IMG/VR virus record: IMGVR_UViG_2690316121_000006
Origin: a virus
Taxonomy: Duplodnaviria; Heunggongvirae; Uroviricota; Caudoviricetes
DNA length: 64,000 bases
Strand: one strand, 5' to 3'
Part shown: positions 1 to 64,000 of the stretch, in pieces
Position numbering within the stretch: position 1 is the first letter of the stretch
How the letters are laid out: each line of letters opens with the position of its first letter
The notes under the pieces: generated by a model
Databases searched by the model: none
What the model was told of the DNA's origin: nothing
The model's input: only the letters and a program-made list of their open reading frames with translations
Position numbers and translations under genes: made by a program

Positions 1-22014: not shown

Positions 22015-23211
22015 ATGAGTGATTCCAGCCAGCTTCACAAGGTTGCTCAAAGAGCAAACAGAATGCTCAATGTTCTGACTGAACAAGTACAGTTGCAAAA
22101 GGATGAGCTACACGCGAACGAGTTTTACCAGGTCTATGCGAAAGCGGCACTGGCAAAATTGCCTCTACTGACTCGAGCGAACGTTGACTATGCCGTAAGT
22201 GAAATGGAAGAAAAGGGTTATGTTTTCGATAAACGCCCTGCTGGCTCTTCAATGAAATATGCGATGTCAATTCAGAACATCATTGACATATATGAACATC
22301 GCGGAGTGCCAAAATACCGGGATCGCTACAGCGAAGCGTATGTGATTTTCATCTCCAATCTTAAAGGCGGTGTGTCAAAAACTGTATCGACGGTTTCTCT
22401 GGCGCATGCAATGCGTGCTCACCCTCATCTTCTGATGGAAGATTTAAGGATTCTGGTTATTGACCTTGATCCGCAATCTTCAGCAACGATGTTTTTAAGC
22501 CATAAACACTCTATTGGTATCGTAAACGCAACATCTGCACAGGCTATGTTGCAGAATGTAAGCCGTGAAGAGCTGTTAGAGGAGTTTATTGTTCCTTCTG
22601 TTGTACCTGGGGTTGACGTTATGCCTGCGTCGATTGACGATGCCTTTATTGCATCCGATTGGAGAGAGCTGTGCAATGAGCATCTACCGGGTCAGAACAT
22701 CCATGCAGTCCTGAAAGAAAATGTGATTGATAAGCTGAAGAGCGATTATGACTTTATCCTCGTTGATAGTGGTCCTCACCTTGACGCCTTCCTGAAAAAT
22801 GCTTTGGCCTCGGCCAATATACTGTTTACACCTCTGCCGCCTGCAACGGTTGATTTCCACTCATCGCTTAAATACGTTGCCCGCCTTCCTGAGTTGGTGA
22901 AACTCATTTCGGATGAAGGCTGCGAGTGCCAGCTTGCGACTAACATTGGTTTTATGTCCAAGTTGAGTAACAAGGCAGACCATAAATATTGCCATAGCCT
23001 GGCTAAAGAAGTGTTCGGTGGGGATATGCTTGATGTCGTCCTCCCTCGCCTTGACGGTTTTGAACGCTGCGGCGAGTCTTTTGACACTGTTATTTCAGCT
23101 AACCCGGCAACGTATGTTGGTAGTGCTGATGCATTGAAGAACGCGCGAATTGCCGCGGAAGATTTTGCAAAAGCAGTGTTTGACCGTATTGAATTTATCA
23201 GATCTAACTGA
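22015..23211 (+). CDS. parA: type Ia partition ATPase ParA
   Basis: 398 aa; deviant Walker A ISNLKGGVSKT, N-terminal extension typical of type Ia ParA; adjacent to parB and parS. Confidence 0.9.
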   Translation: MSDSSQLHKVAQRANRMLNVLTEQVQLQKDELHANEFYQVYAKAALAKLPLLTRANVDYAVSEMEEKGYVFDKRPAGSSMKYAMSIQNIIDIYEHRGVPKYRDRYSEAYVIFISNLKGGVSKTVSTVSLAHAMRAHPHLLMEDLRILVIDLDPQSSATMFLSHKHSIGIVNATSAQAMLQNVSREELLEEFIVPSVVPGVDVMPASIDDAFIASDWRELCNEHLPGQNIHAVLKENVIDKLKSDYDFILVDSGPHLDAFLKNALASANILFTPLPPATVDFHSSLKYVARLPELVKLISDEGCECQLATNIGFMSKLSNKADHKYCHSLAKEVFGGDMLDVVLPRLDGFERCGESFDTVISANPATYVGSADALKNARIAAEDFAKAVFDRIEFIRSN

Positions 23212-23227
23212 GGAGTAAGAAACCCCC

Positions 23228-24229
23228 ATGTCAAAGAAAAACAGACCAACAATTGGGCGAACCCTTAATCCTTCAATATTAAGCGGATTTGATAGTTCTT
23301 CAGCCTCTGGCGATCGAGTCGAGCAGGTATTCAAGTTATCAACTGGTCGTCAGGCCACATTTATTGAAGAGGTAATACCTCCGAACCAGGTAGAAAGCGA
23401 TACCTTTGTTGATCAGCATAACAACGGGCGTGACCAGGCATCTCTTACGCCAAAATCATTAAAAAGTATCCGAAGCACTATTAAGCATCAGCAATTTTAC
23501 CCTGCAATAGGTGTTAGACGTGCTACAGGGAAAATTGAAATTTTGGATGGTTCCCGGCGTCGAGCTTCTGCCATCTTAGAGAACGTAGGGTTGCGGGTTT
23601 TAGTCACGGACCAGGAGATCAGCGTCCAGGAAGCGCAAAATTTAGCGAAAGACGTTCAGACAGCATTGCAGCACAGCATTCGAGAAATAGGTCTGCGTTT
23701 GATGCGAATGAAAAATGATGGGATGAGTCAAAAGGATATTGCAGCCAAAGAAGGGCTGTCTCAGGCGAAGGTCACGCGTGCTCTCCAGGCAGCGAGTGCT
23801 CCGGAAGAATTAGTCGCCCTTTTCCCTGTGCAGTCGGAATTAACCTTTTCGGACTACAAAACGCTTTGTGCTGTTGGCGACGAAATGGGGAACAAGAATT
23901 TAGAGTTTGATCAGCTTATTCAAAACATATCCCCGGAAATAAACGACATCTTATCCATTGAAGAAATGGCCGAAGATGAAGTTAAAAATAAAATCCTGCG
24001 CTTGATAACAAAGGAAGCCTCACTACTCACGGATAAAGGTTCTAAAGATAAGTCCGTAGTTACTGAATTATGGAAATTTGAGGACAAGGATCGCTTTGCA
24101 AGGAAGCGCGTGAAAGGCCGTGCATTTTCTTATGAGTTTAATCGACTTTCAAAAGAGCTACAGGAAGAACTCGACAGGATGATTGGGCATATCCTTAGAA
24201 AGAGCCTCGATAAAAAGCCGAAGCCTTAA
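23228..24229 (+). CDS. parB: partition centromere-binding protein ParB
   Basis: 333 aa; GSRRRAS ParB-box-like motif and HTH (QKDIAAKEGLSQAKVTRAL). Confidence 0.85.
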   Translation: MSKKNRPTIGRTLNPSILSGFDSSSASGDRVEQVFKLSTGRQATFIEEVIPPNQVESDTFVDQHNNGRDQASLTPKSLKSIRSTIKHQQFYPAIGVRRATGKIEILDGSRRRASAILENVGLRVLVTDQEISVQEAQNLAKDVQTALQHSIREIGLRLMRMKNDGMSQKDIAAKEGLSQAKVTRALQAASAPEELVALFPVQSELTFSDYKTLCAVGDEMGNKNLEFDQLIQNISPEINDILSIEEMAEDEVKNKILRLITKEASLLTDKGSKDKSVVTELWKFEDKDRFARKRVKGRAFSYEFNRLSKELQEELDRMIGHILRKSLDKKPKP

Positions 24230-24240
24230 ACTTTCGCCAT

Positions 24241-24320
24241 TCAAATTTCACTATTAACCTACTGTTTTTAAAGTAAATTCATCTAAAATTTCAAGGTGAA
24301 ATCGCCACGATTTCACCTTG
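24241..24320. other. partition site parS (centromere)
   Basis: ATTTCAC heptamer boxes and TCGCCA hexamer; perfect 13-bp inverted repeat CAAGGTGAAATCG/CGATTTCACCTTG (24292-24320) and AT-rich IHF-like spacer. Confidence 0.6.
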
Positions 24321-24378
24321 GATTTTACCTTCCTCCCCTACTCCCGAAAAAAATAAAAAAATTGCTTGTCACGAGAAA

Positions 24379-24403
24379 GTCAACAAGTGACTTTCAATAA
24401 AAT
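24379..24403 (+). promoter_or_regulatory. putative late promoter element (GTCAACAAGTGACTTT ... ATAAAAT)
   Basis: Shares the AACAARTGA core with four other sites; contains AAAGTCA-N5-TGACTTT inverted repeat. Confidence 0.35.
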
Positions 24404-24433
24404 CTCTTCCGAAAAGGGATTCACACAAGTGCC

Positions 24434-26161
24434 TTGTGTTTAAGGAAGAGTAAATTGAGTAACTTACGCGAATACCAGAATCGTATTGCAGATATCGCAA
24501 AACGCTCTAAAGCTGTGCTTGGCTGGGCAAGCACTGCGCAGTTCGGTACTGATAACCAATTCATTAAAGATGATGCCGCGCGTGCCGCATCTATCCTTGA
24601 AGCTGCACGTAAAGACCCGGTTTTTGCGGGTATCTCTGATAATGCCACCGCTCAAATCGCTACAGCGTGGGCAAGTGCACTGGCTGACTACGCCGCAGCA
24701 CATAAATCTATGCCGCGTCCGGAAATTCTGGCCTCCTGCCACCAGACGCTGGAAAACTGCCTGATTGAGTCCACCCGCAATAGCATGGATGCCACTAATA
24801 AAGCGATGCTGGAATCCGTCGCAGCAGAGATGATGAGCGTTTCTGACGGTGTTATGCGTCTGCCTTTATTCCTCGCGATGATCCTGCCTGTTCAGTTGGG
24901 GGCAGCTACCGCTGATGCGTGTACCTTCATTCCGGTTACGCGTGACCAGTCCGACATCTATGAAGTCTTTAACGTGGCAGGTTCCTCTTTTGGTTCTTAT
25001 GCTGCTGGTGATGTTCTGGACATGCAATCCGTCGGTGTGTACAGCCAGTTACGCCGCCGCTATGTGCTGGTGGCAAGCTCCGATGGCACCAGCAAAACCG
25101 CAACCTTCAAGATGGAAGACTTCGAAGGCCAGAATGTACCAATCCGAAAAGGTCGCACTAATATCTACGTTAACCGTATTAAGTCTGTTGTTGATAACGG
25201 TTCCGGCAGCCTACTTCACTCGTTTACTAATGCAGCTGGTGAGCAAATCACTGTTACCTGCTCTCTGAACTACAACATTGGTCAGATTGCCCTGTCGTTC
25301 TCCAAAGCGCCGGATAAAGGCACTGAGATCGCAATTGAGACGGAAATCAATATTGAAGCCGCTCCTGAGCTGATCCCGCTGATCAACCACGAAATGAAGA
25401 AATACACCCTGTTCCCAAGCCAGTTCGTTATCGCGGCTGAGCACACGGTACAGGCGGCGTATGAAGCACAGCGTGAATTTGGTCTGGACCTGGGTTCCCT
25501 ACAGTTCCGCACCCTGAAGGAATACCTGTCTCATGAACAGGATATGCTGCGTCTTCGCATCATGATCTGGCGTACTCTTGCGACCGACACCTTTGACATC
25601 GCTCTGCCGGTTAACCAGTCCTTTGATGTATGGGCAACCATCATTCGTGGCAAATTCCAGACTGTATATCGCGACATTATTGAGCGCGTTAAATCTTCTG
25701 GTGCGATGGGGATGTTTGCTGGTGCTGATGCAGCATCTTTCTTCAAACAGTTGCCGAAGGATTTCTTCCAGCCAGCCGAAGACTATATCCAGACTCCGTA
25801 TGTTCACTACATCGGTACCCTGTTCGGTAACGTGAAAGTGTACGAAGTACCTGCTGGTATTTGTAAGAACTTAACGACAGAGAACATTCAGTTCAGCTCG
25901 ATGGATGTGCTGTGCTACGTCCGTGATGAAAATCCGGGTAAAGCAGGCTTCGTGACTGGTGATGCTGTCCCGGCCATCCCGTTCCAGCATCCGACCACTC
26001 CGGCGCTGGTCAACCGTACCACGCTGTGGGGTTCGGCTATCAACGATATGCACCCACGCAACGGCGCTGATTACTTCACTCGTGTAACGCTGACAATGGC
26101 CAAAAAAGGCGGGCTTAACTTCATAAGCGGCGACACGATTGATGCCGGTGACTCTGAGTAA
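24434..26161 (+). CDS. late virion structural protein (sheath or capsid candidate)
   Basis: 575-aa ORF after the late-promoter-like motif; ORF track starts at TTG 24434, an alternative TTG at 24455 has a better RBS. Confidence 0.5.
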   Translation: MCLRKSKLSNLREYQNRIADIAKRSKAVLGWASTAQFGTDNQFIKDDAARAASILEAARKDPVFAGISDNATAQIATAWASALADYAAAHKSMPRPEILASCHQTLENCLIESTRNSMDATNKAMLESVAAEMMSVSDGVMRLPLFLAMILPVQLGAATADACTFIPVTRDQSDIYEVFNVAGSSFGSYAAGDVLDMQSVGVYSQLRRRYVLVASSDGTSKTATFKMEDFEGQNVPIRKGRTNIYVNRIKSVVDNGSGSLLHSFTNAAGEQITVTCSLNYNIGQIALSFSKAPDKGTEIAIETEINIEAAPELIPLINHEMKKYTLFPSQFVIAAEHTVQAAYEAQREFGLDLGSLQFRTLKEYLSHEQDMLRLRIMIWRTLATDTFDIALPVNQSFDVWATIIRGKFQTVYRDIIERVKSSGAMGMFAGADAASFFKQLPKDFFQPAEDYIQTPYVHYIGTLFGNVKVYEVPAGICKNLTTENIQFSSMDVLCYVRDENPGKAGFVTGDAVPAIPFQHPTTPALVNRTTLWGSAINDMHPRNGADYFTRVTLTMAKKGGLNFISGDTIDAGDSE

Positions 26162-26221
26162 TCAGGGGAAGTTCTCCGTTTAACATAGCGCCCCCGTGCG
26201 GGGCGCATAACAGGGAAAGTT

Positions 26222-27811
26222 ATGTCTCAATATTCAATTCAACAGTCATTAGGTAATGCATCCGGCGTCGCGGTTAGCCCGATCAATGCCGATGCGACGT
26301 TATCTACCGGTGTTGCATTAAATAGCAGCTTGTGGGCTGGTATTGGCGTATTTGCGCGTGGCAAGCCGTTTACTGTTCTTGCGGTTACTGAGTCCAATTA
26401 CGAAGATGTTCTCGGCGAACCGCTGAAGCCGTCTTCCGGCTCACAGTTCGAACCAATTCGCCATGTATACGAAGCTATTCAGCAAACGTCTGGTTATGTT
26501 GTCCGTGCTGTTCCGGATGATGCGAAGTTCCCGATTATTATGTTCGATGAATCAGGCGAACCGGCTTACAGTGCGTTGCCATACGGTTCTGAAATTGAAC
26601 TTGATAGCGGCGAAGCCTTTGCTATCTACGTTGATGATGGTGATCCGTGTATTTCACCTACCCGTGAGTTAACCATCGAAACGGCAACAGCGGACAGCGC
26701 GGGTAATGAACGCTTCCTCTTAAAACTGACCCAGACGACTTCGCTCGGTGTGGTAACGACCCTGGAGACACACACTGTGTCTTTGGCGGAAGAAGCGAAA
26801 GATGACATGGGCCGCTTGTGTTATCTGCCTACTGCTCTGGAAGCCCGTTCTAAATATCTGCGCGCGGTTGTTAATGAAGAGCTGATTTCGACAGCGAAAG
26901 TAACAAACAAAAAATCGTTGGCGTTCACCGGTGGTACCAACGGTGATCAATCGAAAATCTCAACTGCTGCGTACCTGCGTGCGGTGAAAGTGCTGAACAA
27001 TGCCCCGTACATGTACACCGCTGTTCTCGGCCTGGGGTGCTATGACAATGCGGCGATCACCGCGTTAGGTAATATCTGTTCTGATCGCCTGATTGATGGC
27101 TTCTTTGATGTTAAACCGACATTGACGTACACGGAAGCGCTGTCTGCTGTTGAAGATACCGGTTTACTTGGTACCGATTATGTAAGCTGTTCTGTCTATC
27201 ACTACCCGTTCTCCTGCAAAGACAAATGGACCCAATCCCGTGTGGTCTTTGGTCTGTCTGGCGTGGCGTACGCGGCGAAAGCTCGTGGCGTCAAGAAAAA
27301 CTCTGATGTCGGCGGTTGGCATTACTCACCGGCTGGTGAAGAACGTGCCGTCATTGCTCGTGCGTCAATTCAACCGCTGTATCCGGAAGATACCCCGGAC
27401 GAAGAAGCAATGGTCAAGGGCCGTCTCAATAAAGTATCTGTGGGCACCTCTGGCCAGATGATCATCGACGATGCTTTAACTTGCTGCACGCAGGATAACT
27501 ATCTGCACTTCCAGCACGTCCCATCCCTGATGAATGCAATCAGCCGTTTCTTTGTCCAGTTAGCCCGACAGATGAAGCATAGCCCGGACGGTATTACTGC
27601 GGCTGGCCTGACTAAAGGGATGACCAAACTTTTAGATCGCTTTGTCGCCTCCGGCGCTCTGGTGGCTCCTCGTGATCCTGATGCTGACGGTACAGAACCG
27701 TATGTGCTGAAAGTTACGCAGGCGGAATTCGATAAATGGGAAGTAGTCTGGGCCTGCTGCCCGACTGGCGTAGCCCGTCGTATCCAGGGCGTACCGCTGC
27801 TTATTAAGTAA
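26222..27811 (+). CDS. late virion structural protein
   Basis: 529-aa ORF in the same late operon. Confidence 0.5.
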   Translation: MSQYSIQQSLGNASGVAVSPINADATLSTGVALNSSLWAGIGVFARGKPFTVLAVTESNYEDVLGEPLKPSSGSQFEPIRHVYEAIQQTSGYVVRAVPDDAKFPIIMFDESGEPAYSALPYGSEIELDSGEAFAIYVDDGDPCISPTRELTIETATADSAGNERFLLKLTQTTSLGVVTTLETHTVSLAEEAKDDMGRLCYLPTALEARSKYLRAVVNEELISTAKVTNKKSLAFTGGTNGDQSKISTAAYLRAVKVLNNAPYMYTAVLGLGCYDNAAITALGNICSDRLIDGFFDVKPTLTYTEALSAVEDTGLLGTDYVSCSVYHYPFSCKDKWTQSRVVFGLSGVAYAAKARGVKKNSDVGGWHYSPAGEERAVIARASIQPLYPEDTPDEEAMVKGRLNKVSVGTSGQMIIDDALTCCTQDNYLHFQHVPSLMNAISRFFVQLARQMKHSPDGITAAGLTKGMTKLLDRFVASGALVAPRDPDADGTEPYVLKVTQAEFDKWEVVWACCPTGVARRIQGVPLLIK

Positions 27812-27820
27812 GGGAATACA

Positions 27821-28636
27821 ATGAGCAAAAACTTTTTTCAATCCGGGGCATTTTTGGGGAATGGACTGTCTCGTTTCGCTTTGAACTCTGATCCTGTGCA
27901 GCTGATGGAGTCTGCCCGAGCAAGCGCCGAACCGCCAACAGATCCGGTTATTAATAATAATCCGGAACCGGCGGCACAGACTAACGATAACGTTCCATCT
28001 GCCCCGGCTCCTGAGCAAATCCTGGAAGGGAAAGACGGTAAAGAATGGACCGTCGAACAGGCGCACCAGATGATTCTGGAAGCTGCAAATCGAAGTGCTA
28101 TGCAAAATGCGTTGAGTGATGCGGCCGACGCCGTTTTCGCCTGGGCTGATAGCGGTGATCTGACTTTCGACTCCCTTGATGGTTTCGTTCAGGCTATCGC
28201 TGGTATCTCTGATGACGACGACTCCGAAGTTACAGAAGAACAGGACGATGCCTATAACGAAGCATGGGCAAATGTTGCTGACTTCCTCGCAGCATGCGGT
28301 GTAGATGATGACCTGATCGAAGCACTGGCTGACGATGAAGACGACGACGCAGCTGCTGATGTTGGTGCCTCTATCGCTGGTTTAGATAGCGACGACCGTG
28401 ATGAACTGGAAGCGGCGTTTGTTGTTGCTGGCACTTCTGATGAAATGCTGACTGAAGCATTTAAGAAGGTTGTTCGTAATGGTGAGATCAAACTCATCCG
28501 TAAACGCCTGCGTAAAAAACGTCTGACTGCGGCTCAAAAATCGGCGCTGAAAAAAGCGCGTCGAAAAGCCCAGACCGGCGCGGCAAAACTTGCCCGCAAA
28601 AAGTCAATGAAACTGCGCCGTAAGCGCCTTGGCTAA
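27821..28636 (+). CDS. bipolar-charge protein (acidic body, Lys/Arg-rich tail)
   Basis: 271 aa; acidic D/E-rich centre, then a C-terminal 50 aa that are about half K/R. Confidence 0.5.
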   Translation: MSKNFFQSGAFLGNGLSRFALNSDPVQLMESARASAEPPTDPVINNNPEPAAQTNDNVPSAPAPEQILEGKDGKEWTVEQAHQMILEAANRSAMQNALSDAADAVFAWADSGDLTFDSLDGFVQAIAGISDDDDSEVTEEQDDAYNEAWANVADFLAACGVDDDLIEALADDEDDDAAADVGASIAGLDSDDRDELEAAFVVAGTSDEMLTEAFKKVVRNGEIKLIRKRLRKKRLTAAQKSALKKARRKAQTGAAKLARKKSMKLRRKRLG

Positions 28637-28671
28637 AGGAGGAGGCCGGAGAACTCCGGCCTTTAACTTGA

Positions 28672-29253
28672 ATGGCACCTATTCCTTATGGGGTTTACAG
28701 CCAGGCTGACGGTGTATCGCCATTTCTGAAAGTTACTTTAACGAACTCTCAGTACCAGGTTACCGGATATATCAGCCAGGGAGCGGCAATGAACATGGCC
28801 CAGAATTGGGAAGCGCCGTTTACCGGTATGTCCATGGGATCTGTTTCTGGTGCTCTGGGTGGTTTTGTGCAAGTAGGTACTGAAACAACGTCGGTTGCCC
28901 GTTGGAATAGCTTAATGGTTTGGGAAGGGGGGACACCGCCGACGTTCACGCTGCCCGTAACTTTCATTGCTTTGAACAATCCATTCATTGAAGTTTCAGG
29001 CGCTATCGCCGCGTTGACAGCCATGATTAGCCCGGAACTAAAAGCGGCCAATGTTGGTGGTCGAATCCCGGAGCGTGTGACGCTAAACATTGGTCGCCGG
29101 ATCAACATCACCGATGTCGCTATCCAGGACTTAAGTTTTGATCTCGATGCGCCAAGGGACAGTAATGGATATTTCCTGAAGAACACCGTCAACCTCCAGT
29201 TGACCGGTTCTTCGATATATAACAGCTCCGATATTGTTCGGGCGTTCCAGTAA
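28672..29253 (+). CDS. late structural protein (tail tube candidate)
   Basis: 193-aa ORF; a GC hairpin sits in the upstream gap. Confidence 0.45.
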   Translation: MAPIPYGVYSQADGVSPFLKVTLTNSQYQVTGYISQGAAMNMAQNWEAPFTGMSMGSVSGALGGFVQVGTETTSVARWNSLMVWEGGTPPTFTLPVTFIALNNPFIEVSGAIAALTAMISPELKAANVGGRIPERVTLNIGRRINITDVAIQDLSFDLDAPRDSNGYFLKNTVNLQLTGSSIYNSSDIVRAFQ

Positions 29254-29264
29254 AAGGATTTTAT

Positions 29265-29774
29265 ATGGGGCACAATAACACTAAGGGAAACCGTAAATTT
29301 ATTAAGGGCCGCTATACTGCCAACGCGGCCAAAGGCGAACGACTGGTATCTTCTGAATTCCAGCTCACTTTTGCAGGCTATGAAGATATCAGTGTACTGG
29401 TTCGTACGTCGCAAATCCCTGAAATGACTCGCGAGGATGTGGAGGACTATGGTCCGAATGGTGTGAAGTTCAACCAGCACGGACCAATTCGAAACTCTGG
29501 GGAAATCCAGGTCCAGTGCGTGGAGACTATCGAAGGCGATATTCTTCAGTTCATTAAGGATCGCATTGCGGCGAAGGACTATGTTGATATCACGATGGCT
29601 GCTACCCCTGAATCCAAATCTTCCGGGGTTAACGCTGTGACAAAAGCTGCTACAACAATTGAAATGTTGGACTGCAAAATCTACAGTGATGCAATCGACT
29701 TTAGTACCGAAGATGTGACTGCCGCTGTGCGCCCGTCACTTCGTATCGTCTACAACTGGATTGAGTGGGATTAA
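29265..29774 (+). CDS. late structural protein
   Basis: 169-aa ORF, last of the operon before a strong terminator. Confidence 0.45.
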   Translation: MGHNNTKGNRKFIKGRYTANAAKGERLVSSEFQLTFAGYEDISVLVRTSQIPEMTREDVEDYGPNGVKFNQHGPIRNSGEIQVQCVETIEGDILQFIKDRIAAKDYVDITMAATPESKSSGVNAVTKAATTIEMLDCKIYSDAIDFSTEDVTAAVRPSLRIVYNWIEWD

Positions 29775-29793
29775 GAGTCATCCCTTGTATTTT

Positions 29794-29818
29794 AAAGCTC
29801 CTTCGGGAGCTTTTTTTA
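29794..29818 (+). terminator. intrinsic terminator
   Basis: AAAGCTCC-TTCG-GGAGCTTT followed by TTTTT. Confidence 0.65.
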
Positions 29819-29909
29819 TAACCTTTTTATATAAAAATGCATCGATAACATTGTCTGGAGTTTTATGTTAGATTATTAATGTTCTAATAAACTACAATTA
29901 TTGAGGTAG

Positions 29910-30542
29910 ATGTTTGTGCCTGTACTGTTAAAGGGGGACTCTAAAATGGCTGTGATTCCAATGTCGTACTCCCCGGGTACTGTCGCTCGTCGATTTTCGA
30001 TCCTGGACGGAGTTACCATCCAGGGTGTGCTTTACCAGGTTATATGGGATTCCAAAACCCCATTTGCTGCCGTAATAGAGGCTGCTCCTTCTGTTATCGA
30101 TGGTGATATGCGCCATAAGGTTGTCGCTACTCTTGAACTTCAACGTCGCCCACAGCTTGAAGGCGTACTGGTGAGGAAGTTCTGGGAAGATAACGATGTT
30201 GCCCAGATTGAAGGTATCGTGGTTGATGGAATCGTCCGGGATGTCGGTTTAGCCACTTTTGTTTATGAAACCGTAGCTTCAAAAGCCGGAGTTGTTTTGC
30301 TAAGTGACAATGAGCAATACGAAGGCGGAAAGGCTCTTTGGCAGCACATCGCTCGTCGTTCTTCTGAACTAAAAGTTTTTATCCTGGACACCGATACTGC
30401 TCAGTATTACCCATTTGATGGCGAACGTGTTTGCTATGACGGGAAAAGTATTCCTGAATCCGAGATATGGAGTGAACATCCGGATCGAAGTAAGCATGGG
30501 GTTGTTCTTGTCGCAGAATCCATAACTGGAAAGGCGGCATAG
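29910..30542 (+). CDS. hypothetical protein
   Basis: 210-aa ORF flanked by AT-rich non-coding sequence. Confidence 0.45.
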   Translation: MFVPVLLKGDSKMAVIPMSYSPGTVARRFSILDGVTIQGVLYQVIWDSKTPFAAVIEAAPSVIDGDMRHKVVATLELQRRPQLEGVLVRKFWEDNDVAQIEGIVVDGIVRDVGLATFVYETVASKAGVVLLSDNEQYEGGKALWQHIARRSSELKVFILDTDTAQYYPFDGERVCYDGKSIPESEIWSEHPDRSKHGVVLVAESITGKAA

Positions 30543-30721
30543 CAGTAAAAAATTCCTTGCTCCTTGACAGAGGAGAGGATTAATCTAAGTACGCTAAGCA
30601 TAGGTATGGCCCCGGTTAATGTTAAGCGTTGTGCGGGACGCATAATGTTTACTGGGGCTTTCTTTTATCTATTTTGGGATAATCCTGAATTCCGTAGTAT
30701 TTGGCATCGGCTGCGGCTACA

Positions 30722-30973
30722 TCAGCGTTTGACTCTATTTCTATAGAAATCACCTGGAAGGGTGAATACCCACATCAGAAGAAACGTTGCAGCAAACATG
30801 ATCCCTAATGGCCAGAATATGCCAAAAAAAATCATTATCCAAAAACGATCCCACCAGGCCATTTCTGCATTAGCTCGCAAAATATATCGACTTAATGCGT
30901 ATATCAGCCCACCGATTAGTATATAGATGGGAATAGATACCAGGATAGTCATAGCGTTAGTCTCAATGAGCAT
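30722..30973 (-). CDS. small integral membrane protein
   Basis: 83 aa with two or three hydrophobic helices; downstream of the Ail/Lom-like gene. Confidence 0.4.
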   Translation of the reverse strand: MLIETNAMTILVSIPIYILIGGLIYALSRYILRANAEMAWWDRFWIMIFFGIFWPLGIMFAATFLLMWVFTLPGDFYRNRVKR

Positions 30974-31032
30974 AACGAATATCGCCAGAGCAATGTATAA
31001 ATCCCTCTGCGCCGGGCAGAGGGACTAAATAG

Positions 31033-31548
31033 TTAAAATCGGTAACCGACACCAAGCATCCAAATGCTATTGCTTAGATCACCTGGTTTAGAACGTTCAT
31101 ACGAGAGATCAACTGCAAACTGCGGAGCTGGGTTAAATTGAAGCCCAAGTCCATAAGCAAAATCGGTTCCAAAGCCAGCATATGACTGTCCATTCAGTTT
31201 TGCTGTTGCATCCGCATGGCTTAAACCCACCAAACCGTATGCACTCAGCAATTCATTGAATCTGTATGATGGACCAAAAGTAAATGAGGCATACTCAACC
31301 TTGGCTTTGGCGGCATTCCATAGGTTTGTGTTTGACTTTTCGTAAGTGAGCGAAGCTAATCCACCCCACGTAGGATCCATTTCGTAGCGATATTTAATAT
31401 TCACGCCTTTTGGATCTTTTATATCTCCGCCTTTAATCGTTGCGCTTCCTTGGGCAAAGTCTAAAGAAAGAGTGTGCTGATATGCGGAGGCAGTCCCAGC
31501 AACCCCCAAGGCACATGCCAGAAGGGCCGTTAAAACTACTTTTTTCAT
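31033..31548 (-). CDS. Ail/Lom/PagC-family outer-membrane beta-barrel protein
   Basis: 171 aa; signal peptide, NIKYRYE, GLQFNP...DLSYE and C-terminal LGVGYRF, collinear with lambda Lom as recalled. Confidence 0.85.
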   Translation of the reverse strand: MKKVVLTALLACALGVAGTASAYQHTLSLDFAQGSATIKGGDIKDPKGVNIKYRYEMDPTWGGLASLTYEKSNTNLWNAAKAKVEYASFTFGPSYRFNELLSAYGLVGLSHADATAKLNGQSYAGFGTDFAYGLGLQFNPAPQFAVDLSYERSKPGDLSNSIWMLGVGYRF

Positions 31549-31643
31549 GGAAAAAGTTACCTATAAAAACGTTAAAAATAATACTGGTGACAAAATAGTG
31601 TGTATTGAGCGTTAAATACACGTAAAGATTCTATCATTCGCGA

Positions 31644-32486
31644 TCAGCCGCGAAAACCAGTTGGAATATAAAATTCCTTTTCTTTTCTGGTAGATAGGAC
31701 CATATCCAGAGCCTCGTTTACCGTCATGCAATGCGGCAGATTATCGAAGTTTGATATCCCGCCCATATCAGGAGAACGCTTGTTCTTCAGGTAAGCATAT
31801 TTCCGCGCTGCCGCCTCTACTTTCTGCTTGAACTCATGTTTTTGAGCGCGTTTTTTGGATAACCGCAGATTGTCAGCCTTTGCTTTTGCCTCAGCGATCC
31901 AGGAAGTCAAATTTTTGAGCCTGGTCGTTCCGGCACCGCCGGAAACTGATCTTTTTGTTTTTTTAATTTGTGACTTCTTATTCTTTATTGCCACGTCATC
32001 CTGACAGGGGGAGGGGGTATCATTTTGACATGGGGGTGTGGATAAAAAATCAAATAAAGCCAATGTCTTAGCGAGAACAGCTTTAACCTTTGTTGCGGCT
32101 GAAGAGATCTTTAATTTGCTTTCAATTAGCGCATTTTTGGCTTGTTGAGCAAAGGCTAAAAAGGATGGTGTAAACCGGTACAGGTTAGCGCGGCGTTCAC
32201 GGTGATCGCCGATAATAATCTCTACCGACAGGATTCCTTTGTTTACAGCTTCACGGAATGCGCGAACGACGGTTGATTGGCTATAACCAGTTTCTGCCGC
32301 GATCATGCGGTGAGGCTTGTGAATGAAGTATTCACTGGTTGTTGCCGCGAGATTTGCACATTGCGACAGGATATGCCCGGCACTACGGGATAGACCGGAG
32401 TGTGTTACAAAGCAGGCTAATTCATAGCCAGAAAAAGTAAAATCGCTCATCGTTATACAGCTCAGGAAAGTGACTTTAGCCAGCAT
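31644..32486 (-). CDS. HTH protein, lytic replication protein RepL-like
   Basis: 280 aa with HTH (IAAETGYSQSTVVRAFREAVNKGIL); second gene of the operon headed by the KilA-N gene; the RepL assignment is by position and size only. Confidence 0.5.
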   Translation of the reverse strand: MLAKVTFLSCITMSDFTFSGYELACFVTHSGLSRSAGHILSQCANLAATTSEYFIHKPHRMIAAETGYSQSTVVRAFREAVNKGILSVEIIIGDHRERRANLYRFTPSFLAFAQQAKNALIESKLKISSAATKVKAVLAKTLALFDFLSTPPCQNDTPSPCQDDVAIKNKKSQIKKTKRSVSGGAGTTRLKNLTSWIAEAKAKADNLRLSKKRAQKHEFKQKVEAAARKYAYLKNKRSPDMGGISNFDNLPHCMTVNEALDMVLSTRKEKEFYIPTGFRG

Positions 32487-32515
32487 TGCAATGCTGGTGG
32501 TTCTTACTACGTCTG

Positions 32516-33316
32516 TTAGCGCGTAGCTGCGACAGGTACCAGCACACCAGCATCAAGCAATCGCTTCATTAGCCACTGCTGACCTTTGCCGGTTATACGA
32601 GTCGTGAAAGAAATCCTGCTTCCGTTGCTTGTGTCGATCACGGTTTCTTTGAGGGTGAAGTACCCACGGGATATGTATTCTTGTTTGGGGACGTTCCTGC
32701 GTTCACCGGTTGCGATCAGAATTCCGTTATCACGCAACCAGGTGAAGAGATAGTTTTGGCCCAGGCCGAGCACTTTGGCATAGTTGCCGATTAGAACCCC
32801 GCTGGCGGTAGCAACGCGTTCGGCGAATTCGACTTTAGGTGCATCCATAAGCATTTTTTGCTCCAGCCGTTGCTTTTGCTCTGCCAGGTCGGCAGCCAAA
32901 CGGAGAGCTTCAGGGAGACTCTGCGGAATAGCAGGTTGTAATCTTCCGGCTCGATAGTCGATAAATGTCTGGTTTACCTTCAGCCGAAATGCGGGAGAAA
33001 TCCAGCCTGCGTACTCCACAGCGAGCAATTCATGGGCAAAAGTGCCGCCGCCACGGCCTTCGAACGAAACTATGCACTTCTGCATAGTTTCTTTTTCAAG
33101 CTCTTCGATGAGCTGTTTGGCTGACAGCGTTCTTAGCCATTGAGCTGGCGCTTTATGGGCACCGAGTCCGCTCGCTCTGTGTAGAGCATTAAGGTTGTAA
33201 CGGCCAGCGCGGTCGGTCGTAATTTCAACACCACAAATAACAGGCAGAGTGGTTGAAGGATCGACATTTTGATGAAGGTTTGATATATTCATATCCGCAT
33301 TGAATGTTTGTTGCAT
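32516..33316 (-). CDS. kilA: KilA-N domain protein with KilA-C/antirepressor-type C-terminus
   Basis: 266 aa; N-terminal KilA-N pattern, C-terminal half paralogous to the C-terminus of 33481-34524. Confidence 0.65.
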   Translation of the reverse strand: MQQTFNADMNISNLHQNVDPSTTLPVICGVEITTDRAGRYNLNALHRASGLGAHKAPAQWLRTLSAKQLIEELEKETMQKCIVSFEGRGGGTFAHELLAVEYAGWISPAFRLKVNQTFIDYRAGRLQPAIPQSLPEALRLAADLAEQKQRLEQKMLMDAPKVEFAERVATASGVLIGNYAKVLGLGQNYLFTWLRDNGILIATGERRNVPKQEYISRGYFTLKETVIDTSNGSRISFTTRITGKGQQWLMKRLLDAGVLVPVAATR

Positions 33317-33385
33317 TTTTTCTCCAAATTTGCATCAACCTTCAATCACCAGCTCGAAATGGTGATTCTTTGCACTTAGAAAACG

Positions 33386-33402
33386 AAATTTATTAGAGCA
33401 AA
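33386..33402 (-). promoter_or_regulatory. C1-type operator (16/17)
   Basis: Plus AAATTTATTAGAGCAAA; reverse strand reads TTTGCTCTAATAAATTT, about 70 bp upstream of the KilA-N gene start. Confidence 0.55.
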
Positions 33403-33445
33403 TTTTTCTGACTCGATCCAGATCGGGTTGGACGATCTGCTCAGA

Positions 33446-33476
33446 AACCTGCCAGTTTGCTGGCAGGTTTTTTTCT
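33446..33476. terminator. hairpin with T-tract (orientation ambiguous)
   Basis: AACCTGCCAG-TTTG-CTGGCAGGTT followed by TTTTTTTC on the plus strand, between the antirepressor gene and the operator. Confidence 0.4.
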
Positions 33477-33480
33477 TTTG

Positions 33481-34524
33481 TTAACCTATTGCTACTGGTT
33501 TTAACAAACCAGCATCAAGTAGCTTGCGAGTTAACCACTGCTGGCCTTTACCCGTTAATTGTGGCGTCAGCCGTATCTGATAGCCATTTTCATCATCCAG
33601 CACCACTTCTTTCACCGTGAAATACCCGGCGTTAATGTACTGCTGGCGCGGTACGTTTTTGCGCGCACCAAAAGCCATGAGAATGCCGTTCTGGCGCAAC
33701 CATGAGAAAAGGGCGTTTTGCTTAAGTCCAACGACCTTTGCAAAGTTACCGATCAGGATTCCATTAGCCACTGATACCCGGTCGGCAAAATCGACTTTAG
33801 GTGCTGCGGCCACCAGCTGTTGTTCCAGATGCATTTTCTGTTCTGCCAACTCGGCAGCCAGGCGTAGGGCTTCTGGTAATGTTTGGGGGATCGATGGGGT
33901 AGGGGAGTTTGCCTGCTGTAATTCTTCCAGTTTGTCGATCAGCGAACGGCGGACCGCTTTTGACTCGCGCGCGGCGACTCGCAGGGCTTGTTTGTAGGTC
34001 ATGGTTATGACCTCAAAAGAGCGCCCGGCCCTTGTGCCATGGGATTTTACGAAAGTTTCGTAAAATTCCCCATCAAGTTCATCCTTAATTCTATTGAGAA
34101 AATCGTTATTGCGGATCTCATTTTCCCCACATAGCTTGCGCGCATCATTAACCATCTTTAACAGCGTCTGGCTGTCGATTGTGTCTCCAGTGTTGGAGAT
34201 AACATTCACAGCTGGTGATGGCGTAGCTGACGTAACAGGTGCTGTTTTTTCAACATTCAAATTATTACCGGTCATTCTATGTGCCTCCTTTCTCATTTCT
34301 GCTGCCACTGTTGCGTAACGTAGACGTCCTTGTTCAATCAAATAATCCCTGATCTCGGCTATCAGTAGCTTGTTGATCACAGCCTTATCTGTTCGGGTAT
34401 AAAAACGTCTGGTTATCATGAAATAGTTGGCAATTGCGCCGGGGATCTCCCGTGTCGGCATACAGATTGTATGCAAGGCGATCGCTTCGGCTATTTCATT
34501 ACGGGTGACGAGAGGTGTTTTCAT
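33481..34524 (-). CDS. antirepressor (Ant-like; N-terminal Rha-type region, C-terminal KilA-C)
   Basis: 347 aa; C-terminal ...PQTLPEALRLAAELAEQK...GNFAKVVGL... paralogous to the 266-aa protein; start overlaps the stop of the upstream small ORF. Confidence 0.6.
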   Translation of the reverse strand: MKTPLVTRNEIAEAIALHTICMPTREIPGAIANYFMITRRFYTRTDKAVINKLLIAEIRDYLIEQGRLRYATVAAEMRKEAHRMTGNNLNVEKTAPVTSATPSPAVNVISNTGDTIDSQTLLKMVNDARKLCGENEIRNNDFLNRIKDELDGEFYETFVKSHGTRAGRSFEVITMTYKQALRVAARESKAVRRSLIDKLEELQQANSPTPSIPQTLPEALRLAAELAEQKMHLEQQLVAAAPKVDFADRVSVANGILIGNFAKVVGLKQNALFSWLRQNGILMAFGARKNVPRQQYINAGYFTVKEVVLDDENGYQIRLTPQLTGKGQQWLTRKLLDAGLLKPVAIG

Positions 34525-34742
34525 AAACCCCCCTGAACGTCGGCAGAGAAGGGGAGGTTCCAGTAACTAAGTGAATTGCGCGAGTCAGTAGAAAAACGGG
34601 CAGTAAAAATGCAGGGGCCATCAGGCAATTGAGAGCGTGCTTCGTCTTCTGTTGCTGCGATAACGAAGTGATAGTGGTGTTTTTTACAGGAATAGAAACG
34701 CCAGATAAATTCAGGGCGCGCGCAAGGATTGGCATTAACCAT
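34521..34742 (-). CDS. small protein, Icd-like by position
   Basis: 73-aa ORF overlapping the antirepressor start, downstream of a structured non-coding leader. Confidence 0.4.
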   Translation of the reverse strand: MVNANPCARPEFIWRFYSCKKHHYHFVIAATEDEARSQLPDGPCIFTARFSTDSRNSLSYWNLPFSADVQGGL

Positions 34743-34794
34743 AGTTACGGCCTCACAATCAGGTTTAACAACCTGCTACCCGCTGCTAAACAGG

Positions 34795-34875
34795 TGGCAG
34801 GACGTGACGGGGTTAGCAGACTGGCGATTGTGAAACCAGCAGGCCGAAGCCTCCCCATCACGCCCCACCATAATT
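34795..34875 (-). ncRNA. candidate c4-like antisense RNA (boundaries approximate)
   Basis: ORF-free leader containing a GGCUUCGGCC tetraloop hairpin and a UCUGCUAAC element complementary to GUUUAGCAG repeats that flank it upstream and just before the small ORF. Confidence 0.3.
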
Positions 34876-35056
34876 TGGGCGTAACGCGGTTTTACGGACA
34901 CAAAAATACCGCAATATCGGATATCTGCGGCTGTCCGCACAATCATTCAGGCTGCTAAACCCGGTCGCAGAATTTGCTACGACAGCGGAACTATAAGCCT
35001 GAACGATTAAAAGGTCAATATGATGCGAAAAGATAGCATTCGCGACTTAAAAACAC

Positions 35057-35073
35057 AAATTTATTAGAGCATT
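35057..35073 (-). promoter_or_regulatory. C1-type operator (16/17), Op51-like
   Basis: Plus AAATTTATTAGAGCATT; sits at the head of the reverse immunity operon and 70-100 bp upstream of the forward AT-rich module. Confidence 0.55.
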
Positions 35074-35169
35074 GATTGTATAATAAATACACAAATGGAG
35101 CTAATAACCTCTTTTTTTTAAAGGCGAAAATATGTACCCTAAATGGGGTATAAGGCAGGTGAGGTTTTA

Positions 35170-35808
35170 ATGAGAAAACTATTACTACCGTTATTATTTA
35201 TGGCTGGGACTGTTAATGCAGCATCAAGTGTAAAGGAGATTTGTACAGATTATACGAAATACCTTGGGCACGTTTACGGTTTCACTGTCAGTCAGGACGG
35301 CAAAATGAAAAAAGCTCTCCAGAATGATATGACACGCTTAAGTTTGTCTGAAGCAATGGTTCAGCAAGAAATGTATAAGGTTGCGACAGATGATGCTGCA
35401 AAAATGTATTATTCGAAATTTCTTAATCCTAATCTTAATGAATATAACCGTTCGGCTTTTAATCAGATGGTAGCGTATTGTGAAACTGCACCAGATATGA
35501 TGATTCCTAGTTGGGCTGTATTAGTGGCTAATGGAAAAATTCGCAAAGAAGACCAAGGAAAATCTTTAAGTAGCTATATAAATAGCGAACAATTTCTGAA
35601 TGCGCGTGGCATGCGTACTCAAAATACTCAAGGTGCGCTTGAGCGGAGGGCTTTAGGGATCGCTGATACAAATGATACTGATAATTTGCCCCCTGGAATA
35701 AAAAAATGTGTTGAAACTAAGTTAGCTCTAATGAAACGGGACAGCCCTAACATTCCTGTTTCACAACTTACCGCTACGGCAACTAGTCTCTGCAAAGACG
35801 GGCTTTAA
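35170..35808 (+). CDS. secreted protein, unknown function
   Basis: Start MRKLLLPLLFMAGTVNA-A (Sec signal) with AGGTGAGG RBS; ORF track begins 27 nt earlier; AT-rich codon usage. Confidence 0.5.
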   Translation: MRKLLLPLLFMAGTVNAASSVKEICTDYTKYLGHVYGFTVSQDGKMKKALQNDMTRLSLSEAMVQQEMYKVATDDAAKMYYSKFLNPNLNEYNRSAFNQMVAYCETAPDMMIPSWAVLVANGKIRKEDQGKSLSSYINSEQFLNARGMRTQNTQGALERRALGIADTNDTDNLPPGIKKCVETKLALMKRDSPNIPVSQLTATATSLCKDGL

Positions 35809-35872
35809 ATGTAAAGATATTCGAAGAAATGTTATTTTAAGGCGTTTTATCTGTGACTGGAGATAGCTAATC

Positions 35873-36223
35873 ATGTCATCTGAACATGTTCGTAAAGGTG
35901 TAACAAATGCGAAATTCAATGAAGAGCAATCTAATATTCTCTTTATTGAAATAGGAATTCTGTCAATACTGATAGGTTTAATGTCTAGATCATGGTGGGC
36001 CTTTGGCGGTTCTTTTCTTGGACTGATTTTTAGTTTAAGAATAAAATTTCTGGCAATACCATTGATGATTGTCTTTAGCTTAGTATGGGGAGCTATTGGC
36101 TATAGTATTGGTACTTTGTTTGAATCAACAGCAGCAAGTATTGTTTTGGGGGTAATTGCTTTCCTGAGTGGCTTGGGTACTCATTTTGCTGCCGTGCAAT
36201 GGGCAAATGATATTGCAGAATAG
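35873..36223 (+). CDS. small polytopic inner-membrane protein
   Basis: 116 aa, three or four hydrophobic helices. Confidence 0.5.
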   Translation: MSSEHVRKGVTNAKFNEEQSNILFIEIGILSILIGLMSRSWWAFGGSFLGLIFSLRIKFLAIPLMIVFSLVWGAIGYSIGTLFESTAASIVLGVIAFLSGLGTHFAAVQWANDIAE

Positions 36224-36245
36224 TTACAGATAAGAAGCGAAAAGA

Positions 36246-36722
36246 ATGAATATGAGATGGTTTTTATTATTTGTATCGTTAGTTTCAGCAGGATCATTTG
36301 CAAAAGTTGATCCTCTACAATGGAATGTAATTGAAGAGAGAGGGGGAAGAGAATATACAATCCATAATCATAATGGTGATAAGATAAGTTTTTTATGTGA
36401 TATGGGATTCATGTATGGTTCACCAGATAGTGCAGGTAGTTTAGGCTTGTTGCTAAGTTCGTCGAATAATAAAAAGGAGTATAATGCTGACAAGAATAAA
36501 ATAGTATTAACTATAGATGGTGAGCAATATCCTTTTAGCAATCTTGGGTCAATGGTTGGAGATTCTTGGTGGTATGCCTTTTGGCAAGATGCAGCAGATT
36601 CAAATGCTAATATGATTGATGCTTATGTTGATAATGAAAAAATTGCTACATTCCCTCTTTCTGGGCTAAGTAAGTTGTATCAACAAGCCAAAATGGATGG
36701 ATGTATTAAACGGGGCAAATGA
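36246..36722 (+). CDS. secreted protein, unknown function
   Basis: 158 aa; N-terminal MNMRWFLLFVSLVSAGSFA signal peptide. Confidence 0.5.
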   Translation: MNMRWFLLFVSLVSAGSFAKVDPLQWNVIEERGGREYTIHNHNGDKISFLCDMGFMYGSPDSAGSLGLLLSSSNNKKEYNADKNKIVLTIDGEQYPFSNLGSMVGDSWWYAFWQDAADSNANMIDAYVDNEKIATFPLSGLSKLYQQAKMDGCIKRGK

Positions 36723-36763
36723 TCTTTCTGTGTTAAAGACTAACGCAACCAATAAAACATTGG

Positions 36764-37831
36764 TTGCGTAATATTCTATTATATAGATGGAATAATATGA
36801 CCAAAATTACTAATTCTAATGAGTTGGAGTTACTGTACAAACAGTCAGTAATCATTCCATCATACAAAGATCACGTAGCGATTTTGCAAAAACAATTAGG
36901 AATAGAAAAATATTCTTTTCAAAATATGACAAGATTGAATAGACAAGCTGTAATTAGTAACTCTCTTCGGAAACAATTGGCTAGTATGCCGAACTTGGCT
37001 GGAATAGGCAGCAAGTATCGTGAACATATCGCGATTTTACAGAAACAGACTCAGGCTCTTTTTCCTCATGACGCAAATAAATACATTCAAATGCTAAGGA
37101 AACAGGCAGAAATTGCTATGCCGTTGCGAAACCAGTTAGAGATACTTAATAAACAGGCTGGTTTAAATAACATGCAGGCGATGCTTAATGAATTAAGACA
37201 ACATGTAAATTATAAGACAGATTTTAATAATGGAATAGCACTATTATTAAAACAATATACTCTGGCAAAAGGTTCTCCATTGCATCAAGTAATGGAGCAA
37301 GGTCTTTCATCTATTGCACAGGCTTATGCTGAAGGTGCTACTGAAACATCACACACGAAAAGTAATGTTCAAAATAAAGGATTAAATAAATATAGCTCAA
37401 AGTTTGTTGATTCATTTAAAGAGCTTCCTTATCCACTGCAATGGTTACTAATGGTTATATTTTCTCAAGTTGTGTTTGGTGCTTTTATTGATTACGGAAA
37501 AGAGAAAACCTTGCTGGGAATACACAAGGCAGAATCATATGTTATATCGCTGTTTGAGGATAAACCAATATCAAAACAACAAATAATTAAAGAAAACAAA
37601 GAAATTAGTTGGGAAGATCTCAATGGTTTTCGTTTTATAACTGGTGAGAACGTAAGATTACACGTCAGTCCGTCTATAAATAGTGAGGTTATTGAATGCA
37701 TTGGCAAAAATACTATAGTGGCTGTTTTAGATAAAAAAGATCGCCAATGGCTTTTCGTGCAGGTTAAATCAGGGGACGAGTTTATTACTGGATGGATTAC
37801 ACGAACATACACAAAGCCTCTTAAGGCTTGA
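36764..37831 (+). CDS. repeat-TM-SH3b-like protein
   Basis: 355 aa: about 22-aa periodic repeats with LxKQ cores, one TM helix (LQWLLMVIFSQVVFGAFIDYG), C-terminal bacterial SH3-like segment (...VRLHVSPS...GDEFITGWITRTYTKPL). Confidence 0.5.
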   Translation: MRNILLYRWNNMTKITNSNELELLYKQSVIIPSYKDHVAILQKQLGIEKYSFQNMTRLNRQAVISNSLRKQLASMPNLAGIGSKYREHIAILQKQTQALFPHDANKYIQMLRKQAEIAMPLRNQLEILNKQAGLNNMQAMLNELRQHVNYKTDFNNGIALLLKQYTLAKGSPLHQVMEQGLSSIAQAYAEGATETSHTKSNVQNKGLNKYSSKFVDSFKELPYPLQWLLMVIFSQVVFGAFIDYGKEKTLLGIHKAESYVISLFEDKPISKQQIIKENKEISWEDLNGFRFITGENVRLHVSPSINSEVIECIGKNTIVAVLDKKDRQWLFVQVKSGDEFITGWITRTYTKPLKA

Positions 37832-37928
37832 ATTTTATCACCGTATCTTGGGGCTGGTTGTTGATGACGATGTGCTACTTGACGTACTTGAGTTTTTTAA
37901 CGCAGCATCTGAAATGTGCAGACTGACC

Positions 37929-38551
<623 letters not shown>

Positions 38552-38561
38552 GGGGGCTGAT

Positions 38562-39173
38562 ATGGGGCTTAATGTTGCTTCAGTAAAGTCTTATGTATCT
38601 TCGGCATTAACGACGACATTATTTGGCTCCGGCGTTGGTGAACGGGAAGTTGGTAAGCTGACGTCAATCATCATGAACAAAATGCTGTTCGCGCAAGGAT
38701 GGCAGTTCTCTGTCGAAGTTGATGGTCTGGAGGGGGCAGACTTCTTTGCTAAAGACATTACCTACCACGATTACAGCATCGAATATGAAACGATTAAAAT
38801 CGGCGGAGGGAATATCCTTCAGCCAACGGAGCGTTCGCCAGGGCAGATAACAATGATGGTCAGGGATACCGTTGATGGCCTCGTTTTGGACTGGTTTAAG
38901 ACGGCAAAAAGTCGGGTGATCAATCCTGACGGCACCGGGAACATACCATCTAAATATTTGCTCAATGTGCGTATTTATCGGTTGCTGTCCTCCGGTTTAA
39001 CCAAACTGGAAAATGAGATGACGGTATTCCCGGTCACTACCGGAGATGTCACCTATGCGCGGGATCAGGTTACGGAATTTAAGTCATTCCCAATGACCTT
39101 CGCATTGCACAGCACGTTTAACCAATCCTCAAGTTCTTTGGCTTCCCTTCTGGGCTTTAGCTTTTCTCTTTGA
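38562..39173 (+). CDS. tail-module protein
   Basis: 203-aa ORF. Confidence 0.45.
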   Translation: MGLNVASVKSYVSSALTTTLFGSGVGEREVGKLTSIIMNKMLFAQGWQFSVEVDGLEGADFFAKDITYHDYSIEYETIKIGGGNILQPTERSPGQITMMVRDTVDGLVLDWFKTAKSRVINPDGTGNIPSKYLLNVRIYRLLSSGLTKLENEMTVFPVTTGDVTYARDQVTEFKSFPMTFALHSTFNQSSSSLASLLGFSFSL

Positions 39174-39187
39174 ATTAAGGAGCAAGG

Positions 39188-40069
39188 ATGCTTTTACCTC
39201 TTTTCCCGCTACCATCGCGGCCAACTGAATTGATCCAGTTCCGTCAGCCAAATATTGCTGATGCGATGCGTTTCAACTCGATAACACCGGAGGAACAAGA
39301 ACAACAGACAACGGCGTATTTAAAAGCCTTGCTGGCTGAACCCGCGAAACATGATCCCCTGACATGGACAGCGCAGGACCGGATTACCGCGTTATGGTGG
39401 ATATTTACCGGCTCCCGTGAAACACCGGTCGAGACATTCACCTACACCTGTAAACATTGCGGTAAAGAGCATTATTACGATTGCGATATGAATGCCCTGG
39501 CTGAAGATATCCAGGTCCTGGAAGCGGAACCGTTCATTGACGATATTGAGGTGTCTGTAGAGGGAGTGCCTTATCAATGGCGTATCGTGCCGCTTGATGG
39601 TTGGGCAATGGAAATGCTGGAGATGCGCCGTGCAGCATTGCCACCTGAAGACGACGCGGAATTCAAAGAAGCGATCGTTGATTTGCGTTTTTGGGAATTC
39701 GCTTATCAGTGTGAGCTTTATAACGATGTTAGCGGTACTCGTGAAGATCAGGCTGAGCGTCGTTATGAAACGATTAAACGGATGGCCATTGATACTGAAT
39801 TTATGAAGCTGGCGGCACACATCCGACTGGCTCATGAAAAGCTCGAACATGGTTTGCCGTGCTACATCGATAAAGGTGAAATGCGTCTTCGTCTCCCGCC
39901 GCATAAATGCCCAAATCAGGATAAAAAGGAGTCCACAGAGGGTGCATATACCCGTCTGTGGGTGCCCTTTCGGGCTACCGACTTCATTCCACAGGTGGGG
40001 ATTGAAAAGCTATCAGACCTTAGTGTCCAACCTGGTTTTGTATGGGGGTATACCGATTCAGGACGCTGA
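39188..40069 (+). CDS. tail-module protein
   Basis: 293-aa ORF. Confidence 0.45.
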   Translation: MLLPLFPLPSRPTELIQFRQPNIADAMRFNSITPEEQEQQTTAYLKALLAEPAKHDPLTWTAQDRITALWWIFTGSRETPVETFTYTCKHCGKEHYYDCDMNALAEDIQVLEAEPFIDDIEVSVEGVPYQWRIVPLDGWAMEMLEMRRAALPPEDDAEFKEAIVDLRFWEFAYQCELYNDVSGTREDQAERRYETIKRMAIDTEFMKLAAHIRLAHEKLEHGLPCYIDKGEMRLRLPPHKCPNQDKKESTEGAYTRLWVPFRATDFIPQVGIEKLSDLSVQPGFVWGYTDSGR

Positions 40070-40150
40070 AAGGCTTACTGAATCCTATGCGTTTTTCCTG
40101 TTGGAGAAACTGGAAGAAAAACTTAAACCGAAACGGTAGGCGATAAGATC

Positions 40151-43100
40151 ATGGAACGAAAAAACGCCAACATTGACGATGTTATAAGGACAGTTGAAAC
40201 CGCCAGCGCAAAAGAGCTGGAAGAGCTTGCAGGTATCCGGGAAGCTGTTGAAGATTTGAAAGGGGGGCGCGTTGCAACTGTTGATCCTGTCTCTCGCAGT
40301 GTGTCGGCATTAAATCGCACAATCGAAAATTCACGGCCAGACTTTGTGGCCAATGCGCCATCAGTGGACCCTATTGTTGAGGCAATGAAACGGCTTAACT
40401 TAGGGGACGTTTCTCGTGTAGTTCAGGAAGATGTTGCTCAACAGGAACAGCGGGCCAAATCAACCACACCAAAGGGTAAAAAACGACGCAGGAAGGCTAT
40501 ACCAGAGGATGTAAAGGCACAACGGACCGAAGCAGCCGAACACGCTCGCGAAATGTTCGGTCAAAAAGGCGGTGCGCAAAAAAGCCAAAACCAACGCGAT
40601 GCGCGTGGTCGTTTTATTGGGAAGTCAGGGAGTAAGGCCGCAGCGGAAGATGCCCGTGCTGAACGTGCTGAAAAAGCTAGGCGCAAAGAGGATGATGAGC
40701 GTCTAAATGCTGAATCGGGTTTATTAAAAAAACTGTCAAAAGTAGCTGAAGGCATAGGTAACCCTTCAGAGACTCGTGCCGTCGATGCTTTAGGTTATGC
40801 CGTTGCTGGTCCATTGTGGGCAGCAGGAAAGGAGCTTGGCGGAATATCAAAAGAAGTTGGCGGTTCGCTTAATGGTGCCAGAAAGTCAATTGCCGATGTG
40901 ATTCGTGGCAATGACGATAACAGCCGTAGAAAAGGTTTTTTTAGGCGTAAATCGCAAAGTAGTGCCGATGTCGTTCAGGTTAACACCCAAAAACGGACGG
41001 TTCAGGAACTTCAGGATCAGACCAGCGAAATTAAAGAGGGCAATGACAAGATTCTCAGCGCCCTTGATCAGATAGCCAAAAACACCGGGAAAAAGAAGGG
41101 CGGCTTGCTGTCCAAATTATTTAGCCTGTTAGGGAAGGGGGCCGGTGGTATTGCTTCCCTTATTTTTGGCCGTGGGGCACTAAAGAAAGTTGGCTCGATG
41201 GCACTAGGCGCTTTAGGTATAAAAAAAGTTGCAAGCTTATTGGGCTTTGGTGGGAAAAAAGCTGCTGCCAAAGAAGCTGGCGAATTGGCTACTCGCGGTG
41301 CCGGAAAACTTGCAACTAAGGGATTGGAGAAACTAGGTGTTAAGGCTTTTGCAAAGGGGGCTTTACGCGCAATTCCGCTAGTCGGCACGGTGGCTGGAGG
41401 TATCTATGATGCGGTAACCGGTTGGAATGATACAGAAGCACAACGTCGGACCTTTGGGCTTAAGGATGGGGAAGATCCATCTTTTCAGCAAAAAGCGGCT
41501 TATACACTGGCTAACGTTCTCGATATGGGAGGACTGGTATCTGGTATTAGCAATGCCATTGGTGGCGTTCTCAAATCACTTGGATTTGAGGATATCGGCA
41601 ATATGTTGCAATCATTTTCGACGGAAAGTATTGCCCAGGCCATTGATAGTGGGATTACCAATTTAGAAACATATATTTCTAACCTTGGTGACACCATATC
41701 CACAACATTCAACGATTACACAGCCAAGATTGGCGATGCTATTTCAGCCTGGTTCAGTGACACAACCAAGAGTCTGAACGAAAAATTAGACGCCATCAAA
41801 GACTTCTTTACTGTCGATAACCTGAAAAAGGTTTTCAGTGATGCAATTGATAGTGCAATTGATTTCATTAAGAACCCGGGAAAATACATTAAAGAGGCTG
41901 GTAGTAATCTATGGAATGCCGCAAAAGAGCTTCCTGGTAAGGTTGCCGATGCCGCTGTTCAGAGCACCCCTGTGGCCTGGGTTGCATCAAAGCTAGTCAA
42001 CAAAGCGGATGCGAAAGAGGTTACACCTGAATTAAAAACACCAGCTAAAGAAAGTCAGGAGGACAATGCTCCTAAGACTGAATATACCCCTAAAAAGGCT
42101 AATATTGTCACTCGTGTTGTAAATGCATCCCTAGAGACGGCGAAAGATAGCAATAAAACAGTTAAAGAAACTGCCAATCAGATTATCAATGCAAATGCCG
42201 TAGAAACGGGCAATCGAGCGTTGCAGAAAATTGATAATGCTATTGGTCAAAATAGCTCATCATCATCGTCGCTTAATACTACTGGCACTAGGAATGACAT
42301 TCAGAAAGCTGCGGATACCTACAACAATGGCAACTTAGATGTAAAAGTCGGAAGCCTTGGCGCTGAAGGTAAGGCAAATCTGGATAAGCTGGCTCCGTAT
42401 TTTGCTGAACTAGAGAATAAATATGGCCTTCCTGAAGGCACTCTTTACTCGATTGCGGCAACTGAATCAGGAGGGGATCCTAACGCAAAGTCTCCGCTTA
42501 CAAGATCACCAGATGGAAAGTTAAGTGGTGGCGCACTCGGGATGTTCCAGTTCACGAGTATTGCTCGTAAAGAGACAGGGATATCGGAACAGGATGCTTT
42601 TGATCCTGTGAAATCGGCAGAAGCTGCGGCTCTTCTCATGAGCAAGTATCTGAAGCAAGCCAATGGAGACTTAAACGAGGCCATCACTGCATATAACGCT
42701 GGGTTTGGCACTATTAATAAGTGGAAAAAAGGCACAGGTGACTTATCGAAAGAAAACCGTGAGTACGCGATCAAGGTCAATACTCATCGTGCTCGCTATT
42801 TAGGTGGTGAAATCTATACACCTAGAGCAGGAACACAAGGGGGAAGACCGCAACAAAGTGGCCAATCACCAAGAATGGATAACCTTCCTGAAAACGCCTT
42901 TGTTGATCAGTCTACGGGCCTGGCGTTTACCCCTGGCCAAAATCCGTTTGAAAAAGGGGGATTAGTAGACCGGATTGGTGAACTTACGGGGGTGAACGAT
43001 CTGGCCAGCAAATTCCTGAATGGCCGGGGTATGCGTCGGGAAGTCGTTCAGGGAACGCTCGAAGAACGTGCACGAGGAAGGGGAACCGCAACGGCAGCTG

Positions 43101-43594
43101 GCAATGTGTATGTTGATACACCTATGCCAGTTGAAGAGGCACGTCCGGTGGCCAACAACTCAAGTTACTTTGACCAGCTCGGCGCACAAATGGGGATTGA
43201 TGGACTGTATGACAAACTCATTAATGCCCGGGGAATGCGCTCAAATAATTCTCCTCAACCAGCTTCCACGTCCCAGATGACGACTGTCGCCAACGATTTG
43301 CAGCAACCAACCGGTCGTATGCAGATAGACGGACAGGTTATTAGTGACCTTGGCGGCTCCGGTGCCAAGCCGACAATGCAGTTGGCTGATAATACCGTTT
43401 CACTTGATGGTGAAACGAAGCGGCTGTTTGCGCAGATGACCTCATTGCTTGCCAGGATTGAAGAGCACACTAAAGACTCGGCGAAAGGCCAGGGAACTGT
43501 CGTAAAGGTCAGCACGCCTCAACCGGGCGTTATGCGCACGGTGCCACTGTCAATTGATGATCCGTTGATGAATGACTACGCGAGAGTTGATTGA
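40151..43594 (+). CDS. large virion protein with soluble lytic transglycosylase domain (tape-measure/injection type, Sit-like)
   Basis: 1147 aa; Gly-rich hydrophobic middle; SLT signature ...TESGGDPNAKS...GALGMFQF...AITAYNAG... near residue 770. Confidence 0.75.
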   Translation: MERKNANIDDVIRTVETASAKELEELAGIREAVEDLKGGRVATVDPVSRSVSALNRTIENSRPDFVANAPSVDPIVEAMKRLNLGDVSRVVQEDVAQQEQRAKSTTPKGKKRRRKAIPEDVKAQRTEAAEHAREMFGQKGGAQKSQNQRDARGRFIGKSGSKAAAEDARAERAEKARRKEDDERLNAESGLLKKLSKVAEGIGNPSETRAVDALGYAVAGPLWAAGKELGGISKEVGGSLNGARKSIADVIRGNDDNSRRKGFFRRKSQSSADVVQVNTQKRTVQELQDQTSEIKEGNDKILSALDQIAKNTGKKKGGLLSKLFSLLGKGAGGIASLIFGRGALKKVGSMALGALGIKKVASLLGFGGKKAAAKEAGELATRGAGKLATKGLEKLGVKAFAKGALRAIPLVGTVAGGIYDAVTGWNDTEAQRRTFGLKDGEDPSFQQKAAYTLANVLDMGGLVSGISNAIGGVLKSLGFEDIGNMLQSFSTESIAQAIDSGITNLETYISNLGDTISTTFNDYTAKIGDAISAWFSDTTKSLNEKLDAIKDFFTVDNLKKVFSDAIDSAIDFIKNPGKYIKEAGSNLWNAAKELPGKVADAAVQSTPVAWVASKLVNKADAKEVTPELKTPAKESQEDNAPKTEYTPKKANIVTRVVNASLETAKDSNKTVKETANQIINANAVETGNRALQKIDNAIGQNSSSSSSLNTTGTRNDIQKAADTYNNGNLDVKVGSLGAEGKANLDKLAPYFAELENKYGLPEGTLYSIAATESGGDPNAKSPLTRSPDGKLSGGALGMFQFTSIARKETGISEQDAFDPVKSAEAAALLMSKYLKQANGDLNEAITAYNAGFGTINKWKKGTGDLSKENREYAIKVNTHRARYLGGEIYTPRAGTQGGRPQQSGQSPRMDNLPENAFVDQSTGLAFTPGQNPFEKGGLVDRIGELTGVNDLASKFLNGRGMRREVVQGTLEERARGRGTATAAGNVYVDTPMPVEEARPVANNSSYFDQLGAQMGIDGLYDKLINARGMRSNNSPQPASTSQMTTVANDLQQPTGRMQIDGQVISDLGGSGAKPTMQLADNTVSLDGETKRLFAQMTSLLARIEEHTKDSAKGQGTVVKVSTPQPGVMRTVPLSIDDPLMNDYARVD

Positions 43595-43950
43595 TGGCCA
43601 ACAATAACGAAATTGATCCTTTACTGACGCTGGAGTTATCCGGCGTAAAAACGTATGAGTCCCAGGAGGAGGCCTGGGGCGCTCGTTTATATGAGTGGCT
43701 AAACACTTATCAGGGTGAGGTATACGGAGATCCGTCATGGGGCAATGTTTTACCGCAGTTTAAACACGAACCGACCAACTTGTCGCATGTTCAAATTGCG
43801 GTTGAGGCAATGCTGTTGCAAAAACTGACGGTAGATTTACCTGACATACCGATTTCTGGCTTGTCAGTAGCCGAGGGAGATGCTTTTGATAAGTTGAAAA
43901 TATCCATTCGTATCAGGGATATAACTATCACACAGGACGTGGTGCTATGA
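43591..43950 (+). CDS. baseplate wedge protein, gpW/gp25-like
   Basis: 119 aa, size and position immediately after the transglycosylase protein; translationally coupled. Confidence 0.4.
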   Translation: MMANNNEIDPLLTLELSGVKTYESQEEAWGARLYEWLNTYQGEVYGDPSWGNVLPQFKHEPTNLSHVQIAVEAMLLQKLTVDLPDIPISGLSVAEGDAFDKLKISIRIRDITITQDVVL

Positions 43951-45380
43951 GTAAAACAACACCGACTAAAGACAGTATTCGTGCAGAGTTTGAAGAGCTT
44001 GTCGAGAAAGATTCATTCTGGTCGAAGTTTGTCGGCTCTCAATTTGTCTCGATGCTGACATTGTTTATTACCCAGATTGTCTACAGGTGCTTTCAGTATG
44101 CCGATGCGGCGCTGGCTGAAGGCTTTATATCGACCGCGACGCGGCGTTCCTCTATCCTGGCAGCGGCAGAAACGAATAGTTACGTTGGTACCAAGCCAAC
44201 ACCGTCATCGGGGATGATTGAGATCACCGCCACAAGTGAAGATGCCCCAGCGGTAATCCCCAAAAACATGCCTTTAATATCTGACGACCAGTATCCTTAC
44301 ATGACTATGGATGTATGCAGGTTGGTTGACGGCACCGGTACGGTAGAAGTGGCACAGTTGGAAATCCAGGAGGTGACATATACCGTTACGGCAGCCAAAG
44401 AATTTCTGGAAGTCGTGTTATCAAAGGCTCTCACTGCTGTCTGCTATAAGCTGGAAGTATTCGTGACGACCGATGGTAAGACCACGCAGTGGTCTTCCAG
44501 CACTATGTTCCGGTTAGCCGGTAGTAAAAGCCAGGTCTACGTTGAGTTTTATAAACCATCCGAACAGTTGGGTGTCCGATTCGGCGATGGGCTAATTGGG
44601 CAAATACCGCCAGAAGGCTCGACAATTACGCTTAAGGTATGGTGCACCAACGGCGATATAACCCTGGTTGCTGGCCAAAACCTGACGCCTGTCGATTCTG
44701 CGGCTAATTTAGCTAATTTGATTTCAGTTAAGACAACGACACCTATAACCGCAGGTACCGATGCTGAAACAACGGAGATCACACGTAACCGTGCACAATA
44801 TTACCTTGCCTATGATGATCAGGTCGTATGGGGCGGGGACTATACGTATTTTCTTGTTCGTAACATCCCGGGGCTGTCCTGGGTAAAGGCATGGGGCGAA
44901 GGCCAGCAAGAGAAATTAGATGGTGCTTATAATGTTCAGAATATCAATAAGATATTTATTTCAGGATGGCATCCAAATAAAAGCCAGTCAGAGCTTGAAG
45001 AAATGATCCTGACTGCCTTTAAGAAGGTACCGAATGAACTGAACAAGAAATTCTCTTATAAAGAGGTCAGAAAACTACCATTTAAGATAACCATCACCGG
45101 ACGGATATCGGCAAGCCTGACCATTGAGAATGTGACCGATGAGCTGAAGTCGGCACTGGAAACAAAATTTGGGCGCGACTCAACTTTCTTTGATCCGAAT
45201 CGCGTCGGAAAGTACATCCTGATTAAGAAAAAAGACGTTTGGGCTTTTATAGAAACGCTGGGTTATTTCCGCGACTTTTATCTGGAATTTGTCGAGTGGA
45301 ATGAGTCCAACGGCTTTTACGATTTCGTTTATCTGGATACAGAAAACTCCACCTTTAATATTTCGTATGAGGAGGAGTGA
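43947..45380 (+). CDS. baseplate protein, gpJ-like
   Basis: 477-aa ORF, coupled to neighbours. Confidence 0.4.
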   Translation: MSKTTPTKDSIRAEFEELVEKDSFWSKFVGSQFVSMLTLFITQIVYRCFQYADAALAEGFISTATRRSSILAAAETNSYVGTKPTPSSGMIEITATSEDAPAVIPKNMPLISDDQYPYMTMDVCRLVDGTGTVEVAQLEIQEVTYTVTAAKEFLEVVLSKALTAVCYKLEVFVTTDGKTTQWSSSTMFRLAGSKSQVYVEFYKPSEQLGVRFGDGLIGQIPPEGSTITLKVWCTNGDITLVAGQNLTPVDSAANLANLISVKTTTPITAGTDAETTEITRNRAQYYLAYDDQVVWGGDYTYFLVRNIPGLSWVKAWGEGQQEKLDGAYNVQNINKIFISGWHPNKSQSELEEMILTAFKKVPNELNKKFSYKEVRKLPFKITITGRISASLTIENVTDELKSALETKFGRDSTFFDPNRVGKYILIKKKDVWAFIETLGYFRDFYLEFVEWNESNGFYDFVYLDTENSTFNISYEEE

Positions 45381-46216
45381 TGCAGCGTTCCTGGTTTAAT
45401 AACCGGCTTACATCAGCTAAGCAAAAGTCATTGCTCTATAAATCATTGGCTGATTTGGTTCAGTCAATGATGGATACCTTTGTTGACCCATGGTTGGAGC
45501 GAATTACCAACCGGAAGTCTATTTTTTCCATGAGCAAGGAGGATCTGGAGACCAGGACAAATGAACTTGGCCAGTTCTTTACTATCAGAACGTCGAACTC
45601 ATCTTCCGTTCCGATGTTGTTACAACAGCGTCTTGATGAGATTCACTTTAAGGGGACTGAACGCCCTATAAACCAGACAATTTACCGCGAATTTAACGGT
45701 ATTTCTGTTTTATGGGATCCGATATATGCACCGGTGGACCTTGAGCGTCATCCCTATGGCACGGTTCTAATACCAGAAAGCACACTGGAAACTACCGGCG
45801 GCACATTCGGCGAGATGTTTCTGACTTCCAGAGGGATGATCAGTATTCCCATAAACGACCTGGCCCGGACAATGGGGATTACTGGCACGATAGATCAGTC
45901 CGCAATTACAGAAGAAATTCTCAGAAAGTTTAATCAGTTCGTAAAGCCTCTACTGCCACTGCATATAGTGTTTGATGGGCTTACGCTCTATTTGTCGGTT
46001 GTTGTAAATGAACAGGCCGACATGATCACTTTGAACGAGATTTCTGATACCGAAAAAGCATTCTGCTGGTTTGAAACTTCGGATACAACTTCGCTTACTG
46101 GAGTTACGTCGATTAGCGCCCCGATCACCGCAACGCCTGGTGGCACTATTGTGAAAGCGACACCTACGTTTGATCGCACACGCGCAGATGATTTGTTGCT
46201 GGATAGCGACGCCTGA
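45377..46216 (+). CDS. baseplate/tail-fibre attachment protein
   Basis: 279-aa ORF. Confidence 0.4.
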   Translation: MMQRSWFNNRLTSAKQKSLLYKSLADLVQSMMDTFVDPWLERITNRKSIFSMSKEDLETRTNELGQFFTIRTSNSSSVPMLLQQRLDEIHFKGTERPINQTIYREFNGISVLWDPIYAPVDLERHPYGTVLIPESTLETTGGTFGEMFLTSRGMISIPINDLARTMGITGTIDQSAITEEILRKFNQFVKPLLPLHIVFDGLTLYLSVVVNEQADMITLNEISDTEKAFCWFETSDTTSLTGVTSISAPITATPGGTIVKATPTFDRTRADDLLLDSDA

Positions 46217-46294
46217 CAATCACCCCGTCCGCAGGGCGGGGTGACAAGTTACTTCTCTTACAATGAGGCTTCACAACATTGATTAGGGAAAATC

Positions 46295-46729
46295 ATGTCT
46301 GACGTCTCAACAAACCTCTATAAGAGTCAGTTGTTGGACTATTACTATCAGCGGCGCGCTGAATCGTCCATTAACAAAGGCTCTCGATTTTTAATCAGCA
46401 AGGCCGTTTTCGGTACCAGTTCACTGGTTACTAAGAAAGGAGATGGCACTTATGAGATTGGAGAACTGCCAAAGGCTTTCGATCTGGCAGAACTGACCAG
46501 TCAATTTTGCACCATCAACCTCGTCCCAACCTACTCAGGCGGGATAATTACTGTCCGAATGGACCTTGATCAAAGCCAGTTGCAGGAAGGGAAAAACTAC
46601 CCATTCAACACTCTGGTTGTTCTGGATAACGAGAACAAGCCAATCGCCATTATTTGTGTCCAGGAAGACTCGCTGTATGTGGGCAAAACATATACCGCAG
46701 TTATGGCCATAAACACGACTACAGCATAA
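46295..46729 (+). CDS. tail-fibre-proximal protein
   Basis: 144-aa ORF directly upstream of the fibre gene. Confidence 0.4.
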   Translation: MSDVSTNLYKSQLLDYYYQRRAESSINKGSRFLISKAVFGTSSLVTKKGDGTYEIGELPKAFDLAELTSQFCTINLVPTYSGGIITVRMDLDQSQLQEGKNYPFNTLVVLDNENKPIAIICVQEDSLYVGKTYTAVMAINTTTA

Positions 46730-46740
46730 GGATATGCTTG

Positions 46741-49700
46741 ATGAATGACGTTACAGTTGTCACATCGGTTACTTACCCATCACCCGAGTCGTTGGCTCTG
46801 GTGGCTGATGTGCAATACCACGAACCATATCTGTCAGCCGCGCTAAACCGAAAATTCAGGGGGATTGTTGACCCGGGATTTTATGCCGGTTTCTTACCTA
46901 AGCCTGGCGGTGGGATGAACCTGTTAATCACCTCAGTGGATGGTGATAAAACCGCAGGCGCGGCGTCGGTGGATATTGGTGAATTCTACCAGGTAACTAT
47001 TCAGCAACGTAAGGATATTTCTCTTGCACTTAGTGCAGGCAAGAAATATGCAATTGTGCTGAAGGGAAGATACCTCCTTGGAGAAGATACCTATCAGGTG
47101 AATACCGCGTCACATATTCATGCGGCTGAATTTGTTTCCAGAACCTATACCGATTCATATCAGTTAGGAGATGGGGAGCTGCTTGTTTGTACGGTGAATA
47201 TCCCTGCTGGTGTATCTGCCATTACCCAGGAGATGATTGATACATCCGAGCGTATTAACCGCACGATCGGCATTGATATTTCAGACTCTGTAACCAGTAG
47301 CAGAAGTGATGTTGCGGCAAGTTCGCTGGCAGTTAAAAAAGCCTACGATCTGGCGAAAAGTAAGTATACGGCGCAGGATGCAAGCACAACGCAAAAGGGA
47401 TTAGTTCAGCTCAGTAGCGAAACTAACAGCGACAGCGAAACAATGGCTGCTACCCCTAAAGCAGTTAAGTCTGTAAAAGATCTTGCTGATACCAAAGCGC
47501 CAATAGAAAGCCCGAGTCTGACAGGAACGCCAACCGCGCCGACGGCAGCGCAAGGTACAAATAGCACGCAGATCGCAAATACAGCCTTTGTTAAGGCAGC
47601 TATAACGGCACTTATCAACGGCGCACCTGGCACACTGGATACGCTTAAAGAAATAGCTGCTGCGATCAATAACGACCCGAATTTCAGCACAACTATCAAC
47701 AATGCTCTGGCTCTTAAAGCTCCTTTAGCAAGTCCTGCATTAACGGGAATACCTACTGCGCCTACCGCTGCACAGGGTACGAATAACACGCAGATTGCTA
47801 CGACCGCTTATGTAAGAGCTGCCATATCCGCATTGGTTGGTTCATCACCAGAAGCTCTTGATACCCTGAATGAGCTTGCCGCAGCACTTGGTAATGACCC
47901 TAACTTTGCGACAACAATGACAAATGCGCTGGCAGGCAAACAGCCTCTGGATGCAACTTTAACCGCGCTTGCTGGTCTTGCTACAGGTGCAAATAAATTG
48001 CCGTACTTTACCGGTACAGACACTGTTTCTCAGACTGACTTAACGTCAGTCGGTCGCGATATTCTGGCCAAAACAAGCGTCCTTGCTGTTATCCAATACC
48101 TTGGTTTAAGAGAACTCGGTACCAGCGGTGAAAAGATCCCCCTGTTGAGCACGGCTAACACATGGAGTGCACGCCAGACTTTCAACGGCGGGATCACCGG
48201 GGCGCTGGCAGGGAATGCCGACACCGCGACGAAATTGAAAACAGCACGCTCGATTGGCGGTGTGGCATTTGATGGCTCGGCCAATATCAATCTTCCAGGT
48301 GTAAATACAACAGGTAACCAGAACACCACGGGGAATGCTGCTACCGCGACAAAACTTGCGACGGCAAGAAACATCAACGGTGTTAAATTTGATGGTTCTG
48401 TGGACATTTCGATACCAACAATTACGTCCAGAGGGCGTGTTACTGCGCTCACCGGTACAACACAAGGTGCTGCTACTGGATTGCAAATGTATGAGGCGTA
48501 CAACAACGGCTATCCTTCTGCTTACGGGAATGTGCTTCATCTTAAGGGCGCAACGGCAGTTGGTGAAGGTGAGTTGTTCATAGGTTGGAGCGGTACAAGT
48601 GGCGCTCATGCACCTGTACATGTACGTTCGCGACGAGATACTGATACAGCCAGTTGGTCAGAGTGGGCGCAGGTCTACACATCGAAGGATTCCATCCCTG
48701 GTGTAAATACCACGGGCAACCAGAACACAACCGGAAACGCGGCGTCTGCAACGAAATTACAAACGGCAAGAACTATTGGTGGTGTTTCATTTAATGGCAC
48801 CGCAAACATCGACCTGCCGGGCGTGAATAAAACAGGCAATCAGAGCACTACCGGCAATGCAGCTACAGCCACAAAACTGCAAACAGCACGCACCATTAAT
48901 GGGGTTTCATTTGACGGAACGGCTAATATTTCGCTGTCACCGGCAAATATTGGTTGCCCGGCATCTCCTACTGGTTGGCTTGAAACAGGTGATAATGGAG
49001 CATCAATAACAACAGAGCAATTAGTGACTCTGCTACGAGATAATGGTGCTTTTAATGCAAAGGTATGGATAGCGCGTTGTGCTTGGGCGTATGCAAATAG
49101 TGCATCCATACCAGACAGCGAAACAGGATGCGGCATTATTCCACTGGCTGGCGCAGTTATTGAGGTGTTTAATAACGGCAGTAGCTCAAACAATTATACG
49201 ATTCGTATAACAACGGCAACAACGACAAGCGTTTCTGGCGCACTCACTAATGCGGAGTTTGTCTATGTGTTTAACGGGACGAGCTATTCACCAGGATGGC
49301 GCAGAGCGTATAACACTAAAAACAAACCTACTGCGGCTGATGTCGGAGCTTTACCACTATCTGGAGGAGCGTTAACTGGCGGATTAACTGCTGCTGGCGA
49401 GATTATTTCCAAATCGGCGAATGGTCTTCGTATTGCCTATGGCAACTATGGATTCTTTATCCGAAACGATGGTTCAAGCACATACTTCATGTTGACCGCC
49501 TCGGGTGACAATCTTGGAACATGGAATAGTTTAAGACCGCTTACCATTAACAACGCCAACGGGGCTGTTTCAATCGGTAATGGACTCAATGTAACTGGCG
49601 ATATAAGAACCAATGCATGGGTATATGCAAACAGATTTTCTGTTAATAGCAGCTCAGGTTCTTGGATTAGTATGCGAGATCAAAATGTTATTTTTGGTCT

Positions 49701-50154
49701 TAATAAGGTATCAACCAGTTCCGCCCAGGCATTATTAAGACAAGACCATGCTGACAGAAAGTTCTTTATTGGTGGTCTTGGTAATAGTCAATTCGGCTTT
49801 TACATGATTAACAACTCAAGAACAGCAAATGGTACAGATGGCCAAGCATTTCTTGATAGCAGTGGTAACTTCCAGTGCGGCAGGCAAATACTTCCAGCTA
49901 ACTATAGTAATTTTGACTCGCGCTACGCATTAAAAACGGCTTGTGTGACAAGCGTAAGAATGGGATCTGCTGCCAGTTATAAACCATCAAGCAATGGTGT
50001 TTCCTGGACTCAGAATCTAGGAAGCGGACTGGTTATGACAGGTATTATTGTTCAAGAAACAGGAAGTAATTCAGCTGACAATATCGGTGGTATTTATTAT
50101 CGACCGGTTCAATATTGTATCAATGGAACATGGTACACAGCAGCATCAGTATAA
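46741..50154 (+). CDS. tail fibre protein (constant N-terminal part plus invertible C-terminal part)
   Basis: ATG 46741 after RBS; multiple ~18-aa repeats (PGVNTTGNQNTTGNAATATKLQTAR...); C-terminal 220 aa lie inside the invertible segment and have a reverse-strand alternative. Confidence 0.8.
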   Translation: MNDVTVVTSVTYPSPESLALVADVQYHEPYLSAALNRKFRGIVDPGFYAGFLPKPGGGMNLLITSVDGDKTAGAASVDIGEFYQVTIQQRKDISLALSAGKKYAIVLKGRYLLGEDTYQVNTASHIHAAEFVSRTYTDSYQLGDGELLVCTVNIPAGVSAITQEMIDTSERINRTIGIDISDSVTSSRSDVAASSLAVKKAYDLAKSKYTAQDASTTQKGLVQLSSETNSDSETMAATPKAVKSVKDLADTKAPIESPSLTGTPTAPTAAQGTNSTQIANTAFVKAAITALINGAPGTLDTLKEIAAAINNDPNFSTTINNALALKAPLASPALTGIPTAPTAAQGTNNTQIATTAYVRAAISALVGSSPEALDTLNELAAALGNDPNFATTMTNALAGKQPLDATLTALAGLATGANKLPYFTGTDTVSQTDLTSVGRDILAKTSVLAVIQYLGLRELGTSGEKIPLLSTANTWSARQTFNGGITGALAGNADTATKLKTARSIGGVAFDGSANINLPGVNTTGNQNTTGNAATATKLATARNINGVKFDGSVDISIPTITSRGRVTALTGTTQGAATGLQMYEAYNNGYPSAYGNVLHLKGATAVGEGELFIGWSGTSGAHAPVHVRSRRDTDTASWSEWAQVYTSKDSIPGVNTTGNQNTTGNAASATKLQTARTIGGVSFNGTANIDLPGVNKTGNQSTTGNAATATKLQTARTINGVSFDGTANISLSPANIGCPASPTGWLETGDNGASITTEQLVTLLRDNGAFNAKVWIARCAWAYANSASIPDSETGCGIIPLAGAVIEVFNNGSSSNNYTIRITTATTTSVSGALTNAEFVYVFNGTSYSPGWRRAYNTKNKPTAADVGALPLSGGALTGGLTAAGEIISKSANGLRIAYGNYGFFIRNDGSSTYFMLTASGDNLGTWNSLRPLTINNANGAVSIGNGLNVTGDIRTNAWVYANRFSVNSSSGSWISMRDQNVIFGLNKVSTSSAQALLRQDHADRKFFIGGLGNSQFGFYMINNSRTANGTDGQAFLDSSGNFQCGRQILPANYSNFDSRYALKTACVTSVRMGSAASYKPSSNGVSWTQNLGSGLVMTGIIVQETGSNSADNIGGIYYRPVQYCINGTWYTAASV
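49471..49588. repeat. left inverted repeat of the invertible segment (contains crossover site)
   Basis: 49471-49560 is the reverse complement of 51907-51996 with a single mismatch at the inner end; homology then decays. Confidence 0.75.
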
Positions 50155-50165
50155 TGAGAGAGCAT

Positions 50166-50681
50166 ATGAATAACTTTAAAAATTTCGCACCATATACGCC
50201 AGGCGAAGATAAAAGAGAGCTTGTTGATGCAGGAGTTTTATTCCTGTTGGATGAAAACGGTAACGACTGGTATGAATGTCAGAAGTTATTTTCGGAATGT
50301 ACAAAGGTAATTGCGTATGATAGCAACAACATCGTTGTCAGCATTACAGATGATGTCTCAACCCTTTGGCCCATAGGATTATCTGTAGCAGAAGTGGATG
50401 GTTTACCTGAAGATGTAGATATCAACGGTGGTTGGGTGTTTAGAGACAACTCTGTTGTTAAACGCATATATTCTGATACGGAGTTACAACAGCAAGCTGA
50501 ATCAAAAAAGGCCGCCTTGCTTTCACACGCCGAATCAGTAATTGTAACTCTTGAGCGGGCGGTTAAATTGAATATGGCAACAGATGAGGAACGAGCTAAA
50601 CTGGAAGCATGGGAGCATTATAGCGTGTTGGTTTATCGCGTAGATACAGCTAAACCAGAATGGCCAGAAGAACCGGAGTGA
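50166..50681 (+). CDS. tail fibre assembly protein
   Basis: ATG 50166 (ORF track 50115); MNNFKNFAPYTPGEDKRELVDAGVLFL... paralogous to the reverse-strand copy. Confidence 0.6.
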   Translation: MNNFKNFAPYTPGEDKRELVDAGVLFLLDENGNDWYECQKLFSECTKVIAYDSNNIVVSITDDVSTLWPIGLSVAEVDGLPEDVDINGGWVFRDNSVVKRIYSDTELQQQAESKKAALLSHAESVIVTLERAVKLNMATDEERAKLEAWEHYSVLVYRVDTAKPEWPEEPE

Positions 50682-50682
50682 A

Positions 50683-50714
50683 GTGAAGGCCCGATTTATC
50701 GGGCCTTCACTTTT
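50683..50714. terminator. bidirectional intrinsic terminator
   Basis: GTGAAGGCCCGAT-TT-ATCGGGCCTTCAC with TTTT, between convergent assembly genes. Confidence 0.55.
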
Positions 50715-51270
50715 AACCTGGCTCAGTAGGCCAGACGATCGCATTGAAACTGGCTTTATCTGTTATTGTGTTGAAATCTAATGCATTAACTGCATCAATA
50801 TAGTCCAGCCAGGCGTCAAGAGAAGACTGTTCATCTTCAGATAATATTCTGCCGCGTAGTAATTTTGTCTGGCTAATCACGAGTTGTTGACGTGCGTTGT
50901 TAAGTAGCTCAGTGCGTCTTGATTCCGCCATAGCTTTTAACTCATCTGCGGTTCTTACTCTTTCAACCACATTTTTTCCGTCAAACATCCAGTTCCCGTT
51001 AATATCTACTCCATCAGGCAGGATTTCTATTTCTGCTACAGATGCTCCCACTGGCCAGAGTGTTGAAACATCGTTTGAAATACTCACAACAATATTATCG
51101 CTGTCATAAACTATCTTTATCGTGTTCTCATGAAAAAATTTCTGACATTCATACCAGTCATTACCGTTTTCATCACGTAAAAATACAACTCCTGCTTCAA
51201 CAAGCTCTGACTTATCTTCATCTGGGGTGTAGGATGTGAACTTTTTAAAATTAATCATCGTTTGATCCAT
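50713..51270 (-). CDS. tail fibre assembly protein (alternative orientation)
   Basis: 185 aa; MINFKKFTSYTPDEDKSELVEAGVVFL... Confidence 0.6.
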   Translation of the reverse strand: MDQTMINFKKFTSYTPDEDKSELVEAGVVFLRDENGNDWYECQKFFHENTIKIVYDSDNIVVSISNDVSTLWPVGASVAEIEILPDGVDINGNWMFDGKNVVERVRTADELKAMAESRRTELLNNARQQLVISQTKLLRGRILSEDEQSSLDAWLDYIDAVNALDFNTITDKASFNAIVWPTEPG

Positions 51271-51276
51271 TAATAA

Positions 51277-51978
51277 TCATGCTGTGGCTGCTGTATACCA
51301 AGTTCCATTAATGCAATACTGTAAAGGCCTCAATCTTGCTGGGTCGTCACCATCAACTTCACCAATAATCCCAAGCCCTGTAATGACATAGCCAGCAGTT
51401 TCAAACATCGTGCCTTTCTGCATGGTATGAGTTTTATATGCCCCAAGTCTGACGCTAGTCACACAAGCCGTCTTTAATGCGTAGCGCGAGTCAAAATTAC
51501 TATAATTAGAGGGGGACACCTGACCATTTACAGCAAATGTTATACTGTTATCAGTATTTCTCTGACTATAAAAATGCCATCCTGAATCATCACCTAATTC
51601 AGCTACAACAGGACGAGTAGAGGCACCCCATAGATTAAAGGTTACGTTCTTAGTGGATGTGTTTGAACTTGATAATGAAAAAGTTTTACTATCTCCGACC
51701 AGCAATTTTTTTAAAGAAAAAGCTGCATCATTCTTAAAGCGGAATACTCGCTGACTATTAGCGTAAACATCAAGAATGCCATCACCATTCTGTTTAAAAC
51801 CAGTATCATTATCGCCAAGGACGATAGAGTTACCACCAAGAGCATTTGCAGTACCCAGACCAACAGAACCATAAACAGTTAAACCATTACCGATTGAAAC
51901 AGCACCATTGGCGTTGTTAATGGTAAGCGGTCTTAAACTATTCCATGTTCCAAGATTGTCACCCGAGGCGGTCAACAT
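51277..51978 (-). CDS. alternative tail-fibre C-terminal segment
   Basis: Begins MLTASGDNLGTWNSLRPLTINNANGAVSIGNGL, identical to the fibre gene at the left repeat, ends ...LQYCINGTWYTAATA like the forward copy. Confidence 0.65.
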   Translation of the reverse strand: MLTASGDNLGTWNSLRPLTINNANGAVSIGNGLTVYGSVGLGTANALGGNSIVLGDNDTGFKQNGDGILDVYANSQRVFRFKNDAAFSLKKLLVGDSKTFSLSSSNTSTKNVTFNLWGASTRPVVAELGDDSGWHFYSQRNTDNSITFAVNGQVSPSNYSNFDSRYALKTACVTSVRLGAYKTHTMQKGTMFETAGYVITGLGIIGEVDGDDPARLRPLQYCINGTWYTAATA

Positions 51979-51996
51979 GAAGTATGTGCTTGAACC
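51879..51996. repeat. right inverted repeat of the invertible segment
   Basis: Reverse complement of 49471-49588; outer flank TGTGCTTGAACC-AA-GGTTTAGGATTG (51985-52010) resembles Hin-family crossover sites. Confidence 0.75.
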
Positions 51997-52001
51997 AAGG
52001 T

Positions 52002-52562
52002 TTAGGATTGAAATGATGACGCCGGAAACTTCTTATAAAGCGTGGAAACAGCCACATCATAGATGATTGCAACCTGCTTACGGGGGATGCCCTTCTCCAG
52101 CAATCGCCGCATTTGCTGCAATGTTTCTTCTTGGTATTTAGGCCGACGCCCACCTATACGACCTTCTGCGCGAGCTGCATCAAGTCCAGCGCGTGTACGT
52201 TCAACGATAAGCTCACGTTCCATTTCTGCCAGCGCCCCCATTACGTGAAAGAAAAAGCGCCCCATTGGTGTACTGGTGTCGATGGAGTCAGTGAGACTCC
52301 GGAAGTTAATGCCTCTGTCACGCAGCTCTTCCACCAGCACAACTAAGTGACGCATGCTGCGCCCAAGACGGTCTAACTTCCATACGACCAGGGTATCACC
52401 TCTGGAAAGCATACGGAGTACCTTTTTTAACCCAGGGCGCTCAGCCTTTTTGCCGCTCGCCTTGTCCTCAAAAATTAGCTCACATCCTGCGCTTTCAAGA
52501 GCATTTCGTTGTAAAGCAGTGTTTTGTTCATTTGTTGATACGCGTACATAGCCTATTAGCAT
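52002..52562 (-). CDS. cin: serine DNA invertase, Hin/Gin/Cin family
   Basis: 186 aa; MLIGYVRVSTNEQNTALQ... with catalytic Ser region and C-terminal HTH, near-collinear with Gin. Confidence 0.9.
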   Translation of the reverse strand: MLIGYVRVSTNEQNTALQRNALESAGCELIFEDKASGKKAERPGLKKVLRMLSRGDTLVVWKLDRLGRSMRHLVVLVEELRDRGINFRSLTDSIDTSTPMGRFFFHVMGALAEMERELIVERTRAGLDAARAEGRIGGRRPKYQEETLQQMRRLLEKGIPRKQVAIIYDVAVSTLYKKFPASSFQS

Positions 52563-52689
52563 ATTTTCTGCTCACTATCGTTATTTATAGCAAGCTGCGG
52601 ATTTTAATTAACAAAAACCTGTGTGTGTGGAAATCACAAAGTACATACCGTTTCCCAATGATATTTAATTCACTATTAAGGAAATAGTT

Positions 52690-52971
52690 ATGTGTGATTT
52701 CACAATAATGCTCCTCTCTATCCTTGGCGGGGTGCATTCGTTTCTGAATGGGGTTCGTGAAAAACGTTACGAAGCGTCATGCAGGCAATTGATGGCCGAG
52801 TGTATTGCTGCCGTACTTGCAGGCTTTATAGGCATGTATTTCGCGGAATATAAGGGTATGGATGAAAGTCTTCAGAATTGCGTGACTATTATTTGCAGCA
52901 TCAATAACAGGCTCATTCTTGAAAAGTTACAAAGGATTATCGATTCGTACCTCAATAGAAATGCCTCTTAA
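52690..52971 (+). CDS. small membrane protein, holin-like paralog
   Basis: 93 aa; two hydrophobic helices; similar to the next ORF. Confidence 0.4.
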   Translation: MCDFTIMLLSILGGVHSFLNGVREKRYEASCRQLMAECIAAVLAGFIGMYFAEYKGMDESLQNCVTIICSINNRLILEKLQRIIDSYLNRNAS

Positions 52972-52972
52972 G

Positions 52973-52996
52973 CAACAAATGACCGGTTGAGAAGTT
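52973..52996 (+). promoter_or_regulatory. putative late promoter element (GCAACAAATGACC...)
   Basis: Fifth site carrying the AACAAATGAC core, about 45 bp upstream of the holin-like gene. Confidence 0.3.
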
Positions 52997-53038
52997 ACTT
53001 TGCATACCATTACCTCCTGACAACGTAGGAGGGAACTT

Positions 53039-53368
53039 GTGCTTGACACACAGGAATTAGCTCCAGTTGCTATTGCGCTCCTGCTTTCAGTAATTGGTGG
53101 GATAGGCACGTTCCTGATGGATGTCCGAGACGGTCGCCAGTCTGGCAATTTGTTGGGATTGGTTACGGAGATCTTTGTTGCAGTGACAGCTGGCGCGGTG
53201 GCGTACCTATTGGGGCAACACGAGGGCTGGGAGTTATCAATTACGTACTTAATGGTAACGATAGCCAGCAATAACGGTCATGAGGTGATTTCAGGGATGA
53301 AACGAGTGAATATCGATAGCATTCTGAATGTTCTTACAAGTTTGGTGAAAAAGGGAGGCGGGAAATGA
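53039..53368 (+). CDS. holin-like membrane protein (LydA-like)
   Basis: 109 aa; two or three TM helices; first gene of the late operon that contains the DarA-like gene. Confidence 0.5.
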   Translation: MLDTQELAPVAIALLLSVIGGIGTFLMDVRDGRQSGNLLGLVTEIFVAVTAGAVAYLLGQHEGWELSITYLMVTIASNNGHEVISGMKRVNIDSILNVLTSLVKKGGGK

Positions 53369-53808
53369 TTGGCTGGGGTGTATGCGTTCTTGCGTTAGCC
53401 TTAGCCGATCGCTATTTGCTAAAACGCAAGGACATCACGCATTTAGAACTTGGTGATGTGGAAATTAAACCGGGTTTCATCCGGGTGCCGTTCAAGTACC
53501 GGTCTAAATTCCCGTTTTTGCGCGGCGCAACGGTCAGATATTGGATCCGCGATGTTCAGAAGCCGACGACAGTGATTGAAGGTGAACAACGTTGTCTGAC
53601 GTCGGCTGAACAGGGCGAAAACAGTGAATGGTTGTACATACCCACTGAATATATGGGTAAAGGAGAGCGACTGTGGCATTTCAACGTCATGGTTACGCAT
53701 GGCGACTCGTTCATTAACCCGTTGTATCGCATTTTCCCTGTTACTCAGCAAATCCGCAGAAGTTACGTAATAAATCTCGCACAGGATGTGTCAGATGACG
53801 AAAAATAA
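53365..53808 (+). CDS. hypothetical protein (antiholin candidate, LydB-like by position)
   Basis: 147-aa ORF coupled to the holin-like gene. Confidence 0.4.
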   Translation: MIGWGVCVLALALADRYLLKRKDITHLELGDVEIKPGFIRVPFKYRSKFPFLRGATVRYWIRDVQKPTTVIEGEQRCLTSAEQGENSEWLYIPTEYMGKGERLWHFNVMVTHGDSFINPLYRIFPVTQQIRRSYVINLAQDVSDDEK

Positions 53809-54397
53809 GTATGCAACGGTCGATTTTGACCAGGTTAATGAAAAGGGGCTGAAATCCCTTATCGCGGCGATCAATAAAACCGGTGTTACGGTAATTGAGG
53901 TTGACTCCAGCAACCGCGCAACAACGAAAGATGGCGTTAAAGTTAAAACCGCAAAGCTGGTTCTTAACGACGGACAAATTCTTGCCATACAGGTAAACGA
54001 TACTGGCGATATATCGTCTGTGAAGCTGAATGGAAAAGCTATTCCTAACGCTCAGTCGCCGGATATCAAGACGCTTGGTACCGTTATGGGACAGGCGGCC
54101 CGCAAAAACTCCGCAAAATTCCAGAAATCACTGATCGCCAAAGCGAAGCGTGTTGCCAATCCGGTAGACAAGAAACCGGCAGTTAAATCCAACTTTCAGC
54201 GCCTGCAAGAAGCAAAACAGCGGAATGCTCAGGTGGTTGCCGCTTATAAGTCCGCGCAGAATTCGGTGTCTTTCAATCAACAGCAGATCACTGATTTGCG
54301 GGCGAAGCTGGATAAGGAGACAGGCCGACTCAATAACGAAAAGGCCCGAAATGGCGAACTCAAACGCCGTCTTAAGCAACTGAAAGCAGGAAATTAA
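53786..54397 (+). CDS. Lys-rich coiled-coil protein (head-assembly factor candidate)
   Basis: 203 aa, K/A/Q-rich C-terminal half. Confidence 0.4.
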   Translation: MCQMTKNKYATVDFDQVNEKGLKSLIAAINKTGVTVIEVDSSNRATTKDGVKVKTAKLVLNDGQILAIQVNDTGDISSVKLNGKAIPNAQSPDIKTLGTVMGQAARKNSAKFQKSLIAKAKRVANPVDKKPAVKSNFQRLQEAKQRNAQVVAAYKSAQNSVSFNQQQITDLRAKLDKETGRLNNEKARNGELKRRLKQLKAGN

Positions 54398-54398
54398 C

Positions 54399-56318
54399 AT
54401 GGAACAGTTCAATATCAATAAAGGGGTGACGATCAAGCCTGGGCTGGACGTGCTTCCCCCGCCAGTGACTGATGATGAATATCGCGCATTAATGGCCGGT
54501 GAGGACCGCTATCTGATGACGGAATCCAACACCCTGGAGGAAATCGAGGCTACGTTCTTCTATGACACGCCGATCCACTGGTGTGCTACGGATTTACTGG
54601 AGGCGATTAGTTCTACTCGTTTGCAGTTACACCGGACCATGCAGGCATTTGTCCGGGCATTGAACCAGAAGCTGAATGGTACCGGAATCTCTGCGGGGAG
54701 TGATAAAACGGGGGATGTTGCCCAGAGCGGCGCGCGCGCGATCGGCGGCGCTGAAATTGGTCGGGCACGTAACGTTAACGGGCTGCCGGTCCTGCCAGCC
54801 ATTATTCCGCTCAGTGATGGTCAGACTATCAGCATTGTGTTTCATAGCCCGACAGCGGAAAACCGGATCACCAATAGCGATACGCTGGTTGCTTTCCAGT
54901 TCTTACTGAATAAAAAAGACGTTACTCACACCGTTGCTCCGATGAGTGGACGTGATATGACGCTGGCGCAGGTCACCATGAAACTTGCCAACCTTGCAGA
55001 GAAAAACTCGGCAAAATTCCAGCGGGCGCAGAAGAAGAAAAAAGCCCTTGTTGATGAAATAACCCAACTACAGGCTGACAGTGACCAGAAAGAGGATGCC
55101 ATGAGCGACCTCGCGGATCAGGTGGCAGCGGTAGAAGGGCAGAAGGCAGATCTGGAGCAGAAAATTAACGCTGTTGCATCGGAAGCGGATTCTCTTTATG
55201 AAGAGAATGAGCGTTTGCAGACGGAGATTGATCAGCTCAATCGCACTGGTGGGCGCGATACCATTGCTCCAGCGGGGATGACTGGTGGGCACTCTCGCGC
55301 GCTGACGGATCGCCTTGCCAGTATCAAAAATCGTATGCATATGAACGGGGAAGTGACGCTCAGTAATGGTGCATCAATGAAGCAATTCATTGAGGACGGC
55401 GAAGGGTATATCCAGTTAACCGATTCGGATGGCAGCGTGTACATGATCAAGGCTAAATCCATACAGGGTGTGGACATGGCAGATGCGATCGGCAAGCTGT
55501 TTAAAGCCTATAAAGCGGGTAATGTATCGGAATATCTGGTCCAACCAGAAGAACATAAACCGGAAAACGTCGAACCTGAACCAGCGGAGGATACCGGTAG
55601 CTCTTCGCCTGAACCAGAAGTCTCTGTAGGTGCATATCGATATGCCCTGCAAATGCGTCCGGCGGCCCCTGGCGCAATACCTGAAGGTAACAAAGCAATT
55701 CTGCCGCGCCCTGATGAAGGTGACCCGTATTATGAATATGCTCGCTACGGCATTGCTACTTACGATACCCCGCTTTCTGATCAGCAAATGAGTGAGTACG
55801 ACATGAAGTTATTGCCTCGCGAGGATTCTTTCGACTTCCTGGCGAAGACACTTACTAATGGTCCGTTTGGCAAATATGCACAAAAAGCTCTGGAGCTGGC
55901 CACCAGCTCACCAGACGAGTTCCGCGTAATGCTGAAAACTCAGTTTCAAAAAATTTTCCCCAATATTGCGTTTCCTGGTGGCGCTGGCACCGAGAAAATG
56001 GTGCAGAGCATGATCAATGCATTGCAGGCCGAAGTCGGTGAGATTACTCAGCCAGAACCGGCCCCGGCACAGCCTGATGAAACGGTTAGCGAAGCAGATG
56101 CAGAGGCTAATAAAGCCATTGAATATCTCAATAACGTGATGGATATACAAAGCACTGACATGGCGGAGATCCGTAACGCCCGGGGCAATGTCCGGGAAGC
56201 GATTGCAGCCCTTCAGGCTGCCGGACGTTTTGAGGAAAACGAAGAGCTGGTTAACGGCGCAGCTCGCCACCTGGCTGATCTGTTGGTAGCAATCCAGAAA
56301 GCGGGGGTAGCGGCATGA
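54399..56318 (+). CDS. DarA-like antirestriction/internal head protein
   Basis: 639-aa ORF, matching the size recalled for DarA and sharing an operon with holin-like genes; central coiled-coil; assignment by size and position only. Confidence 0.45.
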   Translation: MEQFNINKGVTIKPGLDVLPPPVTDDEYRALMAGEDRYLMTESNTLEEIEATFFYDTPIHWCATDLLEAISSTRLQLHRTMQAFVRALNQKLNGTGISAGSDKTGDVAQSGARAIGGAEIGRARNVNGLPVLPAIIPLSDGQTISIVFHSPTAENRITNSDTLVAFQFLLNKKDVTHTVAPMSGRDMTLAQVTMKLANLAEKNSAKFQRAQKKKKALVDEITQLQADSDQKEDAMSDLADQVAAVEGQKADLEQKINAVASEADSLYEENERLQTEIDQLNRTGGRDTIAPAGMTGGHSRALTDRLASIKNRMHMNGEVTLSNGASMKQFIEDGEGYIQLTDSDGSVYMIKAKSIQGVDMADAIGKLFKAYKAGNVSEYLVQPEEHKPENVEPEPAEDTGSSSPEPEVSVGAYRYALQMRPAAPGAIPEGNKAILPRPDEGDPYYEYARYGIATYDTPLSDQQMSEYDMKLLPREDSFDFLAKTLTNGPFGKYAQKALELATSSPDEFRVMLKTQFQKIFPNIAFPGGAGTEKMVQSMINALQAEVGEITQPEPAPAQPDETVSEADAEANKAIEYLNNVMDIQSTDMAEIRNARGNVREAIAALQAAGRFEENEELVNGAARHLADLLVAIQKAGVAA

Positions 56319-56680
56319 CACTATCAGCGATTGAGTTAATGGACCTCAGCGATAAGTTGGATGCTCTGATGTCCAAAGCGGCTACCGCGAGTGGCATGGA
56401 GTTGCTGGATATCAGCGATGAAATTGACCAGATCATGCAACAGATGGGGTACGGCGCGTCTGGCGGCGGTAGTGGCGAGGAAAAACAACCTTCGGAACAT
56501 GATGGTGTGCCAAAACTGGTTGCGGATTTCCTGGCTGATAAATTCGTCGATCAGAGCACTGATGCATTTATCGGTACGTTACAGGACTTGAGTCAATATG
56601 TTGGCACATACATCGACCTGGACCAGGTTAAACAGCACACGGCGGCATGGATAGCCGCCAACATTAAAGAGGCAGCATAA
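56315..56680 (+). CDS. small acidic protein (DdrA-like by position)
   Basis: 121-aa ORF. Confidence 0.4.
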   Translation: MTLSAIELMDLSDKLDALMSKAATASGMELLDISDEIDQIMQQMGYGASGGGSGEEKQPSEHDGVPKLVADFLADKFVDQSTDAFIGTLQDLSQYVGTYIDLDQVKQHTAAWIAANIKEAA

Positions 56681-56692
56681 GGCGTAACAGGG

Positions 56693-59680
56693 ATGAGCTT
56701 AAGCGATCAGGTGGTAATGGCCACCAGCATAGAAACGCTGATCGAGCTGCTAAAGAACCTGCCCGATTATGGGCGGGTTTCGTATGTGGTGACAGCGAAG
56801 GGAGACGAGGTAAAAACAGCGTTTGATATCGTCGATGCCTCAGTTCTTTTGGTATCCAATACTCTGGATGGGAAAATTAATCCTGACTATCCCCAGGAAC
56901 TTCAACCGCGCGACCGGACCCGCGCATCCAGCCTTCTTCAGGTTAACCAGATATCCAAAGATTTGCGGCCTGCTCAGCTTACTGATTCCGGTTTATCCAG
57001 CCATGGCGCGCCGATAATTGGTGAGGACAATGCCGTTGAGTCAGGTAATGGGCGGACCATGGGGATCATTAAAGCCTATCAGGACGGTAATGCGGATCGG
57101 TATCGGGAGTACCTGATTGAACATGCGACCGAATTCGGAATACGACCTGAAAAGGTTGAATCAATGACGGCTCCGGTACTGGTGCGCCGCCGGTTAACGA
57201 AGGTTGACCGTGTTCAGTTTGCCAAGGACTCAAATATTTCTGATCTCCAGGAAATGGCAGCCAGTGAAAAGGCTTTTGTTGATGCCGACAGCATAACACC
57301 GGCGATGATGGCGTTGTTTAACCCGTCAGAAAGCGGAGATCTGCTTAGCCGCAGTAATGACGCGTTTATTCGCGGATTCATGACGCAAGTTGGTGCCACA
57401 CAGGCTGCTGGCCTTGTAACGGAAGATGGGCGACCAACACGGCAACTTGTAGACCGTATACAAAACGCGATCTTTGCCAAGGCATATAAGGATGCGCGCC
57501 TGGTAAGGATGGTTGCAGAAGAACCTGATCCGGATATGCGTAATGTTCTGACGGCGCTTAATGCGGCAGCCAATGATTTTGTCCAGATGCAGGCTTTATC
57601 AGGAGAAGCGCACAAGCAGGCTGTGACAACTATTGTTGATGGCATTGAGACAGCGGATAGCCTCGATAAAAAGGCGCTGGCGGCATTGAAAGATGCGGTA
57701 GACCTGGTAAGGCAATCGAAGGAGTCAGGCCAGCATATTACCGATGTTATTTCTCAGGGGGATATGTTCAGCGAAACGGCCCCGGAAGTGAAAGCACTCG
57801 CGTTGTTTATCGTCGCGAATAACCGTAGCGCGAAGCGTATGGCCACCGCCTTTAAGTTGATGGCGCAACGTATCAATGATGAGTTACAGCACCAGGGCCA
57901 GGCGCTCGGGGATATGTTTGGCGGCGGCGATGTGTCGTTACAGGATATCCTTCGCCAGGTGTCTCAGGAACTGGAAAACGAAGGTATGCAAGGGATATCC
58001 AGCGGTCTTTTCGAGTCAGCTTCCGGCGGTAGTTACAACGGTGTTGCTCCATATACCAGCTTGCTATTACATCGGGCATCCGGCATCAAAGACATTATTC
58101 ATCTGATCAGGCTGCTTTCCCGTACAGATCCCCAGGATGAACAGCTTGTGCAAGTGCTTGCGCATTTTGTTCGAATGCCTGTTGCCGACGTGAATAAATG
58201 GTGCCGATTATTCGGTATCAGCAATTCGTTACTTCGCGGATTGTTAAATCACGCATCCTCCCTTGGGCGCGACGGCTTTGATGAGATAGCGCAGACGATA
58301 AAAAACGGAGATATGCCACCAGCTATTGACTGGTTTTCCATTCGCCCAACCAGGGTGAAAGCATTTCTTAGCGCGGCGCAATCAGTATCACCATTGGCAG
58401 AAATGGTTCAGAGGTTATCGCTCATATTCACAGACCATACCGCGTTGGGTGATCTGACTCTGGACGAGATGAAGGAAGCCTCCATTCAGTGGGCCGATCA
58501 ACAAAATGAGGTTAACTCAGACTTCTTGCCAGCATTCAGGAAGGCCGTTAGTAAAGCGGATGATGCCCGTGGAATTCTGAAGGCATTTAAGGCATTGCAA
58601 AGTCGTGTTAATAAACATGTCGGTGATATCGATGGGGTAACGGCGGAAGGCCGGGATATCCTTAAAGAGCACGGCATAACGCCAGAGTTTATTGATGAGA
58701 TCAGGACTGATATGCAGCGTGAGGTCGTATCGTCCCTGCAAATCGTAGCCAGAGCGTTGGCGGATGCTAATCCGAAGAGTGCGGCCATTGTTAACCGTGT
58801 TATTGGTGATATTGAAGCATCGGAGGGCATGGGGGCGCTGAAACTCTTCCTTTCGCGAGCGTTTAATCCTAACGGCAATATTCTCCCCAGCATTATTGGT
58901 GAGGCTAAAAAGCATGTCAGTGAAGAAGAACTTGAGCAGCTTAACCAGCTACTCAATCGATTTTCATATATCCCGCAGAAACGCTGGCAAATGAATCAGC
59001 GAAGTATGGATTCGGTCTACGAGAAAGTGTTATCTGCCATGAACAGTGCGATCGCCAACTCATCTGTATCAGAAGAAAAAGCTCTTGAGTGGGCCGACTC
59101 TTTTATCACGGAAGAAGTGGAAGAAGCCCGCGCTGGACAGAATGGTGGAATAGACCTGCGCAAGGAACTTGCTGATATTTATCGCCTGACCGGCGGGAAA
59201 ATATCAACCTTATCAAGGGTAATTCACCACAAGGGTAGGGCGTATGCAAATCTTAATGGTGTTGTTGCTGTCGATTTGCACGATGAAAATGCAAATGCAC
59301 TGTGGCACGAGCTGGGTCATCATCTTGAGTACAGTAACCCGGGTTTGTTAGAGAAAGCCAGGTCATTCCTGAAGGCCAATGTTGAAGGGGATAAGCCATC
59401 TTTCGTTAATATCGGTGGGCGTGGCAAGCCTGAATGGTGCTTCAGATCTCGATTGAGTGATATTTATATGGCGAAGGTATACCCGCCTGTCTCAGTGAGT
59501 AATTCTGGTAAATTTCGACACAAATCTCCGACAATTTCCAAAACGTCAGCAACGGAAGTGTTCTCTATGGCTCTTCAGTTGTATCATGACAAAGAGGCCG
59601 CTGCCGCATCACTGATGAATGGTGACGGATTGCTGGAACTGTTATTAGGTGTGGCAAAGGAGCTAAATAATGCAGATTAA
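56693..59680 (+). CDS. large protein (DdrB-like by position)
   Basis: 995-aa ORF in the same operon. Confidence 0.45.
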   Translation: MSLSDQVVMATSIETLIELLKNLPDYGRVSYVVTAKGDEVKTAFDIVDASVLLVSNTLDGKINPDYPQELQPRDRTRASSLLQVNQISKDLRPAQLTDSGLSSHGAPIIGEDNAVESGNGRTMGIIKAYQDGNADRYREYLIEHATEFGIRPEKVESMTAPVLVRRRLTKVDRVQFAKDSNISDLQEMAASEKAFVDADSITPAMMALFNPSESGDLLSRSNDAFIRGFMTQVGATQAAGLVTEDGRPTRQLVDRIQNAIFAKAYKDARLVRMVAEEPDPDMRNVLTALNAAANDFVQMQALSGEAHKQAVTTIVDGIETADSLDKKALAALKDAVDLVRQSKESGQHITDVISQGDMFSETAPEVKALALFIVANNRSAKRMATAFKLMAQRINDELQHQGQALGDMFGGGDVSLQDILRQVSQELENEGMQGISSGLFESASGGSYNGVAPYTSLLLHRASGIKDIIHLIRLLSRTDPQDEQLVQVLAHFVRMPVADVNKWCRLFGISNSLLRGLLNHASSLGRDGFDEIAQTIKNGDMPPAIDWFSIRPTRVKAFLSAAQSVSPLAEMVQRLSLIFTDHTALGDLTLDEMKEASIQWADQQNEVNSDFLPAFRKAVSKADDARGILKAFKALQSRVNKHVGDIDGVTAEGRDILKEHGITPEFIDEIRTDMQREVVSSLQIVARALADANPKSAAIVNRVIGDIEASEGMGALKLFLSRAFNPNGNILPSIIGEAKKHVSEEELEQLNQLLNRFSYIPQKRWQMNQRSMDSVYEKVLSAMNSAIANSSVSEEKALEWADSFITEEVEEARAGQNGGIDLRKELADIYRLTGGKISTLSRVIHHKGRAYANLNGVVAVDLHDENANALWHELGHHLEYSNPGLLEKARSFLKANVEGDKPSFVNIGGRGKPEWCFRSRLSDIYMAKVYPPVSVSNSGKFRHKSPTISKTSATEVFSMALQLYHDKEAAAASLMNGDGLLELLLGVAKELNNAD

Positions 59681-59981
59681 AATCGCAGCGCCATTAGGCG
59701 GAGATGCCATTATCGAATTTGATGATAATGAAGAAGTTTCCGGGCGTTTAAGCATTATCTCCGGTGACATTACCGAGGACATGATCGCTGAAGCCATAGC
59801 TGGGGCAAATCCCAATAGCTATATGGGATTCGTTAACACCCTTGATGCCCCCGCAAGTGATGTTCTCCGAACGCTGCATCTTTACGCTGGCTGGTTTGTT
59901 GATTGGCCAGCAGTAGATGGTGGCGATGAGGACGACGACGACGATGATTTTGGTGATCATGTAGACCAGATCGTATATTGA
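59670..59981 (+). CDS. small protein with poly-Asp tail
   Basis: 103 aa ending ...DGGDEDDDDDDFGDHVDQIVY. Confidence 0.4.
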   Translation: MQIKIAAPLGGDAIIEFDDNEEVSGRLSIISGDITEDMIAEAIAGANPNSYMGFVNTLDAPASDVLRTLHLYAGWFVDWPAVDGGDEDDDDDDFGDHVDQIVY

Positions 59982-59985
59982 AGAA

Positions 59986-60013
59986 ATCCCGCCAATCGGC
60001 GGGATTTTTTTTA
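59986..60013. terminator. bidirectional intrinsic terminator
   Basis: ATCCCGCC-AATC-GGCGGGAT followed by TTTTTTTT; A-rich on the other side. Confidence 0.7.
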
Positions 60014-60799
60014 ATCGCTTTCCACTTCTTCCGTGGTGTTTTCTTGCAGTTCTGTTAATGCAGCACGACATAGGTTCCGGGCATTGGCTATAGCCACACT
60101 TTTGACTTCATCCGTCATCGTGCAGGTAATGTACTGATCGAGTTCTTCAGCGCGGATGATGCTTTTGCCAATCAGAAACTGTATTTGCCAGAGCAGATCG
60201 GCATCCATAATCAGAATTTCTGCCGGGCCTTCAGGGCCAGCCGGGAAGGAAACATAAGACTGTTTGCCCAGGCCGATAACTCGACAACTTGCTTCAAGAA
60301 TTGCGCGCTTGAGGTCTGACTTTGTAACGGAAACAGGTTGGTTTTCACCAGTGATTATGCCGTTGATATGGAAGTGGAAGGGCATGTAGCTTGAAATTCG
60401 CTCTACTTTCCATACGCCAGCAAGCGATCCTTCATGCAGCACAATGGGGGTAACCGCGAGTTTCATCTCACCATATAACTGCTGGCAGATAGCTGGATTG
60501 CTGAATACATCCAAAGGTTCACACTCAAACAGCGGCGCAATCTGCATGAGGTCCATCATGGTCATACCAGGGGTACGAGCAGTAATGAATCTGCGCATGC
60601 CAGTATCCATTGTGCGCCAGATAGCTACACCATGCTTTTTGCTCACTTCTTCAGTAAAGCCAAGGTGGCACATGATGGTTTTTTCGATAGCCAGATCAGA
60701 GATCGAAACCTTTTCGCCAGGCACACCATCATTATTGATGGTCACTTCGACACTCTGACCATTACGCAGGCGGTATTGAATTGCTTTAGTATTTTCCAC
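60011..60799 (-). CDS. hypothetical protein
   Basis: 262-aa ORF. Confidence 0.45.
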   Translation of the reverse strand: MENTKAIQYRLRNGQSVEVTINNDGVPGEKVSISDLAIEKTIMCHLGFTEEVSKKHGVAIWRTMDTGMRRFITARTPGMTMMDLMQIAPLFECEPLDVFSNPAICQQLYGEMKLAVTPIVLHEGSLAGVWKVERISSYMPFHFHINGIITGENQPVSVTKSDLKRAILEASCRVIGLGKQSYVSFPAGPEGPAEILIMDADLLWQIQFLIGKSIIRAEELDQYITCTMTDEVKSVAIANARNLCRAALTELQENTTEEVESD

Positions 60800-60805
60800 G
60801 TTAAA

Positions 60806-61603
60806 TCACTCCACTACAAACCAGTCACATGCCAGTAAGTCGCCTACAGAAGGAACCCACGGAACAACTACACCTTGTGCATTTTTTAAGGCGAAATAAG
60901 CACCATACGGAACGAGGTCACTGGGGAAATATCCCTTAATGGCTTCCATTCGTGCCGGGTACTGCCCTTCAGGAACCAGCCAGCAGAATTGGTTTTCGCC
61001 GTTCCACCCGCGTCGAGCAACTTTCTTGCCATCCTTCAGCCACATCAGCGCGTCAGAAAAGTCGGCTGCTTCAAGGTCGATTTCTTCTTGTAGAGTAGCG
61101 ATACCGCCAGCAGAAATAGTTACGTCCCTGGCTGTAATGAATGTCACCCCGTTGTGACCTTCAATGCTGAGCAATGCCCCATTTTCGAAGAAGTCGTTAG
61201 TCCGACTAAAGCCTTCTTCAAATGTTTTTTCTGGTGAATAGGACAGAGATCCGTCCTCATAAGCGACCAGATATCCGCCAATTTCTGGTCGGTGTTTTTG
61301 CAAAAACATTTTATCAACATGGACTTTTACCCCTTCTGGCTCAACGACTTCGATGTTGCAAAGAAGGACCACATCCATTAGGGCGATAATTTCGATATCT
61401 TTGATTTTTGAGGCACGAACTGTTTTATGGCTTTTGTATTTTGGAAGTGCCGTCAAAAGCTCTTTCGTTGTCATATTATTCATAGTCTTTCCTCTGCTTA
61501 AAACCTGGTGTATTGCGCCTTCAGGTGGGCCAGGAATGTTTTCCCACCAGCGAAAGCAATATCTCGGGGTGTTCTTTTCGTGAAAAGCGCGTGCCATTGC
61601 CAA
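60806..61603 (-). CDS. protein with C-terminal DUF2829/Tad2-like domain
   Basis: C-terminal 85 aa ALMWLKDGKKVARRGWNGENQFCWLVPEG...PYGAYFALKNAQGVVVPWVPSVGDLLACDWFVVE matches the recalled Tad2-family pattern; about 160-aa N-terminal extension. Confidence 0.45.
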   Translation of the reverse strand: MAMARAFHEKNTPRYCFRWWENIPGPPEGAIHQVLSRGKTMNNMTTKELLTALPKYKSHKTVRASKIKDIEIIALMDVVLLCNIEVVEPEGVKVHVDKMFLQKHRPEIGGYLVAYEDGSLSYSPEKTFEEGFSRTNDFFENGALLSIEGHNGVTFITARDVTISAGGIATLQEEIDLEAADFSDALMWLKDGKKVARRGWNGENQFCWLVPEGQYPARMEAIKGYFPSDLVPYGAYFALKNAQGVVVPWVPSVGDLLACDWFVVE

Positions 61604-61680
61604 CTTTGGCGTTTTTTAGCGAGTTCGTGCTTTTGTTGGCGTCTGGACCACCGCTTTTCTTTCAATCGTTTTTTACTCAT

Positions 61681-62169
61681 TCAAAACGGAATATCGTCGT
61701 CAAAGTCCATTGGAGGTTCGTTATTGGCGTTGCTCTGAGGTTTACCGCCACCACTGTATTGCTGGTGGTTTTGAGGTTGGTTTGATTGCCCCCAGCCATT
61801 TGAGGACTGTGAATCGTCACGGCGAGCGCCGATCATTTGCATGGTGCCGCCCTGGCTGACGATAATTTCCGTCGTGTAACGTTCTACACCGGCGTCATCT
61901 GCCCACTTACGGGTTTTAAGTTTCCCTTCGATGTAGACCTGAGAACCTTTTCGTAAATACTCACTCGCAATTTCAGCAAGTTTTCCGAACAAAACGACTT
62001 TATGCCATTCTGTTTGCTCTTTCTGTTGGCCCGTTTGCTTGTCGCGCCATGATTCATTCGTTGCGATGCTGAGTCTTCCGACCGCGCCGCCATTTGGTAT
62101 ATACCTGATCTCCGGGTCTTGCCCTAGGGTACCAATCAGGATGACTTTGTTTACACCGCGTTGTGCCAC
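61681..62169 (-). CDS. ssb: single-stranded DNA-binding protein
   Basis: 162 aa; N-terminal OB fold ([16 protein letters not shown]...), Gly/Gln-rich linker, acidic tail DFDDDIPF. Confidence 0.9.
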
Positions 62170-62188
62170 TTATCTTACCTAATAAAAT

Positions 62189-62205
62189 AAATTAATTAGA
62201 GCAAT
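62189..62205 (-). promoter_or_regulatory. C1-type operator (16/17)
   Basis: Plus AAATTAATTAGAGCAAT, 20 bp upstream of ssb in the ssb/endolysin divergent region. Confidence 0.5.
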
Positions 62206-62226
62206 AATGTATATCTTTGAAACGTA

Positions 62227-62250
62227 GCTAACAAGTGATTTGCATTATCC
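62227..62250 (+). promoter_or_regulatory. putative late promoter element (GCTAACAAGTGATTT...CATTATC)
   Basis: AACAAGTGA core upstream of the endolysin gene. Confidence 0.3.
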
Positions 62251-62338
62251 TGTGCCTTCTAAAGGGATCGAGTCAGTCGGTATTGGCTGTGAATGGGTGT
62301 TTGTCCTGGAGCGTAAAAAATTCGCTTATGAGGTCTTT

Positions 62339-62896
62339 ATGAAGGGAAAAACAGCCGCAGGAGGCGGTGCAATTTGCGCTATCGCGGTGATGATTACCAT
62401 CGTGATGGGTAATGGCAATGTGCGAACCAACCAGGCGGGGCTTGAGCTTATCGGAAACGCTGAAGGTTGCCGACGTGATCCATACATGTGCCCGGCGGGT
62501 GTATGGACTGACGGGATTGGTAATACACACGGGGTAACGCCAGGCGTGCGAAAAACCGACCAGCAAATCGCCGCTGATTGGGAAAAGAATATCCTGATCG
62601 CTGAACGCTGTATTAATCAGCACTTCCGGGGCAAAGACATGCCCGATAATGCCTTCAGTGCAATGACAAGCGCGGCATTCAATATGGGATGCAATAGCTT
62701 ACGGACCTACTACAGCAAAGCGCGAGGCATGCGAGTAGAAACGTCCATCCACAAGTGGGCGCAGAAAGGGGAATGGGTGAATATGTGTAACCATCTCCCT
62801 GATTTCGTGAACAGTAACGGCGTCCCCCTGCCCGGGTTAAAGATTCGCCGTGAAGAAGAACGCCAGCTTTGCCTGACGGGGCTTGTCAATGAATAA
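62339..62896 (+). CDS. lyz: SAR endolysin (T4-lysozyme-fold muramidase with signal-arrest-release N-terminus)
   Basis: Start MKGKTAAGGGAICAIAVMITIVMGNG (weakly hydrophobic Gly/Ala-rich SAR helix), then the E/D(C)/T catalytic region and C-terminal IRREEERQLCL as in phage 21 R; ORF track begins 99 nt early. Confidence 0.85.
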   Translation: MKGKTAAGGGAICAIAVMITIVMGNGNVRTNQAGLELIGNAEGCRRDPYMCPAGVWTDGIGNTHGVTPGVRKTDQQIAADWEKNILIAERCINQHFRGKDMPDNAFSAMTSAAFNMGCNSLRTYYSKARGMRVETSIHKWAQKGEWVNMCNHLPDFVNSNGVPLPGLKIRREEERQLCLTGLVNE

Positions 62897-62924
62897 ACTC
62901 CGGCAGCTCCGCCGACTTTCGACA

Positions 62925-63143
62925 ATGAAGTTATCGCTGGCGGCGATAGTTTTTGACTCGATTTTCATGGCGGTATATGTGCTCAATGAGACGTGGCCAC
63001 TGGAACCACTATTGTATGCCGGGCTTCGGCTGTGCCTGACTTTTTTGAGCATGGCTGCAAGATTGATGCAGCAGAAAGAAACCGCTTCAGATTGTCCACG
63101 CCGCGCGGTGCGCAAATATATGGCACGCAGGCGAAGGCGATAA
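62925..63143 (+). CDS. small two-TM protein with Arg-rich tail (holin/pinholin candidate)
   Basis: Overlaps the endolysin stop; two hydrophobic helices then RRAVRKYMARRRRR. Confidence 0.4.
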   Translation: MKLSLAAIVFDSIFMAVYVLNETWPLEPLLYAGLRLCLTFLSMAARLMQQKETASDCPRRAVRKYMARRRRR

Positions 63144-63187
63144 TAGTTAACGAGAACCCCGGCAGCCGCCGGGGTTATTTTTGGTGG

Positions 63188-63985
63188 TTATTTAAATGGA
63201 TTGATTGAATTATTAAACGTGATGATGCTTGTCTCACGCGGTGCCTGGACGTTAGCCGCTTGCGGAACCTCCTTAATTTTCTTGGTGACAGGCAAGTTGC
63301 GTGCGCCAACTTTGATCAGAGATTCGAAAAGTGTGGCAACGATTTTTGCATCACCAGGTTCTTTGAGGCGGAATGCGTCTTTTTGGGCGGCGGAGACGAA
63401 GATCGGGAGGTTATCCAGTTCGTCTTGCATTGCTGCCAGCACATCGTCGCGGATACCCGCTGTTTCCTCCAGCAAAGCGATTCGCGCTTCAGCATCTGCG
63501 ATCTTGGCCATTGCTTCGAGGTGGCGGCCCTGGCTTTCGAGTAGTGCGGTTTCCAGTTCTGCCGTACGCTCTGTCGCCTCCACCATCATTTCCAGTTCAG
63601 CCATTTTGCCGTAATGGGATATAACTGCCTGCACTGACTCGTCGGAGTACCCATGCGCCGCCAAGGACTCTGCCAGTAGAGATTTAGAATCCGCGCTTTC
63701 AAACATTCCGGCGCTGGCGGGATGATCCAGACTGATATAGTTCGGCGTTGTCACATAATCCACACCATGGAAGCTGGTGGTTACAGCGATTTTCCCGGAC
63801 TCACGCCCGCCAGTGGCCCAGCTCCAGCCACCAGCTCGGCTTTCGATCATCGCGGCGACAATTTTACCCGGCTCTGTGTTAAGAATTTCCTGTGTATGGG
63901 TAACGATGCCGTTGTCGTCAACAGATATAGCCACTGTTCGGCACGCTGGAACATTGTCGATTACGACCGGGCGACCTTCCACCAT
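63188..63985 (-). CDS. hypothetical coiled-coil protein
   Basis: 265-aa ORF; start lies 15 nt from the right window edge. Confidence 0.4.
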   Translation of the reverse strand: MVEGRPVVIDNVPACRTVAISVDDNGIVTHTQEILNTEPGKIVAAMIESRAGGWSWATGGRESGKIAVTTSFHGVDYVTTPNYISLDHPASAGMFESADSKSLLAESLAAHGYSDESVQAVISHYGKMAELEMMVEATERTAELETALLESQGRHLEAMAKIADAEARIALLEETAGIRDDVLAAMQDELDNLPIFVSAAQKDAFRLKEPGDAKIVATLFESLIKVGARNLPVTKKIKEVPQAANVQAPRETSIITFNNSINPFK

Positions 63986-64000
63986 GATTACGCTGGTTTC

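Follow-up and report, generated by a model that had tools for sequence, protein, structure and literature searches.

The elements shared by the upstream regions of the structural and lysis operons in this 64,000-nucleotide stretch of DNA (hereafter the window) can be identified with high confidence as late promoters of the bacteriophage P1 type, activated by Lpa together with SspA, in a P1-like plasmid prophage. The promoter class is already known, and the P1 reference genome carries annotations for these sites; the class, its activator Lpa and the co-activator SspA have been on record since the early 1990s and 2003. The sequence-only reading had proposed an activator-dependent class of late promoters from a recurring AACAARTGA word followed by a −10-like hexamer, and this proposal was borne out, as the sites coincide with annotated P1 late promoters either exactly or with one to two substitutions. 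Overall, the earlier observation was partly to largely confirmed, the corrections being to the register of the motif and to the fifth of its five sites.

The P1 GenBank record (AF234172) contains 11 late promoters (LPs/Ps, LPdar, LPlyz, LP26, LPpmgL, LPsit, LP23, LPpro, LPmat, LPhot and LPpac), each with a 9-bp '−22 region' and a −10 element within a 19-bp feature (24 bp for LPhot). The 9-bp inverted repeat common to the 11 P1 late promoters is the Lpa binding site (PMC10695390). According to the passage of PMC1891329 that cites Hansen et al. 2003, Lpa is a sequence-specific DNA-binding activator whose partner is the RNA polymerase-associated host protein SspA. Escherichia coli SspA acts as a co-activator with Lpa (PMC1891329, PMC8201110), and both proteins are needed by the late genes (PMC8201110, PMC8198154). 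Lpa binding, the requirement for SspA and the start-site positions are thus taken from the literature, and the late-promoter consensus from GenBank annotation and secondary papers; sequence identity, positional orthology, enrichment, the absence of −35 elements, late-operon placement and conservation were established here.

The window was identified as a P1-like (Punavirus) plasmid prophage because it is colinear with P1 and matches plasmid records. By megablast of the whole window, it follows P1 AF234172 from 82006 to 19221 in reverse orientation with 94–98.7% identity, the colinearity being broken by non-homologous segments at window positions 19653–21916, 29816–31708, 35278–37932, 48245–51989 and 60795–61480. 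A 2-kb query at the flagged site, upstream of gene 23, matched P1, P7, SJ46, RCS47 and other Punavirus records with 99.2–99.5% identity. Matches to part of the window were found in approximately 820 plasmid records, most of them from E. coli, and the best was the IncY plasmid CP056621.1. The proteins encoded by the first late genes 26, 23, pmgC, R, lydA and lyz are 98.4–100% identical to their P1 counterparts.

Some modules differ from those of P1. The tail-fibre gene S (46741–50154) has just 69% identity to P1 S, the invertible C-segment region (48245–51989) is mostly non-homologous to that of P1, and sit has 88% identity; the host-range module therefore differs from the P1 one. At 60795–61480, the neighbourhood of P1 IS1 and isaA/isaB (P1 ∼21740–24246) is mostly missing or replaced, and the alignable part of isaA corresponds only to P1 21747–22531.

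The activator gene had not been identified in the window, and this holds: a search for Lpa in the window gave no match (best tblastn E = 0.86). The window stops ∼8 kb short of the P1 lpa position, as lpa lies at 89991–90443 in P1, ∼8 kb past the left end of the window. In the closest plasmid relative, CP056621.1, a 'Late promoter-activating protein' with 99% identity to P1 Lpa is encoded ∼12.5 kb past the left end. From these relatives, we infer that lpa is present in the genome to which the window belongs.

Architecture and placement of the late promoters

The promoters share a 22-bp unit composed of (A/G)AC, a 9-bp −22 box (consensus AAGTGACTT, a near-palindrome of the form AAGT-N-ACTT), a 4-bp spacer and a −10 hexamer of the form TANNNT. 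At all six forward sites the spacer is 4 bp long, and the −10 hexamers match TATAAT at four or five of six positions. In contrast, no −35 sequence with at least four of six matches to TTGACA was found at a spacing of 16–18 bp at any of the six, and a sigma-70 scan of 24200–24500 returned 0 promoters. Each of the six forward promoters stands before the opening gene of an operon for tail, head, tail-fibre or lysis functions, on the strand of that operon. The features are listed in Table 1, where the predicted starts were derived by taking the centre of the box as −22, as the name of the annotation implies.

Table 1. Late promoters and related motif copies in the window. Positions are those of the window unless P1 (AF234172) is named; scores are from the position weight matrix (PWM).
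Element	Position	Strand	−22 box or sequence	−10 hexamer	Predicted start	P1 counterpart	Score (bits)	First gene (start; nt from −10 end to start codon)	Further genes or location
LP23 (flagged site)	24382–24403	+	AAC, then AAGTGACTT (24385–24393); spacer TCAA	TAAAAT (24398–24403)	24411	58825–58843, 'predicted late promoter LP23', identical	26.6	23, major capsid (24455; 51)	22, 21 and downstream genes
LP26	3501–3522	+	AAATGACTA (3504–3512)	TAAAAT (3517–3522)	3530	78485–78503, 'late promoter LP26', ortholog	24.7	26 (3552; 29)	25, 7, 24, 6, 5 (baseplate and tail)
LPpmgL	3494–3512	−	TAGTCATTT, the 9-bp box of LP26 on the other strand	AAAATT (3499–3494)		78495–78513, 'late promoter LPpmgL'		pmgL (3405)	− strand, divergent from LP26
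LPsit	37932–37953	+	AAATGACAA	TAGAAT (37948–37953)	37961	46608–46626, 'late promoter LPsit', ortholog	19.6	pmgC (37985; 31)	tub, pmgB, sit, pmgA, bplA, 16
LPs (Ps)	46243–46264	+	GAC, then AAGTTACTT (46246–46254); begins GACAAGTTAC	TACAAT (46259–46264)	46272	38318–38336, 'late promoter LPs', ortholog	26.7	R (46295; 30)	S, U (tail-fibre genes)
LPdar	52989–53010	+	GAG, then AAGTTACTT (52992–53000); sequence GAGAAGTTACTTTGCATACCAT	TACCAT (53005–53010)	53018	31212–31230, 'late promoter LPdar', identical	20.4	lydA, holin (53039; 28)	lydB, hdf, darA and downstream genes
LPlyz	62230–62251	+	AAGTGATTT (62233–62241)	TATCCT (62246–62251)	62259	20969–20987, 'late promoter LPlyz', identical	24.1	lyz, lysozyme (62339; 87)	lydD, lydE
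Copy at 52974	52974–52982	+	AACAAATGA (9-mer)			copy present			lydC–lydA spacer, 15 bp upstream of the LPdar 22-mer
Gene 7 22-mer	5206–5227	+	AACAAGTGACTGGTGATAACCT			76801, identical, no promoter annotation	21.1		46 bp into gene 7 (5160–5888)
lydA-internal hit	53301–53322	+	AACGAGTGAATATCGATAGCAT			30921, identical	16.0		within lydA, 64 bp upstream of lydB (53365)

Comparison with P1 showed the same 22-bp architecture upstream of the same operons, with sequences that are identical or 1–2 bases apart. The −10 hexamer of LP26 is TAAAAT in the window and TAGAAT in P1; the box of LPsit is AAATGACAA in the window and AAATGACTA in P1; and LPs has one change in the spacer. LPs, the top PWM hit of the window, is the classically studied P1 late promoter, and the P1 record cross-references its −22 and −10 boxes to an earlier sequence entry. 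LPpmgL has its −22 region in common with LP26, in P1 as in the window, and its −10 element reads AATATT in P1 and AAAATT here. It is the weakest member of the class, scoring 10.6 bits even in P1.

The distance from the promoters to the operons had been described as always 30–60 bp. This is roughly correct, the distance between the end of the −10 hexamer and the start codon ranging from 28 to 87 nt. The coordinates given for the sites likewise required a small correction: the sites are real and their true starts lie 1–3 bp further to the right.

These observations are consistent with the following sequence of events. Host sigma-70 RNA polymerase alone would make poor use of late promoters that have no −35 element. 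Upon induction or infection, C1 repression would be released and Lpa (gp10) would be made from its gene outside the window. Lpa would then read the −22 box and, with SspA, activate initiation ∼7–8 nt downstream of the −10 hexamer. The operons switched on in this way would be 26–5 (baseplate/tail), 23–pmgF (capsid/sheath), pmgC–16 (tail tube/tape measure), R–S–U (tail fibres), lydA–darA (holin/internal head proteins) and lyz–lydE (lysozyme), together with the divergent pmgL unit. For annotation, the analysis marks the window as a P1-like plasmid prophage and places seven late promoters, with the operons they serve, at exact coordinates.

Motif counts and additional copies

The AACAARTGA word occurs seven times in the window, where 1.54 copies would be expected. 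The six copies on the + strand start at 3501, 5206, 24382, 37932, 52974 and 62230; the single copy on the − strand (AACAAATGA, at 52528) lies within the coding sequence of cin and was for that reason rejected as a promoter element. Requiring the 9-mer to be followed 6–9 bp later by TANNNT left five matches (3501, 5206, 24382, 37932 and 62230), compared with 0.03 expected; none of the shuffled sequences reached five, and the gap between the 9-mer and the hexamer was invariably 7 bp. A PWM built from ten P1 late promoters, applied with a 16-bit threshold, gave seven hits above 16 bits in the window versus 0.16 expected, every one of them on the + strand, the one that encodes the late genes.

The 9-mer is a frame-shifted view of the promoter, made up of the three flanking bases (A/G-A-C) and the first six bases of the 9-bp −22 box. 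By the PWM of the ten P1 promoters, the flanking A-C carries as much information as the box. The conservation of the flanking (A/G)AC thus equals that of the annotated 9-bp box, which refines the description of the element.

The claim that the 9-mer is accompanied by a −10 hexamer at five sites stands for four of them (3501, 24382, 37932 and 62230) and falls for the copy at 52974, which has no −10. The list was also incomplete. The composite match at 5206 had gone unlisted, and both LPs (46243) and the divergent LPpmgL had been missed, LPs because its sequence (GACAAGTTA) does not fit AACAARTGA.

At 52974, the hexamer at the −10 distance is AGAAGT, which has two of six matches to TATAAT, and the site fails the composite pattern. 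LP26 and LPsit both begin with its 10-mer AACAAATGAC (52974–52983). This copy may be a chance occurrence, a remnant or vestige, or an auxiliary Lpa box.

The 22-mer within gene 7 fits the composite pattern and scores above both LPdar and the LPsit of the window. In Cronobacter phage JK004 the corresponding sequence (CACAAATGACCGGTGATACGCT) is only partly kept: most informative positions are retained, but it scores below 13 bits. Judged by its sequence, the gene 7 element is a candidate for an internal late promoter that would serve genes 24, 6 and 5, but it may also be a coding-sequence coincidence. The scan also returned the weaker hit within lydA that is listed in Table 1.

Conservation in relatives and competing explanations

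The scan of genome contigs for relatives yielded five loci. Cronobacter phage JK004, whose capsid protein is 81% identical to that of the window, has PWM hits upstream of its 23, R, 26, pmgC and lyz homologues, the last of these being a variant of LPlyz. JK004 also has hits ahead of its pacA and prt homologues; these correspond to late promoters beyond the window. In pairwise alignments with JK004, the 22-mer was the main conserved block at five of the six promoter regions; LPdar had no recognisable counterpart, and at LPsit the downstream leader was conserved too. LP23 forms a conserved island in an intergenic region that has otherwise diverged. In a Pantoea contig with a capsid protein 77% identical to that of the window, a variant (AACATATCACTTTCCATAAAAT) lies 73 nt before the gene 23 homologue, at the same distance as in the window. 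LP23, which is not mapped and appears in the P1 record as 'predicted', is therefore supported by conservation in diverged relatives.

Upstream of the capsid genes of phage D6 and of an Enterobacteriaceae contig (capsid proteins 44–52% identical), there was no PWM match, so that by this measure the motif could not be traced outside the group of P1, JK004 and Pantoea. The motif thus belongs to the P1 lineage and is not a general one.

A scan of viral contigs for pmgC returned only relatives with 98–99% identity, which inform the upstream boundary of LPsit and not covariation. Across 77 P1-like viral contigs, the conserved DNA starts exactly at ACAAATGAC and is preceded by at least five upstream sequences that are unrelated to one another. 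These junctions amount to a natural deletion series, and nothing upstream of ∼−27 is therefore needed at LPsit. In the window, the DNA upstream of LPsit is unrelated to the P1 sim region.

The occurrence of at least five different sequences at this junction in P1-like contigs also marks it as a hotspot for cargo exchange. In the window, the low-GC segment 35278–37932 (35% over 36001–38000) is unrelated to P1 and stands in for the greater part of the sim region; on its right it meets P1-like DNA exactly at the first base of the LPsit 22-mer. The segment encodes + strand open reading frames, one of them of 355 aa. In the closest plasmid, a wider query of 29000–38500 covered genes annotated as encoding an SH3-domain protein and an outer-membrane beta-barrel protein.

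Could the elements instead be ordinary sigma-70 promoters, constitutive or under C1 control, in which the motif is incidental or serves as a non-standard substitute for a −35 element and no dedicated activator is involved? The good −10 hexamers would suit this explanation, and the P1 record predicts overlapping sigma-70 promoters near LP23 (P1 23 and P2 23) as well as sigma-70 promoters upstream of pmgC and lyz. Moreover, several Lpa-controlled genes also have sigma-70 promoters (PMC8201110). However, a −35 element at usable spacing is found at none of the six sites, and the motif occupies −27 to −18, a region where sigma-70 makes no sequence-specific contact. In addition, genetics and biochemistry in the literature assign the box to Lpa (PMC10695390, PMC1891329). 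We consider this explanation improbable for the sites as a class. Given the overlapping promoters predicted in P1, there may nevertheless be some Lpa-independent expression of gene 23.

Even less probable is that the box is an operator at which C1 or another immunity protein silences the late operons in the lysogen. A near-palindromic box is typical of the operators of dimeric repressors, and a C1 operator-like sequence (ATTGCACTAATAATT) is present at 3463–3477, ∼25 bp from LP26/LPpmgL. Yet the C1 operator consensus, an asymmetric 17-bp sequence (ATTGCTCTAATAAATTT), bears no relation to AAGTGACTT, which excludes a C1 operator on sequence grounds, and the three C1 operator-like matches (3463–3477, 13794–13808 and 17316–17330) all lie clear of the late promoter boxes. 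The box has, moreover, been assigned to Lpa (PMC10695390). Because the promoters have no −35 element, activation rather than repression would be needed.

Finally, a short A-rich word might recur by chance, or might reflect coding or compositional bias, and have no regulatory meaning. This would suit the copy without a −10 at 52974 and the two of seven copies located in coding sequence (one at 5206, in gene 7, and one at 52528(−), in cin, where the word encodes part of the conserved recombinase N-terminus). As an explanation of the whole set it is refuted statistically by the excess of both the 9-mer and the composite over expectation; the fixed 7-bp spacing and the intergenic sites on the late-gene strand that are kept in JK004 amid diverged flanks also speak against it.

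P1-type late promoters activated by Lpa and SspA thus remain the preferred reading, and they can be set beside other activation systems. Positive control of morphogenesis and lysis genes is exerted by gp55/gp33 in T4, C in Mu, Ogr/Delta in P2/P4 and Q in lambda. The late promoters of T4, Mu and P2/P4 have no functional −35 element. In the T4 late switch sigma-70 is replaced, and the late promoter is TATAAATA; Mu C and P2 Ogr bind further upstream, at ∼−30 to −55, and contact RNA polymerase directly; and lambda Q acts at elongation, by antitermination. The P1 box differs from these in being centred at −22, in adjoining the −10 element and in requiring SspA. The T4 late sequence TATAAATA was not present among the −10 hexamers of the late promoters in the window. 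The point about positive control is made in general terms in PMC10695390.

Another parallel is the Francisella MglA–SspA–PigR system, for which P1 Lpa/SspA has been cited as a precedent (PMC1891329). There too, an SspA-family protein bound to RNA polymerase provides the contact surface for a DNA-binding activator. In contrast to the P1 system, it serves a host virulence regulon rather than a phage late switch, and its activator and DNA site are presumably unrelated.

Shine–Dalgarno complements at the late promoters

We noted that several late promoters carry a complement of the Shine–Dalgarno sequence at or just after the −10 hexamer, upstream of the predicted start, which pairs with the site of the first late gene. 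At LPsit (37944–37979) the pairing forms an 11+3-bp hairpin (z = −6.4) with the −10 hexamer in its left arm, and one compensatory change from G:C to A:T is seen in JK004; as an alternative to an RNA hairpin, this sequence could be a palindromic operator for a protein. At LPdar (53013–53032), CCTCCT pairs with AGGAGG. At LP23 (24404–24450), CTCTTCC pairs with GGAAGAG, and both arms are altered in JK004. Within JK004 (L007), the pattern occurs at LPs (with a 14-bp stem), LP26 and LPpac; complements in JK004 lie upstream of gene_4, gene_12, gene_19 and gene_44.

Using real gene starts as the null, four of nine promoter families from P1 and the window satisfied the joint criterion, as did 11.9% of the controls (p ∼0.015), a modest enrichment. 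The complement was missing at LPlyz, LPpro and LPmat, and in two relatives, L011 and L012, that of LP23 has not been retained. Given its absence at LPlyz, LPpro and LPmat, the idea that late promoters in general have a leader hairpin was rejected.

Because the complement lies upstream of the predicted start, the occluding hairpin would be found only in transcripts that read through the promoter. Read-through RNAs of lysogenic or early units (from par into 23, from the cargo or sim region into pmgC, and from cin/lydC into lydA) would form the hairpin and be translationally silent, and only Lpa-initiated transcripts, starting inside or past the 5′ arm, would be translated. The joint proposal, that late promoters are built into the arms of hairpins hiding the Shine–Dalgarno sequence and that the gene 7 22-mer is a twelfth late promoter, is a tentative one, and we lean against it.

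A precedent exists in T4 gene e and I-TevI, where a late promoter lies within the 5′ arm of a hairpin that masks the ribosome binding site (PMC3014915). The arrangement at LPsit, LPdar and LP23, and at LPs, LP26 and LPpac of JK004, is similar. In contrast to the T4 cases, the P1-like phages present a sequence pattern with predicted starts that is not found in every promoter or relative. The gene e logic has apparently not been described for P1. If the Shine–Dalgarno complements are functional, they would account for the way in which a plasmid prophage keeps read-through transcription from giving leaky production of holin and structural proteins.

Upstream of LP23, a 15-pair inverted repeat followed by TTTT is present at 24290–24322. 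This terminator-like stem was rejected as a part of the promoter, since it matches the ParB-box inverted repeat within the annotated P1 parS centromere. The repeat could also restrain transcription that runs on from the par operon into gene 23.

Follow-up and report, generated by a model that had tools for sequence, protein, structure and literature searches.

[quoted passage not shown] There is about an even chance that the barrel gene is an accessory surface gene of P1-like variable region 5 that changes the surface of the lysogen, with the binding of host factors being the best guess at its role. The 64,000-nucleotide stretch of DNA that was analyzed (the window) is 99.8% identical to the E. 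coli plasmid pCombat11I9-3 and 99% identical to Salmonella phage SJ46. Phage-plasmids of this type occur frequently in E. coli, E. albertii, and Salmonella; they are noted as carriers of resistance genes. As had been predicted, positions 29820–31640 are located between a terminator and the lytic replicon: a hairpin and a run of T follow bplB (29265–29774), which ends the late operon, and repL (31644–32486, minus strand), identified from its annotation as the gene of the lytic replication initiator, flanks the other side. The region codes for the barrel, a small membrane protein with two helices, and a protein of 198–210 residues. The gene order repL, barrel gene, small open reading frame, 198-residue protein gene, and bplB is the same in six of six IMG/VR contigs and in all plasmids examined. 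The slot between bplB and repL corresponds to variable region 5, which has been described among eight hypervariable regions of P1-like elements (PMC9603915). In P1, the same slot contains the unrelated genes pmgF, rlfB, and rlfA (DUF3800) behind the C1 operator Orlf, whereas here it contains a gene with a predicted GNAT fold and those of the small membrane protein and the barrel. In P1, rlfA, rlfB, and pmgF are non-essential, and plaques form without the slot (PMC10695390).

The late structural operon (LP23 > 23-22-21-pmgG-bplB) ends in an intrinsic terminator, which forms the left edge of the variable slot and was identified by a scan and by reading at 29794–29820 on the plus strand. It consists of the hairpin AAAGCUCC-UUCG-GGAGCUUU (29794–29813; −13.3 kcal/mol, z −3.2) followed by seven T, and similarity to all relatives stops at 29816. 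In addition to this breakpoint at 29816/7, comparison with the relatives places breakpoints at 30580/1, 30833/4, and 31707/8. The four breakpoints delimit three cassettes that assort independently; therefore, the three genes do not constitute the single island that the original prediction had assumed, and the barrel gene is the only rare insert among them. The first cassette (29817–30580, plus strand) comprises an AT-rich leader and the GNAT-fold gene, and is replaced in relatives by genes annotated as pmgF (in P1) or as a hok/mok-type toxin. The gene of the 198-residue protein and that of the small membrane protein represent the majority backbone state among P1-like plasmids.

The barrel gene is part of a divergent allelic block of 874 base pairs (30834–31707, minus strand), which extends from the 3′ end of repL across a spacer, the barrel gene itself, and a hairpin into the 5′ half of the small open reading frame. 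The block does not only add a gene but substitutes the end of repL, the last 21 codons of which (31644–31707) lie within it, and the first half of the small gene, which is thus a mosaic of a 3′ half from the backbone and a 5′ half from the block. At the block edges, identity drops from 96% to 55% in the protein alignment of RepL, and across 30833/4 the DNA identity of the small open reading frame goes from 88% to 54%. The barrel gene is present in 36 of the 680 bplB-positive P1-like plasmids of PLSDB (about 5%), and its carriers are mostly Escherichia albertii from birds. In 301 PLSDB plasmids, which are otherwise syntenic, the small open reading frame adjoins repL directly, in an uninterrupted junction. 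The block has also reached E. coli, Salmonella, and an IncF plasmid, which keeps a fragment with the barrel gene without an intact lytic operon.

The classification as a moron is partly supported. In several respects the barrel gene resembles a classical moron: it has the patchy occurrence among close, otherwise syntenic genomes by which morons are recognized, it occupies a dispensable slot, an AT-rich spacer precedes it and a conserved hairpin follows its 3′ end, and neither a C1 operator nor a late promoter is adjacent to it; however, the three genes are not one such unit. As it stands, the barrel gene is a well-delimited, ordinary accessory gene. What has been gained are exact cassette boundaries, its prevalence, evidence of purifying selection, and the putative assignment of a GNAT fold to the 198-residue protein, in a corrected picture that places the neighbors of the barrel gene outside the insert.

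The variant repL end and the barrel gene occur in precisely the same 36 plasmids. Such strict linkage, together with the concentration in the single host lineage of E. albertii, could indicate that the barrel gene is carried along neutrally with a recombinant repL allele within a single plasmid lineage, without a selected function. This is very improbable, however, because the dN/dS ratio among eight alleles is 0.1–0.4 at dS of up to 0.15, the reading frame is intact in each of the eight alleles whose DNA was compared and in each of the 15 protein variants, the protein occurs on many hundreds of public contigs, and the block has spread beyond E. albertii. Judged from these substitution patterns, the barrel gene is under purifying selection. 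The search for a donor lineage among 80 species-representative genomes and 27 viral contigs identified no barrel homologue with an identity between 97–99% and 46%, and no distant homologue next to RepL. The nearest homologue, with 45% identity, is from Arsenophonus, where it is inserted in the tail operon of a lambdoid prophage.

The barrel protein (31033–31548, minus strand) is, by its profile and structure matches, a genuine member of the Ail/Lom family, as had been proposed. It scores 89.5 bits against Pfam OMP_b-brl (PF13505; cutoff 28.7) and 80.9 bits against Pfam Ail_Lom (PF06316; cutoff 23), and matches PHROG 108, “Lom outer membrane protein”, with an E-value of 7e-47. Residues 26–171, the full mature length, align to residues 6–157 of the crystal structure of Ail from Y. 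pestis (3QRA) with an E-value of 4e-29; they align to OmpX as well. In an alignment of 18 family sequences the gaps are confined to four blocks, consistent with the insertions and deletions in extracellular loops that are typical of the family. The C-terminus is GVGYRF, of which G166, G168, Y169, R170, and F171 are invariant in the alignment. The N-terminus, as read from the sequence, begins with MKK and a hydrophobic core and forms the signal peptide MKKVVLTALLACALGVAGTASA, which ends in ASA before the residues YQ. The Sec signal peptide and the C-terminal aromatic signal (GYRF) indicate that the protein should be exported by Sec and inserted by BAM as a small barrel of eight strands and four short loops. 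The fold is derived from sequence homology, and a single-sequence AF2 model has a pLDDT of 42, too low for use. The motif LLAC in the signal peptide was considered as a lipoprotein signal and rejected, because Cys12 is replaced by Val in several alleles.

The best match of the barrel among solved structures is Y. pestis Ail, with which it shares the pattern of strands and turns. However, the loops EL1, EL2, and EL3 are one, four, and one residues shorter than those of Ail, the loop sequences are unrelated, and it is in those loops that the ligand-binding sites of Ail are located. Furthermore, Ail is chromosomal, whereas the barrel described here is encoded by a phage-plasmid. E. coli OmpX (PDB 1QJ8) has the same precursor length of 171 residues and equally short loops, and its NCBIfam model NF006917 is the best of that collection, matching residues 1–171 of 171. 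Nevertheless, the barrel is approximately 40% identical to OmpX orthologues, its score of 116.3 bits is below the equivalog cutoff of 176, and OmpX is a core chromosomal gene rather than a plasmid- or phage-borne one. Rck and PagC from Salmonella belong to the same family, and Rck is likewise encoded on a plasmid; however, a score of 79.1 bits against the cutoff of 258 for the Rck “resistance to complement killing” equivalog (NF011777) shows that the barrel is not its orthologue. Lom of phage lambda shares PF06316 and PHROG 108 with the barrel, and it is also a phage-borne eight-stranded outer-membrane barrel encoded by a dispensable insert next to essential genes. The similarity to Lom is weak and partial (E-value 5e-14 to PDB 9wso chain C), compared to E-values of 1e-20 to 4e-29 for OmpX and Ail. 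Lom is 206 residues long, has longer loops, and is encoded in the late tail operon of a siphovirus, whereas the 171-residue barrel is encoded beside the lytic replicon of a P1-like myovirus-plasmid. A literature search found no study of the barrel gene in P1-like elements, and the papers on SJ46 and JL22 do not mention it.

Membership in the Ail/Lom family does not imply serum resistance or adhesion. The loops are not conserved across the family, those of the barrel are as short as the loops of OmpX, the scores for both the OmpX and Rck equivalogs are below their cutoffs, and only one of the four paralogues in Y. pestis confers serum resistance (PMC3417512). The preference for host-factor binding, be it adhesion or complement evasion, derives from the precedents of Ail, Rck, and lambda Lom, and the benefit of the barrel gene would be the altered surface properties of the lysogen. 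All but two of the variable columns among the 15 protein alleles avoid the predicted surface loops, and are found instead in the signal peptide, strands, and periplasmic turns. Diversifying selection on the loops was therefore dismissed, and the absence of loop diversification, which gives no sign of immune pressure, argues against an interaction with the host. The position of the barrel gene directly downstream of the lytic operon, which suggests a role in the lytic phase, is a further point against the preferred reading. If the barrel alters complement resistance, adhesion, or phage susceptibility, a surface trait would be spread among enteric pathogens, notably bird-associated E. albertii, by a plasmid-prophage that moves through both infection and transduction.

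The spacer between repL and the barrel gene (31549–31643, minus strand) is AT-rich, with a GC content of 0.305, and the length of this spacer is 82–95 base pairs. A scan of 29500–32000 for σ70 consensus promoters identified three sites, compared to 5.4 expected from shuffled sequences, and none of them is in either of the two intergenic spacers. The proposed promoter-like region is thus weak; however, an extended −10-like element, TGaTAGAAT, which the scan did not call, was recognized by eye at 31636–31628 on the minus strand upstream of the barrel gene. The element is kept as TGaTAAACT in diverged alleles, even across an indel of 10 base pairs. The Shine–Dalgarno sequence of the barrel gene is weak. 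According to the preferred reading as a lysogen surface gene, basal transcription in the plasmid-prophage state would start from the extended −10 element, which overlaps the stop codon of repL, and readthrough from the C1-controlled kilA-repL operon would raise the level of the barrel after induction.

A scan and folding of the spacer found no strong terminator, but only a weak AU-rich hairpin. Since the barrel gene is co-oriented with and directly downstream of the C1-repressed kilA-repL, without a convincing terminator in between, it may be induced in lytic growth, and thus may not be purely a gene of the lysogen. The location on the repL strand, 82–95 base pairs from repL, the spacer without a strong terminator, and the empty consensus scan would also suit a barrel gene that is the distal gene of the lytic kilA-repL unit, expressed in the lytic cycle only, with a role in the envelope such as lysis timing or envelope stress. 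The P1 genes rlfA and rlfB at this position, which are annotated as “replication-linked” and located behind a C1 operator, offer a parallel. Nevertheless, exclusively lytic function is improbable, given the conservation of the extended −10-like element, the retention of the barrel gene by the IncF plasmid, and the dispensability of the slot for P1 plaques (PMC10695390). The loss of the C1 operator-like core in the barrel-carrying lineage also speaks against it. In P1 and in relatives without the barrel gene the core, ATTGCTCTAAT, is intact, whereas at the same position here (30994–30978, minus strand) it is degenerate, ATTGCTCTGG, and follows the hairpin downstream of the barrel gene. That hairpin, CCCUCUGC-N5-GCAGAGGG (31000–31026, minus strand; −21.4 kcal/mol, z −2.95), comes immediately after the barrel stop codon; its stem is kept and its loop is variable among eight alleles, the U tract is poor, and the hairpin may act as a weak terminator or stabilize the 3′ end. 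No C1 operator with up to three mismatches is present in 29800–31700, compared to seven such sites elsewhere in the window; a candidate at 29878–29894 has four mismatches and is not claimed. A pattern taken from LP23 detected no late promoter near the barrel gene or the gene of the 198-residue protein.

The transcriptional context is also relevant to the possibility that the barrel is directed against phages. As a surface factor, it might block adsorption to lysogens or to cells committed to lysis, either as superinfection exclusion or by preventing the wasteful adsorption of progeny. Expression of lambda Lom provides strong defense against lambda-vir, and other eight-stranded barrels stop the adsorption of T7 (bioRxiv 10.1101/2025.02.28.640651), which offers a possible mode of action. 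The kilA-repL operon directly upstream, which has no convincing terminator behind it, comparable to the late operon that contains lambda lom, should raise the barrel level upon induction; the nearly invariant predicted loops and the degenerate C1 operator-like core are further points in favor of an adsorption block. However, OmpX and OmpA had no defense phenotype in the same study, which placed the adsorption-altering barrels in a cluster apart from OmpX-like proteins (bioRxiv 10.1101/2025.02.28.640651), and the barrel is closer to OmpX and Ail than to lambda Lom. PADLOC matched none of the three proteins of the region. Considering both sides, a phage-directed function is a serious rival to serum resistance or adhesion, although on balance rather unlikely. 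Somewhat less likely still is the specific version in which the adsorption blocker is raised by readthrough from the lytic replicon, and the divergent block, with its link to a variant RepL C-terminus, marks a recombining exclusion module in the phage-plasmids of E. albertii. If the barrel blocks adsorption, lysing or lysogenic cells would be shielded from P1-like or other phages that depend on lipopolysaccharide or outer-membrane proteins, and the Ail/Lom “virulence” morons of phages would primarily be phage-against-phage surface factors.

The region is AT-rich to a mild degree as a whole, and clearly so in its two intergenic spacers. The GC content of the region is 0.432, which is mildly below the window mean of 0.472 and corresponds to the 10th percentile of windows of equal length; the values for the barrel gene and the divergent block are 0.444 and 0.421. 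The spacer between bplB and the 198-residue protein gene (29775–29945) is, like that downstream of repL, distinctly AT-rich, with a GC content of 0.316. An Rfam search of 29500–32000 gave no above-threshold match, but two sub-threshold ones that were taken as chance: a partial STnc130, which is the terminator hairpin read on the opposite strand, and SAM-III (22.7 compared to 45 bits).

The predicted small membrane protein is confirmed by an open reading frame at 30722–30973 on the minus strand, which encodes 83 residues with two hydrophobic segments in the hydropathy profile; most annotators start it at the second ATG, which results in a 76-residue protein. It matches phrog_3772 with an E-value of 5e-41. 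The gene on the opposite strand had been described as encoding 210 residues, and the corresponding open reading frame (29910–30542, plus strand) is present, with alternative starts at 29910 or 29916 giving 210 or 208 residues. However, the RefSeq start at 29946, which has the Shine–Dalgarno sequence AGGGGGA seven nucleotides upstream, results in a protein of 198 residues (29946–30542). The fold predicted for this previously unannotated protein is that of the GNAT (acyl-CoA N-acyltransferase) superfamily; a profile search of the PDB returned no sequence-level match. Between the convergent genes, a long imperfect hairpin with a U-rich tract behind it (30608–30675, plus strand) is likely the terminator of the 198-residue protein gene. 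The segment 30543–30680 folds with −45.8 kcal/mol (z −3.5), and none of 200 shuffled sequences is as stable.

The element that carries the barrel gene is a P1-like phage-plasmid of the genus Punavirus. Salmonella phage SJ46 matches the whole of 29700–31700 at 99% identity, and E. coli plasmid pCombat11I9-3 (NZ_CP021729.1) shares 99.8% identity with positions 29800–31643. The slot with the barrel gene is located between bplB (29265–29774, + strand) and repL (31644–32486, − strand). The tail sheath gene (26222–27811, +), gp21, and pmgG are on the + strand side together with bplB, and kilA and ant are on the − strand together with repL; the order of the flanking genes is identical in P1, SJ46, and RCS47. 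The sequence at 24385–24403 exactly matches the P1 late promoter LP23, and the late-operon terminator at 29794–29813, followed by a T run, is present where the original prediction placed it. Seven matches to the C1 operator were found in the window, among them the kilA/repL operator at 33386–33402. The bplB–repL slot has already been published as 'variable region 5' of P1-like phage-plasmids (PMC9603915); in P1 the genes of the slot are non-essential, and bplB is essential (PMC10695390). Beyond the ant/icd region, positions 35000–35600 form a patch of markedly low GC content (0.35).

Comparison with eight related loci revealed sharp breakpoints at 29816/7, 30580/1, 30833/4, and 31707/8, which divide the slot into three cassettes rather than the single moron island that had been proposed; the label moron fits the barrel gene only. 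The AT-richness attributed to the island is modest (GC content of 0.432 versus 0.472, 10th percentile). The first cassette (29817–30580) carries the 198-aa gene, and its position in relatives is occupied by pmgF, as in P1, or by a hok/mok-type toxin gene. The hok/mok-type type I toxin gene (2814–2969 in related locus L008; 3192–3347 in L004) substitutes for the cassette with identical left and right breakpoints. The second segment (30581–30833), common to almost all relatives, contains the 3′ half of the small ORF and a strong hairpin with a U tract. This hairpin (30608–30675, +) is long and imperfect, has a U-rich tail, and is situated between the 198-aa gene and the small ORF, which are convergent; it is probably a terminator; the fold of 30543–30680 has an energy of −45.8 kcal/mol (z −3.5). 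The hok-type variants also have the segment to which this hairpin belongs. The third cassette, the divergent block 30834–31707, runs from the small ORF, of which it takes in the 5′ half, through a hairpin, the barrel gene (31033–31548, −), and a spacer of 95 bp into repL, of which it includes the final 21 codons.

Relative to a locus lacking the barrel gene, DNA identity falls from 96% to 55% at the repL edge of the block and from 88% to 54% at the small-ORF edge. The last 21 codons of repL (31644–31707, −) are a diverged allele, with 55% DNA identity compared to 96% in the remaining gene. In PLSDB this variant end is confined to the plasmids with the barrel gene, exactly 36 in number. The block edges and the linked variant repL end argue that the barrel gene was not dropped into the present backbone, and that it came by homologous exchange of the block from a diverged P1-like lineage in which repL, the barrel gene, and the small ORF were already in this order. 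Searches of 5.8 billion proteins, species-representative genomes, and IMG/VR found no homologue between 97–99% and 46% identity that could represent the donor lineage, and no distant barrel homologue beside a RepL gene was found in the species-representative genomes or IMG/VR.

The 171-residue-long product of the barrel gene bears out the prediction of an Ail/Lom protein: it scores above the Pfam cutoffs of Ail_Lom and OMP_b-brl and matches PHROG 108 'Lom', and its whole mature length aligns to the crystal structure of Y. pestis Ail (E 4e-29). The protein begins with a typical Sec signal peptide and ends in GYRF, the C-terminal sequence of the family. The best NCBIfam model, OmpX, is matched end to end; however, the score of 116 bits is below the cutoff of 176, and that for Rck is 79 bits against a cutoff of 258. 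The nearest relatives outside P1-like elements, from Arsenophonus, Xenorhabdus, Photorhabdus, Proteus, and Serratia, are just 42–46% identical. The Arsenophonus homologue is inserted into the tail operon of a lambdoid prophage, where it separates the tape-measure gene from gpM, and the Proteus homologue is chromosomal. RefSeq records already label the gene 'Ail/Lom family' or 'Lom outer membrane protein', and a literature search found no paper discussing it. Both the family and the variable slot are known; the barrel protein forms a new, isolated clade within the family. Its loops are among the shortest in the family alignment, with loops 1, 2, and 3 shorter than those of Ail by 1, 4, and 1 residues. 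The predicted extracellular loops do not vary across 15 protein alleles except for I38V and D129N, and most changes are in the signal peptide, barrel strands, and two periplasmic turns. Pairwise dN/dS values of eight DNA alleles are 0.1–0.4, with dS up to 0.15. The low dN/dS and invariant loops indicate that the gene is functional and constrained, without diversifying selection at the surface.

Members of the family mediate adhesion, invasion, and complement resistance (Ail, Rck, PagC), and lambda Lom mediates adhesion. This precedent, together with the pathogen hosts, places a putative host-directed surface role of the barrel protein slightly ahead of phage exclusion, which would be a possible but less likely function. 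All these family activities reside in loops that are not conserved across the family, and just one of four Y. pestis paralogues provides serum resistance (PMC3417512). On exclusion, a recent study reported that expressed lambda Lom gave strong protection against lambda-vir and that other eight-stranded barrels blocked adsorption of T7, whereas OmpX and OmpA did not (bioRxiv 10.1101/2025.02.28.640651).

The promoter-like region described for the stretch is weak: in a consensus scan, promoter-like matches are no more frequent than by chance. From repL to the barrel gene there is an AT-rich spacer of 82–95 bp. It includes the extended −10-like TGaTAGAAT, overlapping the repL stop region; alleles differing by a 10-bp indel have TGaTAAACT instead. 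Scanning and folding of the spacer identified no terminator that is convincing, only a weak hairpin rich in AU; therefore, read-through from the C1-repressed kilA-repL operon after induction is likely. A window search found no late-promoter motif near the barrel gene. A GC-rich hairpin is conserved 3′ of the gene. In P1 and relatives without the barrel gene, the C1 operator core ATTGCTCTAAT (P1 Orlf/Op55) directly follows repL; in the barrel-gene lineage its counterpart is found beyond the hairpin, in a degenerate and variable form. Judged from these sequence features, the regulation would fit basal expression in the lysogen that increases when the prophage is induced, a pattern that has been reported for lambda lom.

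The ORF predicted to encode 210 residues exists; however, its product is more likely 198 residues long, starting at 29946 after a good Shine-Dalgarno sequence (29946–30542, +). Pfam, NCBIfam, and PADLOC model searches gave no family annotation. The AlphaFold model (pLDDT 69, pTM 0.70, 20-sequence alignment) and an invariant R-x-x-G-x-A motif, which fits an acetyl-CoA loop, point with moderate confidence to a GNAT fold, an assignment at the level of fold only. Upstream of the gene, AATGTTCTAATAAACTA at 29878–29894 (+) agrees with 13 of 17 positions of the C1 operator consensus, counted by eye, and falls short of the 3-mismatch limit of the operator search; a −10-like hexamer, TACAAT (29893–29898), overlaps it. 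The small ORF (30722–30973, −) has two hydrophobic segments, in agreement with the predicted small membrane protein, and belongs to phrog_3772. An IS200/605-family TnpB element takes the place of its 5′ half in the group of RCS47 and pKBN10P04869B (4079–5248 in related locus L007; 5182–6351 in L002; counterparts of 30834–31707), and therefore the protein is dispensable. The left junction of the TnpB element is ~3 bp or less from the barrel-block breakpoint, which suggests a hot spot of recombination or insertion.

The proposed check of presence among relatives found the barrel gene in 36 of the 680 PLSDB plasmids with bplB (5%); in 301 plasmids the small ORF directly abuts repL. The carriers are mostly E. 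albertii plasmids of wild birds, and the remainder belong to E. coli and the Salmonella SJ46 group. Among 523 E. coli complete genomes having a matching region, seven contain the full arrangement. The chromosomes of E. coli ST2747 (NZ_CP007392.1 and NZ_CP007393.1, at about 2.225 Mb) carry it at 96% identity, not on a plasmid, suggesting that a P1-like element has integrated there; chromosomal places numbered six in all. A 168-kb conjugative IncF plasmid (NZ_OZ039654.1, 88273–93940) contains a P1-derived fragment with partial bplB and the barrel gene, with IS elements on either side. Therefore, the barrel gene can leave the phage-plasmid context.

Follow-up and report, generated by a model that had tools for sequence, protein, structure and literature searches.

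What kind of regulatory circuit lies at positions 33386-35073 on the minus strand of this viral DNA, and which immunity would it confer on its host? An earlier note on the same 64-kb stretch (hereafter the window, meaning the whole of the DNA analysed) had proposed an immI-type c4/icd/ant circuit beside a kilA/repL-type lytic replicon. That proposal is borne out by Rfam matches to the C4 RNA, by matches to Icd-like (NCBIfam) and Ant (PHROGs) proteins, and by 95.8-96.1% nucleotide identity to the annotated genes of P1 and P7 over the 3.5 kb of c4-icd-ant-kilA-repL. Judged from its sequence, the region almost certainly holds an immunity operon of the immI type (c4-icd-ant1/ant2), still intact, with C4 in its P7 allele and a C1-controlled kilA-repL lytic replicon behind it, on an IncY phage-plasmid related to P1. 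Its limits are exactly the C1 operators Op53 and Op51, the element is a Punavirus (P1-like, IncY), the region is 99.3% identical to the Escherichia coli plasmid CP056621.1, and when the P1 annotation was mapped onto the sequence all regulatory elements annotated in P1 were recovered. Nearly all of the elements listed in the earlier note were found where it had placed them, and we see no sequence evidence contradicting the immI explanation. The immI module of a P1-like E. coli plasmid prophage is an already known system, and the window holds nothing new in this respect; a textbook phage regulatory circuit was recognisable from raw sequence and could be confirmed base for base.

On the minus strand, to which all coordinates below refer unless otherwise given, the order of elements is Op51, P51a/P51b, a1, b1, c4, a2, b2, icd, ant1/ant2, a hairpin, Op53/P53, kilA and repL. 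As had been predicted, the region is flanked by an operator at each end. Op51 (Oc4; AATGCTCTAATAAATTT, 35057-35073) is identical to P1 Oc4 and overlaps the -35 element of the C1-controlled promoter P51a (P2c4, 35030-35059; -35 TTTGTGT, -10 TATCTT), which was mapped from the P1 annotation and differs from it by one base in the -35 element. Downstream of the operator lies P51b (P1c4, 34990-35018), with TTGACC and TATAGT separated by a 17-nt spacer, which is identical to its P1 counterpart and was also recovered by a promoter scan with 10/12 matches. At the other end, Op53 (OrepL; TTTGCTCTAATAAATTT, 33386-33402) is identical to P1 OrepL and overlaps the -10 element (33392-33397) of P53/PkilA, whose -35 element lies at 33415-33420; the P53 promoter is likewise identical to that of P1, and apart from the single base in P51a all promoter and operator hexamers are as in P1. 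Searching the window with the 17-mer C1 operator consensus, allowing up to three mismatches, gave seven sites against 0.32 expected, a number reached in 0/100 shuffles. The genes c1 and coi gave no tblastn match within the window, and in P1 both map to a part of the genome that has no counterpart in the window. Because the C1 repressor gene is absent from the window, we infer C1 control from the operators together with the P1-like character of the element throughout.

Two further elements lie around the boundary with kilA. PaskilA (P53as, 33261-33289, plus strand), with TCGACA, a 17-nt spacer and TATATT, is antisense to the 5' end of kilA, is identical to the P1 annotation and was found by the scan with 10/12 matches and an extended TG. 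Between ant and Op53 a terminator scan detected a 13-bp GC-rich hairpin (33443-33472, assigned to neither strand). Since its T-run is found on the plus strand only, this hairpin likely terminates the antisense RNA that starts at PaskilA, and it may possibly also act as a weak stop for the immI operon.

The four open reading frames icd, ant1, kilA and repL are all intact and full length, with the expected domains. Icd, the cell-division inhibitor (34521-34742, 73 aa), is identical at 71/73 residues to the Icd proteins of both P1 and P7 and matches NCBIfam NF033153 (Icd-like, 3.6e-14); no Pfam family was found for it. Consistent with the prediction of a 73-aa ORF overlapping a 347-aa antirepressor, the icd stop and the ant1 start share an ATGA at 34521-34524. 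Ant1 (33481-34524, 347 aa) contains an ANT/KilAC domain, matches Pfam ANT (1e-30) and phrog_63 (anti-repressor Ant, 4.7e-103), and has 93.7% amino acid identity to P1 Ant1 and 89.9% to that of P7. The nested in-frame ant2, mapped from P1, starts at an ATG at 34275 preceded by a GGAGG Shine-Dalgarno. Identity to P1 and P7 falls to 73-82% in the central segment of ant1 (about 34008-34208), and for this reason the interaction of Ant with C1 is assumed here.

Downstream of Op53, kilA (32516-33316, 266 aa) encodes a protein with KilA-N and ANT/KilAC domains by Pfam and 99.2% amino acid identity to P1 KilA. It is followed by repL (31644-32486, 280 aa), encoding the lytic replication initiator according to the P1 annotation, with 92.9-93.6% amino acid identity to P1 and P7 and a match to phrog_2418 (2.3e-150); the last ~20 residues of RepL are unlike both P1 and P7. 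According to the P1 annotation, oriL lies inside the repL gene. Of the operator-gated pair of a KilA-N and an HTH protein that had been predicted, the KilA-N part was recovered by Pfam, but RepL matched neither a family nor an HTH model in Pfam or NCBIfam, its only match being in PHROGs, although PGAP calls some orthologues "helix-turn-helix domain-containing protein".

The stretch between Op51 and the icd ATG had been described in the earlier note as an ORF-free, structured leader of about 300 nt, to be checked by an Rfam scan for C4. The length (314 nt) and the structure (z = -6.0 for a 249-nt leader fold) both hold, but the leader is not free of ORFs, since it contains a 56-aa ATG ORF at 34776-34946. 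The Rfam scan detected two models over their full length: RF01695 (C4 antisense RNA) at 34790-34875, with 69.6 bits, E = 1.7e-11 and model positions 1-87 of 87 (gathering threshold 45 bits), and, 75 nt upstream of C4, RF03163 (c4-a1b1) at 34944-34996, with 54.2 bits and model positions 1-53 of 53 (gathering threshold 46.7 bits). Mapping of the P1 misc_RNA c4, together with RF01695 and the fold, places the 77-nt C4 RNA at 34793-34869, where it is identical to P7 C4 at 77/77 positions. It folds (-44.9 kcal/mol, z = -5.7) into an acceptor-like stem with a 3' ACC tail and leaves two recognition sequences exposed, b' (CACAATC, 34826-34832) in a hairpin loop and a' (CTGCTAA, 34813-34819) as single strand. 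The sequence is compatible with RNase P cutting the operon transcript to release C4 as an RNA of ~77 nt, as judged from the P7 identity, the acceptor-like stem and the 3' ACC tail. C4 has been listed among RNase P substrates (PMC5499578). Two intramolecular structures of the leader were considered and rejected: a 16-bp long-range helix in the minimum free energy fold, which is absent in leaders with b' of the CGTAAGT and CACAAGT types, lacks compensating changes and in P1 is weak, and a cis a1:a' pairing in the precursor, with a predicted probability of about 0 for the leader of this element.

Complementary elements in the leader had also been predicted, and one pair was correctly identified: GTTTAGCAG occurs twice, at 34960-34952 and 34791-34783, and its partner CTGCTAAC lies at 34819-34812 within C4, the exact Watson-Crick match of this a pair being 7 nt (TTAGCAG/CTGCTAA). 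A second pair, GAUUGUG/CACAAUC, had been overlooked: GATTGTG(A), found at 34944-34938 and again at 34760-34753, has its complement in CACAATC (34832-34826). Accordingly, the leader carries a1 (TTAGCAG, 34952-34958) and b1 (GATTGTG, 34938-34944) with the c4-a1b1 motif upstream of C4, both exact complements of the C4 loops, and a second set downstream, namely a2 (TTAGCAG, 34783-34789), 3 nt beyond the C4 3' end, and b2 (GATTGTGA, 34753-34760), which overlaps the icd Shine-Dalgarno TGAGG (34751-34755). The a2 and b2 boxes, located by P1 mapping as well as by complementarity and covariation, complement the C4 loops exactly over 7 nt and 8 nt, and by shuffling all four boxes would arise by chance with a probability of about 1e-8. 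In 10 aligned leaders both a1b1:a'b' and a'b':a2b2 were 100% paired, with eight pairs changed on both sides in each set, while slid controls were 25-52% paired. The role of a1/b1 is labelled "putative" even in the annotation of P1 itself. The earlier note had not seen that the a and b pairs each occur both upstream and downstream of c4, that the recognition sequences are those of the P7 allele, or that C4 and its target share a transcript.

These elements suggest how the operon would work; the steps from transcription to the shut-off of Ant are followed here at the level of sequence, with the biochemistry known from P1 and P7 and extended to this element. Two promoters would drive transcription, P51a, which C1 blocks through Op51, and P51b, which lies beyond the operator, and RNase P would cut the 77-nt C4 free from the 5' part of the transcript, as in P1 and P7. 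C4 would then display b' (CACAAUC) in its hairpin loop and a' (CUGCUAA) as single strand from an acceptor-like stem with an ACC tail, and pair with a2 (UUAGCAG) and b2 (GAUUGUGA) on the mRNA of its own operon. Since the transcript from which C4 would be excised also carries its target, C4 differs from classical antisense RNAs, which are transcribed convergently. Since b2 overlaps the icd Shine-Dalgarno, pairing would block icd translation, and with ant1 translation coupled to icd through the ATGA overlap, Ant1 and Ant2 would not be made and C1 repression, and hence lysogeny, would be kept; in P1 an untranslated icd also leads to premature Rho-dependent transcription termination. If C4 were titrated or mismatched, for instance when a phage with a different type of C4 superinfects, Ant would be produced together with Icd, an inhibitor of FtsZ; Ant would inactivate C1, and the opening of Op53 would allow KilA and RepL to start lytic replication. 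Work on the C4 mechanism is said to have been published by Citron & Schuster (Cell 1990 and NAR 1992), the link from translational repression to termination reportedly by Biere et al. (Genes Dev 1992), and further P1/P7 background reportedly by Hartmann et al. (PNAS 1995) and Lobocka et al. (J Bacteriol 2004). The P1/P7 literature covers the mechanism, heteroimmunity, processing by RNase P and the Icd-FtsZ relation (PMC8198154, PMC12197685, PMC6906374, PMC5499578, PMC11897509).

The 56-aa ORF in the leader raises the question of whether the secondary repressor is a protein, the historical "c4 protein", instead of an RNA. The ORF has an ATG, spans c4 and matches phrog_16064 with 4.4e-46, and the annotations of X15639 and phage JL22 both list it as a CDS. 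However, among scorable viral-contig relatives its start, stop and frame vary: start and stop occur in 13 combinations, there are 32 distinct products, and some are truncated or fused to icd. The RNA pairings of these loci are perfectly kept, and phrog_16064 is most simply the same overlapping ORF annotated repeatedly. According to the accounts of Citron & Schuster 1990 given in PMC8198154 and PMC12197685, c4 was shown by genetics to be an RNA. As the frame is not conserved among relatives despite the PHROG match, we rejected the protein-coding reading of the ORF across c4, which we regard as next to impossible. It is hardly any more credible that C4, although an RNA, acts mainly in cis within the precursor, where a1/b1 or a long-range helix would shape processing, and not in trans on a2/b2. 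The conservation and covariation of a1/b1 are as perfect as those of a2/b2, and in the minimum free energy fold of the leader the a1 region forms a 16-bp helix with the a2-b2 spacer, both of which such a role would accommodate. Nevertheless, the established site of action is the icd Shine-Dalgarno, which b2 overlaps, and C4 is described as trans-acting (PMC8546580); a model in which C4 acts in cis only is refuted by the repression of icd/ant in trans by plasmid-supplied C4, which has been reported for P1/P7.

Another reading is that the operon has decayed on a cryptic plasmid, so that it retains the signatures of the switch and no longer works. In favour of decay, the C1 gene is absent from the window, the central segment of ant1 and the 3' end of repL are mosaic, and P1-like plasmids often have modified or deleted immI regions (PMC6906374). 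Against it, the four ORFs are full length, the promoter and operator hexamers match P1 save for one base, C4 and its targets are perfectly matched, the remainder of the window is contiguous P1-like DNA with 96-99% identity, and a near-identical complete 96.7-kb IncY plasmid is known. We consider decay very improbable, and prefer an intact operon whose C4 RNA would act in trans on a2 and b2.

Which immunity this operon specifies can be read from its recognition sequences. All six boxes (a', b', a1, b1, a2 and b2) match P7 exactly and differ from P1; since C4 and its target boxes are of the P7 and not the P1 type, the element carries P7-type immI specificity, and the prophage should therefore be homoimmune with P7 and heteroimmune with P1 at immI. 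By the same reasoning, the P7 allele of C4 should exclude Ant-mediated induction by P7-type superinfecting phages and not by P1-type ones. Differences in the a/b recognition sequences are held responsible for P1/P7 heteroimmunity (PMC6906374, PMC12197685). The backbone is otherwise a P1/P7/SJ46-like mosaic, and the specific gain from this analysis is the immunity type only, which is relevant only to the typing or engineering of P1-like phage-plasmids.

Across P1-like elements, a1, b1, a2 and b2 were all exact complements of the C4 loops of their own locus in 113/113 IMG/VR loci with full flanks. Among the 120 viral contigs listed there were two a alleles, at least six b alleles and at least 11 a'/b' combinations, with all six boxes always switched together. 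The b alleles read CACAAUC, CACUAAC, CGUAAGU, CAUUCGU, CAUGUAC and CACAAGU on the C4 side, and matches are also present in 819 PLSDB plasmids and in GTDB genomes. It is conceivable, if rather doubtful, that P1-like elements build their immI specificity from modules in a combinatorial way, with a and b alleles reassorting freely. If each module adds independently to recognition, the natural set of mutually heteroimmune P1-like plasmids would be larger than the classical P1/P7 pair, and one would then also have to ask how six boxes that lie apart from each other come to change together.

The closest known system is the P7 immI operon (AF503408 / NC_050152), with which the element shares gene order, Op51, Op53 and kilA-repL, and a leader that is 99.1% identical from Op51 to the icd start. 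It differs from P7 in the DNA just upstream of Op51 (beyond 35075), which is P1-like here, in Ant1, which has 348 aa in P7 against 347 aa here, with 89.9% identity and a divergent central patch, and in its flanking cargo. P1 immI and kilA-repL (NC_005856) agree in architecture and annotated regulatory elements, with 95.8% nucleotide identity overall, whereas the recognition sequences of P1 (TTGACAG for a, GTTAGTG for b) differ at both modules from TTAGCAG and GATTGTG here, and its neighbours simABC and rlfA/B are replaced here. More distantly, the P4 CI RNA (seqA/seqB/seqC), the N15 CB RNA / antC and the lambdoid IsrK-C4-like pairs also involve a small RNA processed from the leader of the operon that it controls, with a C4-like fold (Rfam clan CL00128), and these systems have been described as structurally similar (PMC3632133); in a lambdoid-type relative (ECO95 contig), C4 scores 80.7 bits and is preceded by isrK. 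Unlike the immI operon, they have other downstream genes, P4 acts through transcription termination and has no icd/ant pair, and outside C4 these systems share little or no detectable sequence identity with the window.

The region 33386-35073 is the immI operon of phages P1 and P7, with P7-type C4 specificity and adjoining the kilA-repL lytic replicon, and as such it represents an already known system. Scanning the whole window against Rfam at gathering thresholds, the check for C4 that the earlier note had proposed, returned three tRNAs and two matches in the leader, and nothing else. The leader matches are the C4 antisense RNA (RF01695, 69.6 bits, full model, 34790-34875, reverse strand) and the a1/b1 target motif (RF03163, 54.2 bits, 34944-34996, reverse strand). 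The three tRNA genes lie at 11272-13125 on the reverse strand (64.7-74.5 bits), and P1 likewise has three. When the segment 31600-35200 was compared with phage genomes by megablast, P1 and P7 showed 95.8% and 96.1% identity, respectively, over 93-97% of the query. Their records label the matching stretch c4, icd, ant1/ant2, kilA and repL, and also give Op51, Op53, P51a/b, P53, P53as and the C4 target sites a1, b1, a2 and b2, all of which map cleanly onto the window. Protein family searches identified the 73-aa product as Icd-like (NF033153), the 347-aa product as the anti-repressor Ant (phrog_63 and Pfam ANT), KilA as carrying KilA-N plus ANT domains, and RepL as phrog_2418. The proposal of an immI-type c4/icd/ant circuit beside a kilA/repL replicon is thus supported by Rfam, by the P1/P7 annotation and by the protein families.

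With the P1 reference annotation mapped onto the window, positions 33386 and 35073 each mark the outer end of a C1-repressor operator: Op53/OrepL (33386-33402, reverse strand, TTTGCTCTAATAAATTT) and Op51/Oc4 (35057-35073, reverse strand, AATGCTCTAATAAATTT), both identical to those of P1. The 64-kb window holds seven sites that fit the C1 operator consensus with up to 3 mismatches, where 0.32 would be expected, and none of 100 shuffled sequences gave seven. Besides Op53 and Op51, two of the seven overlap in opposite orientation (13781-13797, forward, and 13792-13808, reverse) and resemble a bivalent operator, and single matches occur at 3463, 17314 and 62189. Neither c1 nor coi was found within the window by tblastn; the P1 copies map to a part of the P1 genome beyond the window's coverage.

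All genes of the locus are on the reverse strand. The leader between Op51 and icd has 314 nt, close to the 300 nt estimated from sequence, but it is not free of ORFs as had been claimed, since a 56-aa ATG ORF spans c4. Between the operators, the 73-aa ORF (icd, 34521-34742) does overlap the 347-aa antirepressor ORF (ant1, 33481-34524), with ATGA shared by the stop codon of the first and the start codon of the second, and ant2 begins at an in-frame ATG at 34275 with its own GGAGG Shine-Dalgarno sequence. The central segment of ant1/ant2 (34008-34208, ant1 codons ~105-172) is only 73-82% identical to P1/P7, while its flanks are 97-99% identical; this divergent, mosaic patch falls just after the ant2 start. 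The 266-aa KilA (32516-33316) and then the 280-aa RepL (31644-32486) lie 3' of Op53. Of the predicted KilA-N plus HTH pair the KilA-N domain was recovered, whereas no HTH was found in RepL by Pfam or NCBIfam, though PGAP labels some orthologues as HTH proteins. Over its final ~20 aa, RepL departs from its P1 and P7 counterparts.

The complementary elements quoted from the leader are present, GTTTAGCAG at 34960-34952 and 34791-34783 and its complementary element CTGCTAAC at 34819-34812, although the recognition pairs are two, a and b, rather than one. The chance of all four boxes arising in this leader is about 1e-8. The predicted fold of the 77-nt C4 (34793-34869) has -44.9 kcal/mol (z = -5.7), and in this model a long acceptor-like stem is followed by a 3' ACC tail, with a UUCG hairpin, b' in the loop of the second hairpin and a' in a single-stranded joint. 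The b2 box overlaps the icd Shine-Dalgarno sequence. Biere et al. 1992 reportedly found that, when translation of icd is repressed, transcription ends prematurely before ant is reached.

In P1 and P7, C1 acts at Op51 to repress the immI operon, and blocking Ant synthesis additionally needs the trans-acting RNA C4, an RNase P substrate; Ant1/Ant2 inactivate C1, Icd targets FtsZ to inhibit division, and RepL initiates lytic replication at oriL, with kilA in the same operon (PMC8198154, PMC8546580, PMC11897509, PMC5499578, PMC8201110). By analogy, C4 would form part of the same transcript as its target and be released from it by processing; it does not come from the strand opposite its target.

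In an alignment of ten leaders (window, P1, P7, JL22, 813R1, 673R5, SJ46, MH422554, D6 and a lambdoid-type contig), a1b1:a'b' and a'b':a2b2 were both 100% paired, with eight pairs changed on both sides in each set. Covariation scores were 0.67 and 0.62 against ~0.22 in shuffles, none of 500 of which reached the observed values, and slid controls were 25-52% paired. In a distant relative, the lambdoid-type contig OR845919 (482-677), a C4 homologue (80.7 bits) has an Rfam isrK match (53.8 bits) directly 5', in the place held by c4-a1b1 in P1-like phages; this order fits the published view of IsrK-like and C4-like RNAs as paired immunity systems (PMC3632133).

Two other readings of the window's leader were considered and rejected. 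Some phage genomes annotate the 56-aa ORF (34776-34946, reverse strand) as a CDS, and PHROGs has a family for it (phrog_16064, 4.4e-46), but among relatives the RNA pairings are kept whereas the ORF changes in frame, start and stop, and therefore it is not a credible gene; phrog_16064 is probably a database family whose source is a spurious ORF overlapping a non-coding RNA. The minimum free energy model of 249 nt of leader (34735-34983, reverse strand) includes a predicted long-range helix of 16 bp that joins CGGGUUUAGCAGCCUG in the a1 region to CAGGUUGUUAAACCUG in the a2-b2 spacer and is compatible with both a alleles via G-U/A-U pairs. This helix is weak in P1 and is lost in leaders with b' CGTAAGT or CACAAGT, where the spacer differs without compensating change, and we do not regard it as real.

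When the invariant 5' half of C4 was used to scan IMG/VR, at least 120 viral contigs matched. Among the 120 listed, a' has two alleles (CTGCTAA, CTGTCAA) and b' has six (CACAATC, CACTAAC, CGTAAGT, CATTCGT, CATGTAC, CACAAGT), which occur in at least 11 combinations. Most frequent among these is the P7-type combination found in the window (28/120; P1 type, 14/120), and in all 113 listed loci with full flanks a1, b1, a2 and b2 exactly complement their own C4. JL22, a natural hybrid, combines the a type of P1 with the b type of P7, and D6 combines the a type of P1 with the b type of SJ46. C4 specificity is modular in P1-like relatives, a combinatorial diversity of a/b modules that belongs to the family more than to the window locus.

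As a P1-like phage-plasmid the element is common, and it is an ordinary IncY plasmid prophage of E. coli: Punavirus DNA makes up the remainder of the window as one contiguous stretch (96-99% identity), the closest complete replicon is the 96.7-kb IncY E. coli plasmid CP056621.1 (99.3%), and 819 PLSDB plasmids match the region. Left of ~31708 the P1/P7 match ends and SJ46-like elements match instead (31033-31708); an Ail/Lom-type outer-membrane beta-barrel gene (31033-31548, reverse strand) replaces Op55 and rlfA/rlfB of P1, and CP056621.1 has a hokD toxin gene near it. At 35143-37831 (forward strand), the simABC superimmunity genes of P1 are replaced by genes for a 221-aa secreted protein, two proteins of 116 and 158 aa and an SH3-domain protein of 355 aa; the 221-aa protein gave no Pfam match and is labelled 'simA domain protein' in CP056621.1.

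Specificity was assigned from a three-way alignment and an explicit complementarity search. The P7 C4 is identical to that of the window, the P7 leader is 99.1% identical, and the four mRNA boxes (34753-34958 in the window) are the same (a1 and a2, TTAGCAG; b1, GATTGTG; b2, GATTGTGA). In contrast, DNA immediately 5' of Op51 is P1-like and not P7-like, and thus the element is a mosaic. The P1 C4 differs at five positions, four of them within the recognition sequences (b', CACAATC in the window and CACTAAC in P1; a', CTGCTAA and CTGTCAA), and it is to these minor C4/target differences that the heteroimmunity of P1 and P7 has been attributed (PMC6906374; PMC12197685).

Follow-up and report, generated by a model that had tools for sequence, protein, structure and literature searches.

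We consider it likely that the tail-fibre locus in the 64,000-nucleotide stretch of DNA analysed here (the window) is the Cin/cix inversion system of a P1-like phage-plasmid, in the form of a three-site deletion derivative of a nested version with four crossover sites. Judged by its sequence, the window is a P1-like phage-plasmid, and its locus for tail-fibre inversion is the C-segment (Cin/cix) known from P1; from R to Sc, and again from cin on, the window shows 96-97% identity to P1, P7 and RCS47. A sequence-only reading of the same DNA had described a host-range switch. It named the right kind of system, the P1 C-segment, but it is doubtful that this particular copy flips between the ends of the repeat, where the cores of the two crossover sites are AT and TT. 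The repeat on which its two-ended segment was founded is real, but the descent of the locus by deletion from a nested four-site system is absent from it.

Table 1. Features of the tail-fibre inversion locus, in the order of their positions in the window.
Feature	Position	Strand	Basis and remarks
LPs, late promoter upstream of R and S	46245..46263	+	18/19 identical to annotated P1 LPs; -22 box and -10 box intact
R, tail-fibre structure/assembly gene	46295..46729	+	144-aa ORF, homologous to P1 R
Sc, constant N-terminal part of S (codons 1-454)	46741..48102	+	Ends at s1 core; Pfam Phage_fiber_2
Site s1	48089..48114	+	TTATCCAATACC TT GGTTTAAGAGAA, core TT; 26/26 identical to P1 cixR
M1, middle (shaft) module of S	48103..49470	+	Module layouts of relatives; fibre repeats D1/D2
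Site s2, inner type	49457..49482	+	TTATCCGAAACG AT GGTTCAAGCACA, core AT; S codon 910, within Gp34_trimer domain
Left repeat arm	49471..49583	+	113 bp, 2 mismatches; codes for N-terminus common to Sv and Sv'
Sv, fibre tip currently expressed	49471..50154	+	227 aa; ORF list; entire S protein 1137 aa
Internal inverted repeat I3, left arm	49898..49964		Partner 51443-51509; conserved SNYSNFDSRYALKTACVTSVR motif at base of both tips
U, tail-fibre assembly chaperone for Sv	50166..50681	+	Pfam Caudo_TAP, E = 1e-28; start as annotated in relatives
Palindrome between convergent U and U'	50681..50712		Inverted repeat I11, perfect 15-bp; position from ORFs
U', alternative assembly chaperone	50713..51270 (or 51258)	-	Pfam Caudo_TAP, E = 2e-21
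Sv', silent alternative fibre tip	51277..51996	-	239 aa; in frame with both s2 and s1
Right repeat arm	51884..51996	-	Repeat search and base-by-base comparison
Site s3, hybrid	51985..52010	-	CAATCCTAAACC TT GGTTCAAGCACA, core TT
cin, serine DNA invertase	52002..52562	-	186 aa; 185/186 identical to P1 Cin; Pfam Resolvase (E = 3e-51) and HTH_7
Putative recombinational enhancer in 5' part of cin	52473..52544	-	71/72 identical to enhancer annotated in P1

The fibre operon is made of a constant part and exchangeable modules (Table 1). In contig L017, which is identical, the R product has a match to Pfam Phage_P1_tail_fiber_R. Sc starts MNDVTVV and is 96-97% identical to the Sc of P1 and P7, with the P1 homology continuing to about 48245. 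M1 holds most of a Pfam Gp34_trimer domain (S residues 835-936) and is swappable with an alternative module, M2, in relatives that have four sites. The late promoter would drive whichever fibre modules stand downstream of it in the + orientation. Fusions to the silent tip Sv' are predicted to yield proteins of 1149 aa (s2 x s3) or 693 aa (s1 x s3), each open to a single terminal stop codon. The palindrome separating U from U' is probably a hairpin terminator shared by the two genes, although a simple terminator scan gave it no support in that role.

A repeat search of the window found the inverted repeat (I1) as arms 49459-49592 and 51875-52008 (134 nt, 93% complementary, 2282 nt between). Compared base by base, the repeat starts at 49471/51996 and shows no mismatch over its first 89 bp; two mismatches follow, at offsets 89 and 92, before it runs out at offset 113. 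The earlier description of 90 bp with one mismatch, decaying by about 118 bp, was therefore essentially right. The sequence-only reading also correctly placed two opposed fibre C-termini with their assembly genes between the arms (Sv/U on the + strand and U'/Sv' on the - strand) and the serine invertase gene directly outside them, and the half-sites it likened to the Hin family at the repeat boundaries are parts of 26-bp Hin/Cin-type sites found at both ends. Inside the segment lies the shorter inverted repeat I3 (62-67 bp), in which no cix-like motif is present. The stretch between the I3 arms is inverted in contigs L028 and L009, and these inversions may be assembly artefacts.

The pattern ATCCNANACSWTGGTTYAAG has exactly three matches in the 64 kb, two at the repeat ends and the third at 48091-48110; 0.03 matches are expected in shuffled sequence, and none of 100 shuffles reaches three. 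This third crossover site, s1, was missed in the sequence-only reading and falls outside the coordinates given there; it lies 1.37 kb upstream within the fibre gene. It corresponds to S codons 450-458, in frame, and is the outer-left site in every four-site relative. All relatives examined have s2 with the same sequence and core AT. Site s3 is a composite: its outer half is that of P1 cixL, its inner half is that of an inner-type site, and TT stands between them as the core. It overlaps the cin stop codon. Pairs of 26-bp sites in inverted orientation bound a segment in two ways: s2 (+) with s3 (-), and s1 (+) with s3. The central dinucleotides of the repeat-end pair differ, s2 having AT (49469-49470) and s3 TT (51998-51997), and the sole core-matched partner of s3, the cin-side site, is s1. 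Invertases of the Gin/Hin/Pin class need identical core dinucleotides at both sites, as shown for Hin, where a one-base change in the core of one hix site keeps the sites from being ligated in the inverted orientation (PMC4817059). Such identity is found in the window for s1/s3 (TT/TT) and not for s2/s3. The hybrid site has core TT in the window, L009, L017, L018 and L019, and core AT in the three-site relatives L002 and L003, where s2/s3 is a matched pair (AT/AT).

The close relatives with four sites have the layout Sc-s1-M1-s2-[Sv U U' Sv']-s2'-M2-s1'-cin, and the closest of them, L020, L023 and L024, share 99-99.8% identity with the window. All four isomers of this layout are found among near-identical plasmids (M1-Sv: L004; M1-Sv': L010; M2-Sv: L005; M2-Sv': L001 and L022). 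Their modules are 95.5-100% identical, most of them above 99%, and each of the four fibres has an intact annotated gene (1137, 1149, 1294 and 1306 aa). Among the plasmids of one farm study, three with the same length of 95,217 bp, H38, H44 and H57, are in three different states. In 12 loci, some of them only 85-95% identical and some from Salmonella, TT is the core of the outer pair and AT that of the inner pair.

We suggest that in the full version Cin alone would act on two pairs of sites: an outer pair, identical to P1 cixR and cixL and with core TT, and an inner pair with core AT, set within a conserved fibre domain of the Gp34_trimer type. A flip of the outer segment would exchange the shaft modules M1 and M2, while a flip of the inner segment would exchange the tip-plus-chaperone cassettes Sv-U and Sv'-U'. 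The outcome would be four in-frame fibres, each under the control of the fixed late promoter that precedes R and S, and the unlike core dinucleotides would prevent cross-reaction between the pairs. In the window, a rare cross-reaction between s2' and s1', which stand as direct repeats, would have deleted M2 and left the hybrid s3 beside cin. The junction sequence points to such an event: the junction coincides exactly with the core of an outer and of an inner site, and M2 is absent from the window. A heteroduplex core is expected to yield either kind of hybrid, with AT or with TT.

The deletion would have consequences for pairing. Since the TT core of s3 is unlike the AT core of s2, a strong impairment of the 2.5-kb flip between the repeat ends is predicted for this copy from Hin biochemistry. 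What a mismatch in the core does is here transferred from Hin to Cin; Cin itself, in the work of Iida and Hiestand-Nauer in 1986-87, reportedly recombines mismatched quasi-sites at low frequency. The core of s3 is the same as that of s1, and thus Cin, if active, is predicted to invert 48103-51996 (3.9 kb). This flip would fuse Sc directly to Sv' and would place U' downstream of the new fibre gene. We put forward only tentatively, as a possibility, the most far-reaching form of the model, in which the two tiers are orthogonal solely by their cores and the TT hybrid of the window reprograms Cin to the 3.9-kb flip that makes the shaft-less Sc-Sv' fibre. The AT and TT versions of the hybrid would then be natural footprints of the resolution of a heteroduplex core.

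The condition of the invertase bears on whether this copy inverts at all. Cin starts MLIGYVRVST, and its match to the Gin structures 3uj3 and 4m6f scores 294 bits. Its one difference from P1 Cin is W148L in the HTH domain, a change that is unique among the 11 relatives compared, at a position where Gin chain 3uj3 also has W. One could therefore regard the locus as a frozen relic that inverts at no useful rate because of the core mismatch, the substitution in the DNA-binding domain of Cin, or both, so that the phage makes the Sc-M1-Sv fibre only. Contigs L017 and L019 and one similar place grouped with L017 share the orientation of the window, L006 and L007 are visibly frozen through the loss of cin, and the s1 x s3 product is absent from the records searched: no place covered at least 80% of the Sc-Sv' junction query in 482 E. 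coli and 404 plasmid records. This junction search is a weak test, since the TT hybrid site that permits s1 x s3 is missing from nearly all of those records, and the three contigs of like orientation may be one clone. Moreover, Cin is otherwise intact, there is conservation with respect to P1 in its catalytic domain, in the enhancer and in the 150 bp upstream of the gene, the silent Sv' and U' are still open reading frames, and s1/s3 is a core-matched pair made of half-sites that work in relatives. On this evidence we regard a frozen locus as doubtful.

Simple two-site switching, in which Cin flips 49471-51996 (s2/s3) at a normal rate and Sv-U and Sv'-U' alternate on a constant Sc-M1 shaft, seems to us unlikely in this copy. 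The 113-bp repeat does end in Cin-type sites, cin and its enhancer are intact apart from the changes noted above, and the 2.5-kb segment occurs in both orientations in 98%-identical three-site relatives, L003 (NZ_CP062890) and L002 (CP066198). The difference between these two could in principle reflect two independent deletions instead of a flip, and both have AT at each of the sites, whereas the window has AT and TT, a mismatch of the kind that blocks ligation of the inverted product in Hin. Contig L009 has the TT hybrid, yet Sv and not Sv' adjoins cin; either its inner segment still flips despite the mismatch or it is the product of a separate deletion event. The window's own lineage, on the other hand, shows one orientation in all its resolved contigs, with the same reservation that they may be a single clone. 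It is very unlikely that inversion here is mainly the work of host RecA-dependent homologous recombination across the 113-bp repeat: its 89 bp of perfect identity are enough for rare RecA events, and I3 is inverted in two contigs with no cix-like motif to direct it, but repeats of about 100 bp are known to undergo such events rarely, the I3 inversions may be assembly artefacts, and the position of the hybrid junction, precisely at the site cores, shows that Cin acts on inner-type sites.

As first submitted, the finding was a textbook P1 host-range switch and added little. The broader setting has some value, and we conclude that the system is of a known kind, in a nested variant that is probably undescribed so far. 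Many P1-like antibiotic-resistance phage-plasmids (in E. coli, E. fergusonii and Salmonella) appear to build their receptor-binding fibre from two independently flipping tiers, a shaft module combined with a tip-plus-chaperone cassette, which would give four host specificities with one invertase. The tiers are apparently insulated by a 2-bp crossover core, the same trick that is used for orthogonal serine-recombinase sites in synthetic biology, and the window is a natural experiment on how a core change affects the pairing of sites. This bears on the prediction of host range and transduction reach for such plasmids and on their assembly and annotation, as these loci fragment into small fake 'plasmids' and their fibre genes are annotated as partial.

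The C segment of P1 and P7 is one of the nearest known systems. The flanks (R, Sc, cin, lydC/A/B and darA) are 96-99% identical, s1 matches cixR throughout, and s3 has retained from cixL its outer half, its TT core and its overlap with the cin stop codon. In both, a cixR-type site lies in frame inside S at the Sc boundary, cin adjoins the segment, and constant Sc is joined in frame to one or other 3' cassette, each of which brings a chaperone of its own. P1 and P7, however, have two sites, with 0.6-kb repeats that start at the sites (623 bp in L008), whereas the repeat of the window has 113 bp and starts 1.37 kb downstream of cixR, at a new site of the inner type; no repeat partner is left for the cixR-type site s1, and the cin-side site is a hybrid. 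A single P1-style segment bounded by cixL and cixR with 0.6-kb terminal repeats is thus not what the window contains, and Sv, Sv', U and U' have at most a weak sequence relationship to their P1 counterparts. The G segment of Mu with Gin, Salmonella Hin and e14 Pin share the recombinase family, the 12+2+12 site architecture and the dependence on an enhancer, but are two-site systems, and Hin switches a promoter and not coding sequence. Shufflons of the R64 type (Rci) are alike by analogy only: multiple inversions build alternative C-termini of the adhesin PilV, but with a tyrosine recombinase, other sites and no enhancer. A further comparison is with the Min multiple-inversion system of the P1-related plasmid p15B, for which Sandmeier, Iida and Arber are said to have described six mix sites in 1990-1992. 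It, too, is reported to belong to a P1-family plasmid and to use one serine invertase on more than two crossover sites, with overlapping or nested segments and sites in one reading frame that give a modular, variable fibre gene. The present locus is likewise multi-site, with three sites in the window and, in the relatives, four sites, four isomers and four intact fibre genes; it differs from Min in that its invertase is Cin and that four sites (three in the window), in place of six, are arranged in two tiers told apart by their core dinucleotide, TT or AT.

Judged from its sequence, the window is a P1-like phage-plasmid. It shares 96-99% identity with P1, P7 and RCS47 in R, the 5' part of S, cin, the lyd genes and darA, and the late promoter LPs, which precedes R, has 18/19 positions identical. 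Three P1-type tRNA genes (Met, Thr and Asn) are present, and so are, from the immunity region ImmI, the C4 antisense RNA and its a1/b1 targets; these tRNA and C4 landmarks lie at 11269-13125 and 34790-34996. Homology to P1 ends on the left at about 48245 and restarts on the right at 51989 exactly, and the whole of the intervening DNA has been replaced. The enhancer annotated within P1 cin is 71/72 identical in the window, and the 150-bp stretch upstream of cin has two differences from P1. Cin itself differs from P1 Cin by a single residue, W148L. Codon 148 (52119-52121) encodes Trp in P1, P7 and nine other relatives, and the Leu is unique among these 11; the Gin structures aligned at this position have Trp (3uj3) or Gln (4m6f), and the exact L148 protein is found on seven public contigs.

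The sequence-only reading had proposed a host-range switch at 49471-52562, in which an inverted repeat of 90 bp with one mismatch, decaying to about 118 bp, brackets two fibre C-termini. The observation of a repeat with its switch genes is confirmed. Base-by-base alignment shows the description of the repeat to be accurate: the repeat proper starts from 49471 and 51996, matches perfectly over 89 bp, then has mismatched bases at offsets 89 and 92, and ends at offset 113. A repeat search of the window gives the arms (I1) as 49459-49592 and 51875-52008, 134 nt and 93% complementary. The oppositely oriented fibre C-termini and chaperones inside, and the serine recombinase outside, are borne out by gene and Pfam content. 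The last 26 residues of the Pfam Gp34_trimer domain are encoded by the shared repeat in both Sv and Sv', the alternative fibre tips.

A 20-nt Cin-type site pattern is matched three times in the 64 kb, where chance would give 0.03. Two are at the ends of the repeat, where Hin-family sites had been suspected; the third (48091-48110) lies beyond the coordinates of the earlier proposal and was missed by it. In s3 the outer half and core are the same as in P1 cixL and, again as in P1, overlap the stop codon of cin; the inner half is that of s2. The reading frame of S is common to all three sites; the present S (1137 aa) and the predicted products of s2 x s3 (1149 aa) and s1 x s3 (693 aa) are all open to a stop codon. 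The core of s2 is at codon 910 of S, inside the Gp34_trimer domain.

Crossover sites and genes of the fibre switch in the window
Feature	Position	Strand	Description
s1	48089-48114	+	TTATCCAATACC TT GGTTTAAGAGAA; 26/26 identical to P1 cixR
s2	49457-49482	+	TTATCCGAAACG AT GGTTCAAGCACA; inner type
Sv	between arms	+	fibre C-terminus
U	between arms	+	Caudo_TAP chaperone
U'	between arms	-	second chaperone
Sv'	between arms	-	second fibre C-terminus
s3	52010-51985	-	CAATCCTAAACC TT GGTTCAAGCACA; hybrid
cin	52002-52562	-	186-aa serine recombinase, Resolvase + HTH_7; directly outside repeat

The DNA around the inner site (49400-49530, encoding ...GFFIRNDGSSTYFML...) recurs at about 85% identity in hundreds of E. 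coli chromosomal prophages, within their tail-fibre genes (BLAST, 467 chromosomal places). The site therefore lies in a fibre joint that is widely shared, and this could make it easier to exchange modules with other phages. Because the motif codes for a conserved fibre domain that prophages also have, a BLAST count of the inner-type site across E. coli carries no information. Within M1, the middle (shaft) module between s1 and s2, a 77-nt direct repeat occurs four times (48211-48929), with 65-73% identity to a reference copy and in two pairs separated by 402 nt, encoding GNAATATKLxTARxIxGVxFDGxANI fibre repeats.

Hundreds of related plasmids were found by BLAST in PLSDB and among complete E. 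coli genomes, with breakpoints relative to the window at 48091, 49459 and 52008. Module mapping of fetched representatives gives the full layout as Sc-s1-M1-s2-[Sv U U' Sv']-s2'-M2-s1'-cin, where Sc is the constant 5' part of S, M2 an alternative middle module of 1.8 kb, and s1' and s2' the cin-side partners of s1 and s2. All four isomers are found: M1-Sv (NZ_CP058059), M1-Sv' (CP057845), M2-Sv (NZ_CP123268) and M2-Sv' (CP099227 and CP134893). Their modules are mostly >99% identical (range 95.5-100%) and their fibres are annotated as intact genes (1137, 1149, 1294 and 1306 aa, respectively). By hit pattern, 17 close PLSDB records divide 2/4/7/4 over the four states, one member of each class being verified and the others assigned from identical hit patterns; one farm study yielded three states in plasmids of identical length (95,217 bp; hits H38, H44 and H57). 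That different states occur among near-identical or equal-length plasmids argues strongly, if indirectly, for inversion of both tiers on short time scales. The core dinucleotides follow a simple rule in 12 four-site loci, the outer pair always being TT and the inner pair always AT; among these loci are plasmids of Salmonella and E. coli that share no more than 85-95% identity and differ in their cargo modules.

In NZ_CP058059 the cin-side outer site (8525-8550) is CAATCCAATACC, not CAATCCTAAACC; the three changed bases give a cixR-type outer half and remove the stop codon of cin (8530-9102), and Cin is annotated as 4 aa longer (573 nt). This looks like local conversion at the crossover site. 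The switch is destroyed in NZ_AP024520, where a fimbrial operon with IS1 takes the place of cin and part of the segment, and in NZ_CP116091, where the replacement is IS26; in both the fibre is frozen in one state.

M2 is absent from the window, NZ_CP062890 and CP066198, and in all three the cin-side site consists of the outer half of s1', the core and the inner half of s2'. Recombination between s2' and s1', which are direct repeats, would give exactly this junction, and we suggest that M2 was lost by such a crossover. The junction also shows inner-type sites to be acted on by Cin at their core. The hybrid core is AT in NZ_CP062890 and CP066198, which have the 2.5-kb segment in opposite orientations, and TT in the window and four other contigs (L017, L018, L019 and L009). 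L017 (GCA_049931785.2) has one difference from the window in 16,561 positions, L019 is a metagenome contig 100% identical to it, and L009 is a more distant metagenome contig. A crossover between AT and TT sites would leave a heteroduplex core, from which we infer that AT and TT daughters would segregate; the finding of both hybrids fits this model. The closest four-site relatives of the window (L020, L023 and L024) are 99-99.8% identical. The arrangement is rare: of 5,426 E. coli genomes that are complete, one has the Sv'-cin junction. Scanning with exact patterns for a site made of an outer-type and an inner-type half gave one metagenome contig, L009, and no match in IMG/VR or GTDB representative genomes. 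A search for the tandem M1-M junction, the product of s2 x s1', gave full-coverage matches that all consist of two separated pieces and contain no such junction. Taken together, the locus is very likely a Cin multi-site fibre switch derived by deletion. We rejected the contig break inside the repeat (L018) as a sign of heterogeneity, as it is consistent with a k-mer repeat break.

The sequence-only reading had paired s2 with s3, giving a 2.5-kb flip. In Hin, a single core base change in one hix site blocks ligation in the inverted orientation (PMC4817059). By this core-match rule s2 (AT) and s3 (TT) are a poor pair and their flip is probably impaired in this copy; the earlier interpretation was right about the kind of system but incomplete, and probably wrong in detail here. 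On the same analysis s1 and s3, both TT, are predicted to be a competent pair, with half-sites that function in relatives. They are 3.9 kb apart, with roughly 0.5 kb between s3 and the enhancer, an arrangement close to that of P1. Were Cin active, the predicted inversion would span 48103-51996 and fuse Sc to Sv' without a shaft module. That s1 x s3 is the active reaction is plausible but unproven. Four observations count against it. Cin carries the W148L substitution. All contigs resolved for the lineage (L017, L019 and one similar place, by the tool's grouping) are in the sequenced state. A 647-bp synthetic Sc-Sv' junction, the expected product, had no place at least 80% covered in complete E. 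coli genomes and PLSDB, where hardly any record has the permissive TT hybrid. In L009 the TT hybrid is found with Sv adjoining cin, which could reflect a flip despite the core mismatch or an independent deletion. Two plasmids (CP099081.1, 13299-13888, and CP099080.1, 6168-6754; hits H136 and H137) match the Sc end and the start of the inner repeat of the synthetic junction at 88.8% identity with about 177 bp extra between the matches, and may carry a fibre with a very short middle module.

A further inverted repeat (I3, 62-67 bp, 49898-49964 and 51443-51509) with a conserved SNYSNFDSRYALKTACVTSVR motif lies inside the segment; as it contains no cix-like motif, we rejected it as a third tier of Cin sites. 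The stretch between its arms is inverted in a Logan contig (SRR33822090_162, 8 samples) and in L009 (5990-6231), giving chimeric tips that join the N-terminal part of Sv to the C-terminal part of Sv' and U'. RecA-mediated tip swapping could account for this, as could an assembly artefact, given that the longest perfect stretch is only about 32 bp. Many short-read assemblies have the 2.4-2.6-kb inner segment as a separate contig (L026-L028). NZ_CP092241.1 (2588 bp) and NZ_CP092242.1 (1773 bp) of E. coli M37H, labelled plasmids p9 and p10, correspond to the inner invertible segment and a fibre middle module; we rejected them as excised circles, as they are linear assembly fragments with the repeats at their ends.

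Switches of this kind have been known since the early 1980s from the P1 C segment, the Mu G segment and Hin; multi-site inversion is known from Min of p15B, a P1 relative, and quasi-site conversion from Cin. The alternative S' fibre of P1 has a defined host range (bioRxiv 10.1101/2022.07.24.501295). In the open-access papers searched on P1-like plasmids, this part of the genome is called a variable C-segment or an 'inversion region', and we found no description there of the two-tier four-site layout or of core-coded pairing. P7 was rejected as a multi-site precedent, being annotated as a classical two-site system. The switch itself is ordinary; what deserves notice is how the sites are nested, the rule of TT and AT cores, and the rewired hybrid site.

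Follow-up and report, generated by a model that had tools for sequence, protein, structure and literature searches.

Genes and signals at the locus

Positions 52690-59981 of the window (the whole 64-kb stretch of DNA that we analyzed) hold eight plus-strand open reading frames (ORFs) arranged head to tail, of 93, 109, 147, 203, 639, 121, 995, and 103 aa. The ORFs are tightly packed, with overlaps of 4 to 23 nt or gaps of 1 to 12 nt, and all eight are full length, free of any frameshift or stop. An earlier, sequence-only reading of this DNA had listed the 203-, 639-, 121-, 995-, and 103-aa members of the series, and each was found as described. Its description of the upstream end, a late-promoter-like motif followed by two or three small holin-like genes, held in part. 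The 93- and 109-aa products (LydC and LydA) do belong to a holin family, each with two hydrophobic segments, and the 147-aa product is instead the antiholin LydB. The motif is real and is the P1 late promoter LPdar; it lies after the first small ORF, lydC, rather than before it, and what follows it is one holin gene (lydA) and one antiholin gene (lydB).

Table 1. Features of the region, named after their P1 counterparts
Feature	Positions	Strand	Description	Evidence
Candidate sigma-70 promoter	52535..52562	+	TTGATA-16-TAGCAT; upstream of lydC	9/12, weak consensus match only
lydC	52690..52971	+	Accessory class II holin, 93 aa	98.9% aa identity to P1 LydC; PF16083
LPdar	52992..53010	+	Late promoter, AAGTTACTT-TGCA-TACCAT (-22 box AAGTTACTT, 52992-53000; -10 TACCAT, 53005-53010); between lydC and lydA	Base-for-base identical to annotated P1 LPdar
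lydA	53039..53368	+	Main holin, 109 aa, GTG start	100% aa identity to P1 LydA; PF16083; PHROG 1527 (holin)
lydB	53365..53808	+	Antiholin (LydA antagonist), 147 aa	98.6% identity to P1 LydB; PF16084, E 8e-104
hdf	53786..54397	+	DarA paralogue, 203 aa, basic (pI 10.2)	99% identity to P1 Hdf; DarA_N
darA	54399..56318	+	Internal head protein, 639 aa	97.8% identity to P1 DarA; DarA_N and DarA_C
ddrA	56315..56680	+	Acidic virion protein, 121 aa, pI 4.1	98.3% identity to P1 DdrA; PHROG 1855
ddrB	56693..59680	+	Polyvalent virion protein, 995 aa	96.3% identity to P1 DdrB; PF18763, E 7e-39
hxr	59670..59981	+	Last gene, 103 aa, pI 4.05, poly-Asp tail	97.1% identity to P1 Hxr
Terminator	about 59983..60010		Intrinsic terminator, GAAATCCCGCC-AATC-GGCGGGATTT, then T run	Hairpin dG -21 kcal/mol, z = -4.7

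A late-promoter pattern built from four annotated P1 late promoters was scanned against the window and matched five sites, all on the plus strand, compared to 0.22 expected by chance. One of these is the predicted Lpa-type LPdar, with its -22 box and -10, directly upstream of lydA; the window scan returned no match to the P1 late-promoter motif before lydC. Given the position of LPdar between lydC and lydA, lydC is a separate unit, upstream of and outside the LPdar transcription unit. In P1, lydC is monocistronic and sits behind a predicted early promoter, and its accessory-holin role is known from mutants (PMC9025707). The sigma-70 candidate upstream of lydC may be this "putative early promoter." Generic promoter and terminator scanning was uninformative within the operon, yielding 4 promoter-like sites where 11.2 were expected and 13 terminator-like sites where 8.1 were expected, and missing the real terminator. 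The strong terminator that the sequence-only reading had noted after the 103-aa ORF was borne out: none of 200 shuffled sequences folded as well, and the hairpin separates hxr (+) from a convergent 262-aa isaA-like ORF (-).

Correspondence with the P1 darA operon

The likeness to the P1 darA operon that had been noted in the size and order of the genes proved to be a near-perfect sequence match. By megablast, the region aligned to NC_005856 (P1) and AJ000741 ("Bacteriophage P1 darA operon") at 97.6% nucleotide identity over 100% coverage, and to other P1 isolates at 98.2%. When the products were aligned to annotated P1 LydC, LydA, LydB, Hdf, DarA, DdrA, DdrB, and Hxr, amino acid identities were 96.3 to 100% and the order was the same, so that the annotation maps onto P1 one to one for the operon genes; the only departure from the P1 lengths is one extra Asp in the acidic tail of Hxr. 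Set against the published operon (NC_005856 nt 24244-31230; AJ000741; Iida et al. 1998; Piya et al. 2017), which it resembles in genes, order, lengths, and late promoter, the region carries 166 substitutions in 7.2 kb. Pfam searches recovered the LydA-holin family, LydB, DarA_N (in both Hdf and DarA), DarA_C, and DdrB-ParB domains, PHROG families were matched as well, and the C-terminal HExxH motif of DdrB is present. By these alignments the genes are one-to-one orthologues of P1 lydA-lydB-hdf-darA-ddrA-ddrB-hxr, in P1 order on a single strand, with the separately transcribed lydC just upstream. The remainder of the 64-kb window is collinear with P1-like phages.

We are highly confident that region 52690-59981 is the P1 darA operon proper, carried by a P1-like temperate phage-plasmid (genus Punavirus). 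The description "DarA-like antirestriction set" had therefore named the right system in wording that was too weak. In detail, lydC lies outside the LPdar unit, and the 103-aa Hxr is without an established part in antirestriction or in the virion. That the operon is instead a distant analogue, similar in gene sizes and order and of unrelated or diverged function, drew only on the cautious wording of the earlier reading. With 98% nucleotide and 96 to 100% protein identity to P1, and exact family and structure matches, we give this idea virtually no credence; the P1 nucleotide and protein alignments refute it.

A second alternative holds that the operon is a decaying, nonfunctional remnant in a defective plasmid-prophage. 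Insertions are common in P1-like plasmids, an IS605-family tnpB separates pro from prt a short way beyond the window, and darB is truncated (see below), all of which would suit such a reading. Against it stand the eight intact ORFs, an LPdar identical to that of P1, the recovery of identical DdrB on 15 contigs, and dN/dS values relative to P1 of 0.06 to 0.28 for every operon gene, a measure by which these genes are under purifying selection. We consider decay very improbable.

Both head proteins match chains of the P1 virion: both aligned over their full lengths, DarA to the in-virion chain PDB 9ukm_I (E = 0) and Hdf to 9ukm_H (E 4e-122). By these matches, DarA and Hdf correspond to the P1 proteins of the inner capsid surface, whose structural context has been described (PMC12810830). 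By analogy with P1, DarA would be a head-size determinant and a platform for packaging other Dar proteins, and Hdf its partner on the capsid inner surface. An alternative hdf start at 53795 gives a 200-aa form, which is the one taken by gene callers; AJ000741 annotates both starts. DdrA is part of the P1 virion proteome and a reported antagonist of EcoA restriction (PMC9024508); against PDB sequences it gave nothing significant, only three chance-level matches (E about 0.26).

DdrB, for which PDB sequences gave no match at E<=0.01, carries a DdrB-type ParB domain near its N terminus (aa 36-167) and, toward the C terminus, a zincin motif, HELGH (HExxH), at aa 872. Interpreted as in the literature on polyvalent virion-injected proteins (PMC5512222), these domains predict ParB-type and peptidase activities. 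The C-terminal third of ddrB has the highest density of substitutions relative to P1. Positive selection on them was rejected, as this part combines a dN/dS of 0.24 with a dS (0.14) that is the highest, and the clustering looks like ordinary divergence or recombination.

The terminal gene product, Hxr, carries 24 acidic and 3 basic residues. It had no Pfam match at E<=10 and no PDB sequence match, and PHROGs give it no function. Its homologues, 14 sequences, are all P1-type and confined to P1-like elements, and the AlphaFold2 model from this shallow 14-sequence alignment (pLDDT 45, pTM 0.33) is of too low a quality for the fold to be assessed. The label of Xre-family helix-turn-helix (HTH) repressor that Hxr carries is unsupported and looks wrong, given the absence of an HTH profile match, the pI, and the excess of acidic residues.

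Homology to reference P1 ends at the hxr stop codon. The isaB gene and IS1, which follow hxr in reference P1, are absent here, and the predicted terminator differs in sequence from the reference P1 terminator and is absent from reference P1; the arrangement is that of Salmonella phage SJ46. In SJ46 and in Escherichia coli phage vB_EcoM-Ro157c2YLVW, both Punavirus, the operon is 97.9% identical to that in the window, and the downstream series is also alike (hxr, terminator, 262-aa gene, DUF2829/Tad2-like gene, ssb). SJ46 differs in having an IS200/IS605 insQ inside the operon region, which aligned in two pieces; the window has none. The dar region of phage P7 (odaC/odaE nomenclature) is 97.6% identical from lydA on, its alignment beginning at query position 299, and its lydC region differs from the window. 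This agrees with the report that LydC is the single lysis protein differing between P1 and P7 (PMC9025707). As a separate observation, isaA of reference P1 is a deletion fusion, and the Tad2-like gene lost there is intact here.

Truncation of darB in a near-identical contig

DarB and Ulx gave no tblastn match within the 64-kb window. A second contig, L005, corresponds to window positions 46693-64000 and differs over those 17,308 nt by a single mismatch (99.99% identity). In L005, homology to P1 ends at P1 nt 17095, cutting DarB to about 47 to 50 codons, and the sequence continues with PapB-like, FedA-like, and PapC-usher genes of a fimbrial operon. This darB-fimbrial junction was found in no complete E. 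coli genome. In the related Escherichia albertii plasmid pEA4_97, where the whole prt-to-cre interval was available, only aa 1 to 62 of DarB are present, and ulx and lxc are kept. Of the six-protein Dar set (Hdf, DarA, DdrA, DdrB, Ulx, and DarB), DarB and Ulx are thus the two without a match in the window, and the canonical darB is cut short in the part of L005 that was read, all but about 26 kb. Full-length darB is probably absent from the element, and, with darB truncated in L005, the EcoB/EcoK arm of the Dar system is probably missing here.

These results bear on how the operon should be read functionally. It is somewhat more plausible than not, in our judgment, that the operon here is mainly a capsid-morphogenesis and lysis module with partial antirestriction, of the EcoA type only, DarB, its largest cargo, having been lost and replaced by a chaperone-usher fimbrial operon. 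The near-identity of L005 to the window, the stop of its DarB ahead of the fimbrial genes, the short DarB of pEA4_97, the failure of DarB and Ulx to match anything in the window, and the continued purifying selection on the darA-operon genes all point this way. However, the source contig was read except for about 26 kb, and darB could sit there or past the fimbrial genes; the argument from size that darB does not lie elsewhere is one we infer from OP076345.1, in which about 17.9 kb is unread and about 10.6 kb would be needed for P1 genes. A darB-less element refines the identification as the P1 darA operon and does not contradict it.

Expected mechanism and significance

All functional statements for this operon are transferred from P1 to an element known here from its sequence, and would hold by analogy. 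The sources for P1 are PMC12810830, PMC9024508, PMC9025707, PMC12707154, and PMC5512222, with the Dar-system results of Piya et al. (2017) taken as they are cited in PMC12810830, PMC9024508, and PMC12707154. In P1, Dar products are packaged in the virion, DarA (and DdrB) being proteolytically processed (PMC12810830, PMC9024508, PMC5512222), and they protect packaged DNA in cis from the EcoA, EcoB, and EcoK type I restriction-modification systems and from BREX (PMC12810830, PMC12707154). On this model, Lpa-dependent LPdar would drive the whole unit late in lytic growth. Lysis timing would be set by LydA and LydB together with the unlinked Lyz/LydD, with LydC as an accessory. Hdf and DarA would enter the procapsid first, and the prohead protease would strip the N-terminal ~70 residues from DarA. 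The virion would then contain 55 DarA-Hdf pairs on the inner capsid surface at penton-hexon junctions, touching the DNA, and these pairs would tilt assembly toward full-size heads. In P1, loss of hdf or darA takes the share of normal heads from about 80% to about 15%. Loading of DdrA and DdrB, plus DarB and Ulx where present, would need Hdf and DarA. At infection, the Dar proteins would exit the head with the DNA and give it cis-acting protection from type I restriction; the EcoA family would be countered by DdrA and DarA, and EcoB and EcoK by DarB and Ulx.

Other phages offer partial parallels. DdrB shares its DdrB-ParB and zincin metallopeptidase architecture, and DarA and Hdf their DarA_N domain, with the polyvalent virion-injected effectors of Iyer et al. 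(2017), a broad comparative class rather than a mechanism. T4 IPI* is, like the Dar proteins, packaged in the head and coinjected with DNA, and IPI*, T7 Ocr, and the Dar proteins all oppose restriction at entry. IPI* and Ocr work in trans by binding and inhibiting the enzymes, whereas the action of Dar is confined in cis to copackaged DNA and is linked to the assembly of the capsid; Dar has no sequence relationship to either.

A lead that began from the size and order of genes has ended at the textbook P1 darA operon. The system is well studied and ordinary, warranting no claim of discovery, and it matters chiefly as a clean negative. Its practical use is in annotation: the operon was found in 499 PLSDB plasmids, in whose records its genes are mostly "hypothetical protein," and P1 supplies a name for each. 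The isaA gene of reference P1, a deletion artifact in which a Tad2-like candidate anti-Thoeris gene was lost, is a modest lead for P1 biologists. A broader proposal, which we offer as speculative and rather unlikely, is that the P1-like lineage seen here, like related plasmids of E. albertii, keeps an intact darA operon under purifying selection even though darB, which encodes the largest effector, has given way to an F18/FedA-like fimbrial operon. Hdf, DarA, DdrA, and DdrB would then be kept for DarB-independent reasons (head size, evasion of EcoA-type systems or BREX, or other cargo), and the acidic, lineage-restricted Hxr would be no repressor but either an unrecognized anti-defense factor, such as a mimic of DNA, or a chaperone for packaging. 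Natural variants that lack darB and retain the darA operon could help to tell what Hdf and DarA do in capsid assembly apart from what they do in antirestriction.

Identity with the P1 darA operon

The size and order of the genes between 52690 and 59981 (+) had suggested the darA operon of P1, and alignment bore this likeness out. In a megablast search with this region against 50,697 phage records, 19 records reached a query coverage of 80% or more, 13 of these being covered completely; identity was 97 to 98%, and all come from P1 or P1-like phages. Nucleotide identity was 98.2% for MH422554 and MH445380, and 97.6% for NC_005856, AF234172, AF234173 and AJ000741, the last deposited as "Bacteriophage P1 darA operon"; P7, SJ46, RCS47 and JL22 were also among the matches. 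Collinearity with P1-like phages and IncY-type phage-plasmids extends through the remainder of the window, and in PLSDB the operon was present in 499 plasmids, with coverage of at least 80% in 435.

The open reading frame listing confirmed eight head-to-tail genes of the sizes and order first described, which pair one-to-one with the P1 annotation (see table). All eight proteins aligned globally with their P1 counterparts at 96.3 to 100% identity and are of the same length, except that Hxr has one additional Asp in its acidic tail. Pfam placed Phage_holin_3_3 in both LydC and LydA, a LydB family match in LydB (E 8e-104), DarA_N in Hdf, DarA_N and DarA_C in DarA, and ddrB-ParB in DdrB, with PHROGs assignments in agreement. 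The zincin motif of DdrB (HELGH, residue 872) is retained. Over their full lengths, DarA and Hdf match 9ukm_I and 9ukm_H, two chains from the cryo-EM structure of the P1 virion. Judged by sequence, the region is the already known P1 darA operon in a natural P1 variant, and every defining feature of the operon that can be tested at this level is present.

Features of the region and its surroundings
Feature	Position	Strand	Length (aa)	Identity to P1 (aa)	Remark
Late-promoter pattern match	24385	+			exact
Late-promoter pattern match	32468	+			exact
Late-promoter pattern match	46246	+			exact
Tail-fibre C segment, end	51277-51978	-			invertible
Cin invertase gene	52002-52562	-
lydC		+	93	98.9%
Segment identical to P1	52960-53045
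LPdar	52992-53010	+
lydA		+	109	100%
lydB		+	147	98.6%
hdf		+	203	99.0%
darA		+	639	97.8%
ddrA		+	121	98.3%
ddrB		+	995	96.3%
"iddB" ORF	57214-57645	-	143		antisense within ddrB
hxr	59670-59981	+	103	97.1%
Break in similarity to P1	59982-60011
262-aa gene	60011-60799	-	262
Tad2-like ORF	60806-61603	-	265		PF11195, E 2e-22
LPlyz	62233	+			exact

Selection relative to P1 was purifying in all genes (dN/dS of 0.06 to 0.28). Substitutions are denser in the C-terminal third of ddrB, where dS is also highest, and we therefore attribute them to ordinary divergence. The antisense frame within ddrB, annotated in P1 as iddB (132 aa there), had no family match or other support and is probably not a gene.

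The P1 annotation describes Hxr as a possible Xre-like repressor. The protein has a pI of 4.05, 24 D/E against 3 K/R and a poly-Asp tail; it matched no helix-turn-helix or other family profile even at E<=10, our homologue search found relatives in P1-like elements only, and its AF2 model is of low confidence (pLDDT 45). These sequence properties are unlike those of a repressor, and the label looks unfounded.

Limits of the transcription unit

The sequence-only reading set a late-promoter-like motif before two or three holin-like genes. The motif stands and corresponds to LPdar, but it follows lydC instead of preceding all of the small genes; likewise, LydC and LydA belong to a holin family but LydB is the antiholin. 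LPdar is annotated in P1 between lydC and lydA, with 4 nt separating a -22 box of AAGTTACTT from a -10 of TACCAT, and could be placed here because the surrounding segment is identical to P1. When LPmat, LPpro, LPlyz and LPdar were combined into one degenerate pattern (AAGTKAYTW-N4-YANNNT), it matched the window five times, always on the + strand and with LPdar among the matches, against 0.22 expected; the three unnamed matches presumably head other late operons. This search found no match ahead of lydC, which is described as a monocistronic unit with a predicted early promoter upstream (PMC9025707), so a start at 52690 takes in a gene outside the LPdar operon: lydC adjoins that operon and is not part of it. 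The Cin gene lies directly upstream of lydC, and the C segment also lies upstream, as in P1.

The genes are tightly joined, with overlaps of 4 nt (lydA/lydB and darA/ddrA), 23 nt (lydB/hdf) and 11 nt (ddrB/hxr) and gaps of 1 nt (hdf-darA) and 12 nt (ddrA-ddrB), as would be expected of a single transcription unit. The strong terminator proposed after the last gene was also recovered: directly past the hxr stop codon, GAAATCCCGCC-AATC-GGCGGGATTT and a T run form a hairpin of -21 kcal/mol (z = -4.7; 0 of 200 shuffles fold as well). A generic scan, uninformative within the operon, did not list it.

The resemblance to reference P1 ends precisely at this codon. In P1 the hxr gene is followed by a terminator of P1's own, isaB and IS1. 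The window has neither isaB nor IS1, and its hairpin terminator is a different one, bidirectionally placed and common to hxr and the convergent 262-aa gene; Salmonella phage SJ46 and phage Ro157c2YLVW show this arrangement too. The 262-aa gene lies downstream of one with a Thoeris anti-defence 2-like (Tad2-like) domain, whose true start is likely further in (~225 aa). Both are separate and intact here. The isaA gene of reference P1 arose by loss of 684 bp, which joined the first ~57 codons of the Tad2-like gene to the 262-aa gene; the domain, intact in the window and in SJ46, is thus absent from laboratory P1.

DarB and the antirestriction proteins packaged by P1

Fifteen public contigs carry a DdrB sequence identical to the one found here. 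One of them, BFQW01000100.1 (96 kb), reproduces window 46693-64000 with one mismatch in 17.3 kb (locus positions 1-17308). In the region past the window end (locus positions 17628-22988), pro and prt are separated by an IS605-family tnpB. Homology to P1 then extends only as far as nt 17095 of P1, within darB, so that only ~47 to 50 codons are left; PapB-like, FedA/F18-like and PapC-usher genes of a fimbrial operon follow. Across the whole prt-to-cre interval, the related Escherichia albertii plasmid pEA4_97 retains only DarB residues 1-62 but keeps ulx and lxc. Because of these two truncations, the element studied here, ~26 kb of whose contig lies outside the DNA read, probably lacks DarB. Otherwise, full-length darB (441) and the darA operon (435) are about equally common among plasmid records.

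We infer the functions of the lysis and Dar genes by orthology from experiments in P1. There, LydA is the main canonical holin, LydB delays its action and LydC is an accessory holin, all cooperating with the unlinked SAR-endolysin Lyz and the pinholin LydD (PMC9025707); here too LydA would drive lysis, delayed by LydB and assisted by LydC, with Lyz and LydD. The P1 dar genes are all dispensable for plaques on a permissive host. Purified P1 virions contain Hdf, DarA, DdrA and DdrB (PMC9024508). Hdf and DarA enter first, loss of either gene excludes all other Dar proteins, and deletion of either lowers full-size heads from ~80% to ~15% (PMC12810830). By cryo-EM, 55 DarA-Hdf pairs line the inside of the capsid, one at each penton-hexon junction, where they touch both capsid and DNA; emptied heads lack them. 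The map does not show DarA residues 1-69, in line with the report that the prohead protease Pro removes ~9 kDa from the N terminus (PMC12810830). DarA has 14 substitutions relative to P1, four of them (N316D, V319A, E332G and S343P) in or beside the two penton-binding loops of that structure (residues 321-326 and 342-346; PMC12810830).

The roles assigned in P1 are antagonism of EcoA for DdrA, aid in the addition of DarB for DdrB, and inhibition of EcoB and EcoK for DarB, whose localisation Ulx helps (PMC9024508). DdrB is a predicted polyvalent protein, auto-processed by its C-terminal metallopeptidase, whose ParB-like N-terminal part is predicted to be packaged (PMC5512222). In P1, the Dar proteins exit with the DNA and protect only in cis, against type I restriction-modification systems and BREX (PMC12707154). 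By orthology, Hdf and DarA of this phage would load first and admit the remaining Dar proteins, and all of these would leave the head with the DNA and shield that DNA in cis.

Follow-up and report, generated by a model that had tools for sequence, protein, structure and literature searches.

The minus-strand gene at positions 60806-61483 of the window, as we call the whole 64,000-nucleotide stretch of viral DNA analysed here, probably serves a P1-like phage-plasmid as an accessory gene for counter-defence, with a Tad2 sponge that would be directed against Thoeris signals. Judged by sequence and fold model, the C-terminal half of its product is clearly a Tad2-family sponge domain, and inhibition of Thoeris by this protein is suggested by 68% identity to the tested protein Tad2_68. 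The Tad2 assignment as such is already public, as 'DUF2829 domain-containing protein' and, in UniRef, as 'Thoeris anti-defense Tad2 family protein'. The two-domain form, in which Tad2 follows an OB-fold domain (OB-Tad2), is uncharacterised and was left out of the largest functional screen.

An open reading frame (ORF) is indeed present on the minus strand at 60806-61603, and its translation ends with ...ALMWLKDGKKVARRGWNG...PWVPSVGDLLACDWFVVE, as the first-pass annotation had quoted, but the start lies further downstream. Translation likely begins at ATG 61483, giving a predicted product of 225 amino acids (aa) plus stop (60806-61483, minus; MNNMTTKELL...DWFVVE), and a Shine-Dalgarno GAGG can be read from the sequence 7 nt upstream of this ATG (61491-61494, minus). 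The TTG start at 61603, which stems from a mechanical listing, is an over-extension, rejected in view of the ribosome binding site (RBS), homolog lengths and RefSeq annotation. Phage Ro157c2YLVW (NC_050153) carries the same 678-nt CDS, labelled 'DUF2829 domain-containing protein' in RefSeq; homologs measure about 190 to 233 aa overall, near-identical ones 225 aa (e.g. P0001, which is 97% identical to the window protein and stands for 453 member sequences). With the likely start at ATG 61483, the fused part before Tad2, correctly recognised at first, amounts to ~137 aa and not to ~160.

The predicted protein consists of an N-terminal Dec-like OB-fold domain (aa ~12-97; 61193-61450, minus), a beta-rich middle segment of low confidence (aa 98-134; 61082-61192, minus) and the Tad2 (PF11195/DUF2829) sponge domain (aa 138-225; 60809-61072, minus). 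In an AlphaFold2 (AF2) monomer model, for which an alignment of 44 homologs served as input, confidence is good at aa 5-97 and 140-225, except for the loop 178-190, and the middle segment shows four short strands at pLDDT 42-52. The GC content is 40% in the N-domain, 46% in the middle segment and 52% in the Tad2 domain (window mean 47%), and this mosaic inside 60806-61483 is consistent with an assembly from modules of different origin. Among the 44 full-length homologs, the best-conserved parts are the pocket-forming segments of Tad2, with a mean pairwise identity of 79% for alpha1-beta2 and 70% for the C-terminal segment; the corresponding values are 47% for the N-domain, 37% for the middle segment and 36% for the Tad2 insertion.

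The first-pass annotation had recognised a Tad2-like pattern in the last ~85 residues, and this holds under profile search, comparison with the PDB and fold comparison alike. Pfam PF11195, the 'Thoeris anti-defense 2-like domain', matches aa 141-224 over profile positions 2-73 of 73, with 80.4 bits against a cut-off of 25 bits (E=1.5e-22). A phmmer search of all PDB chains retrieved ModTad2, also known as MoTad2 (9EIB, 8V3E; E~1e-19), HgmTad2/AcrIIA7 (2e-10) and SPO1 Tad2 (6e-9), and SptTad2 was matched as well. The AF2 model superposes on solved Tad2 structures: at E<=1.3e-5, Foldseek matched it to 24 Tad2 chains, and the target-normalised TM was 0.74-0.87 against ModTad2 and SPO1 Tad2. Its elements comprise a helix at 142-150, strands at 154-157 and 166-170, a low-confidence insertion and a strand at 196-200, followed near the C-terminus by a strand at 206-209, a helix at 213-217 and a strand at 221-224, i.e. 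the helix alpha1, antiparallel beta-sheet and insertion after beta2 of the Tad2 fold.

The residues expected in the ligand pocket are likewise conserved. In HgmTad2, gcADPR is contacted by W21/N22/G23, W87, S90 and D93 (bioRxiv 10.1101/2023.11.15.567273), which align with W160/N161/G162, W209, S212 and D215 of the window protein, a comparison based on the HgmTad2 residue list. The ADPR-pocket motifs GWNG and W..S..D are thereby retained; the position of HgmTad2 T92 is occupied by G214, as it is by G in the active Tad2_68. P1-like homologs have the beta2-beta3 insertion (aa 171-196; ~60893-60970, minus) in no fewer than three unrelated alleles (PEGQYPARMEAIKGYFPSDLVPYG, PDKQGASRLTPIKHAINGELEINFDSPLAPYG and LAGSVNLHDIQVPYG), and the Tad2 core on either side of it hardly varies. 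The second (CDN/cUMP) pocket of HgmTad2 and MoTad2 is formed by this region.

Eighteen Tad2 proteins have been assayed by Hadary et al. 2025 (Table S2; bioRxiv 10.1101/2025.08.24.671296), and by sequence the closest experimentally tested relative of the window domain is among them, namely Tad2_68, an 87-aa stand-alone Tad2 from IMG/VR with 68% identity over 82 ungapped residues. The two share the beta2-beta3 insertion (YPARMEA.KG.F..D.VPY.AYFALKNAQG.VVPW) and the motifs GWNG and PW.PS.GD, whereas Tad2_68 is single-domain and the window protein is longer by ~137 residues at the N-terminus. Tad2_68 inhibits Thoeris of types I and II and was negative against type IV Thoeris, both CBASS and both Pycsar systems (bioRxiv 10.1101/2025.08.24.671296). 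Of the 'Thoeris/CBASS-type' target originally proposed, the Thoeris part is therefore the better supported, since Tad2_68 blocks no tested CBASS. MoTad2, the best match of solved structure (45% identity; Foldseek E=1e-7), is expected to have the same tetramer-forming fold, but its insertion sequence is unlike that of the window protein. It has one pocket for His-ADPR and another for cUMP/cCMP; Tad2_68 lacks this anti-Pycsar activity and blocks type I Thoeris, which MoTad2 does not. SPO1 Tad2 (8SME-8SMG) and HgmTad2/AcrIIA7 (8KBI-8KBM) agree with the window domain in fold and gcADPR-pocket residues at 33-44% identity, and the insertion of HgmTad2 is longer and binds cGG/cGAMP. Tad2 specificity shifts among close relatives, as MoTad2, Tad2_70 and Tad2_71 differ, so that 68% identity leaves the ligand unfixed.

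Working fused sponges are known (Acb4-Tad2 and Tad2-Sequestin; bioRxiv 10.1101/2025.07.12.664507). Like the window protein, the fusions Acb4-Tad2 (phage Pm86), Tad2-Sequestin and Acb4-Sequestin (Tal et al. 2025; Fedorova et al. 2026) join Tad2 and another small phage domain in one polypeptide, and in the N4-like phage Ab09 a sponge hotspot adjoins a putative SSB gene, just as the window gene adjoins ssb. They differ from it in their partner, which in the window protein is an OB-fold with a putative ligand-binding role. On the other hand, Tad2_73, a 158-aa protein with an N-terminal extension, was inactive in seven of seven assays (bioRxiv 10.1101/2025.08.24.671296), and the N-terminal fusion of the window protein adjoins helix alpha1, which builds the Tad2 tetramer core; we count both against the sponge reading. 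Hadary et al. dropped Tad2, Tad1 and Acb2 proteins that also contained 'PF21825 or PDB 6E3C' (bioRxiv 10.1101/2025.08.24.671296), so the OB-Tad2 fusion class had been seen earlier but stayed outside the assays. Tad2-Sequestin fusions with 82-85% identical Tad2 parts also occur on other contigs of ~77-95 kb (L006/L007 3501-4076 and L008 3501-4370), where a HigB/HTH pair and a gene for a RecA-dependent nuclease adjoin them.

The N-terminal part, at first left as a domain of unknown function, has now been assigned: aa ~12-97 form an OB-fold that shares homology with Dec, the decoration protein of phage L (PDB 6E3C). Neither Pfam nor NCBIfam has a model that matches this domain, and the NCBIfam scan gave no model for the window protein, IsaA or Hxr. 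A published new sponge (Lockin, Sequestin, Acb5, TadIV-1 or the RyR-like Tad) was considered and rejected as its identity for want of a sequence or fold match; comparison with Acb4 PF13876, Sequestin PF21825, Acb2/Tad1 PF24729, Lockin and TadIV-1 yielded neither, and the domain is described in none of the papers on Lockin, Sequestin, Acb5, TadIV-1 and the RyR-like Tad. The window N-part and Dec have a homologous OB-fold and a similar length (in the window protein, that preceding Tad2), and in both the OB-fold gives way to a segment without order in the monomer. A BLASTP alignment reaches the Dec stalk segment (TARDVTIS vs TARTITLT), where similarity is weak and local. However, Dec is a late, capsid-binding trimer, whereas the window gene belongs to a presumably early operon and has a sponge domain attached, and Dec is devoid of the residues kept throughout the large family (H19/K20, Y75, D77, Y79, S81, S83).

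The phage family to which the domain belongs is extensive and unannotated. An exhaustive HMMER search with aa 1-100 returned 2,699 representatives of clusters at 50% identity (E<=1e-3), many of them stand-alone proteins of ~85-100 aa with the motif LP.Y.CHK.V.A.KI...HKPE.GGY.V.YEDGY.SYSPAKAFEEGY. In the 84 multi-domain representatives, Pfam finds only Sequestin PF21825 (7), Tad2 (5), Acb4 PF13876 (4) and the Acb2/Tad1 hairpin (1), i.e. every Pfam-recognisable fusion partner of the N-domain family (17) is a known sponge family; P0105 even unites the N-domain with Acb4-like, Tad2 and Sequestin domains in a single chain. Eight matches in the 2,604-aa protein P0151, a bacterial Ig-repeat adhesin, were discarded as spurious. 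One stand-alone relative sits between stand-alone Tad2 and Acb4 genes, and three of the seven stand-alone relatives examined adjoin virion genes, the neighbours being T7 gp14/SLT with an ART-PolyVal giant protein, an SU10 adaptor and a portal. Two stand-alone relatives of ~90 aa (L009 4001-4264 and L016 4001-4273) overlap by 4 nt the starts of giant downstream genes, which encode an ART-PolyVal protein of 2,378 aa and a protein of 1,224 aa in podovirus-like virion modules; from this arrangement, some members of the family may be connected with the virion or with ejected proteins. K20, Y75, D77, S81, S83 and G91 are invariant in stand-alone relatives and vary freely in P1-like fusions, which speaks against any second binding site being conserved in the latter. 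Our best guess is that the N-domain is an accessory module for the sponge, with a role in assembly or a second binding function, and not a capsid decorator.

Over 60000-62300, the window shares 97-98% identity with the P1-like Salmonella phage SJ46 and Escherichia phage vB_EcoM-Ro157c2YLVW and, over part of it, with P1, and by this similarity the element is clearly P1-like. Reference P1 aligns up to 60795 and resumes at 61480, so that exactly 60796-61479 is missing from it. A match to the region occurs in 620 PLSDB plasmids; about 106 of them cover at least 80% of it and so carry the gene and the full arrangement; most others cover 70% (P1-like, without the gene) or 27% (ssb only). Since P1 is without the gene and 106 of the 620 plasmids have the full arrangement, the OB-Tad2 gene is an accessory cassette.

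On the minus strand, the gene order is ssb, spacer, OB-Tad2 gene and isaA homolog, with hxr and ddrB converging from the plus strand. The first gene of the transcription unit is ssb (61681-62169, minus; PF00436, E=9.6e-40), the counterpart of P1 ssb. Upstream of it lies the C1 repressor operator Ossb (Op21; 62189-62205, minus), whose 17 bp (ATTGCTCTAATTAATTT) have one mismatch to the C1 consensus and are identical in sequence and position to the annotated P1 operator. The OB-Tad2 gene, which had been described as lying next to a C1-type operator and ssb, does follow ssb directly but comes second in the unit, with the operator upstream of ssb. The P1ssb and P2ssb promoter region (62172-62234, minus) was mapped from the P1 annotation (L001 4484-4546, offset +57688) and is placed by P1 homology only, a sigma-70 scan of the region having found no promoter. 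The spacer (61484-61680, minus; 197 nt) contains a 60-aa ORF; no intrinsic terminator was found on the minus strand between ssb and the OB-Tad2 gene, and an Rfam scan of 59900-62400 found nothing in this spacer. Upstream of the gene there is no P1 late-promoter box (AAGTGATT...TANNNT), the only match in the window being LPlyz at 62233 on the other strand. Because the C1 operator and the P1-annotated promoters stand upstream, no terminator intervenes and a late-promoter box is lacking, early, repressor-controlled co-transcription of the gene with ssb is plausible. The early expression claimed in the first-pass annotation agrees with this place in the C1-controlled ssb unit, although we infer expression itself from position.

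Seven C1-operator-like sites occur in the window against 0.32 expected by chance (3463, 13781, 13792, 17314, 33386, 35057 and 62189, with an overlapping divergent pair at 13781-13808). The ORF in the spacer (61498-61680, minus; MSKKRLKEKRWSRRQQKH...) would encode a very basic peptide of 60 aa; it begins directly after the ssb stop and ends 15 nt before the ATG. It is open in 333 plasmids and never annotated, and its substitutions relative to P1 show no third-codon-position bias. At the convergence of hxr and isaA, sub-threshold Rfam matches of leader, sRNA and terminator type cluster at 59912-60109, most likely reflecting a bidirectional terminator hairpin.

The isaA homolog (60011-60799, minus; 262 aa, phrog_2326) has a GTG start 6 nt past the OB-Tad2 stop and is probably translationally coupled to the OB-Tad2 gene; Pfam, like NCBIfam, gave no match for IsaA. 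In P1, the same RBS and ATG serve isaA. The annotated P1 IsaA (321 codons from a GTG just past ssb; L001 3001-3963) is over-extended through the spacer, and the true product probably starts with MTAQNTK.... Another IsaA homolog (47% identity; L004 4233-5000) directly follows a dUTPase-Tad2 fusion near c1/cre, and an X-Tad2 protein together with IsaA may represent a two-gene module. In this fusion (P0056; L004 3501-4226), located between cre and humD/hot on a P1/P7-like contig, the Tad2 part is 97% identical to that of the window, and the recombination joint of the Tad2 module falls in the linker AGGI.T.QEEIDLEA(ADF). In pHYEC7-mcr1 (NZ_KX518745.1; L012 2155-3267), one of the ssb-only PLSDB plasmids, an ompC porin gene replaces OB-Tad2 and isaA downstream of ssb. 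The place behind ssb is shown to accept variable cargo and is a candidate anti-defence site.

Alternative readings concern either the target of the Tad2 domain or the part played by its partner. The Tad2 domain could act mainly on signals other than those of Thoeris, i.e. on Pycsar cCMP/cUMP or on CBASS cyclic dinucleotides held in the insertion pocket. The second pocket of MoTad2, the cyclic dinucleotides bound by the HgmTad2 insertion, the hypervariability of the insertion among P1-like alleles and the restriction of wild-type P1 by E. coli Pycsar would all suit such a target, but the much closer Tad2_68, with the same insertion sequence as the window protein, inhibited none of the two Pycsar and two CBASS systems tested, and we regard this reading as unlikely. 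Still less can be said for an anti-CRISPR of AcrIIA7 type, which we hold to be extremely improbable even though DUF2829 was first reported as a Cas9 inhibitor and two of the PDB matches, 8KBI and 9KZR, bear the deposited name AcrIIA7 / 'Inhibitor of Type II CRISPR-Cas system'. Type II CRISPR is not known from E. coli and Salmonella hosts, which counts against it. Li et al. failed to reproduce Cas9 inhibition by HgmTad2 or homologs, and the reading has largely been refuted already.

As for the partner, the OB domain might bind a second signal (e.g. of CBASS, Pycsar or type IV Thoeris) beside the Tad2 ligand, a possibility to which we give a minor but real chance. In its favour are the 17 of 17 sponge partners, a fusion logic that also led to Sequestin, the very wide distribution of the stand-alone form of ~90 aa, a single genomic island with Tad2, an N-domain relative and Acb4, and an invariant polar and aromatic set (H19, K20, Y71, Y75, D77, Y79, S81, S83, Y92) that is absent from the capsid-binding Dec. 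Yet invariant positions are relaxed within the P1-like fusions, several stand-alone members sit in virion modules, and the restriction to sponges is partly an ascertainment effect, as Pfam covers few small phage domains. The same virion neighbours (portal, adaptor or internal-virion genes in three of seven cases) could instead be taken to indicate a virion-associated decoration protein, with OB-fold legs and a beta stalk on the capsid and a displayed or adhesive Tad2-like head, the first ~135 aa being colinear with the entire 134-aa Dec, in which the OB-fold is followed by a segment disordered in the monomer (PMC6449081). We consider this very unlikely: the gene belongs to the C1-controlled, presumably early ssb unit, at odds with the late expression of Dec-like decorators, without a P1 late-promoter box; it is dispensable, as P1 lacks it; it is hard to see what a sponge for small molecules of the cytoplasm would do outside a capsid; a trimeric Dec stalk and a tetrameric Tad2 are mismatched in symmetry; and the strongest conservation falls on the Tad2 pocket residues.

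Under the preferred reading of a Tad2 sponge against Thoeris, C1 would repress the ssb promoters in the lysogen, and infection or induction would lead to early transcription of the ssb / OB-Tad2 / isaA unit, as its position suggests. By homology, the C-terminal Tad2 domain would then assemble into the homotetramer of the family, and its inter-subunit pockets would sequester the ADP-ribose-derived signals of Thoeris TIR proteins, with 3'cADPR (type I) and His-ADPR (type II) as the most likely ligands. A ThsA-type effector would thus stay off and the phage could complete its cycle.

Laboratories use P1 widely, and defence assays often rely on it as the reporter phage. About one sixth of the related phage-plasmids from E. 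coli, Salmonella and Shigella carry the OB-Tad2 gene and reference P1 does not, and natural P1-like elements, which often carry resistance genes (e.g. pHYEC7-mcr1), may differ in Thoeris sensitivity. The analysis also provides a lead to a large, unnamed OB-fold family with a possible counter-defence contribution. It is rather unlikely that this family represents a further immune-signal-binding module or the obligatory partner of such modules; if it does, the window protein would be a two-headed sponge, and the stand-alone N-domain members would form a new anti-defence family, recognised because their relatives are fused to Tad2, Acb4, Sequestin and Acb2/Tad1 ('guilt by fusion'), the logic through which Sequestin was discovered (Tal et al., bioRxiv 10.1101/2025.07.12.664507).
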